A stretch of DNA of 64,000 bases from positions 106,136 to 170,135 of the IMG/VR virus record IMGVR_UViG_3300037483_000594. One strand, given 5' to 3'. Both the position numbers and the translations under genes were made by a program. The DNA is from a virus. Below are positions 1 to 64,000 of this stretch, one piece after another; within the stretch, counting starts at the first letter, position 1; every line of letters starts with the position of its first letter. The notes below the pieces were generated by a model. The model was not told the origin of the DNA. It saw only the letters and a list, made by a program, of their open reading frames with translations, and searched no databases.

Positions 1-1
1 T

Positions 2-1057
2 ACCGAGTTGACAGCGCTCGCGCTACCAAGAGACAAGTCCGGGCGGATGAAGCCAGAGGTGCTTCTTGACGCTAAGTTTGGTTACTTTCTGGGTTGTTTG
101 GTGGGGGACGGCTGGGTCACGGGTGATGAGACACTGCGGTTCACATGTATGGCCAGCAGCTTTCCGGAGGTGCTTGGTACGTGGGAGCGGTCTGCGTCAT
201 GCCTTTTCTCAGAGAATCCGCACTTCAGCGAGCAGTACTGCTGTGAGGGGACCTTCGAGAACTCAAAGGGGACTACGCGCGCAACTATTTCTTCGGTAGC
301 GTTGGCTACGTTTCTGCAGCCACTTATCGGTCATGGCGCGCGCAATAAGCACCTCCCTCCGTTTTTCTTGTCGGCCCCTGAATCTTTCCGTGTTGGTCTT
401 TTGGCTGGGTTGATGGACACAGACGGCTCGATGTCATGGTCGATGGCAAAAGGCAAGGCGCAGTTTATGTGCAGTGTTAGCTCCACCAGCATAAGGCTGC
501 TACAGGAAACTCAGCATCTTCTCCGCACGCTTGGAATCACCGCGAGTATCACCACTACCACCACGCCAAAGGGAGCTGCGTCATGGGTGCTGTCTATCTC
601 TTCTGTGGGGTTGTACGAGCACAGGCGTAAACTTGCTCGACCGGCGCACAGTGGGAAACGCGCTGTGTGGGAGGAGTTCTGTGCTGGGGACGGCCCGGCT
701 TCCGGAGGTGCTTTTTCACGGTACCGGCTCGTACCGCTACCTTCCAAGCTTGCTGCCAGCCTGCGGAAGATTGTCACGGTGAACGAGGACCGCAGCGTGT
801 ACATGACGCTGTCCAAGGCGATCGATCGGCAGTACATGTCGAAGCTGCTGGCCGAAAAGACTGTTCGGATGGTGAACGAACGTGGAGGGTGTGCACACCC
901 CTTCTACGCGCGCTGGGCACGGCTGGTCGAAACTCCTGGGATGCACTTTGAGCGTGTTGTGGACGTGCAGCAGACGAACATTCTAGAGGACGGGTATGAC
1001 CTAACCGTCCCGGGCTACGAGACCTTTATGGCAGTAGACGGCGTTGTGCTGTCCAAC
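2..1057 (+). mobile_element. Intein 1 (partial) with LAGLIDADG homing endonuclease, inserted just after the expected catalytic DxDGD motif
   Basis: LAGLIDADG motifs FLGCLVGDG and LLAGLMDTDG; C-terminal splicing block GYDLTVPGYETFMAVDGVVLSN followed by Thr+1. Confidence 0.9.
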
Positions 1058-4000
1058 ACAATGTCGGCTTACGTGCCGGTGACCGAAAAGGCTGTTCAGG
1101 AAGCGTGGCAGATGATGCCGTCGAACAACCTGTTCAGCCCGGCTTCCGGGAAGCTGATGTACGCACCCACCAACGAGATGCAGGTAGGGCTGTACATGGC
1201 CACCGAGGTCGGGAAGGACACGGACAAGAAGTTTGCTTCCCTCTCGGAGCTGCGACGGGCAGTGAACTCCGGAAAGCTCCACGGGACCGATGTGGTCACG
1301 TTGAACGGGCAGCGCACCACCTTCCACCGCGCGGAACTCGTAGACGCACTTCCGGAGCAGGCGCGGGAGGGGAACAAGCACCTCCTCACGGACCTTGGGT
1401 ACAGGCTGACCAAGGCCAAGCAAGGCGCGCTGTTCGAGTCGATGGCGCACTCTGGGGCCGACGGCAAAGAGTTCGGGGCGGCGATAAACGCCGTCAAGGA
1501 CCTTGGGAACAAGGTGGTGAGCACAGGGGGCTTCTCGTTCGGGCTCAAAGACATCGCTCCTCAGAAGGCGCTGCGGGCCGCAGCCTTTGCCGATGCGGAC
1601 AAGGCTGTCGCACAACTGCGTGGTGTCGAACGTGAGGAGAAGATCGTCGACCTCTACTCCAAGGCGACCACCGCGCTCGAGAAGGACGTGCAGCAGATGG
1701 CGCAAGAACGCGCGTCTGAGTCTGCACTGGCCAAGCTGCAGGTAGCTGCCGGGATCAAGGGGAACGGTTACAGGCAGCTCGTGGCGGCCCCCGGGCTCTT
1801 CGTGGACGGGCTAGGGAGGGTAGTGCCCTCTCCGGTCAAGCGCTCTTACGCGGAGGGGCTGAAGAGCAGCGACTACTACGTCAGCACCTCTGGGGCGCGG
1901 AAGGGCATAATCCAGAAGGTACAGAGCGTGCGCGACCCAGGGTACCTCACCAAGCTCATGGTGAACTCCACCATTTCCGAGATGGTGGACAGGGAGGACT
2001 GCGGCACCCATTACGGTATCTCCCTGTCCGTGGACGAACCGGATGTGCAAGGGCGCTTCACGGTGGTTGACCACAAGCTCAGCAACGGCTCGGTCATCCC
2101 CGCCGGCACCTTGCTCGACAGCTCTATTGTGACCCGGATACGCAACGACAAGCCCGGGGCCAAACTGGTGGTGCGTTCTCCCATGCGATGCACTCACACC
2201 ACTGGGCTCTGCGCAAAGTGCGCCGGGCTGCAGGCGGACGGGAAGCTTCCGGAAAAGGGCACCAACATTGGTATCTTGGCTGCCCAGGCCCTTGGAGAAC
2301 GTGGAACACAGCTAGCTCTGAAGTCCTTTCACTGTTCGCACGCCAAGACGTTGGTGGTCGTCTGCAGGCGGGATGACCAAACAGTCAGGGCTATGACACT
2401 CGAGGAACTCTACGAGAAGGCGGTCAACCCTGTGGCGGAGGGTTGGCTGATCTACGACGGGGCGTGGCAGGAGCTCTCCGCGGTGAGCAGGCACCGCCCA
2501 ACCGACCGTATGATGTTTGTGAGCTGCTCCAGTGTGGCGACGGTCTGCCAGGACAATCATCCCCTGGCGACCTACGAAAACAGGGTTTCTTGCGAGAAGT
2601 GTGGTTACCACCGGCTGAAGAAACCAGGGGCGAACGCTTCCATAAAAAACGGCAAGTTGTACTGCCCAAAGTGCTTTACCTACCAATACCCTATGGTCCC
2701 GGCGGAGGGGGAGGTGAAGTTCCTTGCACCTCAAGAGGTGGAGTGCAAGCGTGTGTACTTGCAGCGCTGTCTCGACCTCCCGGTTTCTTGTGTTAGAAAA
2801 ACACCGTGGCTTGATCCGTACCTCGCTGGTATGTACGTGGCAGAGGGGAGTCTGGGGTATGTAGCAACTGCCTCGGGGGTGAAGAAACCGTACTTCGTCA
2901 CTATCAGTCAGAACCGCGGGGCCGTGCGCGACAAACTGGAGCAGAAGCTGCCCCCTGAGTGGTGTGCCAAGCTTGGGGGGCGTGGCGTTGTGATTAACAG
3001 AGTCGCGCTCGGTGAGCGACTTGAAACAACGTTCGGCCGCTACTCGCGAAACGTGGCGCTGCCCTCCGACTTCCTAGCCTACGAACAGGGGTGGCTCGCC
3101 GAGTTCTTGTGTGGGCTGATCGATGGGGACGGGACGATCAAGCCTGACAAGGACGGGGCGCAGCGTATCGCGATCGACACGACAAGTTTTGCGCTGGCGC
3201 AACAGGTCGTGTTTATCTGTTCTCTGTTGAACATCGTGCCTTCTGTCCTGGCTACGTCACACCGAAAGCTGACCAGACATCAGGGTTTCCGTGTTGTGCT
3301 GCGGGTGACAGCGGCAGTGAAAGACTTGTTGAAAGAATCCATAAAGGTCCAGAGTGTGGAGAAACTGAGCCCGGACCAGGACTTTCAGAGAACAGGGCGC
3401 ACGCTGCTCTCGACCAAAAAAGAGGTGTTGTACACAGACGAGTACGTCTACGACGTCACGACCTCTTCCGGTACGTTTCTCGCGGGTGGGGTGCTCAGTC
3501 ACAACAGCGGGGGTGTTTACTCCCCTACGGACATGACCTCTTTGGCTGGGAGCGGGATCGAGAGAGCCATGACGCTCCTTCAGCTTCCGAAGACGGTGAA
3601 GGGCTCGGCCACCCTTTCCACGGTCGGGGGTGTGGTGCGAAAGGTCGAGAGGGACGCTGCCGGCGGGGTCAACATTTTTGTGGACGACGGAAAGGGCCTG
3701 CGAAAGCACTACGTGCCCGCGGGTCGCAAGCTCCTGGGCTCGGTTGGAGGGAAGGTGCGCCCCGGAGACCCCCTTTCTTCAGGGCCGGTGAACCCGCACG
3801 ACCTGTTGCCGCTTGCCGGGGTAGCACGCACCCAGGGGTTCCTGGCAAACGAGCTGCACAGCATCTACGGGAAAGAGGGCGTCAGGCGTCGGCACTCCGA
3901 GGTTCTGGTGAGGGCTGTGAGCTCGGTGGCGAGGGTAGAGGACCCCGGAGATCACGCGACTCTTCTTCCGGGGGACTACGTGGACACGAACGCCACGGCG

Positions 4001-4252
4001 CAGTGGAACGACAAGCACAGGGGCAAGGCGCCTGTGCAGTACACTCCCGTGGTGCGTGGAGTCGAGCAGCTTCCGCTTGACGTGAGCGAGGACTGGTTGG
4101 CCCGCCTGAACCATGAGCGCGGAAGAAAGACCATTATCGAGGCTGCGCAACAAAACTGGTCCACGGACCTGCACGGTCGGCACCCTATTCCCGGACTTAT
4201 CTATGGTGTAGAATTCGGAAAAGGAACGAAAGACAAACCCTGGCACTACTAG
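2..4252 (+). CDS. rpoC: Phage multisubunit DNA-directed RNA polymerase beta' subunit, 5'-truncated by the window, with two inteins
   Basis: Frame is open from the window start. Extein motifs: TMSAYVPVTEKAVQEA (follows NADFDGD in beta'), bridge helix YYVSTSGARKG..GYLTK, Zn site DCGT..RSPMRC..GLCAKC, trigger loop AAQALGERGTQLALKSFH/SGG. Confidence 0.93.
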   Translation, partial: TELTALALPRDKSGRMKPEVLLDAKFGYFLGCLVGDGWVTGDETLRFTCMASSFPEVLGTWERSASCLFSENPHFSEQYCCEGTFENSKGTTRATISSVALATFLQPLIGHGARNKHLPPFFLSAPESFRVGLLAGLMDTDGSMSWSMAKGKAQFMCSVSSTSIRLLQETQHLLRTLGITASITTTTTPKGAASWVLSISSVGLYEHRRKLARPAHSGKRAVWEEFCAGDGPASGGAFSRYRLVPLPSKLAASLRKIVTVNEDRSVYMTLSKAIDRQYMSKLLAEKTVRMVNERGGCAHPFYARWARLVETPGMHFERVVDVQQTNILEDGYDLTVPGYETFMAVDGVVLSNTMSAYVPVTEKAVQEAWQMMPSNNLFSPASGKLMYAPTNEMQVGLYMATEVGKDTDKKFASLSELRRAVNSGKLHGTDVVTLNGQRTTFHRAELVDALPEQAREGNKHLLTDLGYRLTKAKQGALFESMAHSGADGKEFGAAINAVKDLGNKVVSTGGFSFGLKDIAPQKALRAAAFADADKAVAQLRGVEREEKIVDLYSKATTALEKDVQQMAQERASESALAKLQVAAGIKGNGYRQLVAAPGLFVDGLGRVVPSPVKRSYAEGLKSSDYYVSTSGARKGIIQKVQSVRDPGYLTKLMVNSTISEMVDREDCGTHYGISLSVDEPDVQGRFTVVDHKLSNGSVIPAGTLLDSSIVTRIRNDKPGAKLVVRSPMRCTHTTGLCAKCAGLQADGKLPEKGTNIGILAAQALGERGTQLALKSFHCSHAKTLVVVCRRDDQTVRAMTLEELYEKAVNPVAEGWLIYDGAWQELSAVSRHRPTDRMMFVSCSSVATVCQDNHPLATYENRVSCEKCGYHRLKKPGANASIKNGKLYCPKCFTYQYPMVPAEGEVKFLAPQEVECKRVYLQRCLDLPVSCVRKTPWLDPYLAGMYVAEGSLGYVATASGVKKPYFVTISQNRGAVRDKLEQKLPPEWCAKLGGRGVVINRVALGERLETTFGRYSRNVALPSDFLAYEQGWLAEFLCGLIDGDGTIKPDKDGAQRIAIDTTSFALAQQVVFICSLLNIVPSVLATSHRKLTRHQGFRVVLRVTAAVKDLLKESIKVQSVEKLSPDQDFQRTGRTLLSTKKEVLYTDEYVYDVTTSSGTFLAGGVLSHNSGGVYSPTDMTSLAGSGIERAMTLLQLPKTVKGSATLSTVGGVVRKVERDAAGGVNIFVDDGKGLRKHYVPAGRKLLGSVGGKVRPGDPLSSGPVNPHDLLPLAGVARTQGFLANELHSIYGKEGVRRRHSEVLVRAVSSVARVEDPGDHATLLPGDYVDTNATAQWNDKHRGKAPVQYTPVVRGVEQLPLDVSEDWLARLNHERGRKTIIEAAQQNWSTDLHGRHPIPGLIYGVEFGKGTKDKPWHY
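2333..3505 (+). mobile_element. Intein 2 (391 aa) with LAGLIDADG endonuclease, inserted in the trigger loop
   Basis: Starts at Cys after KSFH; CQDNHP block B; YLAGMYVAEG and FLCGLIDGDG; ends YVYDVTTSSGTFLAGGVLSHN followed by Ser+1. Confidence 0.93.
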
Positions 4253-4260
4253 GAGCAGCT

Positions 4261-4632
4261 ATGACCAATCTTGAAAAGCTGGCGTTCGCGATTCAGATGC
4301 AGGCATGCCTCGACACCATGTTCCAACTGGAAAAGGAGGCGATGCTCGAAGCCGCCGCCCTCGGAAAAGAGGCCGGGGTCTCCACGTTCTTCTCCGGGCT
4401 CGGGAAGGGGTTGAGCAAGCTGCGCGCCCCGGGTGGTATCGCGCAGACGGCAACCGACCTCACCGAGGCGTGGCGTAAGGGTGCGGGTGGTGGAGCTGGT
4501 GCCCTGGGCGGCCTCGGCGGGGTGCTCGGGACCAACCGGGGTAAGCTGCTTGCCGGTGGGGCGCTCGCGGGCGGGGCCCTCTTGGCTGGTGGCGGCTACT
4601 TGGCCGGGCGCAGCTCGCAGCCACGGGACTGA
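4261..4632 (+). CDS. Small KxA-motif protein with Gly/Ala-rich hydrophobic C-terminus, putative virion internal protein
   Basis: AGGAG RBS; LEKLA, LEKEA, LGKEA; LLAGGALAGGALLAGGGYL. Confidence 0.65.
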   Translation: MTNLEKLAFAIQMQACLDTMFQLEKEAMLEAAALGKEAGVSTFFSGLGKGLSKLRAPGGIAQTATDLTEAWRKGAGGGAGALGGLGGVLGTNRGKLLAGGALAGGALLAGGGYLAGRSSQPRD

Positions 4633-5726
4633 TGCACCGTCAGCAAAACTCGCCTGTGAGTTCCGGGTCCTCACCGATCCGGATCGAGAAGGCGCGGATC
4701 GTAAACGTCCACCAGAACGGGTGGCTCGTTGACGTGCGCACCCTGCACTCCGGGCGGACCTACATGGACATCGAGGTGTTGAGCCCCTACTTCCACTACA
4801 GTTGGGGGGAGGGTGTCTACGCCATGCCCGAGATAGGGGCCACGGCGCAGGTTTGTGTCTCGTCCGACGGCACCCCCTTCTTGCTCGGGTTCACCGGAGC
4901 CTTCGAGCGGGAAGACGGCGACGCCAGTTTCCGCGGGGGGCGCCCCCGCGCGAAGCTCGGAGACATCATCCTTCGCGGGCGCGACGGGAACAGGGTGTAC
5001 CTGCACAGGGGTGGGGTGTTGGAGGTTGGGTCGGAGACGCTGCCACGCTCCTTTTACATTCCGTTACAGGGGTTGATTCGCCACGTGGGAGTGAGACACG
5101 AGTCGCTCTACGCCGGGGGGTCGGTCAACTGGGACGTGCAGCGTAGCGACGAGGCCGACGAAGAAGGCCCCGATGCCGTGTTGACGCTCCTGGCTTTTTC
5201 CAAAGCTACCGAGGAGAAAGCCACGGTACGGCTAAGGCTGGGGAGGTTGGACGGAGGGGACGACCGGGTTGAGTTTCTTGTGGCCCCCACCGCGCTCGAC
5301 AAGACGGGGGCGCCATCCGCGTCGGTGTTCTCGTTTCTTGTCGACAAAGACGGGGCTGCGGAGTGTGCTATCGCCGACAACCTGACCCTCACCGTTGAGG
5401 GGGAGCTGAGCTTCAGTGGGGAGGGGGCGGCCACGCTCTCTTTCGCGTCTGACTGTGACGTCAGCGTTGGTGGTGACAGCACCTTTGACGTGTCCGGAAG
5501 AGCAACATTTTCCGCTCAGGACTTTGTTGCGCGTGCAGCGTCGGTACTCCTTGACTCCTCCAACGTGCAGTTGGGCGGGGAGGGGGGCTCGAAGGTGGTC
5601 GTCGCCTCTCCGATGTTCGAGGCGTTTCTTTCGCACACGCACAGCGTGACCGGCACTGCCACGGGGCCACCGACCGTAGTTCCTCTGTCACTCGCGATGA
5701 CCGCACAAAACGTAAGGGCTCGTTAA
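4632..5726 (+). CDS. Baseplate central spike (gpV/gp5-like)
   Basis: N-terminal OB-like region (ARIVNV..MPEIGA.A.V..PFLLGF), beta-strand repeat region, C-terminal SHTH metal-binding tip motif. Confidence 0.75.
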   Translation: MHRQQNSPVSSGSSPIRIEKARIVNVHQNGWLVDVRTLHSGRTYMDIEVLSPYFHYSWGEGVYAMPEIGATAQVCVSSDGTPFLLGFTGAFEREDGDASFRGGRPRAKLGDIILRGRDGNRVYLHRGGVLEVGSETLPRSFYIPLQGLIRHVGVRHESLYAGGSVNWDVQRSDEADEEGPDAVLTLLAFSKATEEKATVRLRLGRLDGGDDRVEFLVAPTALDKTGAPSASVFSFLVDKDGAAECAIADNLTLTVEGELSFSGEGAATLSFASDCDVSVGGDSTFDVSGRATFSAQDFVARAASVLLDSSNVQLGGEGGSKVVVASPMFEAFLSHTHSVTGTATGPPTVVPLSLAMTAQNVRAR

Positions 5727-5760
5727 TTGTTTGGTGTACACTGCTGCTAAGGGTGAAAAG

Positions 5761-7776
5761 ATGTCAGAGCTTTTTCGCGAGGTAGCGCTCCCCGTTCTTC
5801 AAAAAACAGCCGGGAACTTTCGGTTGTCGAACTCCGCAGACAGTTGGCCGGAAGAGATCATGAACTCGCTGTTGGAAGCGCACGCGTACCTGGCCGCCAT
5901 GGACCTGCGTATGGACATGCAGAACGTGGACGGAGAGCAGGGCTTTGGCCTTGGCGTGTTCTATGTGTCCCCCCCGCACGTGATGCCCAACCAGGGCCCC
6001 GGGACAGAGACCTACAGGCAGCGTGACGGGGTGCGCGCTCTCCGGATTCCGATTCTTGTCAACGAGTACAAGCTCTGCCCGTTCGACATCGTTATTGACG
6101 AGCGCGGTAAGGTCTACCCACTGAACGAAGAGCGTGTGCGGAGGTTGCTGTACAGACCGCAGCTCTTTGACGCCACCACGCAAAAGAACGAGCGCAGTGC
6201 CATCGATCGTGTCTTCATGCCGTTGCTGCGGCAGGGCAACCTTTCTGGGGTCAGTGACTTCGCTGCCGACTACATGAAGTACGGCTCGGCTTTGGTGTCG
6301 ATGCTCCCCGGGGCCGACCACCGACAGATAGAGGCCACGGTGCGCGAGCTGCAGGACGACAGCACCCTGCTGAAGGCGGCGAGCCATGACCCAGTGATCT
6401 CCCGACTTTTGGCGGTGGTGGGAGCGGCCGGGGTGATAACCCCCTCCGAGAAGACGAAGTTGGCCAGCGAGATGCTGCGCCCAAACGTGGTGCAGTACCG
6501 GCGGGTGGGGGACTTCTACAAGGTCAAGATGGCCAACACCACGTCCTTTGCCCCTGCGGAGGCCACGCTGGACTACCCAACGCTCGTGGAGGACATCGGA
6601 CGCGAGAACGCGCACGAGGTCAACTCCAAGGGCACCCTGACCCTCACCGCGGACCCGGTGGTGGACGAGGTGCTGGAAGAGGCGGCCGGGTCCCTCGTCA
6701 CCCAGTTCGGAGAGTGGCGCGTGAAAGGCCGGAACGGCGTGGAGCGTGTGGGGTGGGTCTTTCCGGAAGTGCGCTCTTTCACGGGAGTAAGGCTCCCGGT
6801 CAAGATTTTCAACAACGGGGACAGTTGCGCGATCCAGGAAGAGATCGCTGGGAGCTTCGTGGGCGCCGGGGTCAACCTTGTTCGTGGTGCGGTGAAGGGG
6901 CGGGGGCTCTTCTACCGCATTACCAACAGCGGGACCGTGGTGGCTTTTGAGCCTTGCGAGATCCAGAACGGGTACACGCAGAACAACCAGCTTGTCTACG
7001 AGCTCACTACCGTGACCGACCCCCTGGTTGTGATCACGGTGCGCCAGGTCCCCGAGCTGAAGTTGATCACAAAGCTGCGGGACCGAGAGTACGGTATCCC
7101 GGTGGACGTGCGGTGGATGCCCCTTGGTGCCTCGCTGGTGGAGCTCGTATCCACCCCCGAGGCCTTCGCCAAGCTCAGCTCGGCCCGCACCGAGGTCCGA
7201 TGCAGGGGCGGCCGGTGGTCTTTCCAAGGTGCTGCCGTGGAAAAGATCGCTGGCGTGATGGCCACCCGGGACCTCGATGGACCAGATGCGATGTTCGTCT
7301 CCGCCTGCCTGGGGCTGAGCCCCAGTGCGTCCATAAAGGCGCTCGAGAAAGCGGCCACGGGGCGCTCTGTACGAATTTTCGGATGTAGGTCTTGCGTGCT
7401 CCCAGCCGAGCGTGTAAAAACGGCGAGTGCTGTAGCGCGACCGGTTGCACAACACTACGTCAACGTCATGCCCTCCTCCCGCTCCCTGATCAAGGAGGCG
7501 CTACACCTTTCCAAGTTTGCGTTGGACGAACTTGGAATTGACACCCTTGATCAGGTCCTGTCCCTGGGGTACCTCAGCCCGTCGAACGCCGCGAGTGCCG
7601 TGGAGCACCTTCCGAGTTTCGAGGACAGCGTGAACAGGCTCGCTGCCCTGCTGTTGGACGTGCGGCTGGGTGCCAAGATCGGGACCGACGACGGGGAGAT
7701 CGCGGTAAAGACGGCCATGGACTCCTTCGAGAAGGTCATTGCCGGGCTGCGAAAACTGGTGCGTACGAGGAACTGA
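5761..7776 (+). CDS. Large KxA-motif-rich putative head protein
   Basis: Long ORF with LQKTAG, LLKAAS, TKLAS, VEKIAG, LEKAAT, RVKTAS, LIKEAL. Confidence 0.6.
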   Translation: MSELFREVALPVLQKTAGNFRLSNSADSWPEEIMNSLLEAHAYLAAMDLRMDMQNVDGEQGFGLGVFYVSPPHVMPNQGPGTETYRQRDGVRALRIPILVNEYKLCPFDIVIDERGKVYPLNEERVRRLLYRPQLFDATTQKNERSAIDRVFMPLLRQGNLSGVSDFAADYMKYGSALVSMLPGADHRQIEATVRELQDDSTLLKAASHDPVISRLLAVVGAAGVITPSEKTKLASEMLRPNVVQYRRVGDFYKVKMANTTSFAPAEATLDYPTLVEDIGRENAHEVNSKGTLTLTADPVVDEVLEEAAGSLVTQFGEWRVKGRNGVERVGWVFPEVRSFTGVRLPVKIFNNGDSCAIQEEIAGSFVGAGVNLVRGAVKGRGLFYRITNSGTVVAFEPCEIQNGYTQNNQLVYELTTVTDPLVVITVRQVPELKLITKLRDREYGIPVDVRWMPLGASLVELVSTPEAFAKLSSARTEVRCRGGRWSFQGAAVEKIAGVMATRDLDGPDAMFVSACLGLSPSASIKALEKAATGRSVRIFGCRSCVLPAERVKTASAVARPVAQHYVNVMPSSRSLIKEALHLSKFALDELGIDTLDQVLSLGYLSPSNAASAVEHLPSFEDSVNRLAALLLDVRLGAKIGTDDGEIAVKTAMDSFEKVIAGLRKLVRTRN

Positions 7777-8696
7777 TGCTCGCGCACCCTGCCACCTACT
7801 GGGCCAAGTACCTGCTGTCTACACGGCAGTACGAGTACCAGCAGGTCGTTGAGGTGATGGAGTCACGCGACCTGGCGGGGGTCACTGTCGAGCAGCTCAC
7901 TCGACTCGACGAGCAGTTGGCCCGCCCCAAACAGTGGTTCCCCACGCTCAGTACCCACGCCCCCAGCGCCAACTTTTTGCGGGAAGAGGGCATCTACGAG
8001 CTCTGGCATCCGGACAAAGAGAGCCGGGATGCCGAGGCTGTCTTGTACCAGCCCAAAACGCGGAAGTTGGTAGAGACTCTGCTGCTCTCGCCCTTTCGCC
8101 CAGAGGCGGCGGTAGAACGTCTGAACAAGATCCTTCCGGAGAACCGTCGCCTGACGTTGCGTGCGTACCTGCTTTTCCAGCACTACTTTTGGTGCTCGGA
8201 GCACATGACCGGGGACGACTGGGGCACTTTCGTGCTTCAGCGGCGCGCGAACTCCCAGGCTTGGATCAGCATGGCGTTGCACGCTACCAGCCCCGAGAGC
8301 ACGAAGCTCCTTTTGTGGAAGATGGGGTTGGGCACCCTCAAGAACATGGACTCGTACTCCATCTTCAAGTCGGTGCGGGACAAGGCCGCCTTGGCAGTGG
8401 CCCAGCTTCCGGACGAGCCCTCGCTCGAGAACTCCCGGATGCTGGCGAACTATACCAAGGTGCTGCACTACGCTCAGGACGGGATGGAGCACACCGGAGC
8501 CGCCTCCGAGTCGTTGGCCGAGGCGTTCAAGACGTTTAGTCTGGAGTACGACGACGTTGAGATTCCGGCTGTGCACGCCGTGACCTACGGGCGCCTCTCC
8601 GTGCCGGACATCGGGCAGGACGAAGGAGACGCGGCAGACTTTTACAGTGACAGGCAGTCCCTCCTCTTGGCCCCCGAGGACGATGATGCCAATTAG
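7776..8696 (+). CDS. Hypothetical protein
   Basis: 306-aa ORF coupled to the upstream gene (TGATG), acidic tail. Confidence 0.7.
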   Translation: MLAHPATYWAKYLLSTRQYEYQQVVEVMESRDLAGVTVEQLTRLDEQLARPKQWFPTLSTHAPSANFLREEGIYELWHPDKESRDAEAVLYQPKTRKLVETLLLSPFRPEAAVERLNKILPENRRLTLRAYLLFQHYFWCSEHMTGDDWGTFVLQRRANSQAWISMALHATSPESTKLLLWKMGLGTLKNMDSYSIFKSVRDKAALAVAQLPDEPSLENSRMLANYTKVLHYAQDGMEHTGAASESLAEAFKTFSLEYDDVEIPAVHAVTYGRLSVPDIGQDEGDAADFYSDRQSLLLAPEDDDAN

Positions 8697-9072
8697 GGAA
8701 GAGGAGTACCGCACTGCCCGTGAGACAATGGACAGCTCCGGGGTCTGGGACCACAAGTTCCAGACCGAAGAGCGGGTGCTGGACCCGGTACCCTCCCGAA
8801 GGTTCGAGGCTTGTTGGCGACGTGAAGAGCAGACCCTGGAGCTCCAGGTCTACTACTTCGGGCGTGCCCTTGACTTTGTGTGGGACCACGTCCCGTTTGC
8901 CGTGGCCTTGTACGGGAAGCTGCTCGACTACCTTGGTCTGACCTTGTATCCGGAAAGGCTCCTTGTAGAGTTCGTTCCGGAAGTGAACGGGTGGTACGTC
9001 AAGGCCACCGTTCCGCGAGCGCGTGAGGTGCTCCCGGAGGTGCTGGCTCTTATCGTGGACGCAGCGGGGTAA
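8686..9072 (+). CDS. Hypothetical protein
   Basis: GAGGA RBS before ATG; fits operon packing. Confidence 0.6.
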   Translation: MPIREEEYRTARETMDSSGVWDHKFQTEERVLDPVPSRRFEACWRREEQTLELQVYYFGRALDFVWDHVPFAVALYGKLLDYLGLTLYPERLLVEFVPEVNGWYVKATVPRAREVLPEVLALIVDAAG

Positions 9073-9073
9073 T

Positions 9074-9625
9074 ATGCAGGTTTTTGCAGAGTCCTACACG
9101 GCGACCTTGCTCAAGTGCGCGGCGGACGTGCACCAGCTATACGCCGCCTCTCCTTGGCAAAAGGCGCGAGCAGCCCTGGGCAAGGCAGCCCCCTACGCCA
9201 AGGGTTCGGCGATTGGTGGCGGGTTTGGGGCTTTGACAGGCGCGACAGCCGCCCTCCCGGAGGAAGGGGAGGAGCCAGCGGGTCTAGCCCCTGTGTTGGT
9301 GGGGGCAGGGGCCGGGGCTCTCACCGGAGGGGTCTTGCTGGGGAGTGCCCTAAAAAGACTGGGCTCGAGCCCAGCGCGCGCACGCGCTACAGAGGCTGTG
9401 CAAGAGCTTGAGAGACGACGGAAGGGGCTCCCGGCCCCCGACTCAGGAAACGTGATAAACATGTTCTCAAGGCGGCCCACCCGTAACCTGGAAGCTGTCG
9501 GCACTCGTGCGGTTGACCAGATGCCAGACCCTTCACTTCTTGAGGTCCCCGCGGCGCTCCTCGGGACAGTGGCCGCCCCGATGGTTCTCGCCCCGCTAGC
9601 CGCCCACCTGGCAAAGGAGGAATGA
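9074..9625 (+). CDS. KxA-leader protein with glycine-zipper-like hydrophobic segments
   Basis: LLKCAA leader; GGGFGALTGATAA and LVGAGAGALTGGVLLG. Confidence 0.6.
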   Translation: MQVFAESYTATLLKCAADVHQLYAASPWQKARAALGKAAPYAKGSAIGGGFGALTGATAALPEEGEEPAGLAPVLVGAGAGALTGGVLLGSALKRLGSSPARARATEAVQELERRRKGLPAPDSGNVINMFSRRPTRNLEAVGTRAVDQMPDPSLLEVPAALLGTVAAPMVLAPLAAHLAKEE

Positions 9626-9840
9626 TGCCATTCGTCTCGGAGAGTCAGCGCCGAAAGTTCTACGCCATGAAAGAGCGCGGAGAGGTCAGCGCAAAGGTCG
9701 TCAAGGAGTTCGAGAAGGGCTCCCCGGAGGACCTCCCGGAACGTGTGAAGACCGCTGCCTACTGCGAAGCCTACGGGCTCGAGCTGCTCAAGGGGGCAGC
9801 CCCCCGCTGGAAACAGCTTCTCCGTGGCAAGGAGATCTGA
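9622..9840 (+). CDS. Small phage protein (MPFxSExQRR-type N-terminus) with KxA motifs
   Basis: AGGAGG RBS; MPFVSESQRRKFYAM; RVKTAA. Confidence 0.6.
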   Translation: MMPFVSESQRRKFYAMKERGEVSAKVVKEFEKGSPEDLPERVKTAAYCEAYGLELLKGAAPRWKQLLRGKEI

Positions 9841-10364
9841 TGCGCGCGCTTCTGGTGCAGGGGGGAGCACTCGCTGACACGCTCCTGAAGCTTGCGGAGA
9901 AGCCTCTCCGTGAGCGCGTAGAGGTGTACGCTCTCAAAGACGGAAAGGTCCTGGCCGGCATCTATCCGGACGGGTCAGTGGGTGTGCCTGGGGGAGGGGT
10001 GTCCTCCGGGGAGTCCCCCGAGCACGCGGCAAAGCGGGAGTACAAGGAAGAGGCAGGCCTGACCGTCAAGAACCTGCAGCCCCTTCCCGTGCCCCCACTT
10101 GTTGAAAAGTGGGAGAAGCGGAAGGACCTCACCGACAAGGAGAAGGAGCGGCGCAAGGAGTTCTCCGGGTCGCGCACTCACTTCTACATAGCCGACCTTT
10201 CCGGAAAAGGCGGGAAGGCGGTGGACCCCTCCGCGTTGAAGAGGCTCGTTCCGCGTTCGGTAGCGGCTCTTGTCGACAAGCTGCAAGAGCAAGCCGACTC
10301 CGGGAAGAAGCGGGACAAGGTACGCCTCAAGGTACTCGAGACTGTCCAGGAGTTAACCAGCTAA
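9840..10364 (+). CDS. NUDIX hydrolase with KxA leader
   Basis: Nudix box GGVSSGESPEHAAKREYKEEAGL; leader ends LLKLAE. Confidence 0.88.
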   Translation: MRALLVQGGALADTLLKLAEKPLRERVEVYALKDGKVLAGIYPDGSVGVPGGGVSSGESPEHAAKREYKEEAGLTVKNLQPLPVPPLVEKWEKRKDLTDKEKERRKEFSGSRTHFYIADLSGKGGKAVDPSALKRLVPRSVAALVDKLQEQADSGKKRDKVRLKVLETVQELTS

Positions 10365-10386
10365 AAAAGTGGGGGTTGCCCCCCAC
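10363..10386 (-). terminator. Intrinsic terminator of the reverse-strand cassette
   Basis: 7-bp stem GTGGGGG/CCCCCAC with GCAA loop, followed by a T6 tract on the minus strand. Confidence 0.75.
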
Positions 10387-10394
10387 CGTGGCCG

Positions 10395-10625
10395 CTACTG
10401 CGGCCGAACCTCCTCCTCGCCGACGATGGTAGCGGTTCCGGTGCGGTCAAACCGCACCGTGGGGATGCCGTCGTCGACTCCCTCGACGACGCCCACGTCC
10501 CCCGGTTCCGCGTGGATGTACGCGCCCTGGGGGAACTGGGCGTTGGGGTCTCCGGGGAGGCGACCGTTCTCGGTCACCTGCGCGGTGGCCATCAATCGCT
10601 GGCCCTTCTCAAACGGGTACGTCAT
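10395..10625 (-). CDS. Small hypothetical protein, possibly SH3-like beta fold
   Basis: AAAGGAAAGG RBS; GDVGVVEGVDDGIPTVRFD pattern. Confidence 0.6.
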   Translation of the reverse strand: MTYPFEKGQRLMATAQVTENGRLPGDPNAQFPQGAYIHAEPGDVGVVEGVDDGIPTVRFDRTGTATIVGEEEVRPQ

Positions 10626-10641
10626 GCCTTTCCTTTCTAGC

Positions 10642-10667
10642 AAAAAGTGATGGGAGTTTCCCACCAC
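10642..10667 (-). terminator. Intrinsic terminator directly after the tRNA-like element
   Basis: GTGGTGGGA-AAC-TCCCATCAC (9 bp including one G-U) followed by TTTTT. Confidence 0.6.
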
Positions 10668-10670
10668 TAG

Positions 10671-10739
10671 AGCCGAGACCTGGGCTTGCACCAGGATCTC
10701 CTCCTCAACGGAGGCGGGTTACCTTAACCCCATCTCGGC
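10671..10739 (-). ncRNA. Non-canonical tRNA-like cloverleaf with a 5-nt anticodon loop
   Basis: GCCGAGA TG GGGT-TAAGGTA-ACCC G CCTCC-GTTGA-GGAGG AGAT CCTGG-TGCAAGC-CCAGG TCTCGGC T; all four stems pair perfectly. Confidence 0.72.
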
Positions 10740-10769
10740 GGTGGGTGCAGCGCTGGGCGCTGCGCCCCT

Positions 10770-11087
10770 CTAGTACTTGGACAGAACCTGCCCCACGGTC
10801 CAGCGGGGGTCGTGGGACACGGCGACTACGTACCCCTGGCACTTGGGGTCGTAGATCGCCGTTGCGCCGAACCGGTGCACCAAGAAGTGCACCAGTACGG
10901 CGCAGACAGGGAGGCTCATGGGCCCGCTTATGCGGACCAAGCCCCCGCCGATCTCGAGACCCTTCAAGGTCTCGTTCTCGAGCTCCGCCACGATCTGGGC
11001 GTTCGTGGCGGTCTCCCCGAAACCCACCGTCAGGTCGGTTACCTGATCGGTGGAGTGCGGCTCCCGCCGCACATGGAAAAGTGACAT
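10770..11087 (-). CDS. csx3: Csx3/Crn3-like cyclic oligoadenylate ring nuclease, putative type III anti-CRISPR
   Basis: 105 aa, AAGGAGGTG RBS. RISGPMSLPVCAVLVHFLVHRFGATAIYDPKCQGYVVAVSHDPRWTVGQVL matches the Csx3 pattern (SG..H..YDP[RK]..VV..H..G). Confidence 0.75.
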   Translation of the reverse strand: MSLFHVRREPHSTDQVTDLTVGFGETATNAQIVAELENETLKGLEIGGGLVRISGPMSLPVCAVLVHFLVHRFGATAIYDPKCQGYVVAVSHDPRWTVGQVLSKY

Positions 11088-11098
11088 TGTCACCTCCT

Positions 11099-11154
11099 TG
11101 GCGCAGGTGAGGGGGAGTCGAACCCCCTGACGCCGAAGCGTCTCCAACACCTGC
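11099..11154 (-). ncRNA. 56-nt minimal tRNA-like RNA: acceptor stem, one hairpin, T arm and GCCA; no D or anticodon arm
   Basis: GCAGGTG TTGGA GACGC-TTCG-GCGTC AGGGGG-TTCGACT-CCCCCT CACCTGC G CCA. Confidence 0.7.
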
Positions 11155-11351
11155 CCCAGGGTCACGCCTTACCTGGATGGCGCTTCACTTTTTGTTTCCA
11201 TCCAGAGTGTGAAGTCTCTGGACCGGGCTACTGCTCCACCAAAGAGAGGGCCGGGACAAAGGGCGCCGCTTCGCGCCGATTCGGACACCTCCTGCGGACC
11301 ATGCGCTGCCCGTACCACGCAGAAGGCTGCGAGGGTTTCTTTGTACTCAGA

Positions 11352-11471
11352 TCAGCGCTTCCGCGCTGAGCGGAAGAACCCATAGGGGTCCTTCCCGGTT
11401 ACGCCCTCGATCACGATGGCGAGAAGAACGCACACAGCCACAAGGGCGATGATGAGGAACAATGTTGTCAC
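11352..11471 (-). CDS. 39-aa single-pass membrane peptide (absent from the ORF track)
   Basis: GGAGGTG RBS, GTG start; MTTLFLIIALVAVCVLLAIVIEGVTGKDPYGFFRSARKR. Confidence 0.6.
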   Translation of the reverse strand: MTTLFLIIALVAVCVLLAIVIEGVTGKDPYGFFRSARKR

Positions 11472-11484
11472 GCTACACCTCCAG

Positions 11485-11555
11485 TGCCCCTGGCAGGAAT
11501 CGAACCTGCTCCTCCTGGGTGTAAACCAGGCGCTCGTCCTTCGAGCTACAGGGGC
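11485..11555 (-). tRNA. tRNA-Val(TAC), CCA not encoded
   Basis: GCCCCTG TA GCTC-GAAGGAC-GAGC G CCTGG-TTTACAC-CCAGG AGGA GCAGG-TTCGATT-CCTGC CAGGGGC A. Confidence 0.92.
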
Positions 11556-11582
11556 GGAGTAGGACAGGGGGTGTCCTACATA

Positions 11583-11594
11583 TTCTTATAACAG
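11583..11594 (-). promoter_or_regulatory. Putative phage promoter element CTGTTATAAGAA
   Basis: Identical 12-mer at 12031-12042; lies just upstream of tRNA-Val. Confidence 0.5.
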
Positions 11595-11597
11595 AAG

Positions 11598-12011
11598 TCA
11601 CTGAAATGTATCAACAATCTCCTTGTTGTGTTGGTAGATGGTATCCAGCAGGGCGTCGTACCGTTGGAGAAGGGCGCTGTCCCACGTGGTGATGAAGAAG
11701 CCCACCTCTCCGCCCGGGAAGGACACCCTGTACTCTCCGTCACAGTAGGCAGCGCAGCGAACGGGCTCGAGGGCCTCCCAGGCCTTCTCGAGCAGCGCCT
11801 CGGGCTCTGGGCCCACAAGGCGCTCGAGGGAGGGAAGGTTGTTGTCAACCACCCGTTGGAGCAGCCGGCCCACCTGCCGCATCGCCACGGCCTCTTCGAG
11901 GCTGATCTCTACCGGGGCTGCCCCCGGCAGCCGCAGGCTGACCTCGTAGACCCCTCGGGCCACTCCACCCCACCTCGGAGGGTCCATCAGTTTCCGGATA
12001 AGGGCTTTCAT
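11598..12011 (-). CDS. Hypothetical protein
   Basis: GGAGG RBS; 137-aa ORF. Confidence 0.65.
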   Translation of the reverse strand: MKALIRKLMDPPRWGGVARGVYEVSLRLPGAAPVEISLEEAVAMRQVGRLLQRVVDNNLPSLERLVGPEPEALLEKAWEALEPVRCAAYCDGEYRVSFPGGEVGFFITTWDSALLQRYDALLDTIYQHNKEIVDTFQ

Positions 12012-12030
12012 CTCTAACCTCCATTGCGCC

Positions 12031-12042
12031 TTCTTATAACAG
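12031..12042 (-). promoter_or_regulatory. Putative phage promoter element CTGTTATAAGAA
   Basis: Identical to 11583-11594; about 20 nt upstream of the ORF start. Confidence 0.5.
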
Positions 12043-12108
12043 CGGCTTTTTCTTATGTTCCAAGCGTCTGTGTTGATTAGCTTTTTCGGTTTGTGCTAGG
12101 TTAGGGTA

Positions 12109-13905
12109 ATGGACGACCTTTACAAGCGCGCGCAGGACAGTGTCAGCACCGGGTTGTCGGACGAAGAGACCGAGGCCTTGCTGGACGCGGAGATGGAAGA
12201 GGAGGAGCAGGACAGGTACGACGCTCTTCTGGAGGGGGAGGTGGCGGTGGGGAAGGCCCCGGTGGTACCGGTGTCGCTGAGCAAGTACACCGAGTTCAGT
12301 GTGCGGATAAACACCGGGTACGACATCGAACCTTTCTCGTTCAAAGGCAGGGAGCACTTCCGGAAGGTGTACGACACACCTGACAAGGACGTCCTAGTGC
12401 TAGCCAGTCGGCAGTCGGAGAAGTCGACGTTCCTGGGGAACAAGATCTTGGCGTTGTCGGCTATCATCCCCGGGTTTCAGACGCTGTACGTTTCTTCTTC
12501 GGCAACGCAGTCCAAGGTCTTCTCGGAAGACCGGATACGCGAGCCTATCCTGAACTCTCCGCGACTCCAGCAGAGTGTTGACCCGCGTGCCCAGAGTGTT
12601 TTTTCCAAGAGGTTTCGTAACAGCTCCATGATCAGGTTGCGCTACGCCTACCTGACAGCGGACCGAGCTCGTGGTGTGAAGTCAGACGGGATCTTTATCG
12701 ACGAGATTCAGCACATCTTGCCGTCCAACATCCCTATTATCGAGCAGTGTGCGTTCCACTCGATTCACAAGTACCGCACGTACTCCGGGACCCCGTTGAC
12801 CCTCGACAACACCATCGCTGTCCTGTGGGACTCCCACTCCACGCAGAACGAGTGGATCGTCCCCTGCCGGGCCTGTGGCCAGGAGAAGAAGCGGGACACC
12901 TGGTGGTGGAACGTCCTGGGTCCCGGGAACATCGGCAAGGAAGGACTGGTGTGCGAGCACTGTCACCGTCCCATCAACGTGCGCGACCCCGATGCTCAGT
13001 GGGCGTCGATGCAGCCGGTGAACGCGGACAACGCTCTGCGGGTCAACTTCCGCGGTTTCCGGATTACGCAGTTCATGGTCCCGTCGCTGAACTGGCGGAA
13101 AGACATCCTGGAGAAGAGGGAGGAGTACTCCACAGCGCAGTTCAACAACGAGGTGTGTGGGCTGAGCTACGACTCCGGGAGCCGGCCTATTTCCAAGCAG
13201 CAGCTTATCCGCGCCTCACGTGCGGACGTGGACATGTCCGAGATCGAGAAGAACGTGGCCCGGTGCACCGGAGGGGTGTTCGCTGGGGTCGACTGGGGCC
13301 AGGACACGGAGAACTCCTTTACCGTGCTCACCCTGGGCGGGTACATGACCCACGGCTTCCAGATCTTTTTTGCCCACCGGTTCGTGGGGGCCGACTGTGA
13401 CCCCGATGTCCAGCGCGAGAAGGTTGCCAAGCTGCTGGGCGCCGTCCACTTCCGGGTGTGCGGAGCGGACTACGGCGGCGGCTTCGGGCGTAACGACTGG
13501 CTGATGCGCAAGTTCGGAATGAAAAAGTTTGTGCGGTTTCAGTACGCCCCCAACCCCGTGCGGAAGATCGTGTGGAACCCCAAGCTCCTGCGGTTTGTGC
13601 TCCACCGCTCGGAGGTGATGGGCGACTTTTTTAGCGCCTTAAAGGAGCATAGGATCAGCCTTCCGAACTGGAAACAGTTTTCCGAACCACACGGCCGGGA
13701 CATCCGCAACATCTTCACTGAGTTCAACACCCAGCGCCTTCTCATGCAGTACAAGCACACCCATGGCAAAACCGACGACACCTTCCACTCCATCATCTAC
13801 TGCGTCCTGGGGAGCATGCTCGTGAAACCCCGCCCTGACATCCTGATCCCCCTCAAGGAAGGGAACGTCAGCTTTGACCGTGGCGGCCTAGACCTCGCTG
13901 CCTAG
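12109..13905 (+). CDS. terL: Terminase large subunit (gpA-like)
   Basis: Walker A-like ASRQSEKST, Walker B IFIDEIQ, SGTP coupling motif, CxxC..CxxC zinc ribbon, nuclease GVDWG, C-terminal DDTFHS. Confidence 0.9.
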   Translation: MDDLYKRAQDSVSTGLSDEETEALLDAEMEEEEQDRYDALLEGEVAVGKAPVVPVSLSKYTEFSVRINTGYDIEPFSFKGREHFRKVYDTPDKDVLVLASRQSEKSTFLGNKILALSAIIPGFQTLYVSSSATQSKVFSEDRIREPILNSPRLQQSVDPRAQSVFSKRFRNSSMIRLRYAYLTADRARGVKSDGIFIDEIQHILPSNIPIIEQCAFHSIHKYRTYSGTPLTLDNTIAVLWDSHSTQNEWIVPCRACGQEKKRDTWWWNVLGPGNIGKEGLVCEHCHRPINVRDPDAQWASMQPVNADNALRVNFRGFRITQFMVPSLNWRKDILEKREEYSTAQFNNEVCGLSYDSGSRPISKQQLIRASRADVDMSEIEKNVARCTGGVFAGVDWGQDTENSFTVLTLGGYMTHGFQIFFAHRFVGADCDPDVQREKVAKLLGAVHFRVCGADYGGGFGRNDWLMRKFGMKKFVRFQYAPNPVRKIVWNPKLLRFVLHRSEVMGDFFSALKEHRISLPNWKQFSEPHGRDIRNIFTEFNTQRLLMQYKHTHGKTDDTFHSIIYCVLGSMLVKPRPDILIPLKEGNVSFDRGGLDLAA

Positions 13906-13916
13906 GGAGCTAAGAA

Positions 13917-13935
13917 ATGGCGCGGGGTGCGCCAT
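13917..13935. terminator. Hairpin between convergent genes, possible terminator
   Basis: ATGGCGC-GGGGT-GCGCCAT. Confidence 0.4.
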
Positions 13936-13948
13936 AGGGAGAGTTCGG

Positions 13949-14419
13949 TCAGGACAGGGGGGCTTCGGCGGGCTTTCCCTTCGTGTTCTTCTTGTTCTTG
14001 GTGTTGGGCGTGGTGTCATCCTCTGGCAGGTTGAGTTCTCGCAGGATCAGATCCAGTTTTCCGGCGACCGAGGTCGCGTTCTGAGCCGTTTCGTTCACCA
14101 TCTGGTGGACGTAGGCGGTGTTCCTCGCCACCGCCGCAGCCAGCTCTTCGACGCCGGCGTCGGTGGTGCGAGCCATCGACACGGCGTGTGCGGCGTCCTC
14201 GGACGCCTGGCGGATCACTTCCGCCGTCGGGTTCTGGTCCAGCAAGCGGGACGCCACGTTCCCGCCGATGACCAGCGCCGTCGGGGCAGCAGCGACCGTG
14301 ATCTGCGTCGCGAGAGACGCGCCAGGAACGAAGGAACGGACGAGTGCCAAGGACGCGCCACCAGCGGTGGCGCCAGACAGAACGCACTTCCCCCAGAACA
14401 GAACTTCAGTCTTCCACAT
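13949..14419 (-). CDS. Putative membrane protein with coiled coil
   Basis: AGGAGG RBS; two hydrophobic N-terminal segments; basic tail. Confidence 0.6.
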   Translation of the reverse strand: MWKTEVLFWGKCVLSGATAGGASLALVRSFVPGASLATQITVAAAPTALVIGGNVASRLLDQNPTAEVIRQASEDAAHAVSMARTTDAGVEELAAAVARNTAYVHQMVNETAQNATSVAGKLDLILRELNLPEDDTTPNTKNKKNTKGKPAEAPLS

Positions 14420-14491
14420 AGCATAGCCTCCTGACAGCAAGGGCTATGTACTTGCTGTCATATACTTATCCCACCGAAATGACTAGATATT

Positions 14492-15085
14492 TCACTTTTT
14501 GCGGGAGAGGGAGGCGACTTGCCGGGAGCCGGTACCTTCGGTGTTGCTGAGCCCTCCTGCTTTTTTAAAAGTGAGGGCAAGGGCATCGAAGGTGTCGATC
14601 TCTTCGAGGATGGCGTGGTTGAGGAACTGGCGGTGAGGGGGGGTGAGGGGGTCGCGGGTGGTGAAGAAGGCGGCGATCTTGGTGAGGTTCTTCCGGCCCA
14701 TTTGGTACTTGACGTAGAGGGTGCGCAGGGGCTCGGACATGGAGAGCTCGGGGTCGTGGGTGATGACCCTCATAGCGCGCACGCACACCCGGAAGAAGGT
14801 GAGCCAGGAGTCGGTGACCTGCAGGCTGGTGTTGATGCGTTCTATCTCGGCTTCGGTGAGGCGGAGAAGCACCTCTCCGAACTTGGCGAGCAAGAGGGCG
14901 TCGAACGTAGGCTCGGAGAGCACCCTTTCTGCGGTGGTGTAGAGCAGCGCGAGCTCAGCGTCTGTCATAGCGACGTAGGTTGTCGCGGCCAATTGGTTCA
15001 GCTCGTACAGAGTGTCCACAGAAGCCTGGAGCTTTTCAATGCGCTGCTCCAGCACCTGCACTTTTAACGAAAGGTCGGCGTCCAT
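14492..15085 (-). CDS. Hypothetical helical protein (start uncertain)
   Basis: About 200-aa ORF with an N-terminal coiled coil. Confidence 0.6.
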   Translation of the reverse strand: MDADLSLKVQVLEQRIEKLQASVDTLYELNQLAATTYVAMTDAELALLYTTAERVLSEPTFDALLLAKFGEVLLRLTEAEIERINTSLQVTDSWLTFFRVCVRAMRVITHDPELSMSEPLRTLYVKYQMGRKNLTKIAAFFTTRDPLTPPHRQFLNHAILEEIDTFDALALTFKKAGGLSNTEGTGSRQVASLSRKK

Positions 15086-15187
15086 CGCTTGACTGTAGCC
15101 CAAGTTTGTGCCCTCGTCGATGATCACTATTTTTGTTTTTGTTTGTTATTGCCTACTTCAGTGTTACTGTGGTTGTAGGTATACACG

Positions 15188-15958
15188 ATGGAAGTCGAGC
15201 CGCGGCGGTTAGAGGTGTTGGGTGATCAGGCCAGTGAGATGTTTGCGAACGGAGAGTGCTCGCTGAACGACGCGGTGGCTACCGTGGTAGGGCGGGGGAA
15301 GCTGGGTAGCGACCACGTGAAGCGAGTAGTGGAGTTTGCGAACAACAAGGCCTTTGGCCGGTTGTTCAAGAACACCAAGGCAAACAGCAGGCTTGTGAAC
15401 TTCGCTGGAGGCCCGGCGAGCCCGGACGTGGTTCTGGGCAAGATGGAGGCTACCATGGTCAAGGCAGCCGAGTACAGGAGGGGGGCCGAGGGGTTTGAGT
15501 TCGCGGTTCTCGGCGAAGAGTTCGAGAAGGTGGCCCAGGCTCCCTCCCGGGACGAGGAGTTGCGCGACTACTTGCACCTCAAGCAGGAGCTGGAGAAGCT
15601 CAGCTTTGAGCTGGGGGTGCGTCTGTCGAGGTACGAACGCGCGGTGGACACCCTTTGCAAGGAGGCGCAGCGGGTGGTGCAGGGGGGCGGAAGCATCACT
15701 GACGTGGCGCAGGCCATCTCCGAGCTGTCTCCGAACTCTTCGGTGACCAAACTCGCGCTCAAGCAGCTCAGCGCTGCCCTTGGGGACACGCCAGCGGCTC
15801 ACGTGAAGGTGGCGGGCGTCCGCGAGCTCGACGTGGCGCACCCGCTGTGCACTGCTTTCGAGAAGTTCGCCACTGCCGCTTTGGACTACTACTCCACCGC
15901 TGCTGACGCAGACGCGCTTCGTGGTATCCTGAAGGAAGCGCGAACGCTTCTACAGTAG
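15188..15958 (+). CDS. KxA-motif putative head protein
   Basis: First gene of the head operon; MVKAAE, FEKVAQ, VTKLAL, HVKVAG. Confidence 0.65.
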   Translation: MEVEPRRLEVLGDQASEMFANGECSLNDAVATVVGRGKLGSDHVKRVVEFANNKAFGRLFKNTKANSRLVNFAGGPASPDVVLGKMEATMVKAAEYRRGAEGFEFAVLGEEFEKVAQAPSRDEELRDYLHLKQELEKLSFELGVRLSRYERAVDTLCKEAQRVVQGGGSITDVAQAISELSPNSSVTKLALKQLSAALGDTPAAHVKVAGVRELDVAHPLCTAFEKFATAALDYYSTAADADALRGILKEARTLLQ

Positions 15959-15966
15959 GAGGGCGC

Positions 15967-16323
15967 ATGTTCAGCTTACTCGACAAATCAGCCAAGTTGG
16001 CGAGTGTCCTTGGGACGGTGGGCCGAGGGGCCGCCGGTGCCTACGACGTGATCGGCTCGGGGACTGCCGGGATGGCCGACGCCATCAGGCGGCTCTCCGC
16101 GGCCGGGTCCGCTACCGGGCAAGCGTCTGGGGTGGCGAACACCGCAGCGGGGCTGGTGCGCGCGGCGCCGTGGCTGGCGGGCGGGGCCCTTGCAGCCAAG
16201 GGGGTCAACGACGTGGCCGGAGACCCCGTGGGGCGTGAGATCGAGTTCCAGAAGGAACAGATGCGCCAGCGGCTTGCCCAGACCAGGGCTGTCTGGGACC
16301 CGGACAGGGGGATGATGCTGTGA
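15967..16323 (+). CDS. Small KxA-leader Gly/Ala-rich protein
   Basis: AGGAGG RBS; LDKSAKLAS; AAPWLAGGALAAKG. Confidence 0.65.
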   Translation: MFSLLDKSAKLASVLGTVGRGAAGAYDVIGSGTAGMADAIRRLSAAGSATGQASGVANTAAGLVRAAPWLAGGALAAKGVNDVAGDPVGREIEFQKEQMRQRLAQTRAVWDPDRGMML

Positions 16324-16907
16324 CACCAATCGACGAGTTCGCAGCGCTCGAAAAAACGGCTTTCAACTGGGCACACCCGGCTGTAGGGGTAGCTTCCGCG
16401 GTGGCTGCCCCACTGGTGGTGACCGGGATCGCTGCCGGGCTGGGGGCTGCCAAGGACGCTATCGTCAAGGCTCGTGGATTTCGGCAGATGGTCGAGCGCA
16501 ACCCGGAGCTGCAGGACCAGCCTGCCGCGCTTGTGAAGGAGCGGTACAACTCGCTCTACCGCATCTCCCCCACGATAATGAGCGACCCTGTCTCCGCAGG
16601 GGGGATCATGCGGGGCTTGGACACCTACGGCGGGATGCTTCATCCCAACGCGGTCAAGGAGCTGGCGGACGCGGAGAACAAGATGCACCGTCCCCTGTCC
16701 CCGATGATGAACCAGCTCATGTCGAGTACGACCCAGGCCATGGCAAACATGCCCGCTAGCTTCATGGCCGCTGACCGGGATCGGTTGAAGGCCGAGGATA
16801 TGCTTCAGGCGCAGCAGCTCGCCCGGCGCAAGGCCACCCTTGAGCAGGCGAAGTTCAAGCTGGACAAAAAGCGGTTCAACCGCGATGAGCTCAGCTACTG
16901 GGACTAG
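16320..16907 (+). CDS. KxA-leader protein with hydrophobic segment
   Basis: LEKTAF followed by AVGVASAVAAPLVVTGIAAGLG. Confidence 0.65.
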   Translation: MTPIDEFAALEKTAFNWAHPAVGVASAVAAPLVVTGIAAGLGAAKDAIVKARGFRQMVERNPELQDQPAALVKERYNSLYRISPTIMSDPVSAGGIMRGLDTYGGMLHPNAVKELADAENKMHRPLSPMMNQLMSSTTQAMANMPASFMAADRDRLKAEDMLQAQQLARRKATLEQAKFKLDKKRFNRDELSYWD

Positions 16908-16908
16908 C

Positions 16909-17757
16909 ATGCTCTACAAAGTCGCCACGGTACTGAGTCACGGGGAGGAGGACGGGTACACCCGGCTTGTCTACCCGCGTGGGTACAACGACCATCTCGA
17001 AAAAACAGCGTCGGACCCTGTTGCCATCGAGGCGCTGCGTTCGTTTGCCCACGAGCACCTTCCGCAGGACTCGGACAAGGTGCACACGCTGATAAGTGCG
17101 ATGGGCGCAAGCGAGTACTACGGGAGCAACTCCAACGGGGACATCTTTTCCGAGCGTGCCTTGCAGCACAAGCCCGAGCGGTGGGACACCATGTCCTACC
17201 AGCAGCAGAAGACCGAGGGGAAGCAGTGGGAGTGGGGGTTCCCCACCTTCTACAACGCGCTGCAGTTCATGCACCACGGCAACAAAGTGCCGGAGAAGGC
17301 CATCGGCACCGTAGAGTACACCACGTGGGACGACCACATGAAGCGTGTGCTCCTGATCGTGTCGTTTAGCCGTGGAGCAGCGGACAAGTTCGGGGGGTCC
17401 AACACCATCCGTAAGATCGACGCCGGGGAGCCCGTGGCCGTGTCCATGGGGGCTCGCCTGCTCTTCGACTACTGCTCGGTGTGTGTAGACTGGCCGCGCC
17501 TCGTGCCGTTCGGAGACAACCCCACCGCTATCTTGACCGAACACCACCGCAAGCCTATTCGGGGGGTGAGCACGGACAAGAACGGGTACTGTACCCATAT
17601 CCGCACCCAGAACAACGCCATCCTCCCGAACGGAGTGCGGGTGGGCATGATCAACCCCTACCCACGCTTCTTCGACATCTCCGCAGTCTACATCGGGGCG
17701 GACAAGACCTCCTTTGTGCTGGCCAAGCTGGCAAGCGCTCCTTTGTGGGTAGCGTGA
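16909..17757 (+). CDS. Prohead (capsid maturation) serine protease
   Basis: NSNGDIF, FMHHGN..AIGTV, VSMG, CSVC..CTH, FFDISAVYIGAD resemble HK97/assemblin-fold phage proteases; position in head operon. Confidence 0.75.
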   Translation: MLYKVATVLSHGEEDGYTRLVYPRGYNDHLEKTASDPVAIEALRSFAHEHLPQDSDKVHTLISAMGASEYYGSNSNGDIFSERALQHKPERWDTMSYQQQKTEGKQWEWGFPTFYNALQFMHHGNKVPEKAIGTVEYTTWDDHMKRVLLIVSFSRGAADKFGGSNTIRKIDAGEPVAVSMGARLLFDYCSVCVDWPRLVPFGDNPTAILTEHHRKPIRGVSTDKNGYCTHIRTQNNAILPNGVRVGMINPYPRFFDISAVYIGADKTSFVLAKLASAPLWVA

Positions 17758-19178
17758 GACGTGCGGTGGCCGAGGCGCTCGGGCTGTGCGGTGAGCTGCT
17801 GAAGCTTGCCAAGGAGTTCGCCCCGGGTATCCCCGCCCGCAAGATAGAAGACATCCCCACCGTGCCCCACGAAGGGGAGAACAAGACCTGGCAGTTTAGC
17901 GCAGCGAAGCACCCCGCTGCCGTCCGGGGTGACCACATCGACCTGAGGTTGGTCGACGAGCGCGGGCGCGCCCACTCCTGGGCTACCAACCGTCTCCCCG
18001 AGCCTGGAGAGGGCTCCTTTGCGGCACAGCAGCCAACGCACACAGGACGGTACGCCTTGCGGAAAAAGCCGTTTGCTATCCCTCCTGGGTACGGGGGTAC
18101 GCGCCCGGGGGAGAAGGTGACCCCCCTCGTGGTGCAGCCCACCGAGGTGATCAGCGCCAACAACGAGCGTGTGCACCTGCTCCGACACCACGGCCAAGAG
18201 ACTGACGAGCTCGTTCTCCGCAAGCTCCCGGTCACGGAGGGCAAGAAGCCACTGTGGATGTTGCGTAACGTCACCAAGCGCCGCGGGGACCTCCCCGACT
18301 ACAAGCCGAAGTACAAGGACACACGCCCGGCGGACATAGACTTCGAGAACACCGACCAGGTCATGCTCCCGAAGCTGGACGGAAGCCATGCGCTCCTTGA
18401 GCTGAACAACGGAGAGATGATGCGCGTGTACTCCTACCGCCCCACTGCGCGCAAGACCGGGGTCATCGAGCACACTTTCAAGTTCCCCGGTTTTCAAAAT
18501 GTGAAGGGCACCCCCGAGACCGCAAGGACCTTGGTCCGGGCGGAGGTGTGGGGCTCGGACAAAGCGGGGAAGGCCATCTCGGCAGCGCAGTTGGGTGGTA
18601 TCCTGAACTCGTCTGTCCCCAACGCCCGGCGCAAGCTGGACGAGGGTGTGCTCATGCGGCTGACCGGGATCGATGTGGTACGTCACAAAGGGAAGAACAT
18701 GGAGGGTGCTCCCTTCGGGGAGAAGCTCAAGGTCCTCCAACAGGTCACCGACGCCACCAAGGGGGTCGTTGAACTCCCGGAGATGGCGCGCACCGCGGAA
18801 GAGAAACGGAAGCTCCTCTCCGCTATCGAGAGCGGCAGCTACCCAGCCACAAAAGAGGGAGTCGTTCTCCGCTCTTTAAAAAGTGGGGCTCCTCCAGTAC
18901 GCTCCAAGTTCAGACCGGACACTGATGTTTACGTGACCGGGGTGTTTACGAAGCCGAGGGGGGAAGCGCGGGGGATGGCAGGGGGGTTCACGTACTCGCA
19001 CGCCCCCGGGGGGCCGACGGTGGGCCGGGTGGGGACAGGGTTCACACAGGCGGAACGCCAGCGCATGCTGCGTGCCCCAGAGGAGTACGTGGGGAGGGCA
19101 GCCAAGGTGCTAAGCCTTGGGAAGACGGAGGGTGCGCTCCGGGCACCGAGCTTTGCGGAGTGGCATCTCGACAAGTAG
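17754..19178 (+). CDS. LigD-like protein: 3'-phosphoesterase domain, ATP-dependent DNA ligase and OB fold, with KxA leader
   Basis: PE motif KHPAAVRGDHIDLRL..HSWA; ligase motif I KLDG, EGVVL, OB VGTGFT..LRAPSF; GTGA overlap with the protease stop. Confidence 0.82.
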   Translation: MRRAVAEALGLCGELLKLAKEFAPGIPARKIEDIPTVPHEGENKTWQFSAAKHPAAVRGDHIDLRLVDERGRAHSWATNRLPEPGEGSFAAQQPTHTGRYALRKKPFAIPPGYGGTRPGEKVTPLVVQPTEVISANNERVHLLRHHGQETDELVLRKLPVTEGKKPLWMLRNVTKRRGDLPDYKPKYKDTRPADIDFENTDQVMLPKLDGSHALLELNNGEMMRVYSYRPTARKTGVIEHTFKFPGFQNVKGTPETARTLVRAEVWGSDKAGKAISAAQLGGILNSSVPNARRKLDEGVLMRLTGIDVVRHKGKNMEGAPFGEKLKVLQQVTDATKGVVELPEMARTAEEKRKLLSAIESGSYPATKEGVVLRSLKSGAPPVRSKFRPDTDVYVTGVFTKPRGEARGMAGGFTYSHAPGGPTVGRVGTGFTQAERQRMLRAPEEYVGRAAKVLSLGKTEGALRAPSFAEWHLDK

Positions 19179-19187
19179 GAGGGTGTT

Positions 19188-20051
19188 GTGGCAAAGACAG
19201 CCGAGTACCTGGACTTCTCGTACATCCCGCCAGAGACCGAGGCAGAGCTGAACAGGGACCTGCGGAGAGCGCACAAGTTCATCGACACCTCCAAGCTGGC
19301 CTCACAGGAAAAAGAGGCCATCATCGACAAACAGGTGCGCAGCAACTTCGAGGGCAACCTGAACGCCTTTACCGCCGCCGAGCCCTCACTGCCCACAGGG
19401 CTCCTTAACACGCTCGGCTCTGCCCTCTCCGAAGCGCTCTCCTCTTCCGGCGGGATGGTCATCGTTATCAAGCCCCGGGAGTTCCAGCGTATGTACCTCG
19501 GCCACCTCGGCCGCCGCGACGTTGCTGACCAGCTCGACCAGTGTCACGGCATGTTCCGCCCCGGCGCTCCCCCAGACCCCGACTTTTTAATGGGTGACAC
19601 CATCGTCCCCAAGATCCTGCAGGCGCTCATGCCCCTCATGCAGGACCGCAGTGCCATGGCCCCCTGCATCCACCGACGGGTCGTGCTCAGTGGAGTGATC
19701 AAACCCCGAGGGAACTCTGATCAGTTTATCGAACATCCGTTGATGGACAAGATTTCGAGCGCGTACAGTGCGTACCGGCAGCAGCTTTTGTACAACCTTC
19801 CGGAGTTGGTAAAAAGCGCGTCGCGCACAGAAGAGATGCGACACTTTTTCAACGAGCTGTCCGGGGGTGATCACTCTTGGATTGCGAAGACGGCGTCTTC
19901 TATGATGGAATCAACGTTAACGATGTTGCCGATTTCGTATGTTAACTGTGCTCATCTCTCTGGTCCTGTGAGCCCCTTCGTGTCCGACAACTGCTCTTAC
20001 AGGGGGCTGCAGAAGGCAGGAGCTTACGCACAGGCCAGTGGTTTGGTGTAG
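19188..20051 (+). CDS. KxA-rich head or scaffold-like protein, possibly the detached C-terminal part of the protease
   Basis: MAKTAE, SKLAS, EKEAI, VKSAS, AKTAS. Confidence 0.6.
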   Translation: MAKTAEYLDFSYIPPETEAELNRDLRRAHKFIDTSKLASQEKEAIIDKQVRSNFEGNLNAFTAAEPSLPTGLLNTLGSALSEALSSSGGMVIVIKPREFQRMYLGHLGRRDVADQLDQCHGMFRPGAPPDPDFLMGDTIVPKILQALMPLMQDRSAMAPCIHRRVVLSGVIKPRGNSDQFIEHPLMDKISSAYSAYRQQLLYNLPELVKSASRTEEMRHFFNELSGGDHSWIAKTASSMMESTLTMLPISYVNCAHLSGPVSPFVSDNCSYRGLQKAGAYAQASGLV

Positions 20052-20108
20052 GTCACGTCAGTGCCCGATGATCGCCAACAGTTAACAAGCGGCTAACAGG
20101 AGGAAACA

Positions 20109-20987
20109 ATGGACGAGACCTACGAGTGGCTCAAGGGATACTTTGGGATGGACAAAGAGGCGAGTGCGGCCAAGGAGCAGGAAGTCTCCGTGGCCCAAGA
20201 GAAGATCGCCTCGGACCTGCTGTTCGCGCGGAGTGCCGTCGAACAGCTCGAGAAGGACGCCGCGGCGTCCGGTGTCGACCTGACGCAGTACGATGATGAC
20301 GCCATCCTGCAGCTCGCGCTCGAGCGGGCGCAGGGCACCCAGGAGAAGACCGCTGGTCAGCAGATGACCCCGGAGCAGGAGTTCGTGGAGCTGCACAAGT
20401 TCGCCGGGCAGATCCAGGGCTTCTCCGCGTTCCAGACGCTGCAACAGCTCCTGAAGGAGGGCGCGGCGGCCGAAGAGGTGGCGAGCGCGAGTGGGAAGCT
20501 GAAGAATCTCGGCTCCAAGGCCTGGGACGCACTGAAGGGCGCGGAGCGCAAGGCCAGCGGCGCCGTGGGCGATGCCACCCGCACGTCCGGGCAGAAGAGC
20601 AAGGCGTGGGAAGACGCGGCCAAGTCGGTCAAGGAGGAAGAGTCCGCCCTGCTCTCACCTCGCGGGAAGATGAACCTGACGGAACAGCGGGTGAAGGACG
20701 AGCAGTTGTCCCGTGGCCGGAAGATCATCGGCGGCACGGCGGCAGCCCTGGGTGTCGGTGGAGCCGGTGCGGTGGCAGCCACCAAGAAGGACGGCAAGAC
20801 CGCCGAGGCGTCCGCGGTGGAGAACCTGATCGAGCTCCGACAGATCGACATGCTCAAGGAGGCCGGGTACGTGGACCAAAACGGGAACGTCGTGGCCCCC
20901 GATGCGCCGCAGGAGAAGACTGCGGAGTTCATGTCCGCGATCGACGCGGAAGCGCTGCGCCGCTTGCACAAGCTCGGCTACCGCTAA
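20109..20987 (+). CDS. KxA-rich head or scaffold-like protein
   Basis: AGGAGG RBS; DKEAS, EKIAS, EKTAG, LKEAG, EKTAE. Confidence 0.65.
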   Translation: MDETYEWLKGYFGMDKEASAAKEQEVSVAQEKIASDLLFARSAVEQLEKDAAASGVDLTQYDDDAILQLALERAQGTQEKTAGQQMTPEQEFVELHKFAGQIQGFSAFQTLQQLLKEGAAAEEVASASGKLKNLGSKAWDALKGAERKASGAVGDATRTSGQKSKAWEDAAKSVKEEESALLSPRGKMNLTEQRVKDEQLSRGRKIIGGTAAALGVGGAGAVAATKKDGKTAEASAVENLIELRQIDMLKEAGYVDQNGNVVAPDAPQEKTAEFMSAIDAEALRRLHKLGYR

Positions 20988-21002
20988 CCCAGGAGGTGTG
21001 AC

Positions 21003-22397
21003 ATGAATCGCATTGCAGAGCTTGTTCAACGGAGTCTTCACCGGACTTCTGGGATGCAGAAGCTGGCTGAGGACATCGTTGACAAGCGGTGTGAGCAGTG
21101 CGGGAAGGCGATCCCTCCGGACACCGAGCTTTGTGAAGAGTGCGCAGCCCAAAAGGCTGCCACAGAGGCGCAGAGCATGGGTGCCGAAGGGCCAGCACCC
21201 GCACTCGAGGTCACCGCAGGGCTCCTTGACCCGGCAAGGGTCGAGAAGCTGGCCATGGCGATGGACTACCTGGCCGCGAACCCGCATACGGTCGACTGGG
21301 CTGACGTGATCAAACGGTCTTCGGACATGGGTGCGCCGATGACCGACGAGAACTCTCCGCCACCCCCGGCATCGACCATCGAGCTGGGCTCCTCCAAGGA
21401 GCACCCCACCCTGGACAACCCCCTGAAGCCCGGTGGGGAGCCTGGGGAGCTGCGCACCGACGAGAACGTGGTGCCCGAGATGGCGCCAAAGACTGCTGCT
21501 ATCAACCCGCACATAACCGACGTCCTCTCCACGATTCGTGGAGCTGCTATCCCGACAGGAGTTGGGGCGGGTACCCTGCTGGGCACGGGGGTTGGGGCTG
21601 CGACAGGTGCTCTTGCCGCTGGGGAAGACCAGCGTGGCGCAGGAGCGTTGCGTGGGGCACTCATCGGCGCCGGTACCGGTGCAGTCGGTGGTGGTCTTCA
21701 AGGGTTGGCGCTTCGGCGGGGCGCCGGGCACGCCATAGAGGGGTTGGAAACGATTTCGGACCCGGCGCTGCTCGCCCGGCTCGGGCAGGAAAAACTCCCG
21801 TCCAATGCGTTCAGGGATCTTATGAAGGACCCGGACATGGCGACGGCCATCATGGGGTCTGGCATAGATGGCCGCATTGGCAAGGCAGGAGTTGCGCTCA
21901 GCGCAGCGGGGGCACTGGCAGGCGCTCCGCTCCTGGCGAGCCAGCTTCGTGGTGTCCCCGAGGAGATGGAGGTCACGGCCTCCGCTTTGGTCCGCCGGAT
22001 CATGAAAAAGGCGGAAGCAACACTCAACCCTGAGGACAGGCCACCTCAGGAACGTCCTGCAGAGGTAACACAGCAGGAAGCGTTGATCGCTCCGGTGGAC
22101 GGAGCACTCAACCTCACCCCTGAGCAGGCGGCTGCGGTACCGAAGAAGCAAATGGGCGATTTGCTGGACGAGCCGATGCAGAGCGCACAGACCGACCCGG
22201 TCATCCAACAGGCGTTTAGCCCCGAGATGGTGGCCGACGCGGGCGCGAAGGTCGCGTCTTCCGCGTTGATCAGCAAGCTCGCGGCTGAGCTCTGTTCGTG
22301 TGGCGGGGCCGGGACCTGCGGTCCCTGCAAGATCAAGACGGCAGCCATGAAGAGCACTGCTGCACAGGCCATGCGGCAGTCAGGAGGACGACGATGA
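21003..22397 (+). CDS. KxA-rich protein with zinc-finger-like and glycine-zipper segments
   Basis: CEQC..CEEC; GVGAGTLLGTGVGAATGALAAG; QKLAE, AKVAS, SKLAA; CSC..CGPC. Confidence 0.65.
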   Translation: MNRIAELVQRSLHRTSGMQKLAEDIVDKRCEQCGKAIPPDTELCEECAAQKAATEAQSMGAEGPAPALEVTAGLLDPARVEKLAMAMDYLAANPHTVDWADVIKRSSDMGAPMTDENSPPPPASTIELGSSKEHPTLDNPLKPGGEPGELRTDENVVPEMAPKTAAINPHITDVLSTIRGAAIPTGVGAGTLLGTGVGAATGALAAGEDQRGAGALRGALIGAGTGAVGGGLQGLALRRGAGHAIEGLETISDPALLARLGQEKLPSNAFRDLMKDPDMATAIMGSGIDGRIGKAGVALSAAGALAGAPLLASQLRGVPEEMEVTASALVRRIMKKAEATLNPEDRPPQERPAEVTQQEALIAPVDGALNLTPEQAAAVPKKQMGDLLDEPMQSAQTDPVIQQAFSPEMVADAGAKVASSALISKLAAELCSCGGAGTCGPCKIKTAAMKSTAAQAMRQSGGRR

Positions 22398-22759
22398 ACA
22401 AGGTAGCATCGGAAAACGTCCTCGCTGTCCTGCGAGCTGCTGGCCCCACTCTCCGCAAGCTGGCTTCTGAGAACCAGAGGCTGCAGGCGGAGAACGGGCG
22501 TATGCGCCGGGTCATCGAGCAGAAGGAACTCGCAGAACGAGTGGAGAAGGTGGCCAGCGAAGCCTTTGCCAAGGACCTTTCGCTGGGTACTTTCGACGAG
22601 ACTCGTGCTTTCTTCGCGAAGAAGGCAGCGGAAGGACAACTCTCCGAGTGGGAGAAGGCCACGAAGCTCGCGGCGCGACGGTTCGATTTGGGGCAGCCCG
22701 GGTCCACCCAGAACGGTGGGTCTGCGCTGGAACGGTTCCTACTGGAAGGTGAGGTTTAA
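22394..22759 (+). CDS. Putative scaffolding protein (coiled coil)
   Basis: AGGAGG RBS; NKVAS, RKLAS, EKVAS; ends ALERFLLEG; just upstream of the capsid genes. Confidence 0.55.
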   Translation: MNKVASENVLAVLRAAGPTLRKLASENQRLQAENGRMRRVIEQKELAERVEKVASEAFAKDLSLGTFDETRAFFAKKAAEGQLSEWEKATKLAARRFDLGQPGSTQNGGSALERFLLEGEV

Positions 22760-22761
22760 CA

Positions 22762-23226
22762 ATGGCAAAGGTCAGGACATTCGAGGTGCTTTCCCCTCTG
22801 AAGAGTCTCGAGATCAAGTCAGTGTCGGTCGACGACCCCGCACTGCTGGACTTCGAGAACGCGAACCCGCTCGAGGAGGGGGAGTGGCTGGTGCTCAACA
22901 CGGACGGTGAGGCAGTGCGCCCCACCGTGTCCCCGTCGATCGCTGAGGCAGGGCCCTACGCCCTGTTCGCGGAGAAGGGGCGCTCCGATACACAGATGGC
23001 GCGGAAGGTGCCGCTTATCATGGGCGGCTCTTTCCTCTTCCGCACCAAGATCTTCACGACGAACGCGCTGCTGGTCCCTGGGGCGGCAGTCGAAGTGGCC
23101 ACCGTGGTCTATGACGGGCTTAACAGGGCCGGGTTGCAGCTTTTCACCGCTGGCAAGGCGGTTGGGCATGTCATTCGGGCGGAAGACGCCGATGGCTGGT
23201 TGACGGTGCAGTACACCGCTTCGTAA
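22762..23226 (+). CDS. Putative capsid decoration/cement protein
   Basis: 154-aa beta-rich ORF immediately before the major capsid gene. Confidence 0.55.
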   Translation: MAKVRTFEVLSPLKSLEIKSVSVDDPALLDFENANPLEEGEWLVLNTDGEAVRPTVSPSIAEAGPYALFAEKGRSDTQMARKVPLIMGGSFLFRTKIFTTNALLVPGAAVEVATVVYDGLNRAGLQLFTAGKAVGHVIRAEDADGWLTVQYTAS

Positions 23227-23236
23227 GGAGAAGAAC

Positions 23237-24361
23237 ATGTTGGACAGTAGGACTGCGCAGCTCAACAACGCCTTCATGGAGAAGGTGGCCTCGGCCCCTG
23301 ACAAGCTGGCGCGAGCAACTTCCTCGACGATCGAAGACCACATGCGGGAAGCCGCGTTCGTGCGCTCGATCCTCACGTTCAAGGACGTGAGCCCGGACGA
23401 CCCGTTCATCAAGAACAGCACCCACACGGACACCCTGGTGGCGGTGGTCGGGATTCAGCCTGACTCTCGCGCCATGGTCGTCGACTTTCGTGGGCGGCCT
23501 GACGCACAGCTCGTGTCCGGACAGCGCGTGGAGGTCGGGTTCTTCACGATCTCCTCACAGCTCTTCCAGGCCTACGAGATCGAGCTCTTGGCCTACGACG
23601 AGTCGATCACCAAGCGGATCGAAGAGCAGAGCGCCCTGGACATCGAGGAGATCGAGGACCGGGAGTGGATCATCCACACCGACGCGGCCGTCCAGGCCAT
23701 GCAGACCGAGTTCAACGGTGGGGCGGTCACCTCGCTGCACGAGACCACCATCACCGCCGGGACCGTCCGGGAGTACTCGGTGGCCAAGAGTGCGTGGGCG
23801 CGTGTGGACACCAACAACAACGCGTTCAAGTGGCCCACCCTCAAGCAGGACCTGGTGCGCGGGCAACAGATGATGGTGGAGCGTCGTCTGCGGGCAGAGA
23901 CCGTGCTGCTCCCGGACACCAACTACCTCGACCTGTTCCTGTGGACGGTCGACGAGACCGGGCAGCTCATCCCCAGCGAGACCGCCACCGACGGATGGAA
24001 GTCCGAGAAGGTGGTCGGGCTGAAGATGTTGCGGTCGATCAAGCACGACATCCTGCGCCCAGGGAACGTGTACTTCTACCCCGCGGAGAAGTACTTGGGC
24101 GTGGCGTTCAGGCTGCAGAAGCTGCAGTTCTGGATCGACAAGGAGCAGGACCTCATCGAGTGGAGGTGCTGGGAGATCATCGCCATGGCGTTGATCAACA
24201 TCGGTGCCCCCACCAAGATCGAGACCTACTCCGGGGATGCCACCACCCTCGACGCGAACGCTATCGCTGCCAACGTGCAGCCGGTGGCCGAGTCGGCAGT
24301 GGGCATCACCAACAACCGCGTCGAAGACGACCTCATCTTCCCCCAGATCAAGTTCTACTAG
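23237..24361 (+). CDS. Major capsid protein (HK97 fold)
   Basis: 374 aa, strongly biased codon usage, position after protease, scaffold and decoration genes; REAAFVRSIL and IEEIEDREW patterns. Confidence 0.75.
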   Translation: MLDSRTAQLNNAFMEKVASAPDKLARATSSTIEDHMREAAFVRSILTFKDVSPDDPFIKNSTHTDTLVAVVGIQPDSRAMVVDFRGRPDAQLVSGQRVEVGFFTISSQLFQAYEIELLAYDESITKRIEEQSALDIEEIEDREWIIHTDAAVQAMQTEFNGGAVTSLHETTITAGTVREYSVAKSAWARVDTNNNAFKWPTLKQDLVRGQQMMVERRLRAETVLLPDTNYLDLFLWTVDETGQLIPSETATDGWKSEKVVGLKMLRSIKHDILRPGNVYFYPAEKYLGVAFRLQKLQFWIDKEQDLIEWRCWEIIAMALINIGAPTKIETYSGDATTLDANAIAANVQPVAESAVGITNNRVEDDLIFPQIKFY

Positions 24362-24407
24362 TTGAAGTAGCCTCACCTCTTCAGTAGTATAAGAAGAGGA
24401 GGCTAGC

Positions 24408-25037
24408 TTGTTTATTATCGTTGGAAATCTGTGCCCCGGTGTACCCGCACCTCAGCAGTTGAGTTCGGTGAAAAGACCGCACAGCATTCGGCTCGGCGGG
24501 CAGATAACCGTTTCGGCGACGGGGGTGGTCGGGGTGACCGGGAAGTTTGTCCAAAGGTTCGCAAAGGAACTCGCTGCCCACACAGCCGCCAGGGTCCTGA
24601 CGGTGCACAAAGACTATCTCCGGAGTCCGGCCCTGAGCAGTGCGGAGCTCCTGGCTCTCGGTGCCGAGTCACCCCCAAAGGTGGTGCTCCCCCTCGCAGA
24701 AAGCGTGGAACTCCAGGATGAGGTGTCCGCCGCCACGGAGTTTGTGGGGCAGCTCTCTTCGTCTGCGGCCCCAGCGCCTGTTGGGCAGCTTTTGGACATT
24801 GTGCCGGAGACTGTGGCGAGCGTCGGGCAGCTTCCGTTGTCGGAGACGGTAACCGAGGTTGCAGATGCGCTCCCCGAGCCGCCCGACGCACCCCCAGCCG
24901 AGCCACAGGCTCCTGGTCTCGAGGACATGACACGCCCAGAGCTGATCGACTTCCTCGGCGCACACGGTGTCGAGGTGAAGGAGATCCGGATGCTGAAAAA
25001 GGCTGAGCTGCTCGAAAAGGCAAAGGCCTTGTCATGA
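24408..25037 (+). CDS. Hypothetical protein with Pro-rich linker and C-terminal helix-extension-helix-like motif
   Basis: GAGGAGG RBS, TTG start; LEDMTRPELIDFL..LKKAELLE. Confidence 0.6.
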   Translation: MFIIVGNLCPGVPAPQQLSSVKRPHSIRLGGQITVSATGVVGVTGKFVQRFAKELAAHTAARVLTVHKDYLRSPALSSAELLALGAESPPKVVLPLAESVELQDEVSAATEFVGQLSSSAAPAPVGQLLDIVPETVASVGQLPLSETVTEVADALPEPPDAPPAEPQAPGLEDMTRPELIDFLGAHGVEVKEIRMLKKAELLEKAKALS

Positions 25038-25297
25038 TCATCTTCAACCTCACCGACAGACTACCCGGCAGCTCGCCTATCCCGGTCAAGGTCGCAGGGC
25101 TCTGCATCCAGCCCGGGGAAAGCGGTCTGGTACCGGAGGGCAGGGTGCGTCGTGCGAAGCTCGCTGGCCTGGAACAGGCGGGGCTGATCAGCATAGGCGC
25201 CCTTCCGGAGTGGTACAAAACCTCGGTCAAGGCGGAGACCTTCAAGCCAAAGAAACGGCGGAGGGTAGAAGATGACCATTCAACAAGACGCGACTAG
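25034..25297 (+). CDS. Small hypothetical protein
   Basis: ATGA overlap; N-terminus (MIIFNL) resembles that of the upstream ORF. Confidence 0.55.
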   Translation: MIIFNLTDRLPGSSPIPVKVAGLCIQPGESGLVPEGRVRRAKLAGLEQAGLISIGALPEWYKTSVKAETFKPKKRRRVEDDHSTRRD

Positions 25298-25784
25298 CTC
25301 TGCTCAAAAGATCGGGTCTTTTGTCGCGCTGGTGCGGAACTTCCTGCGGGACACCCCGGAACTGAACCGCCTTGTAGCTGGGGTCGAGTCCAGTGATCGG
25401 GACATAGCGAGCGCCATGCTGGTGGTCCTGAGCGAGTTCAACTCCGAACCCCCTCCGCTGCGCCTGCACACCTTCGAGGACTTTCTGCAGCGCGGGTGGG
25501 TCTACCCGCTCATAAAGGGGGTGGTGGCCTACCTGCTGCGGTCTGTGTGCCTCTTGCAGACGCGGAACGAGCTTTCGTACAGTGACGGGGGCGTGTCCGT
25601 CAGTACCTCTAACCACGGACCCACGCTCATGGGCTACGCCGAGCGCTACAGTGCGGAGTGGGCGGACTGGACCAAGAAAACGAAGATCAGTCTGAACATC
25701 CAGAACGCGCTCGGGCACTCCGGGGCGTCGAGTGTGTACGCCACTATCAACGGTCTCGACGAGTATCTTGAGACACTCCCGTAG
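25272..25784 (+). CDS. Putative head-tail adaptor (neck) protein
   Basis: VRNFLRD..NRL, LSYSDGGVSV; position after the capsid gene. Confidence 0.6.
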   Translation: MTIQQDATSSAQKIGSFVALVRNFLRDTPELNRLVAGVESSDRDIASAMLVVLSEFNSEPPPLRLHTFEDFLQRGWVYPLIKGVVAYLLRSVCLLQTRNELSYSDGGVSVSTSNHGPTLMGYAERYSAEWADWTKKTKISLNIQNALGHSGASSVYATINGLDEYLETLP

Positions 25785-25809
25785 GGTATGATGGGGGGCA
25801 GGAGAGCAC

Positions 25810-26949
25810 ATGTGGGTTCAAAGGCGTTTCGCACAGCACCAGGATCTTCTTAGCTTCCTAAACGGTGACCTGTTTGGGTCCACGGACATCACGGACGGAG
25901 TGGCCGTCGACGGTCTGACCTTCATCATTGACGTGGGGGCCGGGAACGTCACCACCACCTTCGCTCCCGCCCTGGGGCGTCCCTGGACCCCGGAAGAGGT
26001 GCTCACTGCCATAAACGCGGCGATGGGAGACACGGTGGCCACTCTCTGGGTCGGGAAGCCCGACCCGGTGGCCAGGACCACCCCCAGGCGCCTGCGCGTG
26101 AGCTACTCCCCCTCCGCTATCGTGCGGCTCGCCGGGACCGCCAACGCCCTGTTGGGGTTCAGTGCGGCGGCCGACACGGTACAGACCCCCGTGGACCCAG
26201 CCACGGTGCTGAGCGTCGACTTCGAGATCGAGACCCCAGGGCACACGTGGGTCGTGACGTACAACGATCAGGGAGTGGGGGCCGGCGGGGATGTCAACCT
26301 TGTGGAGATCGCTGGCGCCCCTGTGGCCACCACCGTGCTCCCGGGGGTGCTCCCTGTGGTAGGGACCGTGGCTCATGACTCTCCGGACGACGGCTCTGAG
26401 CCACTGAAGGTCGGTGGGACCGTGCGAGCCGTGCTACCCACGCTGGCCAACGGTGACAGGGCTGGCTTCTCTACCGACACGGAAACCAGGCTTCATGTCC
26501 GCAACCCCTCCTATGACTCCTTTGTCCAGGCTGACGCTGGGGTAAACCTCAACAACGATTCCCTCGCAGACAAGGGAGAGGTGCTAGCGGCCCTGACCAA
26601 CCAGGCAGATGGTACGTACGACTACTACTTCAACCCGCGAGGCTACGGAAAGTTCGCTCTTCAGTACCTGTTGAACGGCGGAACTGCCCCCGGCACGGGC
26701 GTGACGATGACCATTGCCGGGACCTGGCAAGACGACGGTACAGCGGACAGCGCTTGTGTCTACCAAGACGTGACTTCCACGCTGACTGGGTTGGCCTCGA
26801 TCGTGGCGGCAACGGGGGCAACGAACAACGGGGTTATTCTCGACACCTGGGGAGTCTTGCGCGAAGCAAAGTACATCCGAGTCAAGATCGTTGCACAGTC
26901 TACGGGTGCCTCCGCCGACTGGACTCTCTGGGCGAGGAGCAAGTTCTAG
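25810..26949 (+). CDS. Putative virion structural protein
   Basis: Thr/Gly/Val-rich beta protein; N-terminal domain resembles the tail-sheath insertion domain. Confidence 0.55.
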   Translation: MWVQRRFAQHQDLLSFLNGDLFGSTDITDGVAVDGLTFIIDVGAGNVTTTFAPALGRPWTPEEVLTAINAAMGDTVATLWVGKPDPVARTTPRRLRVSYSPSAIVRLAGTANALLGFSAAADTVQTPVDPATVLSVDFEIETPGHTWVVTYNDQGVGAGGDVNLVEIAGAPVATTVLPGVLPVVGTVAHDSPDDGSEPLKVGGTVRAVLPTLANGDRAGFSTDTETRLHVRNPSYDSFVQADAGVNLNNDSLADKGEVLAALTNQADGTYDYYFNPRGYGKFALQYLLNGGTAPGTGVTMTIAGTWQDDGTADSACVYQDVTSTLTGLASIVAATGATNNGVILDTWGVLREAKYIRVKIVAQSTGASADWTLWARSKF

Positions 26950-26996
26950 TGGTCTTAATCCGGTTGGTGACGATCGCTGGGTAAGGAGTAAACTCA

Positions 26997-27500
26997 ATGC
27001 CAGTTTTTAGCCCTCAGAGCCTTTTAGTTACCATACTCCGGCATCACCACAACCGTGAGCGGTGGTACGGTGACGCAGCCGCGCCCAACGCAGGAGTTCA
27101 TGAGGCAGACCCAGTCGGGCCTAGCCTCGCTCCTTTTGCCCTCGATGCGGGTAACAACGCCTTCGGGGCGTGGGTTCCTATCAAGGGCTCTTCGGACGTG
27201 TTCGGGAAAGTCGGATCAGTGTACTTCGACATGCACAGAATCGGGGTCGTGGCCGCGGAAAGAACGCAGCCTTACTTCATTCAGTTTGCTTTCGGTCCAG
27301 ACCCCAACGCTGCTGTCGCCGCGGATGACTTCACGACGGTCGAGTACACTCCGGTCACGGGGGCTATTGACTCTGCGCCTGTTGAAGTACTGTGTGAGCC
27401 CTTGCCGATAGCGACGGTGGTGAACGCGCGGTGTATCTGTCCAAACCAAGACACCGCAACCATCAGCTTCTTTGTGGGGGCTCATGGCTACCCGGATTGA
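26997..27500 (+). CDS. Hypothetical, probably structural, protein
   Basis: AAGGAG RBS; beta-rich. Confidence 0.6.
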   Translation: MPVFSPQSLLVTILRHHHNRERWYGDAAAPNAGVHEADPVGPSLAPFALDAGNNAFGAWVPIKGSSDVFGKVGSVYFDMHRIGVVAAERTQPYFIQFAFGPDPNAAVAADDFTTVEYTPVTGAIDSAPVEVLCEPLPIATVVNARCICPNQDTATISFFVGAHGYPD

Positions 27501-27528
27501 TAAGCTGAAAAAAGGGGAGGTAACTCTC

Positions 27529-27819
27529 ATGTCCATGACACCAGCAGATGAATCCACTATCGCGGCCTGGGCGGCAAGCTTGACGGAAGACGATATCCCA
27601 GCTCCTCCCCCAGAACCACCACCACCAGACCCTATCACAGCAGGAACCCTCAACCGGGTGAGGAATCAACTGAACAAGAGGAACGGGGTGAAAACCCCTT
27701 TAGAACTCCAAACCAGAGAAAAGGTGGAGTTCAATAAGCGCTACTCTCTGGAACAGATGGAAGCGGTCGTCGCCGCATTCTGGGCACGTATCGCTGAAAT
27801 CCAGAACCCCCCGGAGTAG
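27529..27819 (+). CDS. Hypothetical protein
   Basis: GGAGG RBS; Pro-rich linker. Confidence 0.55.
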   Translation: MSMTPADESTIAAWAASLTEDDIPAPPPEPPPPDPITAGTLNRVRNQLNKRNGVKTPLELQTREKVEFNKRYSLEQMEAVVAAFWARIAEIQNPPE

Positions 27820-27822
27820 CCA

Positions 27823-29613
27823 ATGGGCTCGATAGCATCAGTCTCCGCTCTCTGGGAGAAAGCCGGTCTACTCTGGAGAGCACGCTACGATTCTCCCCAG
27901 TCTGTCGCCAGAGACGGCGGCACACTAGTCGGCTCCCCAACGTTTTCTTCAAGAGGCATTGAGCTCAACGGAGTGAATCAGCACGTCTCTTATGTCAACA
28001 AGCCTATCGGTCGCTTGAACGGCAAGGGTTTCATTGTCGTCAGGTTTACCCCGGAGTTTGCGTGGAACGAGGATGCGACCAGATACTTTTTCCGCTCCAC
28101 TTCTGGTTACGCCAGCCCTAATCAGATTTCTTTCAGTAAAGGCAATTTGGCGGCTAGTAGCGCAGTGCTTTTGTACATAGGTACGGGGTACGCATATTGT
28201 GCTGGGGCTGACTTTTCCGCTTTCTGGTTGAACGGACAAGAGAATTGTTTTGTTATTTCGTTGAATGGGATTTCAAGTGCTATGTGGTTGAATGGGAATA
28301 GTTTAGCCGTTTCAGATACGGCAATGGGCAATAATAGTCTCAGTGGAATTTTCATAGGTTTGGCAGGTAACTCGTACAAAGGTGCGATAAAAGAAATCCT
28401 GATCGGTAACAGATCACTCACGTCTGAGGACGCAGCCAGATTCTACGCCAACGACTGGGAGCAGCGGGCCGATAGTTCTCGTTTCATCGTCTCTTTGCCA
28501 AGCGAGCTGTCTTACAGGAAACCTACCGATCAGCAACTGTTGCCTGATGGTGACATGGAAGCAGTAGACGTTTTATCCTGGACAGTGGCAAATCTTGCCG
28601 TTCCAACTAAGCAGACAGCAAGCCCTCATGGTGGTGTGCGAAATCTTAGAGTTGCTTATGGCGGGGCGGGGAGCCCTTATGTATATCAGACTTTACTTAC
28701 GGTCGGATATACTTATAGGGTCAGCGGCTGGGCTAGAGGAAACAACTTGCAACCGGGTCCGGCAGTTTATAATGCTGGAACTGCTTTGTGGACCGGCACA
28801 GCTTCTCCGATTTGGCAGTATTTTGATGTCACATTTGTCGCCACCGCAACTACCTTGCGATTGTATTCTCGTGGGGTTGACGCTACTGATTATGCGGAAT
28901 ATGACGATATCTTCCTTGAGGAGATTCAAGCTGTCACTGAAACTGGTGGGCAGATCTCCTCAGTCTCTGGTGTGAAAGACGTTCTCCTCGGCTCTAATGG
29001 GCAGACTGCGTCGGAGTTTCCAACTGCGAAAGATTGCTGTCTCTCCTTCGATGGTGGGGATACCCTTACTATCCCGCACAACGACGCCCTGAGTTTCACA
29101 GACGGGATTACGGACAAGCCGTTTTCAATAGCGGTAATGTGCCAACTAGACACGGTTACTAGCAGAGCGATTGTGTCTAAAAACGGTACCAGCGGAATAT
29201 TGGCAGGAGAATACTTTCTGGCCAGTGTTATAGCTGGAGGAACACGTATTTACTTTGCTACCGTTGATGAGGTAAATAACGCTTATATAGCCAGATATGG
29301 TCTCGTTCCCTTAGGTAGAAAGTATGTGTGCTTAGTCGGAACGTACAGTGGTTCCAAAACGCCATCTGGGTTTCGAGTGTACACTGACGCACTGCGAATC
29401 GACACGACTGATGCTACAGCCGGGGCCTACGCAAGAATGAGAACCACCAACAAGAGTTTGCTCGTTGGTGGTTCTAACGCATCTTACACGGGCTATCTTG
29501 GCACTATGCCTGTTCGTCCAATCATTGAACCTGTCGAGTGGTCGCAGCTCGAGGTAGAGCAGATCACTGAGAAACTCAAGTCGCTGTATGCCCCAGCTAG
29601 GAGGGTGAGATGA
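27823..29613 (+). CDS. LamG/concanavalin-like plus carbohydrate-binding-module-like virion fibre or adhesin
   Basis: LamG-like segments (FNG/FDG..FSIAV..VGTY); CBM-like LLPDGDME..YRVSGWARG..YDDIFL; lower GC than flanks. Confidence 0.65.
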   Translation: MGSIASVSALWEKAGLLWRARYDSPQSVARDGGTLVGSPTFSSRGIELNGVNQHVSYVNKPIGRLNGKGFIVVRFTPEFAWNEDATRYFFRSTSGYASPNQISFSKGNLAASSAVLLYIGTGYAYCAGADFSAFWLNGQENCFVISLNGISSAMWLNGNSLAVSDTAMGNNSLSGIFIGLAGNSYKGAIKEILIGNRSLTSEDAARFYANDWEQRADSSRFIVSLPSELSYRKPTDQQLLPDGDMEAVDVLSWTVANLAVPTKQTASPHGGVRNLRVAYGGAGSPYVYQTLLTVGYTYRVSGWARGNNLQPGPAVYNAGTALWTGTASPIWQYFDVTFVATATTLRLYSRGVDATDYAEYDDIFLEEIQAVTETGGQISSVSGVKDVLLGSNGQTASEFPTAKDCCLSFDGGDTLTIPHNDALSFTDGITDKPFSIAVMCQLDTVTSRAIVSKNGTSGILAGEYFLASVIAGGTRIYFATVDEVNNAYIARYGLVPLGRKYVCLVGTYSGSKTPSGFRVYTDALRIDTTDATAGAYARMRTTNKSLLVGGSNASYTGYLGTMPVRPIIEPVEWSQLEVEQITEKLKSLYAPARRVR

Positions 29614-31538
29614 GCGATTTCATCGAGTACGCACAGTCGCTCGCTCCGAACATGCTAAGAGTGTTTGCTCGAGGCGACACGCTTGCTTACGACCAACACA
29701 ACAGATCAACTACTCCGGGTGCTGGAAACTTCTGGGTACCGAACGAGCATCAAGGTATTCAGTGCAAGACTGCTCCAATCACAATCGGCAAAGGGAATGA
29801 GCAGCTAACGACAGAGGGGACTCTATTCGTTGAGTGTACCCCGTTGAAAGACGCAGGGCCTAATCACACTCAACGGATAATGGAGAAGCATGTCGGTGTT
29901 CCAGAGTCTTGGCGGTTTTACATTCTAAAAACTCCAGCTAGATATCTAGTTTTCGGGACTGCTGGAGTACTCCCAACCCTGACCTACGATTGGCGTGGCA
30001 AAACGTGTCTTGCTGTGGTGTTTAGGCCGGGGCAGGCTCCTTTGTTTTATGCTGAGGGAGCCTTCATTGGTATCGGTAGCCTTGTTCATACCGTGGTCCC
30101 TGCCGATGTTGACATTAGTTTGGGGTCATATCATGTTCCGCAAGAACCCTTGTTGTCTCCTATGTATGTTGCAGGTCTATTCCCTGTACTAACTGGTCAG
30201 CAAATCTTCAACTTACACAAGAAATTCTTGGCTATGCCCCCAGTTGACAGAACGTCTCCTGTGGTAGGCAGAAAGATAGCCTCAAGGCCACCTACACCAG
30301 AGCTCGACGCGAAGTGCACAGAAGTCTTTGCTATGTCCAAGAACCTTGACGACGGCAAGATTCATGGTCTGAAGGGTGTTTCAGAGGGTACGATTGCTGG
30401 ACATATTGGAGTAAAAAACGACGGGCTGATTTATCCTGGGGCAATTTCCTGTAACAGCGACGCCCCTGTCGTAACACTGTCGAATGCTGCACAGATGGTG
30501 ACTTTAGATAACGGAGCAGTGGAGCAGATATTCACCCCGAAGTTTGACACAATACCGTCTCAGCGCTGGACGTTTGCTTGTAATGCAAGTCTTCGTTCAT
30601 ATATCTCGATGGCAGGCCCCACATTCTACGCCACTAAAGGCCAACCACTTCAGATTTTACCAAGTGTCACTGCTAACCCCCACGCAAGACACCTTACCAA
30701 TTTGCTACTGACCTGGTGGCTAGATGGCGCTACTCGACGATTTCAGTTTTTTATTGATGGTGTCTCGCAAGGAACCGGGACATACACCGATAACACCGTT
30801 CCTTCTCAGGCTAGCTTGTTCTTAGCAACGCTATCTGCACCGGGGCAGCTTCATCTAACCCGAACTTACAACACTCGAATCACCCCTGACGAAGCAAGGA
30901 CTCTCTATCTCCAGCACGCCGTCATAGCCGACGAGTTGAATTCCAGAAACTTTCCTCCTGTCTCTCTTGCAAACGTGACAGCAGGTGACTGTGGGCCTTG
31001 GCGAGTTATGAGCGGTATTCTTACTTGGCAAGAAGATGGGGCAAAAAGGAAGCTCGTTTCTGGACAAGTGAATAGTGCCGCTCGATACACGAGTCAGCAA
31101 GCTTATGGTGGTTGGTACTGGAAACTGAAGGGGCTAGATACCTACTATGTGCCTTTGTCCAGTGCTGCTGTCGCGGTTTCAGGATCATGGAATGGATACT
31201 ACGTCTATCTGTCGGCTGCTGGAGCTGTCCGTTTGTATCGTAGAACGGGTGCTGCATCTGTACTGATACAGAATACCGTCGATGGGTTTGTGGCTGCTGG
31301 AGTTGAATACTCGTTATTTCTCAGCAGACGGAGTGATGGACTGTTTACGCTGTGGGTAAAGGGTGGAGCTTACGCAGTGTGGACACAGGCGCTCACTGTC
31401 TTGGATGCCACACACACGGTTTCTGTTGCACACACTTGTTCTCTTCCTTCTGGAGCAGAGATTTCCAAGGTTCTTCGGTTCCCTCTCGGCGGAACACTGA
31501 CACCAAATGAAGTGCCTGAGCTTAGGGACGCGGCGTAG
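29610..31538 (+). CDS. Multi-LamG-like virion fibre or adhesin
   Basis: Repeated beta-sandwich segments (FFIDGV..YNTRITPDE); lower GC than flanks. Confidence 0.6.
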   Translation: MSDFIEYAQSLAPNMLRVFARGDTLAYDQHNRSTTPGAGNFWVPNEHQGIQCKTAPITIGKGNEQLTTEGTLFVECTPLKDAGPNHTQRIMEKHVGVPESWRFYILKTPARYLVFGTAGVLPTLTYDWRGKTCLAVVFRPGQAPLFYAEGAFIGIGSLVHTVVPADVDISLGSYHVPQEPLLSPMYVAGLFPVLTGQQIFNLHKKFLAMPPVDRTSPVVGRKIASRPPTPELDAKCTEVFAMSKNLDDGKIHGLKGVSEGTIAGHIGVKNDGLIYPGAISCNSDAPVVTLSNAAQMVTLDNGAVEQIFTPKFDTIPSQRWTFACNASLRSYISMAGPTFYATKGQPLQILPSVTANPHARHLTNLLLTWWLDGATRRFQFFIDGVSQGTGTYTDNTVPSQASLFLATLSAPGQLHLTRTYNTRITPDEARTLYLQHAVIADELNSRNFPPVSLANVTAGDCGPWRVMSGILTWQEDGAKRKLVSGQVNSAARYTSQQAYGGWYWKLKGLDTYYVPLSSAAVAVSGSWNGYYVYLSAAGAVRLYRRTGAASVLIQNTVDGFVAAGVEYSLFLSRRSDGLFTLWVKGGAYAVWTQALTVLDATHTVSVAHTCSLPSGAEISKVLRFPLGGTLTPNEVPELRDAA

Positions 31539-31550
31539 CGCGAGGTAGCG

Positions 31551-31754
31551 ATGAGAGCGATTGGAGGAACGGAGTCGGTGGTTACCTTCGGGTGGGTCGT
31601 GTGGGGCTACGCCATCGTGGCCGACACCACCCCCTGCGAGGACCTTGACCAACTTCGCGCAAAGCTGAAAGACGCCGAGCGGGACCCTTACGCCCCGGAC
31701 AAGCGAGAGCAACGGCGGCTCTGGCGAGAGCGCCAGCGCCAACTTGGGCGCTAG
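31551..31754 (+). CDS. Small hypothetical protein
   Basis: GAGG RBS; 67 aa. Confidence 0.4.
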   Translation: MRAIGGTESVVTFGWVVWGYAIVADTTPCEDLDQLRAKLKDAERDPYAPDKREQRRLWRERQRQLGR

Positions 31755-31798
31755 TCGCCAAGGAGCCCCACAGCGTATACTGTGGTCAGGAGAGAGAG

Positions 31799-32929
31799 AT
31801 GCTTCCAAAAGTAGCCGCGTTTCGGACCATGCTTCGCCGCCCTCTGGTTGACGTTACACCACCTGTGCTGACCAAAGAGGCCGCCCGGGGGTTGAAGAAG
31901 CTGGCACAGCTTTATGAGCTGGCGAAGCTGGCGCGGACCCCTCAGGAGGAGTTCGAGGAGGCAGCGCTGACAGACCCGGAGATTAACGCGGCGTTGGACT
32001 ACGAGCAGGCCATGGCGGAGAACGCTGTGCTGCGAGAGCAGGTGCTGGGGTTGCAGCAGTCACATGGAGAGCTGCAACAGCAGATGGCAGCGCAGGAGCA
32101 GCAGTTCGCCGGGGCACAGCAGCAGATGGCCATGATGCAACAGCAGCTCGACGCCGAGACCCAAGGGCGGCAGAGCGCGGTGCAGCAGGCTCTCATGGCC
32201 AAGGACTCAGAGCTGGCACAGCAGGCGAGCCTGCAGCTCCAGCGCCAGCAGCTCGCTGCTGCCGCCGACTCTCTGGCACTCCAACTCAAGCAGCTCGCCG
32301 CCACCCCCCCAGAGGCCCAAATGGCGCAGGCGGCAGAGGCAGAGCAGGCCACCGCTATCCAGGGAGACCAGGCAGCACTGCAGACCCTGCCCTCCAATCT
32401 CCGCAAGCAGGTGGTGGAGGCGCAAAACGCGGAGCAGACGGCGGCTGTCCAAGGCCAACAGGCAGAGCAGGAAGCTGCCATGGAGGTCACCGGCTCGGAC
32501 GTCAATGCTCTTCGCCAGGCTTTTCAGAAGACAGCGGCCAAGGTAGTACCCCCGCTCTCCGCGTTGGAAGAGTTGGCCCCCTTGCTCATCGCAACTCCGG
32601 CAGGTGCTGGGGTGGGGGCTGCACGGAGCCTGTTTCGGAAGTCGGACACCCCCACCGCGGCGGAGGGGCGGCTCGAGGCGCGGCTTGCAGAGCACGACGC
32701 GCAACTCGCGGAAAACGAAACCCCAGCACTCCGTGCCAGGAGAGAGATGATTTCTGCAGAACTCGCGGATAAGCGTGCGCTGCGCACCGACAGGGGGTAC
32801 GCGCTAAAAAGCGATGCTGTGGGTGGTGCCTTAGCAGGCTTGAGTGTGGGTGGTATTGCCTCCGGGCTTCGTCAGATTGCCCGGGGTTCTGACGAGTACG
32901 TTAAGCGGTTCGGGAAGGAACTGGTGTGA
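31799..32929 (+). CDS. Gln/Ala-rich coiled-coil KxA protein with glycine-zipper segments
   Basis: PKVAA, TKEAA, KKLAQ, AKLAR, QKTAA; GGALAGLSVGGIA. Confidence 0.65.
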   Translation: MLPKVAAFRTMLRRPLVDVTPPVLTKEAARGLKKLAQLYELAKLARTPQEEFEEAALTDPEINAALDYEQAMAENAVLREQVLGLQQSHGELQQQMAAQEQQFAGAQQQMAMMQQQLDAETQGRQSAVQQALMAKDSELAQQASLQLQRQQLAAAADSLALQLKQLAATPPEAQMAQAAEAEQATAIQGDQAALQTLPSNLRKQVVEAQNAEQTAAVQGQQAEQEAAMEVTGSDVNALRQAFQKTAAKVVPPLSALEELAPLLIATPAGAGVGAARSLFRKSDTPTAAEGRLEARLAEHDAQLAENETPALRARREMISAELADKRALRTDRGYALKSDAVGGALAGLSVGGIASGLRQIARGSDEYVKRFGKELV

Positions 32930-33795
32930 TCAGTATCCGAAAGTTCAGGGTGGTGTCCCTCACGGTGGGGACCTACGACCTGTTTTGGGAACTGGACGAT
33001 ACGGTCGAGGACGCCCTGGACTACGCGTTCACTGTAGAGCGCAGCGAGAGCCCGGGGGGGCCTTGGGACGTGGTGTCCCAGCCCTTCCGCGACAAGTACA
33101 TGTTCCGGGATATGTCCGTGCCGGGGGTGAACAAGTGGAGGCAGCTCTTTTACCGGGTCAAGATCGAGGGGGCCGCGGGGACGGCCTACTCGGGGCTGGC
33201 CACCCAGGAGGCGCAGCCTGACCTCTCGGCCACCGAGGCGCGGAGGATGATGAACCTGGTCCTGAAAGAGGGGATCGGGAGGGTGGTGTGGCTCTTTCCC
33301 GTCCGCACTTTTGGGACACGCTGCCCTGTGTGCTTTGACCCCGTGCTCGGGAAGCGGGTCAGCTCCAACTGCCTGTCGTGCTACGGGACAGGGTACGCTC
33401 GTGGGTTCATGGCGCCCTTGGCCACCTACCTCCGGATTGACCCCACCGAGCGTGCGGACCAGCTCGGGCAGGTGGTGACCCAGCAGCAGACAACCCGGGC
33501 GCACACTGCCTATTACCCGCTGGTGAAGCCGCGGGACGTGCTCGTGGAGGCGGAGAACAGACGGTGGCGTGTGGTGTCTTCCCAGGCGCCAGAGCGCCTG
33601 CGTGCCCCCATCTGGCAGGGGCTCACGCTACACGAGATTCCGCCCACTGACATTGAGTACAGGCTGCCTATCAACATCGACGACCTGCGCCGTGTACAGC
33701 CCTCTCCGGAAAGGGCGTTCACGAACCCCCAGACCCCAGACGAGGCTGGGTCACGCCTCGCCACGCTGTTTGACGTGTTTAGGAGCTACGGATGA
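32926..33795 (+). CDS. Putative head-closure/neck protein with FN3-like N-terminus and zinc ribbon
   Basis: LFWE..FTVERSESPGGPW..FYRV; CPVC..CLSCYGTG; DVLVEAENRRWRV. Confidence 0.65.
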   Translation: MISIRKFRVVSLTVGTYDLFWELDDTVEDALDYAFTVERSESPGGPWDVVSQPFRDKYMFRDMSVPGVNKWRQLFYRVKIEGAAGTAYSGLATQEAQPDLSATEARRMMNLVLKEGIGRVVWLFPVRTFGTRCPVCFDPVLGKRVSSNCLSCYGTGYARGFMAPLATYLRIDPTERADQLGQVVTQQQTTRAHTAYYPLVKPRDVLVEAENRRWRVVSSQAPERLRAPIWQGLTLHEIPPTDIEYRLPINIDDLRRVQPSPERAFTNPQTPDEAGSRLATLFDVFRSYG

Positions 33796-34205
33796 ACCAC
33801 CTGCTCGACGCCCAGGTCCGCACGATGCTGAAACTGGCGCAGGACTTCCCCCCGCCCTACTCTCCGGATGTGCCTCCACCTGAGCGCCCGGGGCCGCACT
33901 ACGTGGCGCGGTTGATCGGGGACGCCGCCCTCATAGCCGGGGGGACCACCCTGGGCATGGCCGGCGCCGACATGGGGCTGAAGAGGCTGGCAGCCACCGA
34001 ACGGTGGAAGAACATCTCCCCCACCGGGAAGAAAGCGATCGTGGGGACAGGGGCCGCTGCGGCTGGGGCGCTCACCTCTCTTGTGACAGGGCTCATGCGT
34101 CAAGACCGTAACCGCCGGATCGCGGAGGGCATAGCCCTGGACGAGGCACGGCGACAGCCCGTGCGCACCCCGCGTATCGTGCAGACGATCGAGGACGCGG
34201 AGTGA
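33792..34205 (+). CDS. KxA-leader membrane-like protein
   Basis: MLKLAQ; two Gly/Ala-rich hydrophobic segments. Confidence 0.6.
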   Translation: MNHLLDAQVRTMLKLAQDFPPPYSPDVPPPERPGPHYVARLIGDAALIAGGTTLGMAGADMGLKRLAATERWKNISPTGKKAIVGTGAAAAGALTSLVTGLMRQDRNRRIAEGIALDEARRQPVRTPRIVQTIEDAE

Positions 34206-35047
34206 GCGGCCAACCCCTGAGCGGTGCTATCCGCAACCTGCAGGCGCTGTGGGAAGACGAGCCCTTGCGCAAGTTGATGCGGGCAACGATCTTGTTTTTG
34301 CAGAGGGTGTACGCCTCTGCCCCGGAGACGGGGTACAGGTGGGCCGGGAACGACCCGTCTGCCAGCCGGATAGCGATCACCGCAGACCTCCCTGTCCCGG
34401 CCGAGGCTATCGGGGCACGCCCCCACATAGCGGTCTACTTCGGAGGGCTGCAGTGGAGCGGTCTCGGAATGGACCAGCTCCGTTCCGCGAGCTTCTTTAG
34501 TGATCAGCGTGAGCACCAAGACCTCATCACGGGGGTGCTCACCTTCGCTACCCTGTCCCGAAACTCGGAAGAGGCTGCGTACATCGCTTGGCACACCGCT
34601 AAGTTTTTGTGGCTTCTCCGCCGTATCTTGCTGGTGGTGGGGTTCCACGACATAGGGCAGAACATCAGCATGTCCGCCCCCTCCACCCCCGGGTCCCTGA
34701 TCCAGGGGGACGGGGGGGAAGAGCTCACCGTGGTTTACCTCACCGCACCCTTTTCTTTTGCCTGGGGGGCCACGGTGGTCCCTGTCAGTGACCACACAAT
34801 CGAGGAGTTCGAGATCGCCGTGGCCACTGAACTAGGGGAGTCGCTCACCCCCACTATCCCGGTCGCTCGGGTGGGGAGCGGGACAGTGGACACCGAGGGG
34901 CGTCGCTTGTTTGTGAAGGCCGACCCCATGGCCGCCCTGGGCTCGGTGGCAGAGCGGCGGAAGTGGCGGGCTGTCCCCCTCGACAACCCGCCCGTAATTA
35001 CTCCTTCTGAGGAGCTGGTGTCCCTTGTTATAGTAGAGGATGAATAG
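34202..35047 (+). CDS. Putative tail terminator/completion protein
   Basis: RPHIAV motif; located just before the sheath gene. Confidence 0.5.
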   Translation: MSGQPLSGAIRNLQALWEDEPLRKLMRATILFLQRVYASAPETGYRWAGNDPSASRIAITADLPVPAEAIGARPHIAVYFGGLQWSGLGMDQLRSASFFSDQREHQDLITGVLTFATLSRNSEEAAYIAWHTAKFLWLLRRILLVVGFHDIGQNISMSAPSTPGSLIQGDGGEELTVVYLTAPFSFAWGATVVPVSDHTIEEFEIAVATELGESLTPTIPVARVGSGTVDTEGRRLFVKADPMAALGSVAERRKWRAVPLDNPPVITPSEELVSLVIVEDE

Positions 35048-35065
35048 GTCACCCTGGAGGAAATT

Positions 35066-38000
35066 ATGGCCGCAGCTATCCCAGAGCTTCTCCCGCCCGG
35101 AGTCACGTTTCGTCAAGAGTTCGAGGAGGAGGATCTTGTCACCGTCCTCCCTTCACTTCCTCCGGTTGTCGTTGGCGTGTGCAACGAGATCAACGAGCTG
35201 TACGACGCGGACGGCGCGCTGAACGCCGACGTGCTTGTCACGGGGCCTGCCCTCGCGACCGCGCCCAACGACGAGGCAAGCTACACCGTCATGGCCAGCT
35301 TGACCCTCGAGCTGCGCGTGAACGGTGGGGCGATCCAGACGTTCGAGTTCGCGGCGTCCGCCGGGACCTTGACCGCCCAACAGGCCGCGTCGGCGATCAA
35401 CGGGGCCTCCCCGGCCCCCATCGACTTCGCTGCCTACGTGTACGAGGACAGTGGCGGGCTGAAGCACCTGCAGCTCAGGACGCTCGCCGCAGGCTCGTCC
35501 AAGACCATCCAGGTGCTCGGGGGCACGTCTCTCTCCAAGTTCGGTTGGGGAGAGGGGCAGACCTTCTACGGACTGGGCACCTACGTGCAAGACGACGTGT
35601 GGCTCAAACAAGAGGCCTTCCCGGACCCGAAGGCCATCGGCGCGGACTACCGCGACATCGACGAGGACTCGATCCGCGTGTTCCTCGACCTCGGCACCGT
35701 GGTCCCCGAGGTCCTGCGCACCCAGACCTTTCTCCGGAAGGGTGCTACCATCGCTATCCACAACGACGGGGACGGAGATCAGCGCACCCCTTACGTTGAC
35801 CTGAGCGAGAATCTGATCAGCGCAGCCTCTTCGGCAGCGGTCACCGGTATCGTCAACATCATTGCCACCCCCTCTCCGGTGCACGGGCGCACCCTCATCC
35901 TTCAGGTGGACGGTGGTGGGAAGCAGAGCGTGACCTTCGTGGGGCAGCCCATCCTCTCGGTGGACATGTCCGGATGGGTGGCGCAGTGGGCGGCCACGAT
36001 CCAAAACGGAACGATGGTGTTCACGGTGAACGGGGTGACCGTTACCGTGACCTTCGGTGCCGGCACTGCCACGATCGACGCGCTCATCACCGACATCAAC
36101 ACTCAGGCGGTAGCCACCGTGGGAGCCAACATCGCTTACCGGTGTGACGACCACGGCAAGGCCGACGCCGGTGGTGGGTACGCCGGCTTCTTCTACGGGG
36201 CACTCCCGGCTACCACCGTGGTGGAGAACACCTCGGTTGTGGTCCCGGCGCAGGCACACGCCGCGGCAAACCTGGTCATGGGCGCGGCCACGGCGTTCAC
36301 GCAGACCAACTGGGGTACGAAGCCCCACGCGGACTGGCCCATCGACTCCATCGTCACCCAGATCAACGAGCTGTTCGACACCACCGTGGCCTCGATGTCG
36401 ACGAACTTCCTGCGGTTGACCAGCCCGGGGCGCGGGTACGAGTCCAAGATCGAGATCGACACAGCGAGCTCGGCGGTGGGCGCCCCCCAGCCGACCCCGG
36501 TGACCCTGCTCGGTCTCGACATCGGGGCCACCAACGTCTTCTACGGCAACCCCTTCCCGGTGCGGGTAGGGGACAGCCTGTACGCCGGAGGTGCCTTCCT
36601 CGGGAACGTGCTCGAGGTGCACTCTGGCGCGGTCTCCGGAAGGCTTCGCCTCGACACCGAGGTCTTGATCACCGCAACCTGGTCGTCCTGGTACATCATC
36701 GCCAAAAACCTGAACGCGTTTTCGTCCTCGGCATGGGGCGTGACCGTGCCCACGCCGGACCTGATCCTGGACTCGAACAACGACGTGTTGGTGAAGCACG
36801 ACATCGTTCGGGACATCACCGGGACCGCCGTGGAGACGGTCTCGGCCTCGATGTACGTGATCTTCACAGCCCTGCGGAAGGACGTGACCGCGCAGGGGAA
36901 CAACACCGAGCTGGTGACCTACGCTGACGAGACGTCGTTGGCTGCGGCGCTCGGCCCACTCACCCCCGAGAACCCCCTGGGGTACGGGATGTGGCTGGCC
37001 ATGCAAGAGGCGCCCACCGTGTCGGTCTACGGTCTGGGGGTCGCGGACAAGAGCGAGGACTATCCGGAGGGAACCCTGGAAGGGTTCACCGAAGCGTTCT
37101 CGTTCCTGGAGTCCAAGCCTGTCTACGCCATCGCAGCGTTGACCAGCCAGACGGCGGTGCACTCTGTGGGGAGCGTCCACGTCCAAGCGCTCAGCGCACC
37201 CACGGGGCGCAAGCCGTGTGTGTACGTGGGGCACGTGGACCGTCCTTCCGAACTGTCCCCGACCATCGTCGGGAGCGGAAACGACGGTGACCTGATCCCC
37301 GGAGGGCCTCCCTGGACCTTCGACACCAAGCTCGTGACGCTGTCGCAGCTCCTGTTGGACGCGGACGTGGACCCTGCGTCTATCACCGTGGCTGACGGGG
37401 TGTACCTCGACTTCGGGGACGACGCCCACCACTGGAACGTGACGGGGGCAGTGACCGCGGGCACGGTGCTCACTCTGAACTTCACCTTTGCTGCCGGAGA
37501 GAACGATGACGGCTACTACGCTGCACTGGCTGACCTCACGGTTGCCTTGCAGCAAGCGTTGGTCAGCGCGTCCTTCTCGGTCGTGATTCGTGGAGCGGCG
37601 GTGAGCAGCACCAATGACGAGGTGGTCACCCTTTACAACAACGGGAAGGCGTTGGGCACCCGAAGGGCGTGGCTGCTGTTCTGTGACCAGCTCAAGGCGA
37701 CGGTGAACAGTGTCGAGCAGCTCATCCCGGGGTACTTCGCCCCTGCGCTCAAGGTCGGGAAGGTCGGCGGGAACGTGCCGGGTGCTCCCATGACCGGAGC
37801 TCCCTACGCGGTCGTCACCGACGCTACCGGTGTGGCCTCGGTGTTCACCGACTCGCAACTGAACAAGATCGCTGCTGGCGGGATCGACATCACCTGGGTC
37901 CCGGCAAAGGGAGCGGCTGTCCAGAGCCGCCACCAGCTCACCACCGACGTGACCACAGCGCAACGGGCGGAGCAGTCCATCACCGTAGCGCTCGACTACT

Positions 38001-38251
38001 GCGAGATCTTCGTGCGGACGAACCTCAGCCCACTGTCCGGAAGGTACAACCTCACCCCGACCAGGCTCGCGGCCTTCTCCGCGATCTTTGCCGGGCTCGC
38101 GCTGACCCTCGTGGACGTGCTGAAGGTGGTCGCCGCGGCCACGCCGTCTTCGATCACGCAGGACGCTTCTGACCCACGCAAGATGCGGGGAACGCTGCGT
38201 GTAACCCCGGTGTACCCAGGAAACGAATTCGATATCACCATGGTGATCTAG
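35066..38251 (+). CDS. Contractile tail sheath protein
   Basis: N-terminal PPGVTFRQ; C-terminal sheath core (QSRHQLTTD..EQSITVALDY..VTPVYPGNEFDITMVI); repeated insertion domains. Confidence 0.88.
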   Translation: MAAAIPELLPPGVTFRQEFEEEDLVTVLPSLPPVVVGVCNEINELYDADGALNADVLVTGPALATAPNDEASYTVMASLTLELRVNGGAIQTFEFAASAGTLTAQQAASAINGASPAPIDFAAYVYEDSGGLKHLQLRTLAAGSSKTIQVLGGTSLSKFGWGEGQTFYGLGTYVQDDVWLKQEAFPDPKAIGADYRDIDEDSIRVFLDLGTVVPEVLRTQTFLRKGATIAIHNDGDGDQRTPYVDLSENLISAASSAAVTGIVNIIATPSPVHGRTLILQVDGGGKQSVTFVGQPILSVDMSGWVAQWAATIQNGTMVFTVNGVTVTVTFGAGTATIDALITDINTQAVATVGANIAYRCDDHGKADAGGGYAGFFYGALPATTVVENTSVVVPAQAHAAANLVMGAATAFTQTNWGTKPHADWPIDSIVTQINELFDTTVASMSTNFLRLTSPGRGYESKIEIDTASSAVGAPQPTPVTLLGLDIGATNVFYGNPFPVRVGDSLYAGGAFLGNVLEVHSGAVSGRLRLDTEVLITATWSSWYIIAKNLNAFSSSAWGVTVPTPDLILDSNNDVLVKHDIVRDITGTAVETVSASMYVIFTALRKDVTAQGNNTELVTYADETSLAAALGPLTPENPLGYGMWLAMQEAPTVSVYGLGVADKSEDYPEGTLEGFTEAFSFLESKPVYAIAALTSQTAVHSVGSVHVQALSAPTGRKPCVYVGHVDRPSELSPTIVGSGNDGDLIPGGPPWTFDTKLVTLSQLLLDADVDPASITVADGVYLDFGDDAHHWNVTGAVTAGTVLTLNFTFAAGENDDGYYAALADLTVALQQALVSASFSVVIRGAAVSSTNDEVVTLYNNGKALGTRRAWLLFCDQLKATVNSVEQLIPGYFAPALKVGKVGGNVPGAPMTGAPYAVVTDATGVASVFTDSQLNKIAAGGIDITWVPAKGAAVQSRHQLTTDVTTAQRAEQSITVALDYCEIFVRTNLSPLSGRYNLTPTRLAAFSAIFAGLALTLVDVLKVVAAATPSSITQDASDPRKMRGTLRVTPVYPGNEFDITMVI

Positions 38252-38276
38252 TTCCGCAAAAGAAGGAGCAAAAGAG

Positions 38277-38993
38277 ATGTCACTCGCAAGTTGGGACCCA
38301 ATGAACCACCTGGTACAAGGTGGGCTGCGGAACGGGCGGTATGTCAACGGAGGGTTGACCCTGATCGCTGCCGGACCCCCGGAGCTGTCAACCATGGCTG
38401 CGCTGGCGAGCGCGCTGGGGTCGTCGGAGACCTCTCACTCTGACATCGTGTGGCCCCTGGGCATCACGCAGAGCGCCGGGATCTCGCAACAGCGCCAGTT
38501 CTCCAGGATCTACGAGCTCGGCTCCGAGCGCTCCATCTGGGTGGCCGGGCGGACCATGGGGTCGTTGAACATCGCGCGTATCTGGGTGGACGGGCCGTCG
38601 ATGCTGCGGGCGCTGTATGCCTACTACCAGGACCTGCTGCCCCCCACGCAGGTGCCATGGCTGTTTCCGAACCAGGCGGCTACCGCGCTGGCGAACCCGC
38701 ACAACGTGCGTATCCCCCCGGGGTACGAGAACCTGTACCTGAACCTCGGGAGCGACCTGTTCACGCAGCCTATCGGGTTCATGCTCATGACCCTGAACTC
38801 GAACCTGCAGACGATGGGCGTCGTGTACCTGGAGAACAGCGTGGTCCCCCAGCACCAGTGGGCAACCGATGCTCAGGGAACGCTGGTCCAGGAGTCGGCT
38901 GGTATTCAGTACGAAAGAATGGTACCAGTTAACGTAAGCGCGGTGCCTGTGATCACCGGTGAGGAAGAAACCACTGCAGCTCTGGCAGCATGA
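38277..38993 (+). CDS. Tail tube protein
   Basis: Follows the sheath; LGITQSAGISQQRQFSRIYELGS..GRT motif; ends ESAGIQYER. Confidence 0.78.
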   Translation: MSLASWDPMNHLVQGGLRNGRYVNGGLTLIAAGPPELSTMAALASALGSSETSHSDIVWPLGITQSAGISQQRQFSRIYELGSERSIWVAGRTMGSLNIARIWVDGPSMLRALYAYYQDLLPPTQVPWLFPNQAATALANPHNVRIPPGYENLYLNLGSDLFTQPIGFMLMTLNSNLQTMGVVYLENSVVPQHQWATDAQGTLVQESAGIQYERMVPVNVSAVPVITGEEETTAALAA

Positions 38994-39751
38994 GGCCTTT
39001 CGTGGCTGATCCACTCATTGATTTTCTGGTACAAGAGAGCCTTCGGTACTGCCAGAAGGTGGCGGCCTACCAGACCAAGGCTGTGGCAGCGCAGCGCATC
39101 GGGGCGGCGCAGGTCAAGACCGCCGCACCTTTTGCACGAGGACTGGTAAGCCGGCTGCTCCCCCGTCGCGCCAACACCCTGTTGCGTGGCCCTGGTGTAA
39201 ACAAGGTGCAGACGTCGCCGGGGGTGTTCGCGCGTTCCGTGTCACCCACAGCGTCCACGGTGGCGAAGCCTCGCACGGCGGTGAGTACGCCGATGTCGTC
39301 CACGGCGAACACAGTGGCAGGCACTCCGGCGGCCATGGGGCCTTACCGTGCGGCCCCACCACCCTCCGGAAAGACCCCCCTTCCGACCCCACCACCCCCA
39401 ATGCAGAACCCTCCGGTTCCGGCGGCACCTCCCAAGCCGCTTGTGACCAACGAGGAGTTGGCCGCGGCGCAGCAACGTGGGCGGGACAGGGCTGCCCAGA
39501 ACGCTGGGTACGCGGACTCGGCGTCATCTCCGCAGTCCGTGGCAGACGCGCAGAACATGGCAGCGGCCAAGGCACCAAAGCGCAAGGGGTGGAGCCCGTG
39601 GGGGACCGCTGCTGTCGTCAGCTCTCTGGGTCTCCCGCTTCTCGGCGGAGCTGCCTTACTAGGGACGCAAGCTCTGACTCAGCGCCCCCCGGGCTCGTAC
39701 CAGTTTGGTGGTGGGGCGCCGGCTCCTTGGATGTCTCCGCAGCAGATGTGA
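38990..39751 (+). CDS. KxA-leader Pro-rich protein with C-terminal hydrophobic segment
   Basis: QKVAA, VKTAA; LGLPLLGGAALLG. Confidence 0.6.
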   Translation: MRPFVADPLIDFLVQESLRYCQKVAAYQTKAVAAQRIGAAQVKTAAPFARGLVSRLLPRRANTLLRGPGVNKVQTSPGVFARSVSPTASTVAKPRTAVSTPMSSTANTVAGTPAAMGPYRAAPPPSGKTPLPTPPPPMQNPPVPAAPPKPLVTNEELAAAQQRGRDRAAQNAGYADSASSPQSVADAQNMAAAKAPKRKGWSPWGTAAVVSSLGLPLLGGAALLGTQALTQRPPGSYQFGGGAPAPWMSPQQM

Positions 39752-40127
39752 TATCGAGGTGCTTCCACCAGTCGTCCAGTCCCTTCTGGGGCGGTTTGAA
39801 AAGCGTCACGCGCTTTTGCTTGGCGGGCTTGTCGACCCCCTTCTCGTAAGCCTCGACAAGGTCAAACAGGTCGTCTTCGTGGAGCTGCCCTTTCTCCGCG
39901 AGTTCTAGTGCTTCTTCCCCCTTCTTGTTCCAGAAGTCTTCCTGCTTTGCCTTCTTCAGAAAGTCCTCGGGGGACATGTGGAACCGCTGCTCAAACCGTG
40001 ACTTCTGCGGGCGCTCTTCTGGCGGAGGGGCCACCAGCTTCCGCTTCCCGGGGCGGATGTAGGCGCGCAGCTCTCGCAGCGACAGGGTAGGGGGCGGGGG
40101 GCCGTTCCAAAAGTCAGTCATCTTCAC
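39618..40127 (-). CDS. Hypothetical protein; 3' end overlaps the convergent gene
   Basis: Charged ORF in the reverse-strand trio. Confidence 0.5.
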   Translation of the reverse strand: MKMTDFWNGPPPPTLSLRELRAYIRPGKRKLVAPPPEERPQKSRFEQRFHMSPEDFLKKAKQEDFWNKKGEEALELAEKGQLHEDDLFDLVEAYEKGVDKPAKQKRVTLFKPPQKGLDDWWKHLDITSAAETSKEPAPHHQTGTSPGGAESELASLVRQLRREAGDPES

Positions 40128-40371
40128 TCCAAAGGGACGCCAGGGGGTCCACGTACCTGTCTAGCGCAAGCTGCTCCGGCAGCGGCCGGGCGTACCTGGT
40201 GATACGTTTGTAGTCCAAGAGCCAGAGTAACAGCACGACAAGCACCTCCTGCCTCGAGAAGGAGCGGCCTTCGGGATCGAGCATGGTCAGGTGTCTCCGC
40301 ACTTTGTCGAGCCGCTTGGCCAGGGCCACGGGCACCTTCACGCTGATAGTGACGTGCGTGTCCGGAGGCAT
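40114..40371 (-). CDS. Ribbon-helix-helix DNA-binding protein
   Basis: VTISVKVPVALAKRLD..SRQEVL. Confidence 0.6.
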   Translation of the reverse strand: MPPDTHVTISVKVPVALAKRLDKVRRHLTMLDPEGRSFSRQEVLVVLLLWLLDYKRITRYARPLPEQLALDRYVDPLASLWSEDD

Positions 40372-40826
40372 CAGCCGCCCTCCAAGAGCTGCTCAACGTC
40401 GTCGACATCAAGCATCGGGGACCCTGGGGTCTGTTTCCAGTCGGAGTACACTGGTACCTTCATGGCCTTTTCGTTTTCTCGGATCATTGTAGCCGCGAGT
40501 AACAGCTCCTCGACGAAGTTTAGCCAGCACGGGATGCCCAGGAGCTGCATGCTGAGCCCGACCCTGTCCGGAGTGCTGGACAAGATCGTCAGGTTGAGAG
40601 TGGTCTGGACCACCGAGATGCGTGGGTCCTTGCCCACCTGCACAAACGGGGCAGAGGTCTTCTCCGTGTGCTGGCGGTAGCTGTCCACCAGGTCAAGAAC
40701 GCTCGCCGCCACGGTTTCGCACCCCGTGGCTCCGTGGAGTACAAAACCGCCCAGAGCACCCTCACGCCGGGTAACAGCGGGGCTGATCACCGCCCTGTTG
40801 CCAGTAACCTGTACAAAGTTGGCCAT
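40371..40826 (-). CDS. Hypothetical protein
   Basis: 151-aa ORF coupled to the downstream gene. Confidence 0.6.
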   Translation of the reverse strand: MANFVQVTGNRAVISPAVTRREGALGGFVLHGATGCETVAASVLDLVDSYRQHTEKTSAPFVQVGKDPRISVVQTTLNLTILSSTPDRVGLSMQLLGIPCWLNFVEELLLAATMIRENEKAMKVPVYSDWKQTPGSPMLDVDDVEQLLEGG

Positions 40827-40923
40827 GCCTCATGTTTAGCAAGTATCTGCACCAACTTCCAGCGTACTGATCATTTCTGTAAGAACTGATCAAACTTTGC
40901 TATAAGTTTGCTGAGGGTTTTAG

Positions 40924-41169
40924 ATGGTAATCATCTGCCGAAGTTGTCAACGACCGCTGTACGAGAACAACAAGGTTGACCATCTTTTTGCTGGGGCGGT
41001 GGTGGAGCAAGAGCACTTCACCCCCCTCGAAGGAGTTGGCGCCGTAGATCTGGAGGTATGCGCGTTCTGCGGAGGAGAAGTGGTGTACGTGGACAAGCTG
41101 CAGCATGTTTTTTTCATGGTTGAGGGTGGCCTTTGGTGGCCCTCGTTGCCGCGGGAGACTCTGGCGTGA
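40924..41169 (+). CDS. Zinc-ribbon protein
   Basis: CRSC..CAFC. Confidence 0.6.
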   Translation: MVIICRSCQRPLYENNKVDHLFAGAVVEQEHFTPLEGVGAVDLEVCAFCGGEVVYVDKLQHVFFMVEGGLWWPSLPRETLA

Positions 41170-41549
41170 CGGAAAAGTCGTTGGAGCTCCGGCGGCGGTT
41201 GGCCGCTGCTCGGGAGCGTTACAACGGAAGCGTCCCGGAGGCTGCGGTATCCGGAAGGCAGTGCAGGGTGGTGCGGGAGCCACTGCCGGTCTTGGCGGCT
41301 TTGTCGGGGGTAAAGCTTTCTTTTCTCCAAGAAAGGGTCCTCAACTGGTTTACCGGTAAGAGCGGTGCGTACTCGGTGCGAGAGATCGCGGAAGGGGTGC
41401 TCGACAGTGTGGCCCTCTCCGCAGTCCGAGAGGACAAGGAAACTGGGTACCGTGACCTCTCGGGGCCGCGCGCCGTGCGGAACGGGCTTCGTAGGCTCGT
41501 CAAGCTCGGCTATCTTCACAAGGAAGGGGCGAGGTTTAGGAGCGTATGA
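41166..41549 (+). CDS. Winged helix-turn-helix protein
   Basis: LSFLQERVL..YSVREIAE..VRNGLRRLVKLGYL. Confidence 0.65.
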   Translation: MTEKSLELRRRLAAARERYNGSVPEAAVSGRQCRVVREPLPVLAALSGVKLSFLQERVLNWFTGKSGAYSVREIAEGVLDSVALSAVREDKETGYRDLSGPRAVRNGLRRLVKLGYLHKEGARFRSV

Positions 41550-41971
41550 GTCAGGACGTCGACCTACGGGTCATTGACTACGAGAAGCTTATTAAAGCGC
41601 TGCACCAGGTCATTCCGGAACACGGAGACAGCGAGCGCTCCGCGAGGATCGAGAGGGTCGACTTCATTCTCGACAAGGTCACGTCGGGGATCGTCATGCA
41701 GGAGGGGAAGCGGTGGTGCATCGTTCTGAACAACGAGCACCTGGACGGCTACGAGGAGAACCCGTGGCATGAGTTGAGCACCCTGTTGTGCAAGGCACTG
41801 GGTGTCGAGGAGGACGCCAGCTTCAGGAGCAGCACTTACGACGACGAAGTTTTCGAGGTTCTTCTCGACTCCGCGGAGGACCTTGTAAGCTCGGTCGAGG
41901 ACCCCGAAGCTCTGGTTGCGGAGATGGACCAGTGCTTGCCGCTTCCGAAGTCAGGGAGTGTGCAGACGTGA
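41546..41971 (+). CDS. Hypothetical acidic protein
   Basis: AGGAG RBS, ATGA overlap. Confidence 0.65.
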   Translation: MSQDVDLRVIDYEKLIKALHQVIPEHGDSERSARIERVDFILDKVTSGIVMQEGKRWCIVLNNEHLDGYEENPWHELSTLLCKALGVEEDASFRSSTYDDEVFEVLLDSAEDLVSSVEDPEALVAEMDQCLPLPKSGSVQT

Positions 41972-42213
41972 ACATTCTAACCTCGGCGCTGCTTGATAGG
42001 GGCCTGGCCTGTATCGCTGACGGAGGGTCTGCACACAGGTACTTCATCCGGGCGTTCGGCCCAGGGAGCCCCGATTACATGTACCCCCACGAGGTCCGAA
42101 GGCTGGTGCGTGGAGCGGAGGCCGTGCTCAAGGGTGTCCCTGCTAGCGGGGTGTGTAGCGAAGGGCGAGCGTCCTTTTTCGCAGCAGGAGGGCCCTATGC
42201 CAAAGCTTCCTGA
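41968..42213 (+). CDS. Hypothetical protein
   Basis: GTGA overlap, GGAG RBS. Confidence 0.45.
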   Translation: MNILTSALLDRGLACIADGGSAHRYFIRAFGPGSPDYMYPHEVRRLVRGAEAVLKGVPASGVCSEGRASFFAAGGPYAKAS

Positions 42214-42637
42214 CGAACGGTGTGGTGTCACCCACAAGTTTTCGATCGCTGGGCACGAGGGGTACCTCACCGTCAACACCTTTGACGACGGCACCCCCGG
42301 AGAGATCTTCATCGTGATGGCAAAGGTGGGGTCCTCCCTGTCCGGGTTCGTCGACAGCTTTGCCATGGCCACCAGCATGCTCCTGCAGAGCGGGACCCCC
42401 CTGCAAGAGCTGGTCGACAAGTTCTCGTACACGCGCTTCGAGCCCGCGGGGTACACCACCAACAGCAGTATCCCGCAGGCGACCTCCGTGCTCGACTACG
42501 TGTTCCGGTGGTTGGCCCAACGGTTCTTGGAGCCTTGCCTCGAGCCAAAAGAGTCAGAGTCGGCACCCCCCTGCCCCGTCTGTGGCACGCTGTTGCTCCG
42601 GGCAGGGGACTCGTTCACGTGTCCAACCTGCAGATAG
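42197..42637 (+). CDS. Stand-alone C-terminal (TSCPD-type) domain of class II ribonucleotide reductase
   Basis: GVTHKFSIAGHEGYLTV..GEIFI.MAK.GS..LQSG..FEPAG..SVLDYVFRWL; CPVC..CPTC. Confidence 0.82.
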   Translation: MPKLPDERCGVTHKFSIAGHEGYLTVNTFDDGTPGEIFIVMAKVGSSLSGFVDSFAMATSMLLQSGTPLQELVDKFSYTRFEPAGYTTNSSIPQATSVLDYVFRWLAQRFLEPCLEPKESESAPPCPVCGTLLLRAGDSFTCPTCR

Positions 42638-42646
42638 GAGCGAAAA

Positions 42647-43654
42647 ATGTCCATGATCTCGCACGACGCGTTACGCGTCCTTGCGCGCGCCAATGTTCCT
42701 GCTGTCGTATTGTACCACTCGGCCGACAACGACGGGAAGCTCAGCGGCTACCTCTCCGCTCGGCTGCTGCAAGCCCTGGGCTTTTGCGTCCGCGCATTTG
42801 GTGTGAACTACGGTGAGTACGACTATGTCGCACTGCGTCGCTATTGCCACGGGGCTGTGGTGATGTTGGTCGACTTCAGTTTCAAGGCCGAGGAGATGGT
42901 AGAGCTGACCCGGGTGTCCCGCAGCTTCATCTGGGTCGATCACCACGCGTCCTCTGCCCCTTTGGTTGGAAGCGTGGCCTCTTCCTGGGTGCACGCTACC
43001 GAGTTGGGGAGAAAGGTAGCAGCTTGCCAACTGGTCTCTGAGTTGCTGCGTGGGTCTGGGGTTCATGTGACGACGCAGGTGGTTGATCTCGTGGACGCAT
43101 GGGACACGTGGAAGACTCAGGGTCCTTTCTGGGACACGGAGGACCCGGCCTACCTTTTTCACTGTGGGTTGAGTGAGCAGGACACCAGCCCTTTTGTCCC
43201 TCTTTCGACAGAGGAGCTGGACGTCGCGCACAGCCTGGGGTGTTCGGCCGAAGAGTTGGATGTGGAGTGCAGTCCTTTTTGGACGGCACTCCTTACCGAG
43301 AATGAGGAAGTCTCCGACACTATCGAGCAAGGCCGTCAGGTGGCCGCGAGGTTCGAGCGCGAAAACGAACGGTTGGTACAAGAGGCGTTTACCCTGCACT
43401 GGGAAGAGCGCACGTGGTTGGCAATCAACGCCAACATCCCAGGCTCCCAGGTGTTCGCCAAGGTGTTTGACCCCCAGCGGCACGACTCCATGCTGTCGTT
43501 TGCGTACTCTCCGCAGGCAAAAGCCTGGAAGGTCCACCTACGCGCCTACGACGAGGTAGCATTCCCCGTTGACAAGATCGCTGTACAGTACGGAGGCGGA
43601 GGGCACCGTGGTGCCGCCGGGTTCGCGTGCAAACAACTCCCGTTCGTGCTGTGA
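42647..43654 (+). CDS. DHH/DHHA1 phosphoesterase
   Basis: YHSADNDG, VDFS, WVDHH, GGGHRGAAGF. Confidence 0.9.
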   Translation: MSMISHDALRVLARANVPAVVLYHSADNDGKLSGYLSARLLQALGFCVRAFGVNYGEYDYVALRRYCHGAVVMLVDFSFKAEEMVELTRVSRSFIWVDHHASSAPLVGSVASSWVHATELGRKVAACQLVSELLRGSGVHVTTQVVDLVDAWDTWKTQGPFWDTEDPAYLFHCGLSEQDTSPFVPLSTEELDVAHSLGCSAEELDVECSPFWTALLTENEEVSDTIEQGRQVAARFERENERLVQEAFTLHWEERTWLAINANIPGSQVFAKVFDPQRHDSMLSFAYSPQAKAWKVHLRAYDEVAFPVDKIAVQYGGGGHRGAAGFACKQLPFVL

Positions 43655-44196
43655 TGGAACTCGGTATCGACGAGGCCGGGCGTGGCTGCTGGGCCGGGCA
43701 CATGGTTGTGGCCTTGGCCGCGGTGCCGGAGGGCACCGTTATCCCGGGGGTTCGCGACTCCAAAAAGATCAGCAGTGCGGAGAGGAGGGGGCTGCGCAAC
43801 CTCCTCATAGCAGACCTCCCCTTCTGGGCGGTGCACTGCAGCTCTCCGCAAGACATCGACGCCCTCGGGCTCGGGGTATGCTGGGACAAGGCAGTGCGTG
43901 GTCTGGTCGAAGTGGCACGCAGGTTCTTTCCGGACAAGATCATCGTGGACGGCAATGTCGTACCCAAGGGGCTCCACAACGTTGTCTCTGTCGTGCGTGC
44001 CGACTCCCTGTACCAGTCCGTGGCCGCTGCCTCCATCATCGCCAAGGTCCTGCACGATGGCCTGCTCTCCGGGCATGCCTTCCCGGCCTTCTCCTTCGAC
44101 AAGCACCAAGGCTACGGTACCCAGGCCCACCGCAAAGAGCTCCTTGCCAACGGACTCACCCCTTTGCACAGAAAATCCTTTGTGCACTTTCTCTGA
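43654..44196 (+). CDS. rnhB: Ribonuclease HII
   Basis: GIDEAGRG, RDSKK, IVDG, AAASIIAKV, GYGT..H, HRKSF. Confidence 0.93.
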   Translation: MELGIDEAGRGCWAGHMVVALAAVPEGTVIPGVRDSKKISSAERRGLRNLLIADLPFWAVHCSSPQDIDALGLGVCWDKAVRGLVEVARRFFPDKIIVDGNVVPKGLHNVVSVVRADSLYQSVAAASIIAKVLHDGLLSGHAFPAFSFDKHQGYGTQAHRKELLANGLTPLHRKSFVHFL

Positions 44197-44219
44197 AAAT
44201 AGGGTAACCCCCTATTTTC
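44195..44219 (+). terminator. Hairpin/terminator after rnhB
   Basis: GAAAATAGGG-TAACC-CCCTATTTTC. Confidence 0.55.
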
Positions 44220-44231
44220 TTAGCTAGTTAC

Positions 44232-44289
44232 GAGATAGGTGGCAACTTGCCACCTATCTCATTGACTCTTCGGCGGTGCGGTGTACTAT
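44232..44289 (+). promoter_or_regulatory. 29-bp palindrome abutting a sigma70-like promoter
   Basis: GAGATAGGTGGCAA-C-TTGCCACCTATCTC, then TTGACT-N16-TACTAT. Confidence 0.55.
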
Positions 44290-44295
44290 GGAGGC

Positions 44296-44934
44296 ATGGG
44301 AAATGGCGCTCCAGCACTACCACCAGGACACTCGCTAGAGACGTTGGCGCAGCGTGCAGCACCGCAAGACAAGGTGCAAGAGGCGATCGCTGCGATTCGC
44401 CAAGCGGGTACACAGCCAGAGGAGGCTCCCCCCGAGCCCAAGGAAGACACAGCGGAGAAGGAGGAAGAGAAGCAAGACGAACGACTATACGCTAATGACC
44501 CGCTACGGAACCATGCGCGGAAACGCCGGCTTGAGAAACTACTGCGCCCGCTGTCGATGACGGACATGGACGACACGTTTGAGTTGCGGCAGCTTGTGCC
44601 GACGGAGTCGTTGCGCTTTGAGTTCCGGACCCCTTCGCAAGGAGAGATGGAGCAGGTTCTTCGCCTGATCACGATGGAGGACGTAGGGGGATCGTACTCA
44701 ACCAACAAGTACGTGGCTATGGTGGCCGCACTCGCGACCTTGGCTATCGGGAACGTCCGCCTTCCGGACCATCGCAACGGTGATGGGGACTACACTGCAG
44801 AGTCTATCCAGAAAAAGTACGCGCACTTCTGCAAGATCAACCAAAAGGTGGTTGAGGACTGCTGTGTGCAGTACGCGTGGTTCGACGCTCGTGTTGCCAA
44901 GCTGATTGCTGGTGGAGACGTGGGAAATGGTTAG
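44296..44934 (+). CDS. Putative tail assembly chaperone (G form)
   Basis: GGAGG RBS; FEFRTPSQGE..YAWFDARV; ends in slippery G GGA AAT. Confidence 0.6.
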   Translation: MGNGAPALPPGHSLETLAQRAAPQDKVQEAIAAIRQAGTQPEEAPPEPKEDTAEKEEEKQDERLYANDPLRNHARKRRLEKLLRPLSMTDMDDTFELRQLVPTESLRFEFRTPSQGEMEQVLRLITMEDVGGSYSTNKYVAMVAALATLAIGNVRLPDHRNGDGDYTAESIQKKYAHFCKINQKVVEDCCVQYAWFDARVAKLIAGGDVGNG

Positions 44935-45395
44935 CGACCCCGTCAGGATGGGCTCGAGCAAATGTTGCTTACGATGCCCTCCCGCGGCCTCCTCGACGAG
45001 GGTCGCTTCTCGAGCTTCTGATGGTCCTTGTACAGATACGACGGGAAGCTGCGGAGATGTTCCACTTGCACACCCTTGTCCAGGCGATTCGATCGAAGGA
45101 CGGGGACACGGAGTTGGTCAAGAAAGCGTACGAAAACTATGTACACGCCCGGGCTCCTTTCCTGAAGGAGTTTGCGGAGAAGGAAACTGCCGCTGTAAAA
45201 GAGCACCTGAAGAGGTGGACCCACCAGGGACCTCTCCGCGTGACAATGGCGAAGGCAGGGAGTGATGTCGGTAGTTTGCCCGAAGTGCGGAGCTCCCTAT
45301 CCGAACTCAGCAGCCGTAATCGGCAACCGGAGCATCGAGTGCGACCACTGCCGCTGGGCGGGGGAGTCCAAAGACCTCATCAACGTCGAAGGTGA
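44922..45395 (+). CDS. -1 frameshift extension (GT form) of the tail assembly chaperone
   Basis: The -1 frame is open from the slippery heptamer at 44922-44928 (GKWLATPSGWARAN...). Confidence 0.55.
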   Translation, partial: GKWLATPSGWARANVAYDALPRPPRRGSLLELLMVLVQIRREAAEMFHLHTLVQAIRSKDGDTELVKKAYENYVHARAPFLKEFAEKETAAVKEHLKRWTHQGPLRVTMAKAGSDVGSLPEVRSSLSELSSRNRQPEHRVRPLPLGGGVQRPHQRRR

Positions 45396-45783
45396 GGTCA
45401 AAGACCCGCGCGCCTTCGATGAGCTGCGGCGTTGGTTCGCTGCGGAGATGGGCAGCCCCTTTGCTCTTTTTTTGCACGAGTACGGCACCCTTCCAGAAAA
45501 GGATCTCGTCGCTTTTTTTCAGAGAGCGGCGCGGACGTACCTGGCTGGGCTACTTGAGGGTGTTCTCGAGCCAGCGTGCCTAGACAACCTCACACCGGTG
45601 TACAACACCGCGGCCCTCGCTTTCACCAAGAGCATCACCCCTGAAGTCTTGCAGAAGATGGTGCAGTTGGGGATTTTCCAGCGGGTGAACGACGCGGACA
45701 ACCTACGGTTTATAGGATCGGTGTCTGTGCACGGCTTCCGGAAGCTCTGGGAGTTTTTGCACGAGCAGGAGGAGGCAAATTGA
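45265..45783 (+). CDS. Zinc-ribbon protein
   Basis: CPKCG..CDHC. Confidence 0.65.
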   Translation: MSVVCPKCGAPYPNSAAVIGNRSIECDHCRWAGESKDLINVEGEVKDPRAFDELRRWFAAEMGSPFALFLHEYGTLPEKDLVAFFQRAARTYLAGLLEGVLEPACLDNLTPVYNTAALAFTKSITPEVLQKMVQLGIFQRVNDADNLRFIGSVSVHGFRKLWEFLHEQEEAN

Positions 45784-46088
45784 TTCTCAAGATCACAAGC
45801 TTGGTGACCGCTCTCACCCAAGAGGGGGCGGTGCACGCGATGGAGGTAGAGCGTCTTGACGGTGTGCAGGAGACCCTTCGGATCTCCGCGGACATTCATG
45901 ACGCGCTAGTGGAGCTTGTTTCACGGCAGGTGCGCGTGGAGCCTGTTCTGCGCCGCAAGACGACCAATCAGATGTTTCAGCCAGCGCCGCCGGACACGCA
46001 GTGGGACCTCGGGTCGCAAGAGAGTTCTGAGCCGTTCAACATCGGTGAGGCGTTGCAGTCCGGGGTTCTTGGGGTGAGGCAGCTCTAA
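45780..46088 (+). CDS. Hypothetical protein
   Basis: AGGAGG RBS, TTG start. Confidence 0.6.
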   Translation: MILKITSLVTALTQEGAVHAMEVERLDGVQETLRISADIHDALVELVSRQVRVEPVLRRKTTNQMFQPAPPDTQWDLGSQESSEPFNIGEALQSGVLGVRQL

Positions 46089-46495
46089 TGCACGTGTACG
46101 GGTTCATGTGCACGGCCTGCGGGCACCAGACCGCGCTTGAGGAGAAGGTCACCCTCGCCGCCGAGGCTCTGTTGACCGACATCCTCGCCGGGAAGAACCT
46201 GCGCTGTGCGTCGTGCGGACGTCGCCCAGTGTCCTTCCGGCTGTGCTTTGACCCCGTGGCCACGGCCCCCACGACCGCAGAAGCGGCACTCCAGTCGGTG
46301 CACGGGTACGAAGCCACCCCTGTGGAGAAAGACGTTCTCCGGTTTTTCGAGGGTAGCGGTGTCACCCCGGCCCTTGTGCTGAGGCACGCGCACCGAGTGC
46401 ATCTTCAGCAGCTTACGTACAAAGGTCAGGTACTCGTTTTGGGGGAAGACCCCCCGCTCATCAAGGCAATAGGAGCAGCAAGTGGCACAAGGTAA
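46088..46495 (+). CDS. Zinc-ribbon protein
   Basis: CTACG..CASCG. Confidence 0.6.
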   Translation: MHVYGFMCTACGHQTALEEKVTLAAEALLTDILAGKNLRCASCGRRPVSFRLCFDPVATAPTTAEAALQSVHGYEATPVEKDVLRFFEGSGVTPALVLRHAHRVHLQQLTYKGQVLVLGEDPPLIKAIGAASGTR

Positions 46496-46823
46496 GGGGT
46501 TTGTCCGGTCGCATATGCGTGAGAACATCTCGCCTTCCGACTACGGTCGGTTGGTAGGGGTCAACAGGGTTGTGAGCAGCGTGCTGTACAACTATGTTGA
46601 TTCCAAAGGCAAACGTAGGATAAACCTGGCGTTTATCCTACAGGACGAGACAGTCTTGGAGCTGCCGACGGATGTGCAACCGAGCTCGGTGACTGCCTCG
46701 AACCCAGAGTTGGCCAAGGCTATCTTGGCCAAGGTGGCGTCGTTCTCGATTCAAGAGGTGGCTAAGCCGATCCCGGTGAAGCGTGGCCGACCCAAGAAGG
46801 AAGAAGAGAGTGGCACTCCCTAA
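46482..46823 (+). CDS. Hypothetical protein with C-terminal AT-hook-like motif
   Basis: KRGRPKK. Confidence 0.6.
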   Translation: MAQGKGFVRSHMRENISPSDYGRLVGVNRVVSSVLYNYVDSKGKRRINLAFILQDETVLELPTDVQPSSVTASNPELAKAILAKVASFSIQEVAKPIPVKRGRPKKEEESGTP

Positions 46824-47133
46824 CCTACGGCTGTTCGGCGGGCGGGTGCTCGTGCAGCTCGTGCGTGACGAGGACATCGCACAACTGCTCGGAAACTCCA
46901 CTGTGCTGGTGGTGCCCAACAAGGGCTACGCACTCGCGAAAGTGCTGCTGGTCGGCCCCGGGGTCCGGAAGGGGACGGCGGTTGTTCCTGTGGACGTTGC
47001 CCCCGGGGACCGAGTTGTCATAGCGCCACAGTGGGTAAAAACGAAACAGGCCTGGATACTCGGGGAGGTGTTTGGCGACCACGACACGGTCATCATCCAA
47101 GCGGAGGACATCCTGTGCGTGATCGACGAGTAG
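46810..47133 (+). CDS. groES: GroES-like co-chaperonin
   Basis: LRLFGGRVLV..KVLLVGPG..VAPGDRV..IIQAEDILCVI. Confidence 0.8.
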   Translation: MALPNLRLFGGRVLVQLVRDEDIAQLLGNSTVLVVPNKGYALAKVLLVGPGVRKGTAVVPVDVAPGDRVVIAPQWVKTKQAWILGEVFGDHDTVIIQAEDILCVIDE

Positions 47134-47312
47134 GCCGGCTGTCACAGCACCCGTATCGGACGTGGGGAAGGCTGAGTTGTCGGATAGACCCGCAGCTCCA
47201 CCAGTGGCTCAGCGACCACTCGGTGGACAAAGGCACCCCGATACGAGAACTCGTGGAGACCTTGTTGTACGCGTACCAAAAGCAGTGTGTGCGTGAAGGA
47301 GGACAACTGTGA
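47115..47312 (+). CDS. Small ribbon-helix-helix protein
   Basis: GGAGG RBS; GRLSCRIDPQLHQWL..IRELVETLL. Confidence 0.5.
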   Translation: MRDRRVGRLSQHPYRTWGRLSCRIDPQLHQWLSDHSVDKGTPIRELVETLLYAYQKQCVREGGQL

Positions 47313-47821
47313 CCACGCGAACGATCACACGCGTTTTCAACCTGCCCCCCGGGGCCGACGCAGAGTACGTGGCGCACGTCGTTCAAGACATCATCTCCGC
47401 CGCCATCAGCACCGAGCGCATCATCTGCGAGTTCACGGAAGGACCTCCGCGCATCGAGGCGACCATCCAGCTCCCGGCGTCTCCTGAGGCGGACCCGAAC
47501 CCATCGACGATGTGGTCGCTGTGGGACAGGCTCAAGAACACCGTACAGCTCACCGAGCTGGGCGATGAGGATGGTATCAACATCAACCGGTTGGTCTCAG
47601 CGTTCTTGTTTCTGCAGGAGAAGCGCCTGGTACCCACCGGGGTTCTTGTCACCGACAGAGCTGCCTTCGCCAAGCATGTTGGCGTCTCCGCCGAAGCGTA
47701 CTTTCTGGGGGTGCCTGTTTTTGAAATAGCTGAACTTCCGGTGGCGGTCGTCGTTGTCGGCGGGAGCTCCGGGTCGATCCCACTCCAAGACAGCAGCCTT
47801 GGAGTCATAGTGAGGGAGTGA
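47309..47821 (+). CDS. Hypothetical protein
   Basis: AGGAGG RBS. Confidence 0.65.
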   Translation: MTTRTITRVFNLPPGADAEYVAHVVQDIISAAISTERIICEFTEGPPRIEATIQLPASPEADPNPSTMWSLWDRLKNTVQLTELGDEDGININRLVSAFLFLQEKRLVPTGVLVTDRAAFAKHVGVSAEAYFLGVPVFEIAELPVAVVVVGGSSGSIPLQDSSLGVIVRE

Positions 47822-48024
47822 TGGAAACACATACGGTAGACCAAATCGTTCGGACACCCAGCAAGGTTCGCCACTTCCTGCGGAACGTGGACTGCGGGAC
47901 GTCCCCAGTTTTTATGATGGCTGTGTCGGACAGTGGGCTGGAAGTCGTAAGCCAGTACAGAGAGTCTCACCTGCGTATGAACGTGGAGTGGGACGACCTC
48001 CACGAACTCTTCCGGAGGCGGTAA
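47821..48024 (+). CDS. Small hypothetical protein
   Basis: Coupled overlaps on both sides. Confidence 0.5.
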   Translation: METHTVDQIVRTPSKVRHFLRNVDCGTSPVFMMAVSDSGLEVVSQYRESHLRMNVEWDDLHELFRRR

Positions 48025-48503
48025 TGGAACACGTAGAAGCACTTTGTGCTGCGCTCGAGACCCTTGACGTGGTGGTGCGCAGCAAGGACGTCTCGGAAAC
48101 CACCTTTACCGCGTTGCTCCGTGTCCCCGAGGGGGGAAACGACCCGCGGGGGGTAGAGTACACGGTTTGGCACGAGCTGGTGCACTCCATCATCTCCGCG
48201 GCCAGCACAGCGACCTGGGAACAGCACATCTGCCGAAAGAGCGCCATCGAAAACGGTGTGTACGGGTACGTGTGGCACTTCATGCTCTACGCCGCGACCG
48301 AGGACGAGTTTGTCGAGGCGCTACAGACCGTGACAGGCCTGGCCACCAAGACCGAAGAGCCTGCCGTGCGGCTGGAGAGTGTGCCCCTCATAGGCGGTGC
48401 TGGGCGTAACGTGCCAAAGGACAGGATGGGGAAAGCCCCGCACGGTGGGTCAAAGCTGCTGGTGGGTGGGTCACGGGGAGCGGAATACGGAGCCACGAAG
48501 TGA
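48024..48503 (+). CDS. Hypothetical protein
   Basis: GGAGG RBS, TAATG overlap. Confidence 0.6.
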   Translation: MEHVEALCAALETLDVVVRSKDVSETTFTALLRVPEGGNDPRGVEYTVWHELVHSIISAASTATWEQHICRKSAIENGVYGYVWHFMLYAATEDEFVEALQTVTGLATKTEEPAVRLESVPLIGGAGRNVPKDRMGKAPHGGSKLLVGGSRGAEYGATK

Positions 48504-49180
48504 CGAAGCAAGCGTCTCGAGCAGACCTAGAGCTGCCTTATCTCGCGTCTCCGCTTGAGTCTCCGGAACTCGCGGCGCTTGAGGCCAAGCGCCAAGAGCT
48601 GCGCCAACGGGTGCAGCTCGCCGCGGTTGAGAGCTTGCGCGCGCAGCACCTCGTAGAAGTGCACTTCGGGGAGGAGCGGAGCGCGTTCAAGCCTTACGTC
48701 GGGGTCGTGGTGACACTGACCAGGGCGAGGCTGGAAAACGGAGAGGACGTGTTCGGAGGAGGGGCCTTGACCTCCCTGTACCCTTGCCCGGACGACCACT
48801 GCCCTCAGTTCATCCACCCCAGCCTGGTTTCCCCCACCCTGGGGGTCACGGTGTGCCCTCGTTGCCAGCGGCAATGGCCTGTCCGGGACATGAGTTGTGA
48901 GCGTGGGTTCAGGCTTACCACCCAGAACTGGGCGTTTGTCTTGGCGCGCATTGTTCTGCGTGCTGAACTCAACACTGACATCCGGGTGAACTACACGCCC
49001 AAAAACCTCATCAAAGCCACCTTGCTGTCGCGGGAGCGCGGAAAGCTCTCTCATGGGGACGAGGTGAACGCAGTGCGCGCGTCTTTGAAGGCCGTGGTCT
49101 ACCCCATGTCCAGGTTGCTCACCGACCTGAGTTCTGGGGCAGAGCTCGAGACCTGTCTCCGCGCGTTTTTGGAGGCGTGA
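48500..49180 (+). CDS. Zinc-finger-containing hypothetical protein
   Basis: CPDDHC..CPRC. Confidence 0.6.
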   Translation: MTKQASRADLELPYLASPLESPELAALEAKRQELRQRVQLAAVESLRAQHLVEVHFGEERSAFKPYVGVVVTLTRARLENGEDVFGGGALTSLYPCPDDHCPQFIHPSLVSPTLGVTVCPRCQRQWPVRDMSCERGFRLTTQNWAFVLARIVLRAELNTDIRVNYTPKNLIKATLLSRERGKLSHGDEVNAVRASLKAVVYPMSRLLTDLSSGAELETCLRAFLEA

Positions 49181-49392
49181 TGGAAAGCGCAACCTTGGGG
49201 CAGCTCATGGACAAGATCGGGGATCTGCGCGCCACGGCGTCCCTGTGGGAGTCCGTGCTCACCTTTTTGCAAACCGAGGCAGCTGGGTTCCCAGCGGCGC
49301 AGTTAGCCGTGGTCGTGAACAAGGTCGAGGCTGAGAGGCAGGCTGTGCAAGACGAGATCACAAGGCTCAGAGGGTTGGTGTACCGTGGATGA
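49177..49392 (+). CDS. Small coiled-coil protein
   Basis: GGAGG RBS, overlap with upstream gene. Confidence 0.55.
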   Translation: MMESATLGQLMDKIGDLRATASLWESVLTFLQTEAAGFPAAQLAVVVNKVEAERQAVQDEITRLRGLVYRG

Positions 49393-49612
49393 AGGAAATG
49401 TGCTGAACTCCATTGCGATACAGTTCTTGAAGTCGGAGGTGACGCTGGACATTCTTGTCCGTGCGGGGCTGACCACCTACGACGAGTACGCGACGCTTCT
49501 TGCTGCCAAGAAGGAGCTGTTGCAAGGGCTTTCTCGTCAGACGCACCTCGAGAAAGACAAGGTAGAGGCACCGCGTGTGTTCGTGCTCGAGGCACCCCAT
49601 GAAAAAGGCTAA
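49385..49612 (+). CDS. Small hypothetical protein
   Basis: Operon packing. Confidence 0.5.
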   Translation: MDEGNVLNSIAIQFLKSEVTLDILVRAGLTTYDEYATLLAAKKELLQGLSRQTHLEKDKVEAPRVFVLEAPHEKG

Positions 49613-50204
49613 GAACGTAGTGCTGATCGTTGTGACCTGCGTGGCTGTGACAGGAGCGGTGGCACTGACCGTGTTCGCTGTGCTGCGACAACCTTCTGCC
49701 TCCCCTCTCCGGGTCTGTCCGGTGGAGGGGCGCCCCTCTCCTATCAGTGACGAGTGCCCCGAGCTCGTCCGGAAGAGCACCGCTTTCCCGCTGTCGGTGC
49801 GGGCCAACGTCCCCCCAGACTCGTCCGAGTTCAAGACACTGCGGTCGGCCTGCGCGACAGTGAACCGCGTGAAAGCGGTGCTCACGCTGTTCGACACGGA
49901 GGTCGAATCTCCGGATGTGGATGTGCTCTTTCGGGAGCCTCACGACCCCGACGCCTTCTCCGCGACCGAGACCACCTCCTTCATGCGGCGTGGTGAGCGC
50001 TGGCTGGTCACGATCCGGGTCGGAAACACGCCCGATGACACTGTCCTGTACGTCGTTCTTGTGCACGCCCTAGGGCACGCGCTTAGCCTACGGCACAGCA
50101 CAGACCAGTCCTCGTTCATGTACCCCACCGTCGACCCTGAGCTAGAACCACCGTTTTTGCCGCGCTTTACTGACCCCGAGACAGCCCTCCTGCAAAGTCT
50201 GTAA
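49599..50204 (+). CDS. Membrane-anchored matrixin/metzincin-like protein with degenerate active site
   Basis: N-terminal transmembrane segment; HALGHALSLRH plus FMYP Met-turn; catalytic Glu replaced by Ala. Confidence 0.72.
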   Translation: MKKAKNVVLIVVTCVAVTGAVALTVFAVLRQPSASPLRVCPVEGRPSPISDECPELVRKSTAFPLSVRANVPPDSSEFKTLRSACATVNRVKAVLTLFDTEVESPDVDVLFREPHDPDAFSATETTSFMRRGERWLVTIRVGNTPDDTVLYVVLVHALGHALSLRHSTDQSSFMYPTVDPELEPPFLPRFTDPETALLQSL

Positions 50205-50248
50205 TTCTTCACGTTTGGCGGCAGTCAGTAACCTTGTATAGTTGAACT

Positions 50249-50473
50249 ATGACCGATGAAGAAACTGCGCAGGTTGCTAAGTTGCTAACTCTGCTCGAGG
50301 AGAATCTGCTCCGGAAAGTGGAGGCCCAGGTCACTGCTCTCCTAAAGCCGTTAAGTGATGAGCTGCGTTTGACGCGGCGGGCCATCGCGTCACAGGGTAA
50401 GCACGTCGGAGAGCTTCTTAGCGTCGTGGACAAGTGCGTCATGTGTACGCGTGCGGAGGGTGAAAATGAATGA
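50249..50473 (+). CDS. Small coiled-coil protein
   Basis: 74-aa ORF after an AT-rich gap. Confidence 0.55.
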   Translation: MTDEETAQVAKLLTLLEENLLRKVEAQVTALLKPLSDELRLTRRAIASQGKHVGELLSVVDKCVMCTRAEGENE

Positions 50474-51206
50474 AAAGGAGAAGGCTTCCCGGGCGGCCCG
50501 CACGGAGTTCCAGACTCCGAGACCCAAAGACATCCCTCCGGAGGGGGGTGCACTCGCTGCGTACCTGCGCACCATAGAACGACTCGACAGCCAGGGCAGG
50601 CACCACGGGCAAGCGCTAGAGCGGATAGAGGCGACGCTAGACGCGCAGAGCGCGCTTCTCAAAGAGGTGCGTGTGCCGCACGTCTGCTTGAAAGAGGATA
50701 CGTTCTACGATGTCAAGGACGACCTCAAGACGGTTGGGGCGACGCTGGCCACAGTCTCCGACGCCCTTAGCCAGACGCACAGCTCGATCACCGTGCTCGC
50801 TAACTCGGTCGAGGAGTTTGAAAAAAAAGAGAATGGGCGTCGTGGATTTCTTATCGCCATATTCCTTACGGTACTGCTGGCCGTGGTCACCGGGGTCTTC
50901 TACCTCGGGGGGTTGAACGAGCGTGTGAAGGCTGGGTCGGGTGCGGTCGAACTCGCCCGGCAAGTGGACGGCAAACTGCAGCGGCTTCAAGACAGCTTTT
51001 CAAGGATCGAAGGCGAGCGGGAGAAGGTTCGTCCGCTCGACAAAGAGGTGGTGCAGGCCCTGCGTGCTATCCGGCCTTCTCAGAATTTCTGCCAGAGTCT
51101 TGCGCCGATCATCCAGCGGATAAAGCAGCGGGTGGCCAAGGAAGACCTGCCGAACTGCCCGCAGTTTGTGGAGGAAAATGAGAAGTCTTCTACTGAGGGT
51201 GACTGA
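50466..51206 (+). CDS. Single-pass membrane coiled-coil protein
   Basis: GFLIAIFLTVLLAVVTGVFYLGG flanked by coiled coils. Confidence 0.65.
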   Translation: MNEKEKASRAARTEFQTPRPKDIPPEGGALAAYLRTIERLDSQGRHHGQALERIEATLDAQSALLKEVRVPHVCLKEDTFYDVKDDLKTVGATLATVSDALSQTHSSITVLANSVEEFEKKENGRRGFLIAIFLTVLLAVVTGVFYLGGLNERVKAGSGAVELARQVDGKLQRLQDSFSRIEGEREKVRPLDKEVVQALRAIRPSQNFCQSLAPIIQRIKQRVAKEDLPNCPQFVEENEKSSTEGD

Positions 51207-52098
51207 CCCCGACGCCCTGCTCTTGGAGTTCTCCGCGATTGAGATCCTGCGGGGTGAGGTGGGAGCTCCGTTTTTCCCGATTACTGCCCCTGCCGCGGAG
51301 CCGGGGCAAGTGGAGTGTTCGGCTGGCCCGTACGACGTTGGTGGGCTGACCCTCTCGCTCGCGGTCGATGCGGGGGCGACCCAGCACGTGCTCCTGACGT
51401 CCCACGATCCGGTTACCGCCGCCGATCTCGCGGACGAGGTGAACACGAAGTTCACGGGGATGGCAGCCTCGGCGGTCGGGGACACCCTTGTGTTGGCTAG
51501 CGCCACCATAGGCACTGGCTCGAAACTGACGGTGGTGACAGGCACGTCCCTTTCCGCACTTGGGTTGACTGTCGGCGATCACTTTGGGAAAGCGGCGCAC
51601 CTTCCGCTGGTCACTATGGTCTACGACTACACCCTTGAAGACACGCTCGGAGGGGCTACGCACTCCTACGTGGCCCGCGCCACAAACGCGGAGGGTGGAG
51701 TTGGGGGCACGTACATACCGGTGTACGACGAGGCAAACCTGGCAGTGGACCCAGGTGACCTAGCGCTGCTCACCGTGGACCTCGCCTCGGTCAACGGTGT
51801 GGCCGCTGCCGGCCAGCGGGTCGCCCTTTCCCTGGCCAACCCCGCCGCTGTAACGGTTGTCTCCGGACTGATGGTCGGCAACGAGCCCCCCGTGCTCCTG
51901 ACCACCGACGAGTTCGGACACGCGGAGACGCTGGTCGTGAAAGGCATCACCGTGGACGTGCACGTCTCCGGGACAAGCCTTGCTCGCCGGATCACCGTTC
52001 CCTCCGCAGACTTTGCCCTGGGAGACGCTGTGGCCACTGCCGAAGACCTGTTCCAAATCCACGTGCTAGCGCTCCCTGCCGCCCCCCACCACACATGA
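51178..52098 (+). CDS. Putative virion structural protein sharing the tail-sheath insertion domain
   Basis: TLSLAVDAGATQHV..TAADLADEVN..LVLASATIGTGSKLTV. Confidence 0.6.
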   Translation: MRSLLLRVTDPDALLLEFSAIEILRGEVGAPFFPITAPAAEPGQVECSAGPYDVGGLTLSLAVDAGATQHVLLTSHDPVTAADLADEVNTKFTGMAASAVGDTLVLASATIGTGSKLTVVTGTSLSALGLTVGDHFGKAAHLPLVTMVYDYTLEDTLGGATHSYVARATNAEGGVGGTYIPVYDEANLAVDPGDLALLTVDLASVNGVAAAGQRVALSLANPAAVTVVSGLMVGNEPPVLLTTDEFGHAETLVVKGITVDVHVSGTSLARRITVPSADFALGDAVATAEDLFQIHVLALPAAPHHT

Positions 52099-52141
52099 AT
52101 TGATCAGGGTGTATGCTGGTATAAGAGGAGGTACCATTTAG

Positions 52142-52993
52142 ATGGATACGAAAGCACTGGTGAGAGATGTGTCGTTGGGGGCGTGGGTCGATATCCCCAA
52201 GAGAAAGATCCTCACGCCGAAGTTCGTCGAGCATTACGCGTCGCTGAACTTCGACATGATGGCGGTTATGATTGACCAGTCGGACAGCGACCCCACCCTC
52301 AGCTTTAGCCCGAAGGACGTGGAAGTGCTCTCCGCGCTTCTGGACCCTTTTGCTATCGAGCTGGTGCTGACCACCTGGGCTTACCCGCGTCGCGGGCAGA
52401 TCGATGCCCTGTGCCGACAGATGCGTGAGCTGATGCGTGCTGGGCCCGTGGTGGGCTGGGAGAACGACGTGGAGTTCAACTGGAACTCCCGGGTGGCGGT
52501 CGTGGGGTTCCCCTCTCTGGACGCTGCGGGAGACTACCTGATAGAGCAGGTAACCGCTGTGTGCAAGGAGCAGGACGCTCGAGCGGAGTTCACCACGTTC
52601 ACCGAACACGCGGAGAACTCGGCACGTGCTGACGTGACACCCCACGCAGACCGTATCAGCCTGCAGGCCTACTCAGTGAGCTCTCGCAAAGACAGCGAGG
52701 GGCGCAGCCGCCCGGTGGCCTGGTCCGGCAACGAGGGCCCCGGGAAGATGCAGGTGCGCACCCTGGACAGAGCCGCCCTGATCCCGGGGATCGCGGACGG
52801 GCAGCCACAGGTGTGCGTGGGGCTGGCCTCTTACCTTCAGAACTTTCCAGGGCACTCGGTAGACGAGGCCATGCGCTTGGCGGTGCACACCGCCTGCTCC
52901 CACAAGGTCCCGGTGGTAGAGCTGCGCTGGTGGTCCATAAAGCACATCCTCGACAACAGCACCTACGAAGACTTCTTCCGAAGTCTCCGCTAA
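52142..52993 (+). CDS. Hypothetical protein, possibly glycoside-hydrolase-like
   Basis: GAGGAGG RBS; alpha/beta pattern with ENDVE and LQAYS; weak. Confidence 0.45.
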   Translation: MDTKALVRDVSLGAWVDIPKRKILTPKFVEHYASLNFDMMAVMIDQSDSDPTLSFSPKDVEVLSALLDPFAIELVLTTWAYPRRGQIDALCRQMRELMRAGPVVGWENDVEFNWNSRVAVVGFPSLDAAGDYLIEQVTAVCKEQDARAEFTTFTEHAENSARADVTPHADRISLQAYSVSSRKDSEGRSRPVAWSGNEGPGKMQVRTLDRAALIPGIADGQPQVCVGLASYLQNFPGHSVDEAMRLAVHTACSHKVPVVELRWWSIKHILDNSTYEDFFRSLR

Positions 52994-53008
52994 CCAAAAG
53001 GAGAGAAA

Positions 53009-53515
53009 ATGCTACGAAGGCGCAAGGCGTCATGGGAGAGGTGTCACCCGGCGGTGAGCAGGAGGCAGCCTTTCGGGCTGCTGTGCAGCAACCCGGTGTT
53101 GGACGCGCTCACGGCAGAAGCGGCCCTTGCCGCCGTGTGTCTGCGTGAGTGCGCCCGAAGCGGGCTTATCCACTGCCCTGGGTGTGATCTGCCGATCAGC
53201 CCCGCAGACCTGCTGGGGCCAGCGGCTGCCGGGAGCCTGCTGCTGGGTGCTGTGCCGGGCCACCCGTTCTGCGGCGTGGTCCCGGAACCGCTGGCCCCCG
53301 ACTACTGGAAGCGTGAAAACGCAAAGGAGGTGAAGCGGTGCAAAGCCGCCGCGGAAGACAGCTACTTCGAGTGGGTGGAGTCCCGCACAGACAAAGACTG
53401 TCTGAGCTACTGCCCCGTGTGTGACAGGCCGTTTGACCCCCTAACACCACATGCCATGGCGTGCTTTTTAAACGGTGGGGTGCCTGGGCATCCCTGCAGA
53501 CTGGAGGAGCAATGA
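53009..53515 (+). CDS. Cys/His-rich protein with two CxxC..PGHP(F)C repeats
   Basis: CPGCDLP..VPGHPFC and CPVCDRP..VPGHPC; ATGA-coupled to the MoxR gene. Confidence 0.7.
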   Translation: MLRRRKASWERCHPAVSRRQPFGLLCSNPVLDALTAEAALAAVCLRECARSGLIHCPGCDLPISPADLLGPAAAGSLLLGAVPGHPFCGVVPEPLAPDYWKRENAKEVKRCKAAAEDSYFEWVESRTDKDCLSYCPVCDRPFDPLTPHAMACFLNGGVPGHPCRLEEQ

Positions 53516-54714
53516 ATCTCGCAGACTTGACGAAACTCGTGCGGACGTGCGTGGAGACCAGGGTCCCGGTGATGTTGAGCGGGCCGCCTGGGGCGGCCAA
53601 GACCGAGTCTTTGGAGCAGCTTTCCACGGAGCTGGAAGCGGGGTTTGTCCCGGTGGCGGTGGCGACACGTCCGGCTGAGGACTTCTCGGGGATCGCTGTC
53701 CCCGAGAACATGGTGACGACCTTGGTGACCAAGGTCGCCTCCAACTTTGCGGAGACAGGGGAGGTTCAGTGGGGAAAGATCGCCGCTGAACTCCAGAAGC
53801 CCTCGGCTTCGCAGGGGGTGCGCCAAGAGCCTATGTCCTGGCTCACCCGCGCTATCCGGTTGGGGGAGACGCGCCCCGGAGGGTGCATCGTACTCCTGGA
53901 CGAGTTCGGGTGCGCGAAGGCCTCTACGCAGGCGGCGATGCTCTCGCTTGTCCAGAGCCGGTACTGCGGCGACACGCGCATCCCCCCCACCGTGGCCTTT
54001 GTGGCGGCCACGAACCCAGTGGATCAGTCTGCTGGCGGGTGGGAGCTGCCGCTTCCCACCATCTCTCGGTGGGTTCACGTCCCCTGGCCCGGGCCTTCCA
54101 CCGACGAGTGGACTTCTTGGCTCCTCAACAAGTCTCTCTCCGGTTCCGCCGAGGTGTGGCGCGGAAAGGCCGGGCAAGAGGTCCGTGCGCTCGTTGCCGG
54201 GTTCCTCAACAAGCTGCCACACCTGCTTTGTGAAGTGCCGTCTTACGCGGCAAACAACGGGGCCTACCCCTGCCCCCGTAGCTGGTTCAACGGGGCCTTG
54301 CTACTCGCGGCCTTGCGCGCCCAGGGGTGCTCTGCCACCCTGCAACACACCGCGCTCTCCGGCGCTGTTGGTTCGGGGGTGTCCACCCAGTTTTTCGCTT
54401 GGGTCGAGGAGTCTGGGCTGCCTGACCCGGACGAAATCCTGCGCGACCCCAAAGCCTGGACCCCACCTGCCGGTCGAGCGGACAAGACCATGGCCATCCT
54501 GCTCGGGGTCACCTACGCCGTCGCGGGAAAGCCAACCCAGACACGGGTGGACAAAGCGCTCGACGCGATCATCCGCGCTGCCGACGCTGGGCAAGCCGGG
54601 GTTGCCATCACGGTCGTCAAGCCCTTCCTAACCAACCCCGCCATCCTTCCCTTCCTCAAGGAGCCCACCCAGCTCGCAGCACTCACGGACATCTTGGGAC
54701 TACCCCGTTTCTAG
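53512..54714 (+). CDS. MoxR-type AAA+ ATPase
   Basis: GGAGG RBS; Walker A GPPGAAKT, Walker B VLLDEF, AATNP, ISRW, CPRSW. Confidence 0.88.
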   Translation: MNLADLTKLVRTCVETRVPVMLSGPPGAAKTESLEQLSTELEAGFVPVAVATRPAEDFSGIAVPENMVTTLVTKVASNFAETGEVQWGKIAAELQKPSASQGVRQEPMSWLTRAIRLGETRPGGCIVLLDEFGCAKASTQAAMLSLVQSRYCGDTRIPPTVAFVAATNPVDQSAGGWELPLPTISRWVHVPWPGPSTDEWTSWLLNKSLSGSAEVWRGKAGQEVRALVAGFLNKLPHLLCEVPSYAANNGAYPCPRSWFNGALLLAALRAQGCSATLQHTALSGAVGSGVSTQFFAWVEESGLPDPDEILRDPKAWTPPAGRADKTMAILLGVTYAVAGKPTQTRVDKALDAIIRAADAGQAGVAITVVKPFLTNPAILPFLKEPTQLAALTDILGLPRF

Positions 54715-54742
54715 CCCTTCCTCTGGGGGGGCCGGAGGACAC

Positions 54743-55381
54743 ATGAAACACGCAACTCTCCCAGTTTCACAGACATTGTTTTGCTGTGGGGAGCACCACA
54801 CCATTTACATTTCAAAAAGTGGTGCGTTTAGCAGCCCTCAGCATAGTGGTGCCAGGGTGCGGGGGCTGGATGTAGCCGCTCAGCTCACCGGGCGTACCTC
54901 ACCGTGTCAGCTTATCTTCGCGTTTTTGCGCGGAGAGGTGACATTGGACGCCGTGGTCGAGGTTGACACTCTTGAGCTCTCCGGTGAATTTATTTCGTTT
55001 TTGTGCGCCATCCACGTAAAGAGGAGCTCGTCCACTGTGGTGTCGTGGCGTACTGTTGACCGGCGGGTGGCATTCTACGACTTCGTGTACAAGGATCTGA
55101 CTTTTTATCTGGTGCCGCCGCGCCGGGTAAACCCGACAGACGTTGCACTGGCCCTGCAGGACCGCGAACTGCAGGCTAACGAGTACTTCGATATGCGGCG
55201 GCAGGCGCTGGGTAGGCACGCATTCAGCCGCAAGCACACCATGAGCACTTTTGACCAAACAGCTACGCTGACGCGCGTGACGCTTCCGCTAACCCAGCGT
55301 GTCCGGCTTATGGCTGAGGTCGACAAGCTCTACGTAGTGCCACGACTGATGGTTTACACCGTGTCTGAGGAGGTAATTTGA
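54743..55381 (+). CDS. Array paralogue 1 (divergent subgroup)
   Basis: CCGEHH..SKSG..PQH..DV..SPC; YFDMRRQALG..HTMS. Confidence 0.75.
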   Translation: MKHATLPVSQTLFCCGEHHTIYISKSGAFSSPQHSGARVRGLDVAAQLTGRTSPCQLIFAFLRGEVTLDAVVEVDTLELSGEFISFLCAIHVKRSSSTVVSWRTVDRRVAFYDFVYKDLTFYLVPPRRVNPTDVALALQDRELQANEYFDMRRQALGRHAFSRKHTMSTFDQTATLTRVTLPLTQRVRLMAEVDKLYVVPRLMVYTVSEEVI

Positions 55382-56031
55382 GAAGACAAGACCAGCTCGC
55401 CGATCGGGCCGCCGTCAGGCAACCCGTCCTTTGCTGTGGGGAGCAACACGTCATCCACATTTCAAAAAGTGGAAGGTTCAGCAGCCCCCAGCACACAGGG
55501 GACAGGGTGCGGGCCTTTGACGTTGTCGAACAGCTCCAAGGGCGTGTTTCCCCGTGCATGACCGTCCTTCGGTTTTTGCAGGGGGAGCTGCCAACGGAGG
55601 AGGCGATGAGGTTCCCGGGGCTCACGTCTGAGTTCTTGTCCTTGCTGGGGAGGGTCACCGCGTCCAGGGTTGTGCGACACCCCCCGGTTGAGAGGCCGGG
55701 TCCGTATACGCGGTTTGTGCACTTCTTGCACGACGACCTGACCTTTCACCTGCGTGGGCTCCCCCCGGATGTGTTGGCCGGTCCTGTCCCGCGCGCAGAG
55801 GGGCGGTTGTGGAGCCTGCTGAAGACCGGCGACGTGAAGGTGTACTTTGACCAACGGAGACGCCTGTTGGGCACCCGGGCGTTTAGTCATGCGCACACCA
55901 TAAGCAAGCTTGCGATCACCGACTCCACGGTGGTCACGTGGCTACCCTTACTTTGTACGAAGATCGTGGCACTTGTGGAACGGGCAGAGCCGCAACCAAG
56001 ACTACGAATCTTTCTGAAGGGGATGCGATGA
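55378..56031 (+). CDS. Array paralogue 2 (divergent subgroup)
   Basis: CCGEQH..SKSG..PQH..DV..SPC; YFDQRRRLLG..HTIS. Confidence 0.75.
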   Translation: MRRQDQLADRAAVRQPVLCCGEQHVIHISKSGRFSSPQHTGDRVRAFDVVEQLQGRVSPCMTVLRFLQGELPTEEAMRFPGLTSEFLSLLGRVTASRVVRHPPVERPGPYTRFVHFLHDDLTFHLRGLPPDVLAGPVPRAEGRLWSLLKTGDVKVYFDQRRRLLGTRAFSHAHTISKLAITDSTVVTWLPLLCTKIVALVERAEPQPRLRIFLKGMR

Positions 56032-57233
56032 AAGAAAAACAAGTACAGATCATTGATGCCAGCCGTCCGGACATACGGTTCGACTGCGCACGTTCGCACC
56101 TTGCGCAAGAGCTTCCGTACCTGGCCTTCGCCCTGTTTTCACTGCGTGGCCCGGTGCTTCGTCCGGGTATGGGCACGGTGGGGATAAGTAGCCGCGGCGT
56201 GATCTACGCTGACCCAGAGTTTTTGAAGAGTAGGGACGTGCCTCCGGCGTTGCTGGAGCACGAGGTCTGGCACCTTGTGCTCAACCATGCGGGCAGAGCC
56301 TCCGCTTTCCGCGCAGAGCAACGTTTGTGGAACGTGGCTGCCGATCTTGAGATCCACGGGGGCATCTTGAGGACCGGGTCCTTGGGTGCCCTCACCACCC
56401 TGATACAGCACGAGGGGTCACCGCTGACCCCCAAGCTGTTCGGGTTCCCGGAGGGGAAGACCGCTGAGCAGTACTACACCATGCTCCTGCAGAACAACGT
56501 GGTTGTTGTGAGTGCAGAGTTCGGCTCTGCGGCGGACGGGGTCCCTCGTGACTACGAGGGGCACGTGGCCGGGGACCCCGACTGCGGGGAGATGTCCGAG
56601 CTCCAGCAGGAGCGTCTTCGCGACGAGGTAGCAAAGGCCTCGGCCGGGCAACGCCCAGGGACGGTACCGTCGGGGGTTTTGTGCTGGGCGGCGTCCCGGC
56701 TAAAGGCGGCGAAGCTCAACTGGAAACAGGTCCTGTCACGGCTTCTTCACGTCTCGATGTTGTCCTCCTTGGGGGACGACGAGCCTACCTACTCGCAGGT
56801 GAACCGGCGCAACCCCGGAGGGGCCCGGGGGTACCTGTCCCCGGCTATCGTGGACGTCGACCTGGCCGTGGGTGTGGTGGTGGACACCTCCGGGTCCATG
56901 GCGGGCGAAGCCCTCGACAACGCACTCTCCGAAACCCTGGGCATCGTGCGCGCGTTCGGTGGCGCGGTTCTTACGCTGATGTGCGACGCTGAGGTCTACG
57001 GATGGAAAAGCGTGCAGTCTGCTGCCGACTTTGACGTGCGTGGAGGTGGCGGGACCGACATGCGTGAGGGCATAGAAGCGGCGGAGAAGAACCGGGACGT
57101 GCAAACCGTGGTTGTCATCACCGACGGGGACACACCGTGGCCCGAGCACCGGGGGCGAAAGCCCCTGGTGGTGGTGCTGGTGGACGGACACCGGGAGACC
57201 CCATCATGGGCCAAAACAGTGATCGTGGAGTAG
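56028..57233 (+). CDS. HExxH metallopeptidase-like plus vWA domain protein (DUF2201-like), MoxR partner
   Basis: HEVWH, WNVAADLEI, MIDAS VDTSGSM, GGGGTDM, ITDG. Confidence 0.88.
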   Translation: MKEKQVQIIDASRPDIRFDCARSHLAQELPYLAFALFSLRGPVLRPGMGTVGISSRGVIYADPEFLKSRDVPPALLEHEVWHLVLNHAGRASAFRAEQRLWNVAADLEIHGGILRTGSLGALTTLIQHEGSPLTPKLFGFPEGKTAEQYYTMLLQNNVVVVSAEFGSAADGVPRDYEGHVAGDPDCGEMSELQQERLRDEVAKASAGQRPGTVPSGVLCWAASRLKAAKLNWKQVLSRLLHVSMLSSLGDDEPTYSQVNRRNPGGARGYLSPAIVDVDLAVGVVVDTSGSMAGEALDNALSETLGIVRAFGGAVLTLMCDAEVYGWKSVQSAADFDVRGGGGTDMREGIEAAEKNRDVQTVVVITDGDTPWPEHRGRKPLVVVLVDGHRETPSWAKTVIVE

Positions 57234-57838
57234 TGTGCTTCAACTGCGGTGTAGACGTGCACAGGCTTCGGGTTTCGGGGCGTGGCCGCATCACTCTCCT
57301 GGACTACGACTCCGGTCACCAAGTTCGCGATGTCCTAGCTGCCCTTCGCAGGGAGCCCACGTCGACATGTGCTCTTGTCATGAGCACTTTGCGCGAACGC
57401 GCGTTTCGCGCTTTTTACTGGACGTCTCTGAGCGTTTTATTTGCTCAGTTCGCAAACAAGCGGATGAGCCGCCGTGTGCACGAGGAGCCCAGCGGCCCGG
57501 TGGACGGGCTTCTGGCAGAGGAGATGGCCGCCTGCGAGTTTACGGGCTCTTGGCATACGACGCCTGCTGGCCTCCATGTCCAGGGGTCCCTGTACCCTTT
57601 CCGCCCTGTTGAGTTCCTGCAGTGCAGACGCCGTATCTTGGGAGAGGACGCCCTGCGCCACGGAGTGACAATGAGCACCCACAGCCACCCCTGGACCCAC
57701 GAGGCCTACTACCTGCCCCTGCAGCTACTGTCCCCTGACGATGTCCGAGTGCTCGTCTTGGCTAAGGCACACTGCTACGCCTCAAACCTGTCGCTATCAC
57801 TGCTTTTTAAACTGCGAGCGCGCACCGCTAGAAAGTAG
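57206..57838 (+). CDS. Array paralogue 3
   Basis: FNCGVDVHRLRVS..LLDYDSGH..DV..STC; EFLQCRRRILG..TMS. Confidence 0.8.
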   Translation: MGQNSDRGVVCFNCGVDVHRLRVSGRGRITLLDYDSGHQVRDVLAALRREPTSTCALVMSTLRERAFRAFYWTSLSVLFAQFANKRMSRRVHEEPSGPVDGLLAEEMAACEFTGSWHTTPAGLHVQGSLYPFRPVEFLQCRRRILGEDALRHGVTMSTHSHPWTHEAYYLPLQLLSPDDVRVLVLAKAHCYASNLSLSLLFKLRARTARK

Positions 57839-58177
57839 AAAGATGATCATCTCCTTCCGGTGCGGTGCAGAGATGCACCGGTTACGTGTCTCGCGTCGTG
57901 GTAGCCTGACCCTTCTGGACTACGACGCCGGTCACCGCGCCCGTGATGTCATGGCCGCCATCGGCGAGGAGCCTCCGTCAACCTGTGGCTCGATCTTGCG
58001 CACCTTACGCACGCGAGCGTTCGTTTCTTATTGTGAGGAGGACGCACTAAACTTGCTGCTTTCTCGTCACGTTAGCCTCCGTTTAGCGCGTATTCGGCTG
58101 CCCGAGGACGCTATCAGCCCGGTAGACGGGCTTTTGGCAGCGGAGATGGCCGCCTGCGAGTTTACGGGCTCTTGGCA
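57520..58177 (+). repeat. 36-bp identical direct repeat shared by paralogues 3 and 4 (57520-57555 and 58142-58177)
   Basis: GGAGATGGCCGCCTGCGAGTTTACGGGCTCTTGGCA occurs twice. Confidence 0.85.
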
Positions 58178-58478
58178 CATGCGGACGACACGGCTTCAGG
58201 TCAATGCAAGCACGTACACATTCAGTCCTGTTGAGTTTCTGAGATGCAGACGCCGTATCTTGGGAGAGAACGCGCTACGATACGGGGTAACGATGAGCAC
58301 CGGTGTCATCTACGAAGACGGCAGTGAGCCGAAACGCTACCTGCCACTGCAGCTACTACCCTCCGGCACGGTGCGTGTGCTCGTTCTGTACTCGGGGGAG
58401 GGCTGTTATGCCTCGAGCATGTCAATGTCAGCCTTTCTTCGACACCGAGTTCGTGCAGGCTTCACGCCTTCAAGGTGA
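57843..58478 (+). CDS. Array paralogue 4
   Basis: FRCGAEMHRLRVS..LLDYDAGH..STC; EFLRCRRRILG. Confidence 0.8.
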   Translation: MIISFRCGAEMHRLRVSRRGSLTLLDYDAGHRARDVMAAIGEEPPSTCGSILRTLRTRAFVSYCEEDALNLLLSRHVSLRLARIRLPEDAISPVDGLLAAEMAACEFTGSWHMRTTRLQVNASTYTFSPVEFLRCRRRILGENALRYGVTMSTGVIYEDGSEPKRYLPLQLLPSGTVRVLVLYSGEGCYASSMSMSAFLRHRVRAGFTPSR

Positions 58479-58484
58479 AAGACA

Positions 58485-59126
58485 ATGATCATCCCCTTTC
58501 TGTGCGGCAAGGAGACGCACAGGCTACATGTCTCACGGCGCGGTCGCATCACTCTCCTAGACTACGGTGCCGACCACCGAGCCCTCGACGTCCTGGCTAC
58601 GCTGCGCGGAGCGTCCTTGTCCGAGTGTGCCTTGGTCTTGCGGGCGGTGCGCGCACGGGCCTTCGTTCCTTTTGGTGGAGAGAAACTGCACCAGTTGTTT
58701 GCGGAACACGCAGCCAAGCGTAGAGAACGCCGTCGGGTGCACGCAGAGTGGCAAAACCCTGTGCACGAACTCGTGAGACACGAGCTGGCTTCCTGCGGTC
58801 TTACACGCGAATGGTACCTTGGCGCTACCGGTCTCCAGATTGACGGGTGGCTGTACTCCATCTACCCGGTGGAGTTCCTGCGTTGTAGGCGGCTTGTCCT
58901 TGGGGAACACGCCCTACGGCACGGGCTAGCCATGAGCACCTACAGCCAAAACGGTGACCATGGACACGGCGGGGCCTTTCTCATGCCGCTTAGCCTCACG
59001 CGCCACGCCACAATGCGTGTCCTCGTCTTGGGGCCTAACCAAAGCTACGTTGCAACCCTCTCGCAGGATGCGTTTCTTCAACAACGGCGGGCCAACCAAG
59101 CGCTTTGCGCAGGAAGGGTAGCATGA
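58485..59126 (+). CDS. Array paralogue 5
   Basis: FLCGKETHRLHVS..LLDYGADH..SEC; EFLRCRRLVLG. Confidence 0.8.
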   Translation: MIIPFLCGKETHRLHVSRRGRITLLDYGADHRALDVLATLRGASLSECALVLRAVRARAFVPFGGEKLHQLFAEHAAKRRERRRVHAEWQNPVHELVRHELASCGLTREWYLGATGLQIDGWLYSIYPVEFLRCRRLVLGEHALRHGLAMSTYSQNGDHGHGGAFLMPLSLTRHATMRVLVLGPNQSYVATLSQDAFLQQRRANQALCAGRVA

Positions 59127-59797
59127 TCATCTCTTACTGGTGCGGGGCGAAGGTCCACCACATCCGTGTTCGTCGCGGGCGCATAACGTTTCTGGACTAC
59201 GACACACGCCACCAAGCAGAAGACGTCGTGCGAGCCCTCCAGCAGGCCCCCATGTCCTCTTGCGCAACCCTCCTGCACGCCCTGCGGACCCGAACTACCA
59301 CCCAAGACGCACCGGACGAGGTGGCAGACCTTTTCTTTGAGATCACACGCGTGCGTGTTGAGCGTTTTGCGGGCAACCTGGCCTTTTCAAACCCGACAGC
59401 TCTTGAAAACTTGCTCACCACCGAACTAGGCCGCTGGCCCGAGCGATGGACAGTCCAGCCAAGGAAGCTGGTGGTAGATGACCGGCTCTTTGTGTTCGAT
59501 GTCGTGGAGTTCCTTCGGTGCCGACGCTTTGTGCTGGGGTGCCGTGCTGTGCTCCCTGGGGTACGGATGGGTGTGGACAACGGAGAGGGGCTGCTCCTTC
59601 CGCTGACACTGGGCCCCGGCGACCGGACCATGCGTGTCCTCGTCGTTCCGTGGTCGAGTGGGTGTTACACCGTTCCTTATGTAACCGACGCTTTTCTGCG
59701 AAGGAGGTCGCATGTCGATCGTCAGGTTCCTTTGCGGGGGCAGCATCCACCGCCTTTTGGTCAGAGGCCCCCACCTCACACTGCTGGACTACGATGA
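59123..59797 (+). CDS. Array paralogue 6
   Basis: YWCGAKVHHIRV..FLDYDTRH..SSC; EFLRCRRFVLG..MG. Confidence 0.8.
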   Translation: MIISYWCGAKVHHIRVRRGRITFLDYDTRHQAEDVVRALQQAPMSSCATLLHALRTRTTTQDAPDEVADLFFEITRVRVERFAGNLAFSNPTALENLLTTELGRWPERWTVQPRKLVVDDRLFVFDVVEFLRCRRFVLGCRAVLPGVRMGVDNGEGLLLPLTLGPGDRTMRVLVVPWSSGCYTVPYVTDAFLRRRSHVDRQVPLRGQHPPPFGQRPPPHTAGLR

Positions 59798-60413
59798 CGC
59801 ACACCGCGGGCAGGACGCCGCGGAGTTCATCACAACCGGGAAAATGTCTACTTGCGCTTGCTTTTTGCACAACTTGCAGAAGACAACACTGGCGGCGACA
59901 TCAAATGATCTGCCGGTAGCGCTACGGAACGTGTTGGGCCCTCTTCGAGACAAAAAGTATATCCGTAGCTGCCACCGTCTTGACTCACGGGAAAGGGGGC
60001 GGAGGACCCCTGTTGACTTTGTGCTGTGTGCCTTGCGCCAAGAGAGCGCTGCCTGCTCTATCCCCTGGGAGTTTTTCAGCCACCGTGTAGTGACGCCATG
60101 GTCTACTAAAACCGGGGTATCCTCCATTTTGGTTGGTGGCTTCACGGTGCACACAAAGAGGTTTATGGAGTGTCGCCGTGCTCTCGTGGGGGGGCATTCG
60201 GCGGTATTGCGCTGTACCATGGGAGTGCACCTCGCAGAGCTGAGACACCTGGTGCTCCCGCACGCGGTTGACACGCGCACCCAGACTCTGAAAGTCCTGC
60301 GGATAAACACGTGCACGATGGACATCAATGAGAGTTGGACCACGTGTGCCCTTTATCAAGCACTCCGGGACAAAAAACAGGAGTACAGGGAGTCGCTCTT
60401 CCAACGCTGTTGA
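59712..60413 (+). CDS. Array paralogue 7
   Basis: FLCGGSIHRLLV..LLDYDDAH..STC; FMECRRALVG..TMG. Confidence 0.8.
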   Translation: MSIVRFLCGGSIHRLLVRGPHLTLLDYDDAHRGQDAAEFITTGKMSTCACFLHNLQKTTLAATSNDLPVALRNVLGPLRDKKYIRSCHRLDSRERGRRTPVDFVLCALRQESAACSIPWEFFSHRVVTPWSTKTGVSSILVGGFTVHTKRFMECRRALVGGHSAVLRCTMGVHLAELRHLVLPHAVDTRTQTLKVLRINTCTMDINESWTTCALYQALRDKKQEYRESLFQRC

Positions 60414-60422
60414 GGAGGTTCA

Positions 60423-61112
60423 ATGGAGATCGAGTACCCGTGTGACGGAGGGACGCACCGGCTGCATGTCTCCGCAAAAGGGAGAGTCCGGTTGTTGGAC
60501 TACGACGCAGCGCACAACGCGCAAGATGTAACAAGCCTGCTATCCGGGCACCAGGTGTCGACTTGTGCTGAGATAATCCAGTTTCTGCGCGCAACGCCAG
60601 GTGAGATTCGGTTCTGGACGACGGACTACCCGTTCGACTCGCCCTTTTTACAAGAGGTTTGGGAAAAAAGATCTGCACGGTTACACGTAAAACTTCAGAA
60701 GCAGTACAGGCCTACTACCAAGGACTTCGTTCTCCGCGCGTTAGAACAAGAGGTGCGCGCCTGTTCGATTTCCTGGGATGTGTTTAGTGAACAAGCGCTT
60801 CGGCACGGAGGTATCTCTGAGCGAATCATCATAGCTGGGGGTGTTCCTGTGTTTGCACACAAGTTTATGCAGTGCCGCCGTGCCCTCCTGGGAAAGAAGT
60901 CGACGGTGTTGAGTCAGACCATGGGAGTGTATTTCCCAGAGAAGCATCTCCTGTTACTCCCGTGTGAGATCATGAGAAACGGGGTTGTGCGCCTTCTTCA
61001 AATACACACACTTAAGCTGCACGCTTACGCATCGCAAGTCACGTGTAGCGGTTATCGAGCGATGCGTGCGCGGCTCTTGGAGGAAGCGAATGGTGATAGG
61101 GTACCCGTGTAG
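60423..61112 (+). CDS. Array paralogue 8
   Basis: YPCDGGTHRLHVSAKG..LLDYDAAH..STC; FMQCRRALLG..TMG. Confidence 0.8.
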   Translation: MEIEYPCDGGTHRLHVSAKGRVRLLDYDAAHNAQDVTSLLSGHQVSTCAEIIQFLRATPGEIRFWTTDYPFDSPFLQEVWEKRSARLHVKLQKQYRPTTKDFVLRALEQEVRACSISWDVFSEQALRHGGISERIIIAGGVPVFAHKFMQCRRALLGKKSTVLSQTMGVYFPEKHLLLLPCEIMRNGVVRLLQIHTLKLHAYASQVTCSGYRAMRARLLEEANGDRVPV

Positions 61113-61800
61113 CGGAGAGGTGCACAGGCTGCGCGTCTCCGCAAAGGGGAGGATCAGGTTGCTGGACTACGACGAGGCTCATCAGGCTCGCGACGTTGTT
61201 CAAAGGCTGGCCGCAGACACCGAGTCGACGTGCACGTGTTTCATTAGGTTTTTGCACTCTTCGCGAGCACTCTTTCCTGCAAGTTTCCCGACGTCTCTCC
61301 AACATTTTTCGCTGGAAATAACCAAAAAACGGCGGGAGCGCCGCGACTTCACCGTAAACCTGCGGATGTCACCGCTCAGGTTCGAACAGCGCGTTTTGCA
61401 GCGCGAGGCTGAGGCTGCTGGCTTTCCTGTGGGTGCTGAAGCCCTATGGAATCTGAACGCCCGTACCGGTAGGGAGGATCTGTTCTTTGACATTGGCGGC
61501 ACGCCGGTGTTCCTGCCCGAGTTCAGACAGTGCAGACGTCTGCTCATGGCGGGGGCCGCCGCTGTGCTTAGCAAACCGATGGGGTTTGTCCGTGGGGACT
61601 TGTGGTACCTGCCTTGTTCGGTGGAGGGCGAGGAGGTGCGCTTGCTTTGCGTGCAGCGGGGCACCTTGGTAACAGAAAGGGTATCGGTGCACCTTGAGAC
61701 GTACCACGAACTGCGGAAAGGAACGCGTGATCTGCTACCCGTGCACCAACTCGCAGCACCGGATGCTGGTGTCTCCGAAGGGGAGCGTTCGCTTTCTTGA
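61090..61800 (+). CDS. Array paralogue 9
   Basis: YPCSGEVHRLRVSAKG..LLDYDEAH..STC; EFRQCRRLLM..KPMG. Confidence 0.8.
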   Translation: MVIGYPCSGEVHRLRVSAKGRIRLLDYDEAHQARDVVQRLAADTESTCTCFIRFLHSSRALFPASFPTSLQHFSLEITKKRRERRDFTVNLRMSPLRFEQRVLQREAEAAGFPVGAEALWNLNARTGREDLFFDIGGTPVFLPEFRQCRRLLMAGAAAVLSKPMGFVRGDLWYLPCSVEGEEVRLLCVQRGTLVTERVSVHLETYHELRKGTRDLLPVHQLAAPDAGVSEGERSLS

Positions 61801-62404
61801 CTACGACAGCACGCACCGGGCGCAAGACGTCTTGGCTATGTTGTCGGGCGGGGAGGAGTCCACGTGTCTGGCTATTCTCAACTTTCTGCGCACAGGGCAC
61901 CAAGCTCAAACGCCAAAGACATATGATCTCTCTCAGTTTCTGAATGAGATCACGCGAAAAAGATTCGAGAGGATTCCGGCGCGGGGCCAACCACACATAT
62001 CAAAAACAGGTTTCGCGGTACGAGTCTTGGCGTATGAGGCCTTCGCCGCGCGTCTTTATGCCACGGAGCACTGGCGTATGGGTGACGCCTCGGTGGATCT
62101 GCGGGTCTGGAGACGGCACACGGGAGAACAGTGCTTCCGTGTTTTCGGAGAGTGGGTCCCTGTCCGCGAGTTCAACGCGTGTCGCAGGCGCCTTATGGGG
62201 AGCGCTGCCGCCGTGCTGAGCAAGCCGATGGGGCTTGTGTTCGGAGATGTCTGGCTGCTGCCGTACGCGGCCTACACCAACGTTGTGTATCTGGTGCGCC
62301 TGCACATTCCAGAGCTGCAGGCGGGGAGCGTGTGTACCACGCTCGACATCTACCGCGGCCTGCAGAACAAGGAGGAGTGCTACAGTGAGAGTCTTTTCGT
62401 ATGA
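61727..62404 (+). CDS. Array paralogue 10
   Basis: YPCTNSQHRMLVSPKG..FLDYDSTH..STC; EFNACRRRLMG..KPMG. Confidence 0.8.
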   Translation: MICYPCTNSQHRMLVSPKGSVRFLDYDSTHRAQDVLAMLSGGEESTCLAILNFLRTGHQAQTPKTYDLSQFLNEITRKRFERIPARGQPHISKTGFAVRVLAYEAFAARLYATEHWRMGDASVDLRVWRRHTGEQCFRVFGEWVPVREFNACRRRLMGSAAAVLSKPMGLVFGDVWLLPYAAYTNVVYLVRLHIPELQAGSVCTTLDIYRGLQNKEECYSESLFV

Positions 62405-62987
62405 GTGCGAAGAGGGAGAGCACCGACTGGTGGTGTCTCCGAAAGGACGGGTACGGTTTCTTGACTACGACGCAGCCCACGCCGCACGCGACACACTTCG
62501 CCACTTGCAAGGTCGGGGGCGTTCAACGTGTCGGGTGCTGCAATGCACCATCCGCGAGAGGTGGGACAGAATCTCGGCTACTGCCTCGGTGCAGGACCTG
62601 GTCGAAGAGTTCAGGCTAAAGCGTCAGCTTCGTCGCGAACTCGCGCCCGTCCCGGCGCTACCCGCCCTAGACCGCGTGTACGCTATGCGCCTCGGGTTTT
62701 TGCGTGGGGCCCTCAGCCACGAACTGGCACGGGGAGTGGGAATGCCCCTCACTCTCGCGCGAAAAATCATCAACGCGGAATTGAAACCAGCATCAATGCA
62801 GGTCGCGGTGTACGACGGCCAGTACATTGACTACGCACAGTTCTGGCGCTGCCGATCCTGGGCCTTCGGGCGGGGGGCCATCCGGTTCAAAAATACGCTT
62901 GGGGTTGTCGAAGGGAACGACCTCCAGATTCCTACTTGCGTCCACCACGGGCACTGGGTTCACTTTCTGTACATCCACTGCCCATAG
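62385..62987 (+). CDS. Array paralogue 11
   Basis: YECEEGEHRLVVSPKG..FLDYDAAH..STC; FWRCRSWAFG..TLG. Confidence 0.8.
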   Translation: MRVFSYECEEGEHRLVVSPKGRVRFLDYDAAHAARDTLRHLQGRGRSTCRVLQCTIRERWDRISATASVQDLVEEFRLKRQLRRELAPVPALPALDRVYAMRLGFLRGALSHELARGVGMPLTLARKIINAELKPASMQVAVYDGQYIDYAQFWRCRSWAFGRGAIRFKNTLGVVEGNDLQIPTCVHHGHWVHFLYIHCP

Positions 62988-62994
62988 GTGAACA

Positions 62995-63603
62995 ATGCAC
63001 AGCTACCACAGCTACCCCTGTGAAGGGGAGGTACATCAAGTTCGGATCTCGAAAGGAAGAATACGGTTCGTACACTACGACGACGCGCACAGAGCGCGTG
63101 ACGTCGTGAGGAAGCTACGTGGTGAGCCTGTCTCGACGTGTCTCCAAGCGCAGGAGGCTATCCGTGGGGAGAGCCCGGCACCAAGCTCGTTTGCCAGGCT
63201 GCTCAGCAACGAGCTGACGCAGAAGCGCTTTTCCCGCGCCAAGTGCGTCGAGCTTCCGGCTCGACCGTTTACAAAGAGCGCGGTCAGGCTACAGCAAGCA
63301 CGGTTTCGGTTTCTCTGCAAGGCGCTCAGCCACGAGCTAGCGAGGGTGACGGGCATCGACGTCTCCGAAGCGGCCGAGTACATAGCCTACTGCTCGCGCT
63401 CTACGTCACTCTACCTCGCGGTGGTCAGTGGGCAGGAGCTGGGCTGCGAGGACTTCTGGCGGTGTCGTGCCCACTTCTTGGGGCGTTTCTCCGCGGACCT
63501 CAGACACACCATGGGCTTCCAGATCGGGGATTTGCTCTACGTGCCTGCCGTGGTTGAGCATGATGTCATCCACAAGACCGTGTACATCACGATTCCGTAT
63601 TAG
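62995..63603 (+). CDS. Array paralogue 12
   Basis: YPCEGEVHQVRISKG..FVHYDDAH..STC; DFWRCRAHFLG..TMG. Confidence 0.8.
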   Translation: MHSYHSYPCEGEVHQVRISKGRIRFVHYDDAHRARDVVRKLRGEPVSTCLQAQEAIRGESPAPSSFARLLSNELTQKRFSRAKCVELPARPFTKSAVRLQQARFRFLCKALSHELARVTGIDVSEAAEYIAYCSRSTSLYLAVVSGQELGCEDFWRCRAHFLGRFSADLRHTMGFQIGDLLYVPAVVEHDVIHKTVYITIPY

Positions 63604-63627
63604 TGTATCCTGTAGAGGGAGACAGCG

Positions 63628-64000
63628 ATGCCCATTACGAGTGACCAGATAGCCCTTTCCCACCAACAGATGGCCATGGGCTTCGCCGCACACCAGAACA
63701 CCGCCAGCATGTTGAGTTCTCAACGTTTCGGCGGGTACAGCATGGGGCCCGTGGGGCAGCCCTACCCCGGGCTTCAGCCTTACCAGCCGTTCGGGATGCC
63801 CCCCGGCGGGGGGCTCGCACAGATGGCAATGGCCTACCCGCGTTGGGCCCCGGGGTCCAACATAGGCCAGGCCTTCGCCGAGCAGTCTTTGGGTGCCGGG
63901 TTGGGCATGATGTCGGGGGGGCTGAACGCTCTGAGCAACACCGCAGGGGTCGTGACCGGGGCGGCTGGGCTGGCCAGCCCCCTGCTGGGGCTCCTGGGGG
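63628..64000 (+). CDS. 5' part of a Gly/Ala/Met-rich protein, possibly the tape measure protein (runs off the window)
   Basis: GGGAG RBS; MPITSDQIALSHQQMAMG... open to the window end; composition only. Confidence 0.5.
   Translation, partial: MPITSDQIALSHQQMAMGFAAHQNTASMLSSQRFGGYSMGPVGQPYPGLQPYQPFGMPPGGGLAQMAMAYPRWAPGSNIGQAFAEQSLGAGLGMMSGGLNALSNTAGVVTGAAGLASPLLGLLG

Follow-up and report, generated by a model that had tools for sequence, protein, structure and literature searches.

The csx3 transcription unit on the minus strand

The window analyzed here, 64,000 nucleotides in length, represents the last 64 kb of a linear 170,135-bp IMG/VR virus record, estimated to be 94% complete and with a genome G+C content of 62%. 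On its minus strand lies csx3 (10770..11087), which encodes a 105-aa member of the Csx3/Crn3 family. The label given to this gene in the first-pass annotation holds, as its product matched the Pfam family Cas_csx3 (PF09620) with 31.1 bits against a cut-off of 21, and the N-termini of its relatives coincide with its own, aligning at ATG 11087. A HMMER search gathered 226 relatives, the best of which is 51% identical, and their alignment exhibited invariant His, Asp-Pro-Lys, and His columns; a PDB sequence search with Csx3 was uninformative. Csx3/Crn3 is described as a ring nuclease acting on cyclic tetra-adenylate (PMC7371418), and the phage product is naturally read, from its family assignment, as ring-nuclease-like and as a candidate type III anti-CRISPR. 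On a 6.5-kb metagenome contig, one of the nearest Csx3 relatives (52% identical) was also found about 1.2 kb from a gene for a CCA-adding enzyme (L258:502-1830, +), a proximity that may be coincidental. No CCA-adding enzyme of the phage was found in the genome studied here.

Upstream of csx3, by-eye inspection located a sigma-70-like promoter with an extended -10 element (11585..11614, minus strand), composed of TTGATA, an 18-nt spacer ending in TGT, and TATAAG, and placed ahead of a leader hairpin and a tRNA gene. As its -10 hexamer ends in G, this site went uncalled by the consensus scanner. The promoter core 8-mer, GTTATAAG, is present in six copies in the genome, in comparison with approximately one expected from a rough base-composition estimate. 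These sites include 11585-11614 and 12032-12040 of the window, both on the minus strand, and four more elsewhere in the genome; all six look intergenic, and in 4/6 copies the 8-mer is preceded by a T, resembling an extended -10 element. The recurrence of GTTATAAG is likely the signature of early promoters read by the host polymerase. The tRNA gene that follows, tRNA-Val(UAC) (11485..11555, minus strand), was called by ARAGORN and matched by RF00005 with 64.2 bits, and it encodes no CCA. Next comes a 39-aa hydrophobic, single-helix-like entry of the ORF list with a GTG start (11352..11471, minus strand), whose Shine-Dalgarno sequence (SD), GGAGGUG, is located 3 nt past the tRNA-Val discriminator and 4 nt upstream of the GTG; no family match was obtained for it, and the operon proteins remained unmatched in PHROGs. 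An ORF-poor spacer of approximately 197 nt (11155..11351, minus strand), in which we detected no convincing ORF, no Rfam match, and no sigma-70 consensus promoter, separates the 39-aa ORF from a 56-nt tRNA-like element without anticodon (11099..11154, minus strand), hereafter the mini-tRNA. The spacer also harbors an 8-bp hairpin with a 17-nt loop at 11205-11173.

The mini-tRNA runs almost directly into the ribosome-binding region of csx3 (11079..11097, minus strand), as the first-pass annotation had observed, a single A separating its CCA from the SD GGAGGUG (11097-11091), which thus begins 1 nt past the CCA and precedes the AUG at 11087-11085. In a fold of 201 nt of this context, a 7-bp hairpin (11095-11079, minus strand) pairs the 3′ half of the SD with the first three csx3 codons, holding the AU of the start codon in its loop, and this hairpin was found both in the minimum free energy (MFE) and in the centroid structure. 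In the same fold, the 5′ leader of the mini-tRNA pairs with the CCA and with the first two G residues of the SD. A tRNA-type fold ending 1-3 nt before the next SD is therefore encountered twice in the operon, in the pair tRNA-Val/39-aa ORF and in the pair mini-tRNA/csx3.

Directly 3′ of csx3, the MFE fold contains an aberrant four-arm cloverleaf of 68 nt (10672..10739, minus strand), preceded by a hairpin at 10767-10743. The cloverleaf comprises a 7-bp acceptor, a 6-bp arm with a 3-nt loop, a 5-bp arm with a 5-nt loop, and a 5-bp arm with a heptaloop that is not of the T type; its stems are Watson-Crick in 23/23 pairs, CCA is absent, and its stability (z -4.30) was equaled in 0/200 shuffles. 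ARAGORN needed its mitochondrial mode or a relaxed threshold to call this structure, as ‘Gln (ttg)’, and Rfam yielded no match to it. This combination of perfect stems with loops foreign to tRNAs suggests selection for shape and not for decoding. The csx3 gene lies between two tRNA-shaped folds whose stems are Watson-Crick throughout. A predicted intrinsic terminator with a 10-bp stem followed by a T run (10646..10668, minus strand), also present in the fold of the cloverleaf region, closes the csx3 unit, and no consensus promoter was found between the sigma-70-like site and this terminator. Given this promoter-like site upstream, the terminator downstream, and no consensus promoter in the interval, the mini-tRNA probably belongs to the interior of a polycistronic RNA.

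A class II tRNA derivative without D and anticodon arms

Read on the minus strand, the mini-tRNA opens with a 7-bp acceptor stem (11154-11148 paired with 11109-11103, 7/7 Watson-Crick), followed by a 5-nt linker, UUGGA (11147-11143), a variable-arm-like hairpin (11142-11129) whose 5-bp stem is capped by a C(UUCG)G tetraloop, and a T arm of 6 bp with the loop UUCGACU (11128-11110), which abuts the hairpin with no spacer. The element ends with the discriminator G73 (11102) and an encoded CCA (11101-11099). Stems are Watson-Crick at 18/18 pairs, the second and third acceptor pairs being C2:G71 and A3:U70, and the acceptor-plus-T stack amounts to 13 bp, split 7+6. The 7-bp acceptor, the TTCRANY T loop, the discriminator, and the CCA all agree with the canonical features of this half of a tRNA, and all that lies between the acceptor and the T arm is the 5-nt linker and one hairpin with a 4-nt loop. 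The mini-tRNA is incapable of decoding because the anticodon arm is absent. This 56-nt fold had been proposed in the first-pass annotation with each of the parts named above, and every detail was borne out by the sequence and by the ViennaRNA prediction, in which the claimed structure is both the MFE and the centroid structure at -30.2 kcal/mol. The fold was retained when 201 nt of context were included, and its stability (z -3.41) was equaled in 1/200 shuffles.

A chance origin of this fold is excluded. Counting as canonical every T arm with a Watson-Crick stem of at least 5 bp closed by a TTCRANY heptaloop, we found only two in the whole 170-kb genome, those of tRNA-Val and of the mini-tRNA, in comparison with 0.3 expected from shuffled sequence. 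A relaxed acceptor-plus-T-arm descriptor produced about one match per shuffled genome, and CCA was present in none of these. Further plain acceptor/T hairpins in this genome numbered 3, against 3.4 expected by chance.

The element escapes the usual tRNA finders, as ARAGORN did not call it as a tRNA and RF00005, in which membership takes a cloverleaf with D and anticodon arms and at least 29 bits, left it unmatched at E<=10 in the genome search. The tRNA-Sec model (Rfam RF01852) aligned to it with 28.5 bits, below the gathering score of 47, and with E 0.002 in an 800-nt search. This alignment covers the acceptor, the extra arm, and the T arm and deletes 35 model positions belonging to the D and anticodon arms, in agreement with the first-pass claim that both arms are missing; membership in RF01852 also takes a UCA anticodon arm and a 6-bp D stem, and the mini-tRNA lacks both arms. 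Against 50,697 phage records, blastn returned partial matches only, the top-ranked of which were class II tRNAs: the segment from the T arm through GCCA resembles a phage tRNA-Ser (93% over 29 nt, E 0.03), whilst the extra arm together with the T arm resembles a phage tRNA-Leu (87% over 31 nt). A covariance model built from the mini-tRNA, which scores 92 bits on itself, recovered from 0.86 Mb of tRNA-rich phage loci just full tRNAs or their 3′ parts, at no more than 31.5 bits. Among the short matches of this model, the two that were checked proved to be the 3′ part of a tRNA-Ser and a segment inside a tRNA-Cys, and two further ones appeared Ser-like by eye.

By these sequence comparisons, the mini-tRNA is tRNA-derived and of class II, Ser/Sec-like, and the most fitting interpretation of its hairpin is the long variable arm found in tRNAs of the Ser/Sec/Leu type; G73 points toward Ser or Sec. 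The Ser/Sec-like character first attributed to the element thus finds support in the RF01852 alignment and in the partial matches to tRNA-Ser and tRNA-Leu. It resembles tRNA-Sec and other class II tRNAs in G73, in the encoded CCA, in an extra-arm-like hairpin immediately 5′ of the T arm, and in the T loop UUCGACU; it differs from them in having neither D nor anticodon arm. Its acceptor-plus-T stack totals 13 bp, as does that of tRNA-Sec, but the 7+6 split corresponds neither to the bacterial (8+5) nor to the archaeal/eukaryal (9+4) stack of tRNA-Sec.

Relatives of the element were sought around conserved neighbors and by pattern scans. A pattern-based IMG/VR search gave no relatives for the Csx3 protein or the terminase, whereas a large protein collection held many terminase relatives at 45-60% identity. 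From phages with a terminase 50-60% identical we assembled seven syntenic loci, searched as loci and not as whole records, which share the order polymerase, conserved genes, short minus-strand cassette, and terminase. The minus-strand cassette differs in each of the seven, and none contained a tRNA or a match to the mini-tRNA model above noise; the same held around the three Csx3 genes nearest to that of this phage, for which four loci, two of them phage-like, were examined. As an aside on the terminase, many relatives of the large terminase (12109-13905, plus strand) carry intein/homing-endonuclease insertions (PF14528 and PF14890) and reach 900-1050 aa, whereas the protein of this phage, with 598 aa, has no such insertion. 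A pattern scan of viral contigs with the 3′ half of the mini-tRNA found nothing, and the matches listed for its acceptor stem in viral and genome contigs were tRNA-Gly, Asn, Arg, or Trp or coding DNA, with neither a mini-tRNA nor a parent tRNA among them. The metagenome pattern scan returned tRNA-Trp and other unrelated genes and no mini-tRNA, and the extra-arm-plus-T-arm pattern retrieved at least 111 ordinary tRNAs, of class II or otherwise, and at least 15 uncalled sites, none of them related. In the loci and scans examined, the mini-tRNA therefore appears as a singleton, and with no comparative support selection on its fold cannot be shown.

Other tRNA look-alikes were observed along the way. 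Outside the window, the same phage genome carries a YrlA-like module (G000:C1:42688-42791, +; L261:489-592) in the circularly permuted order T arm, closed acceptor-like stem, and D arm, which scored 28.6 bits with the Rfam YrlA model (gathering score 69; E 0.001 in a 1.5-kb search); by this match, the phage would carry a second kind of tRNA mimic. Further look-alikes without an anticodon, likewise missed by ARAGORN, were noticed on unrelated IMG/VR contigs, namely a minihelix of about 40 nt composed of an acceptor, a 5-nt linker, and a T arm (L353:1215-1254, +) and a cloverleaf of about 69 nt in which a UUCG tetraloop replaces the anticodon loop (L332, near 400-490, -).

RNase P processing and its alternatives

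Hairpins made of an acceptor plus T stem-loop and ending in RCCA are efficient substrates of bacterial RNase P and are cut accurately at +1, the 3′ RCCA pairing with the P15 loop of the RNase P RNA (PMC11143913). The minimal-substrate features, that is the acceptor/T coaxial helix, the T loop, G+1, and the 3′ RCCA, are all present in the mini-tRNA. Since it retains the parts read by RNase P, a cut is predicted between 11155 and 11154, and we regard this cleavage as the most probable event at the locus. We tentatively favor, at somewhat less than an even chance, a reading in which the mini-tRNA serves as a t-element-like RNase P processing and 5′-capping signal for the csx3 mRNA. In outline, a class II (Ser/Sec-type) tRNA would have been reduced by loss of its D and anticodon arms to the present residue, which would share a transcript with csx3, made by the host RNA polymerase from an early operon. 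The cut would part csx3 from the preceding stretch of transcript with tRNA-Val and the small ORF, and, as the leader pairs with the CCA and two G residues of the SD in the unprocessed RNA, it would also free the SD. Thereafter the mini-tRNA may stay in place as a fully paired 5′ cap blocking 5′-end-dependent decay; alternatively, it may be trimmed at its 3′ end, leaving a csx3 mRNA that starts at the SD. At the other end of the gene, the aberrant cloverleaf would set the 3′ end of the csx3 mRNA likewise, shielded by the hairpin that precedes it. Overall, the arrangement would be a form of tRNA punctuation and the phage equivalent of the t-elements of plant mitochondria.

The first-pass annotation had put forward three functions, a chargeable mimic, a decoy, and a processing signal maturing the csx3 mRNA. 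It is the last that fits the context best, both in the operon layout and in the fit to RNase P substrates; nothing specific speaks for charging or for a decoy role. What the sequence analysis shows is how the mini-tRNA is built, that it derives from a tRNA, and how the operon is laid out, whereas cleavage, stabilization, and any adaptive value are inferred. Several points weigh against processing. The nucleotide at -1 is G and not the U preferred by RNase P, which tends to slow the enzyme, as would the predicted pairing between leader and CCA; the helix has 13 bp (7+6) instead of the canonical 12; host 3′ maturation by cuts a few bases past the CCA would damage the SD or start of csx3; and the mini-tRNA is absent from the seven syntenic loci, from the four Csx3 loci, and from the pattern scans.

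The same singleton status, with no homolog in related loci or scans, is what would be expected if the mini-tRNA were a neutral remnant, namely a class II phage tRNA that suffered an internal deletion and still folds, and may even be cut by RNase P, with no selected role, its position beside csx3 reflecting the compact packing of phage genes. We consider this unlikely, albeit a serious contender. The first-pass annotation had reasoned that the lack of both a discrete transcript and conservation would indicate such a remnant; our searches bear on the conservation half of that argument, and, with no homolog in the loci and scans searched, a deletion remnant has to be reckoned with on those terms. 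The cassette is moreover variable among related phages, and the remaining arms match ordinary parts of tRNA-Ser and tRNA-Leu. Decay, however, is entirely absent from an element with 18/18 Watson-Crick pairs and an intact T loop, G73, and CCA, the latter encoded here though the working tRNA-Val has none. Both arms were cleanly removed, leaving a short linker, a 6-bp T stem is not expected from a simple deletion in a 7/5 tRNA, and a second, differently degenerate, perfect-stemmed tRNA shape flanks csx3.

A further possibility, which we regard as improbable, is that the 56-nt RNA is excised and acts in trans as a free CCA-ended mimic, either a decoy for a host factor or defense toxin that recognizes the acceptor end or elbow of tRNAs or a Ser-like molecule charged for a purpose other than decoding, co-expressed with the anti-CRISPR in a counter-defense island. 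The encoded GCCA, G73, the long-arm-like hairpin, and the canonical T loop would suit such a role, and the GG of the linker could imitate the D-loop contact. The element shares its presumed early operon with a candidate anti-CRISPR, the same genome holds the YrlA-like mimic, and phage tRNAs are described as counter-defense tools (PMC11464382 and PMC11555353). The mini-tRNA itself has no known target, and its acceptor pairs fail the Ala rule, there being no G3:U70. Most described tRNA-directed defenses cut the anticodon loop, and precisely this loop is absent from the mini-tRNA. The second acceptor pair of E. coli tRNA-Ser is G2:C71, from which the C2:G71 of the mini-tRNA differs. Analogous t-elements are not aminoacylated, a cut releasing the 3′ end would leave csx3 with a leader shortened to the SD, and no conservation was found. 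The more specific proposal that the mini-tRNA is released as a stable Ser/Sec-like mimic, charged or acting as a sponge, and forms an RNA counter-defense partner of the ring nuclease seems to us still less probable.

We attach little weight to the reading of the mini-tRNA as a translational operator, a tRNA-shaped 5′ UTR that would gate the csx3 SD by refolding with the leader or by binding a tRNA-binding protein of the host. Operators mimicking tRNAs exist in synthetase genes and provide the model for it, and the SD located 1 nt past the CCA, the pairing of the leader with the CCA and the first SD bases, and the 7-bp hairpin enclosing SD and AUG would all be compatible with gating. The proposal is a structural one drawn from predicted folds; phages of high G+C content often have strong hairpins at their SDs, and we know of no precedent for an acceptor/T-arm operator.

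Least credible of all, in our judgment, is that no RNA element is present and that the sequence is an attP-type tRNA fragment or part of a longer csx3 frame starting at GTG 11165. The 3′ halves of tRNAs are common as attP cores. The mini-tRNA nevertheless contains both acceptor strands, which an att core does not need, and no tRNA with its T arm plus acceptor occurred among the scan matches listed; the attP reading was rejected, as no tyrosine or serine recombinase (PF00589, PF00239) was found in the 94%-complete genome. The reading frame is indeed open from GTG 11165 across the mini-tRNA into csx3. As all Csx3 relatives begin at the equivalent of ATG 11087, which is preceded by a strong SD, the longer frame was rejected and its openness is, on this sequence alignment, incidental.

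Two other candidates were discarded. A tmRNA reading does not agree with the lack of G3:U70 and with a fold that closes on itself, since in tmRNA the tag reading frame and pseudoknots lie between the acceptor strands, and the ‘permuted tmRNA’ call of ARAGORN, obtained only at the 80% threshold, is an artifact whose ‘tag’ is the Csx3 C-terminus. A primer-binding site for the reverse transcriptase of the phage was rejected as well, no complement of at least 12 nt to the mini-tRNA being found elsewhere in the genome.

Comparison with known tRNA-like processing signals

The RNase P processing reading finds its closest parallel in the tRNA punctuation model of mitochondria and in the t-elements of plant mitochondria, at which RNase P/Z cuts occur at mRNA ends (Forner et al. 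2007, PMC1920247) and which are CCA-tailed and base-modified and are not aminoacylated (Ceriotti et al. 2024, bioRxiv 10.1101/2024.09.09.612099). Like the mini-tRNA, they resemble tRNAs in fold yet do not decode, have a conserved T-arm motif, and lie beside protein-coding messages. They are mostly degenerate cloverleaves of organelles, whereas the mini-tRNA is a phage minihelix of acceptor, extra arm, and T arm, and the CCA with which t-elements are tailed is encoded in it. For t-elements the direction of RNase P/Z cuts that produce mRNA ends was proposed and, in organelles, shown. Its minimal architecture is also shared by the RNase P model substrates (McClain, Guerrier-Takada and Altman 1987, reviewed in PMC11143913). 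These are synthetic, and the mini-tRNA departs from them in the added hairpin and linker, in a stack of 13 bp instead of 12 bp, and in the G at -1. Among vertebrate lncRNAs, mascRNA and menRNA are tRNA-like RNAs of approximately 60 nt that RNase P excises from a longer transcript, thereby defining the end of the neighboring RNA, and they resemble the mini-tRNA in their reduced tRNA-like body. They are eukaryotic, keep an anticodon-like stem, and receive their CCA post-transcriptionally, differing from the mini-tRNA on all three counts, and the mascRNA-menRNA model (RF01684) scored 15.2 bits on it (E 4.8; GA 42.5), so that sequence comparison presents them as analogs and not as the same family.

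Processing signals resembling tRNAs, minimal substrates of RNase P, and tRNA islands of phages are already known, and where published surveys touch on tRNA-like candidate RNAs of phages, they do so in a general way only (PMC10690425). We found no description in the literature of a minihelix of acceptor, extra arm, and T arm at work in the operon of a phage. As a single case for which no relatives were found, the element described here is of limited value. If the processing reading is true, a phage would have pared a tRNA down to the minimum recognized by host RNase P and would use this minimum to have the message of an anti-CRISPR-type gene excised and capped. The mini-tRNA would then be a small, naturally occurring part with which mRNA ends could be controlled in bacteria and would represent a class of phage RNA elements missed by tRNA finders and Rfam, and tRNA punctuation by t-elements would extend from organelles to phages.

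Follow-up and report, generated by a model that had tools for sequence, protein, structure and literature searches.

The window analyzed here is a stretch of 64,000 nucleotides from the 170-kb viral record of a sediment phage. On its + strand, positions 53009-63603 hold a block of closely packed genes, in which a double-CxxC protein and a MoxR AAA+ ATPase are followed by two paralogous genes, an HExxH/vWA (DUF2201) gene, and then ten more paralogues (Table 1). This gene order and content had been described in a sequence-only reading of the window, and it matches the open reading frames, translations, family searches and alignment. All genes are co-oriented, giving the arrangement M-x-x-D-x(10), with M for MoxR, x for a paralogue and D for DUF2201. 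The spacing between neighboring genes runs from -86 to +28 nt, with a GGAGG-like site ahead of most starts. The record ends where the window ends, 400 nt after the last paralogue.

Table 1. Genes of the coupled block (A1, 12-way paralogue alignment; A3, 35-sequence DUF2201 alignment)
Feature	Coordinates	Strand	Basis
Double-CxxC protein, 168 aa, CPGC + CPVC; first gene of block	53009..53515	+	ORF, translation
MoxR-type AAA+ ATPase, 400 aa	53512..54714	+	AAA_5, phrog_1297, Walker A + B
Paralogue 1, 212 aa, between MoxR and DUF2201	54743..55381	+	A1; module HMM E 5e-17
Paralogue 2, 217 aa, TTG start overlaps paralogue 1 stop	55378..56031	+	A1; module HMM E 8e-19
DUF2201_N zincin-like peptidase (HExxH) fused to DUF2201 vWA (DxSGS MIDAS)	56028..57233	+	Pfam, PHROG, A3
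Paralogue 3, 210 aa	57206..57838	+	A1
Paralogue 4, 211 aa	57843..58478	+	A1
Paralogue 5, 213 aa, structure-modelled copy	58485..59126	+	AF2 model
Paralogue 6, 224 aa, tail overlaps paralogue 7 by 86 nt	59123..59797	+	A1; junctions
Paralogue 7, 233 aa	59712..60413	+	A1
Paralogue 8, 229 aa	60423..61112	+	A1
Paralogue 9, 236 aa, tail overlaps paralogue 10 by about 74 nt	61090..61800	+	A1; junctions
Paralogue 10, 225 aa, inferred GTG start	61727..62404	+	A1
Paralogue 11, 200 aa, inferred GTG start	62385..62987	+	A1
Paralogue 12, 202 aa, last of array	62995..63603	+	A1

The MoxR gene matches Pfam AAA_5 (30.2 bits, E 5.3e-07, cut-off 22) and phrog_1297 (E 3.8e-42, residues 1-372), and its translation carries Walker A (GPPGAAKT) and Walker B (LLDEF) motifs. 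With family models above threshold and both Walker motifs present, we class its predicted product as a MoxR-class AAA+ ATPase. The vWA gene matches DUF2201_N (PF13203, 63.5 bits) and DUF2201 (PF09967, 57.9 bits), both above their cut-offs, as well as phrog_1314 (E 9e-40), and is predicted to encode a DUF2201 zincin-vWA protein with an N-terminal HExxH and a C-terminal vWA domain bearing a MIDAS. Residues H78, E79, H82, D286, S288, S290, T343 and D366 of this protein are invariant in the 35-sequence alignment. Judged by its intact HExxH, MIDAS and Walker motifs, the machine looks active. PADLOC-DB 2.0, which covers host defense and not counter-defense, gave no matches for DUF2201, the paralogues or the CxxC protein, and its sole match for MoxR was IetA (E 0.0055 across 36 residues). 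The double-CxxC gene, whose stop overlaps the MoxR ATG by 4 nt, has no Pfam or PHROG family and no relative across all fetched loci; we assigned its product to the system on the sole basis of this translational coupling.

The paralogue family and its Cys/His module

The 12 paralogues are 200-236 aa long, and C14, H19, D43, S53, C55, R152 and P182 are invariant in their alignment. The sequence-only reading had proposed a conserved N-terminal module followed by a highly variable middle. Across lineages the module is indeed the conserved part, and it is joined to a domain particular to this phage, to ankyrin repeats or to a reverse transcriptase (RT). Its finer motifs held in part. The F..CRR..LG motif is found in copies 3-12, but copies 1-2 have YFD[MQ]RR..LG without the Cys. 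Similarly, the first Cys, the His and the last Cys of the proposed C-x4-H..H..C pattern are invariant in all 12 copies, but at the third position, where all relatives have His or Cys, copies 1-2 have His and copies 3-12 have Tyr (LLDYD); in these ten copies a His follows four residues on. Paralogue 1 has a ‘canonical’ module, with its His lying within PQH.

Identity is 37% between paralogues 1 and 2, 53% between paralogues 3 and 4, and 38% between paralogues 11 and 12. All 12 frames are open though dS runs from ~0.9 to saturation, and dN/dS is ~0.2-0.35 in the module versus 0.5-0.7 in the middle region. Across the 170-kb record, the full-length family occurs in this array only. The 12 genes go back to old tandem duplications within an unnamed protein family and have since diverged. 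On one contig from a second sediment sample, position 57906 is joined to 58549, fusing paralogue 4 in register to paralogue 5.

We defined the module, which spans about 60-100 residues, as C-x4-H, a third His or Cys ~14-18 residues on, a last Cys ~18-22 residues later, and then a basic helix. A profile HMM of this module matches all 12 copies (E 1e-15 to 9e-21), and by motif each is a predicted member of an unnamed Cys/His module family. Among 75 modules compared, the first Cys is present in 74, the His in all 75 and the last Cys in 73, while the third position is His in 55, Cys in 8 and Tyr in 10. An invariant Arg lies in the basic KRxxR helix right after the module. A swap from His to Cys, as at the third position, would be tolerable for a metal ligand. 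From this conservation we read the residues as putative metal ligands, and the module probably binds zinc. As copies 3-12 have Tyr at the third ligand position, most copies of the array may have a rearranged metal site or may have lost it.

The only near-invariant residues within the module are its Cys and His residues, a pattern that would also suit a role as the true substrate of the pair, which would insert or exchange the module’s metal in the manner of the CobST/BchID chelatases, NorQD and CoxDE. MoxR-vWA pairs have repeatedly been linked to metal-center maturation (list in PMC7159879). However, simple structural zinc sites usually need no ATPase, the third ligand is Tyr in 10/12 copies, and metal loading leaves both the peptidase domain and a 12-fold expansion with divergent C-terminal domains unexplained. 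We consider it very improbable.

The module family has no Pfam, PHROG, NCBIfam or PADLOC model, and no match to a characterized unrelated protein, an outcome that would have counted against the sequence-only reading, was found. The SWIM zinc finger (PF04434), whose ligand order differs, was unmatched at E <= 0.1 or E <= 0.01 in 30 family members. AlphaFold models of the family reach a pLDDT of 91-92, and no known fold matched them. In the AF2 model of paralogue 5 (pLDDT 91.3, pTM 0.61), the module is predicted as a three-stranded beta unit with helices, which a long helical linker connects to an alpha/beta domain at the C-terminus. Because the models are confident and no known structure was matched, the module is a candidate new small metal-binding fold.

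Linkage of the module to MoxR-DUF2201 loci

Among 1.8 billion representatives, a profile search recovered 19 distant relatives, each matching the N-terminal module alone; the domain at the C-terminus of the window copies was not found elsewhere in this search. Context was readable for nine of the relatives. Four of these directly adjoin DUF2201, two of them between the ATPase and DUF2201 genes with overlapping stops and two just downstream, and one of the nine lies on a 29-kb contig that also carries two DUF2201 genes. Around the relative L007, MoxR or DUF2201 was not found within 10 kb. The neighbors of the L007 module are methyltransferases.

Searching from DUF2201 instead, with 10 kb scanned on each side of 80 viral loci from IMG/VR, we found the module in 35/80, on the DUF2201 strand in every case and with 38/43 copies at most 1 kb away. 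MoxR-X-DUF2201 was the commonest viral order (MxD, 16 loci; MDx, 10 loci). The module was also present in 50/80 bacterial DUF2201 loci, mainly actinobacterial, ordered as xMD (36), xxMD (10), xxxMD (2) or MDx (2). Co-occurrence of a module HMM with MoxR/DUF2201, put forward in the sequence-only reading as a check, thus extends well outside the window, and the single copies that it mentioned beside such pairs in bacteria are borne out by the bacterial loci. Presence of the module is scattered on the DUF2201 tree, where supported branches force at least 10 changes; this scatter indicates that the linkage is ancient rather than one lineage hitch-hiking. In the flanks searched, the module was missing from 45/80 viral and 30/80 bacterial loci, indicating that the pair works without the module or with other partners. 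The module was likewise not found anywhere in the genomes of five cultured phages that have the pair. In most loci examined, the neighbors of the pair are replication or recombination genes, not structural genes.

The many DUF2201 loci that lack the module, together with L007, speak for a further possibility, in which the paralogues form an independent multigene family, functionally unrelated to the pair, whose small products bind nucleic acids or take part in host takeover. Paralogues and pair would then be adjacent only through a shared place among early or middle genes. Nucleic-acid binding would be in keeping with the basic helix that follows the module. Against this, phages and actinobacterial chromosomes alike show the adjacency, co-oriented in every case, often with overlapping stops and starts, and over a deep DUF2201 tree, and the commonest position of the module is the slot between the ATPase and vWA genes. 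An independent family is, in our judgment, improbable.

Copy number sets this array apart. Elsewhere we observed 1-3 module copies, or about 7 in the related phage L014, making 12 the highest number among the loci examined. The sequence-only reading’s treatment of a 12-copy expansion as unfamiliar calls for some qualification: multi-copy arrays also exist in L014 and, with up to three copies, in other phages and actinobacteria.

The domains attached to the module vary as well. In actinobacterial members, the module is followed by ankyrin repeats in proteins of ~550-650 aa encoded upstream of MoxR. Searching the 170-kb record with a module-only profile revealed one extra copy, a 13th, which lies outside the window and forms the C-terminus of this phage’s own putative retron-type RT (RVT_1, E 2.9e-17; PADLOC RT_III-A, E 1.6e-34, residues 4-236). 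The RT of L014 also ends in the module; it is 38% identical to the RT of this genome (E 4e-32), and its gene overlaps the MoxR start.

A proposed partner domain and comparison with known systems

These observations point to a machine of three parts whose partner proteins are exchangeable. We lean towards a reading in which the module is a dedicated partner domain, a common handle that would bring attached domains to an ATPase-vWA-peptidase machine, such that one machine has many partners. A module-bearing protein would dock on the vWA protein or on MoxR, delivering the phage-specific alpha/beta domain in its 12 versions, the putative retron-type RT or the actinobacterial ankyrin repeats. Growth of the handle-bearing set to 12 members, or 13 including the RT, would allow one machine to serve many partners. 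The machine may then act on the partner by remodelling or by HExxH cleavage, or the partner may serve as a targeting adaptor.

The partners could instead be clients and not adaptors. In that case the module would be a recognition tag or pro-domain that marks proteins for unfolding, maturation or cleavage by the MoxR-vWA-zincin machine, and the tagged set of 12 paralogues plus the RT would consist of effectors, switched on or destroyed on schedule during infection. The intact HExxH peptidase domain of the vWA partner and the invariant Arg immediately after the module agree with this, and the RT, an enzyme that ends in the module, suits cargo more than an adaptor. Known MoxR-vWA pairs also serve dedicated client complexes (CbbQO-Rubisco, NorQD, RavA-ViaA; reviewed in PMC7159879). 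However, the actinobacterial payload consists of ankyrin repeats, which are typical binding modules and not enzymes, a cleavage site is undefined, and the evidence fits adaptors equally well. We regard clienthood as possible, if rather unlikely.

Were the handle universal for docking, the pair could be a programmable ATP-driven remodeller or protease, giving the phage an arsenal of 12 fixed specificities against host proteins such as defense factors. This extension of the partner-domain reading is tentative and doubtful; it would be a protein-level counterpart of DGR-diversified MoxR-vWA systems.

Among the gene pairs of large and N4-like phages that lack an explanation, MoxR plus zincin-vWA is one of the more frequent, and many actinobacteria also keep it. 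The module is the first candidate interactor for this pair, and the payload domains should indicate its targets. Cultured Streptomyces, Actinomadura and Nonomuraea species have the operon, and actinobacterial species of this kind offer a tractable way into the system.

Operons of the E. coli YehLMPQ type combine genes for a SWIM zinc-finger protein, a MoxR-class ATPase and a vWA protein, with large variable paralogues upstream. The likeness lies in the zinc-finger gene, here a putative one, by the ATPase and vWA genes; the SWIM motif is CxCxnCxH, whereas the module is C-x4-H...H/C...C. In CbbQ-CbbO/Rubisco, NorQ-NorD, CoxD-CoxE and RavA-ViaA, an AAA+ MoxR protein and a MIDAS-bearing vWA adaptor act on a specific partner. 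These chaperones provide a functional analogy, but each of their vWA proteins serves one client and lacks a peptidase domain, whereas the system predicted here has many paralogous putative partners and a zincin domain.

Closer to our locus, a MoxR AAA+ and metallopeptidase-vWA pair has been described in jumbo and N4-like phages as two genes with a proposed role in virion assembly (Iyer et al. 2021, PMC7824862). The pair in our window belongs to the same two families (PHROG 1297 and 1314) and is likewise adjacent and co-oriented, with HExxH and MIDAS motifs. In phage Presley, the pair is annotated ‘N4-like gp25’. The Iyer et al. description names no third component, whereas here two module genes lie between the pair and ten after it. 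Ternary conflict systems (Kaur, Burroughs, Iyer, Aravind 2020, PMC7159879) follow the same logic, in which a MoxR ATPase and a vWA protein are joined by a third component that diversifies, and they also resemble this system in being enriched in actinobacteria and sometimes RT-linked. We considered the VMAP/beta-propeller type of ternary system and rejected it, as bpMoxR (PF20030) scored 13.8 bits, below the cut-off of 27, and no gene in the block matched VMAP or a propeller. In the published ternary systems the third component is VMAP, a beta-propeller or FtsH-like, and the vWA protein has effector domains fused to it; in our block the vWA protein bears a DUF2201_N zincin domain and the putative third component is a new Cys/His module.

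Layout of the block and its array

The block at 53009-63603 (plus strand) holds, at its core, a pair formed by a MoxR AAA+ ATPase and a DUF2201 protein, the latter an HExxH zincin-like peptidase fused to a vWA domain. The sequence-only reading had described a double-CxxC gene, a MoxR gene, two paralogues, an HExxH-vWA gene and ten more paralogues, and open reading frames, Pfam and PHROG matches and an alignment of the 12 paralogues bear out this layout in every item. The ATPase keeps its Walker motifs, and the DUF2201 protein keeps both HExxH and the MIDAS residues DxSGS...T...D. Adjacent genes overlap by up to 86 nt or are separated by up to 28 nt, most starts are preceded by GGAGG-like sites, and scans for sigma-70 promoters and terminators across 50-64 kb of the window stayed at chance level; the block can thus be read as a single, translationally coupled unit. 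It lacks the GTTATAAGAA motif, which is present elsewhere in the phage genome. Paralogues 6 and 9 have tails that extend unusually far into the gene behind them, in another frame (59712-59797, 86 nt; 61727-61800, about 74 nt). These tails show no conservation and may result from read-through once an earlier stop was lost.

Features of the block and the additional module copy (window coordinates unless a record is named)
Feature	Position	Strand	Support
Double-CxxC protein, 168 aa, two CxxC pairs	53009-53515	plus	
MoxR/AAA_5 ATPase	53512-54714	plus	phrog_1297, E 3.8e-42
Paralogues 1 and 2	54743-55381; 55378-56031	plus	
DUF2201_N + DUF2201 protein	56028-57233	plus	phrog_1314, E 9e-40
Ten more paralogues (3-12)	end at 63603	plus	
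Reverse transcriptase with module (RCGKHLH...FDH...SPC)	G000:C1:85498-86583 (phage record) = L177 3499-4584 (fetched locus)	minus	module profile

The phage record, from sediment metagenomes, is linear, 170,135 bp long and an estimated 94% complete, with a G+C content of about 60%. Its large terminase, encoded within the window, shares only about 25% identity with its counterpart in any cultured phage, and a Megablast search with the block DNA found nothing among 50,697 phage records. The gene that follows the array (63628-63999) encodes a Gly/Pro/Met/Gln-rich low-complexity protein and is open at the record end, so the array sits at a contig end. At its other end, the window begins inside a gene (2-4252) for an RNA polymerase beta'-like/Rpb1-domain-5 protein with two intein-type insertions, the inserts matching LAGLIDADG_3, Hom_end and Intein_splicing. 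Between them, 28000-32000 is an island of low G+C (0.49-0.53 against about 0.61) with two large ORFs (27823-29613 and 29610-31538) lacking a Pfam family.

Pairwise identity among the 12 copies is 16-53%, and the closest copies are neighbors (3-4-5-6, 7-10, 11-12 and 1-2), a pattern that fits serial tandem duplication. The duplications are old, as dS is about 0.9 or saturated in the closest pairs. Neither dS nor DNA repeats, the longest of which is 203 nt at 78% identity, gave any sign of recent exchange between copies. All 12 reading frames are open, and all 12 copies are therefore maintained. Among copies, dN/dS is lowest in the N-terminal part (about 0.2-0.35) and higher in the middle region (0.5-0.7), figures that give no measure of positive selection, since even the closest pairs have nearly or fully saturated synonymous sites. 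A single 330-nt contig (depth 5.5) from another sediment sample joins 57906 to 58549, skipping exactly one 642-nt unit and fusing copies 4 and 5 in register. This junction is a weak hint of copy-number variation and may be an assembly artefact.

The N-terminal module

The conserved N-terminal part of the paralogues, C-x4-H...[H/C]...C, is referred to here as the module, and the domain attached to it as the payload. None of the 12 copies is matched by a model from Pfam, PHROG, NCBIfam or PADLOC. Searched against 1.8 billion representative proteins, a profile of the copies recovered the window's own proteins and 19 distant relatives (E 1e-7 to 6e-4), themselves without Pfam families, in which the match is confined to the first ~100 residues of the window copies. 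A word-index search with the 12-copy alignment returned the window's own proteins only, a search for related loci from one paralogue found none, and tblastn with two single-copy module proteins gave no match in the 50,697 phage records. The module profile likewise found nothing in five cultured phages that carry the pair (phiFa, Presley, PA5oct, Slicko01 and MTATph1).

Iterating the profile over all fetched loci yielded 75 modules, from which the signature was read. The first Cys is kept in 74/75, the His four residues later in every one, and the last Cys in 73/75; after it comes a basic helix in which one Arg is near-invariant. At the third position, 55 modules have His, 8 have Cys and 10 have Tyr. 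All those with Tyr are window copies (3-12), where a His follows four residues further on (LLDYDxxH). The Cys form is found in the array of L014, a related phage locus (PLDCSWEQ), and is a swap that a metal ligand would be expected to tolerate. Judged by these residues, the module probably binds metal. That the pair might act in loading metal onto the module is a weaker reading than that of a dedicated partner domain, to which we return below.

AlphaFold2 gave confident models of paralogue 5 (pLDDT 91.3, pTM 0.61) and, from an alignment of 83 sequences, of the module by itself (pLDDT 91.8, pTM 0.73), the latter predicted as a three-stranded beta unit followed by helices. No convincing relative emerged for the whole paralogue 5 model in the PDB (Foldseek best E 0.41, VIA-align best Z 3.5), ESM Atlas (TM <= 0.35) or BFVD (best E 0.026), nor for the module model (best Z 3.5, Foldseek E >= 1.1), and an ESM Atlas feature search had no usable match. 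The module may be a new fold, of which weak fold searches are no proof. The sole PDB sequence-profile match, 7zok_A (E 0.024), was rejected as a relative; it covers a zinc-ribbon-like hairpin of 28 residues and extends into the chain's His-tag.

Association with the MoxR-DUF2201 pair

The sequence-only reading had mentioned a similar motif as a single gene beside MoxR/DUF2201 pairs in some bacteria, and linkage of the module to such pairs holds beyond the window. For the viral survey, 80 IMG/VR loci were fetched with a DUF2201 alignment and 10 kb on both sides were searched on both strands. The module was found in 35/80, every copy on the DUF2201 strand and 38 of 43 copies within 1 kb. Gene orders were MoxR-module-DUF2201 in 16 loci and MoxR-DUF2201-module in 10, with two or three copies in a few. 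Among 80 bacterial DUF2201 loci (mostly Actinomycetota, 6-kb flank), 50 have the module: 36 loci have a single upstream copy on the pair's strand, 10 have two such copies and 2 have three, and the module is downstream in two.

Starting from the module, nine of the distant relatives had readable surroundings. P0021 and P0022 have an AAA_5 ATPase gene on one side and DUF2201 on the other, and the stops overlap; P0027 and P0029 lie directly downstream of DUF2201. P0011 is on a 29-kb phage contig with the ATPase-DUF2201 pair, a second DUF2201 and three further module copies; the 7-kb contig of P0013 corresponds to a portion of this region and has no pair. One of the nine has no pair within 10 kb, and the contigs of two are too short to judge.

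On a FastTree tree of DUF2201, the window clusters with L014 and L013 (another related phage locus) with full support. Loci with the module are scattered over this tree, and its supported branches require at least 10 changes between presence and absence. The association is thus old and widespread, not obligatory. Co-location only of module and pair is a weaker reading than that of a dedicated partner domain.

In other phages, unrelated small genes fill the slot between ATPase and DUF2201 (L011 6681-7732, L179 2465-2989, L178 2046-3008), examples being Presley_32 and an RNase H in phiFa; accessory genes in general seem to insert at this position.

Varied payloads and a candidate partner domain

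The two closest DUF2201 relatives, L014 (37% identical by BLASTP) and L013 (44%), likewise carry arrays. In L014, and also in L015 and L016, about seven tandem module genes follow MoxR-DUF2201 (L014 4632-7986). In L013, DUF2201 is followed by three paralogues in tandem (3337-4713) that belong to another small CxxC family (H.CxxC...WHIKV..H.P..G), with one module gene beyond them; the DUF2201-adjacent position can thus house Cys-rich arrays of two kinds. The C-terminal domain of the window copies, including the F..CRR..LG motif, is absent from the other fetched loci and from the representative library.

In bacteria, the proteins with the module are 550-650 aa long; the module spans roughly residues 350-440, and ankyrin repeats come right after it. 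These proteins, whose sole annotation is 'ankyrin repeat domain-containing protein', have more than 2,000 homologues. On actinobacterial chromosomes and plasmids (L097-L176, e.g. L144 181-4639 and L174 1-4590), one to three such tandem genes, encoding an unknown N-terminal region, the module and ankyrin repeats (~550-650 aa), stand upstream of MoxR-DUF2201. A module-only profile search found a 13th copy in the phage itself, about 20 kb upstream of the window, where it makes up the last ~100 residues of a retron-type reverse transcriptase of 361 aa (RVT_1 E 2.9e-17; PADLOC RT_III-A E 1.6e-34) flanked by helicase-like and primase-like genes. Its homologue in L014 (2-688; 38% identity, E 4e-32), also with a C-terminal module, is directly upstream of MoxR and overlaps its start. 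The module is therefore one handle on at least four payload kinds: the window domain, another C-terminal domain found in many phages, ankyrin repeats and reverse transcriptase.

The evidence best supports reading the module as a dedicated partner domain of the MoxR/zincin-vWA pair. The module would tie varied payloads to this machine, with the partner set expanded to 12 in the window's phage. Payload proteins might act as adaptors that bring targets to the machine, which the ankyrin fusions favor, or as clients that the machine remodels or cleaves, which the reverse transcriptase fusion and the peptidase domain favor. Host defence proteins, suggested as targets in the sequence-only reading, would be speculative candidates. 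Complex prediction for the DUF2201 protein (35-sequence alignment) with paralogue 5, run without control pairs, gave ipSAE 0.01 and 0.00 (mark 0.32), values that count neither for nor against a complex.

The two-gene pair is already known, and a role in virion assembly has been proposed for it in jumbo phages (PMC7824862). Its neighbors in most loci are replication and recombination genes (RecT, SSB, helicase, polymerase, Dam), which fit that role less well. A limited check of the full-text literature found no description of the module, its link to the pair, or the ankyrin and reverse transcriptase fusions, all of which are apparently undescribed. The broader kind is known: MoxR-vWA systems with a third, diversifying component have been described (PMC7159879), and the pair and module here share that kind.
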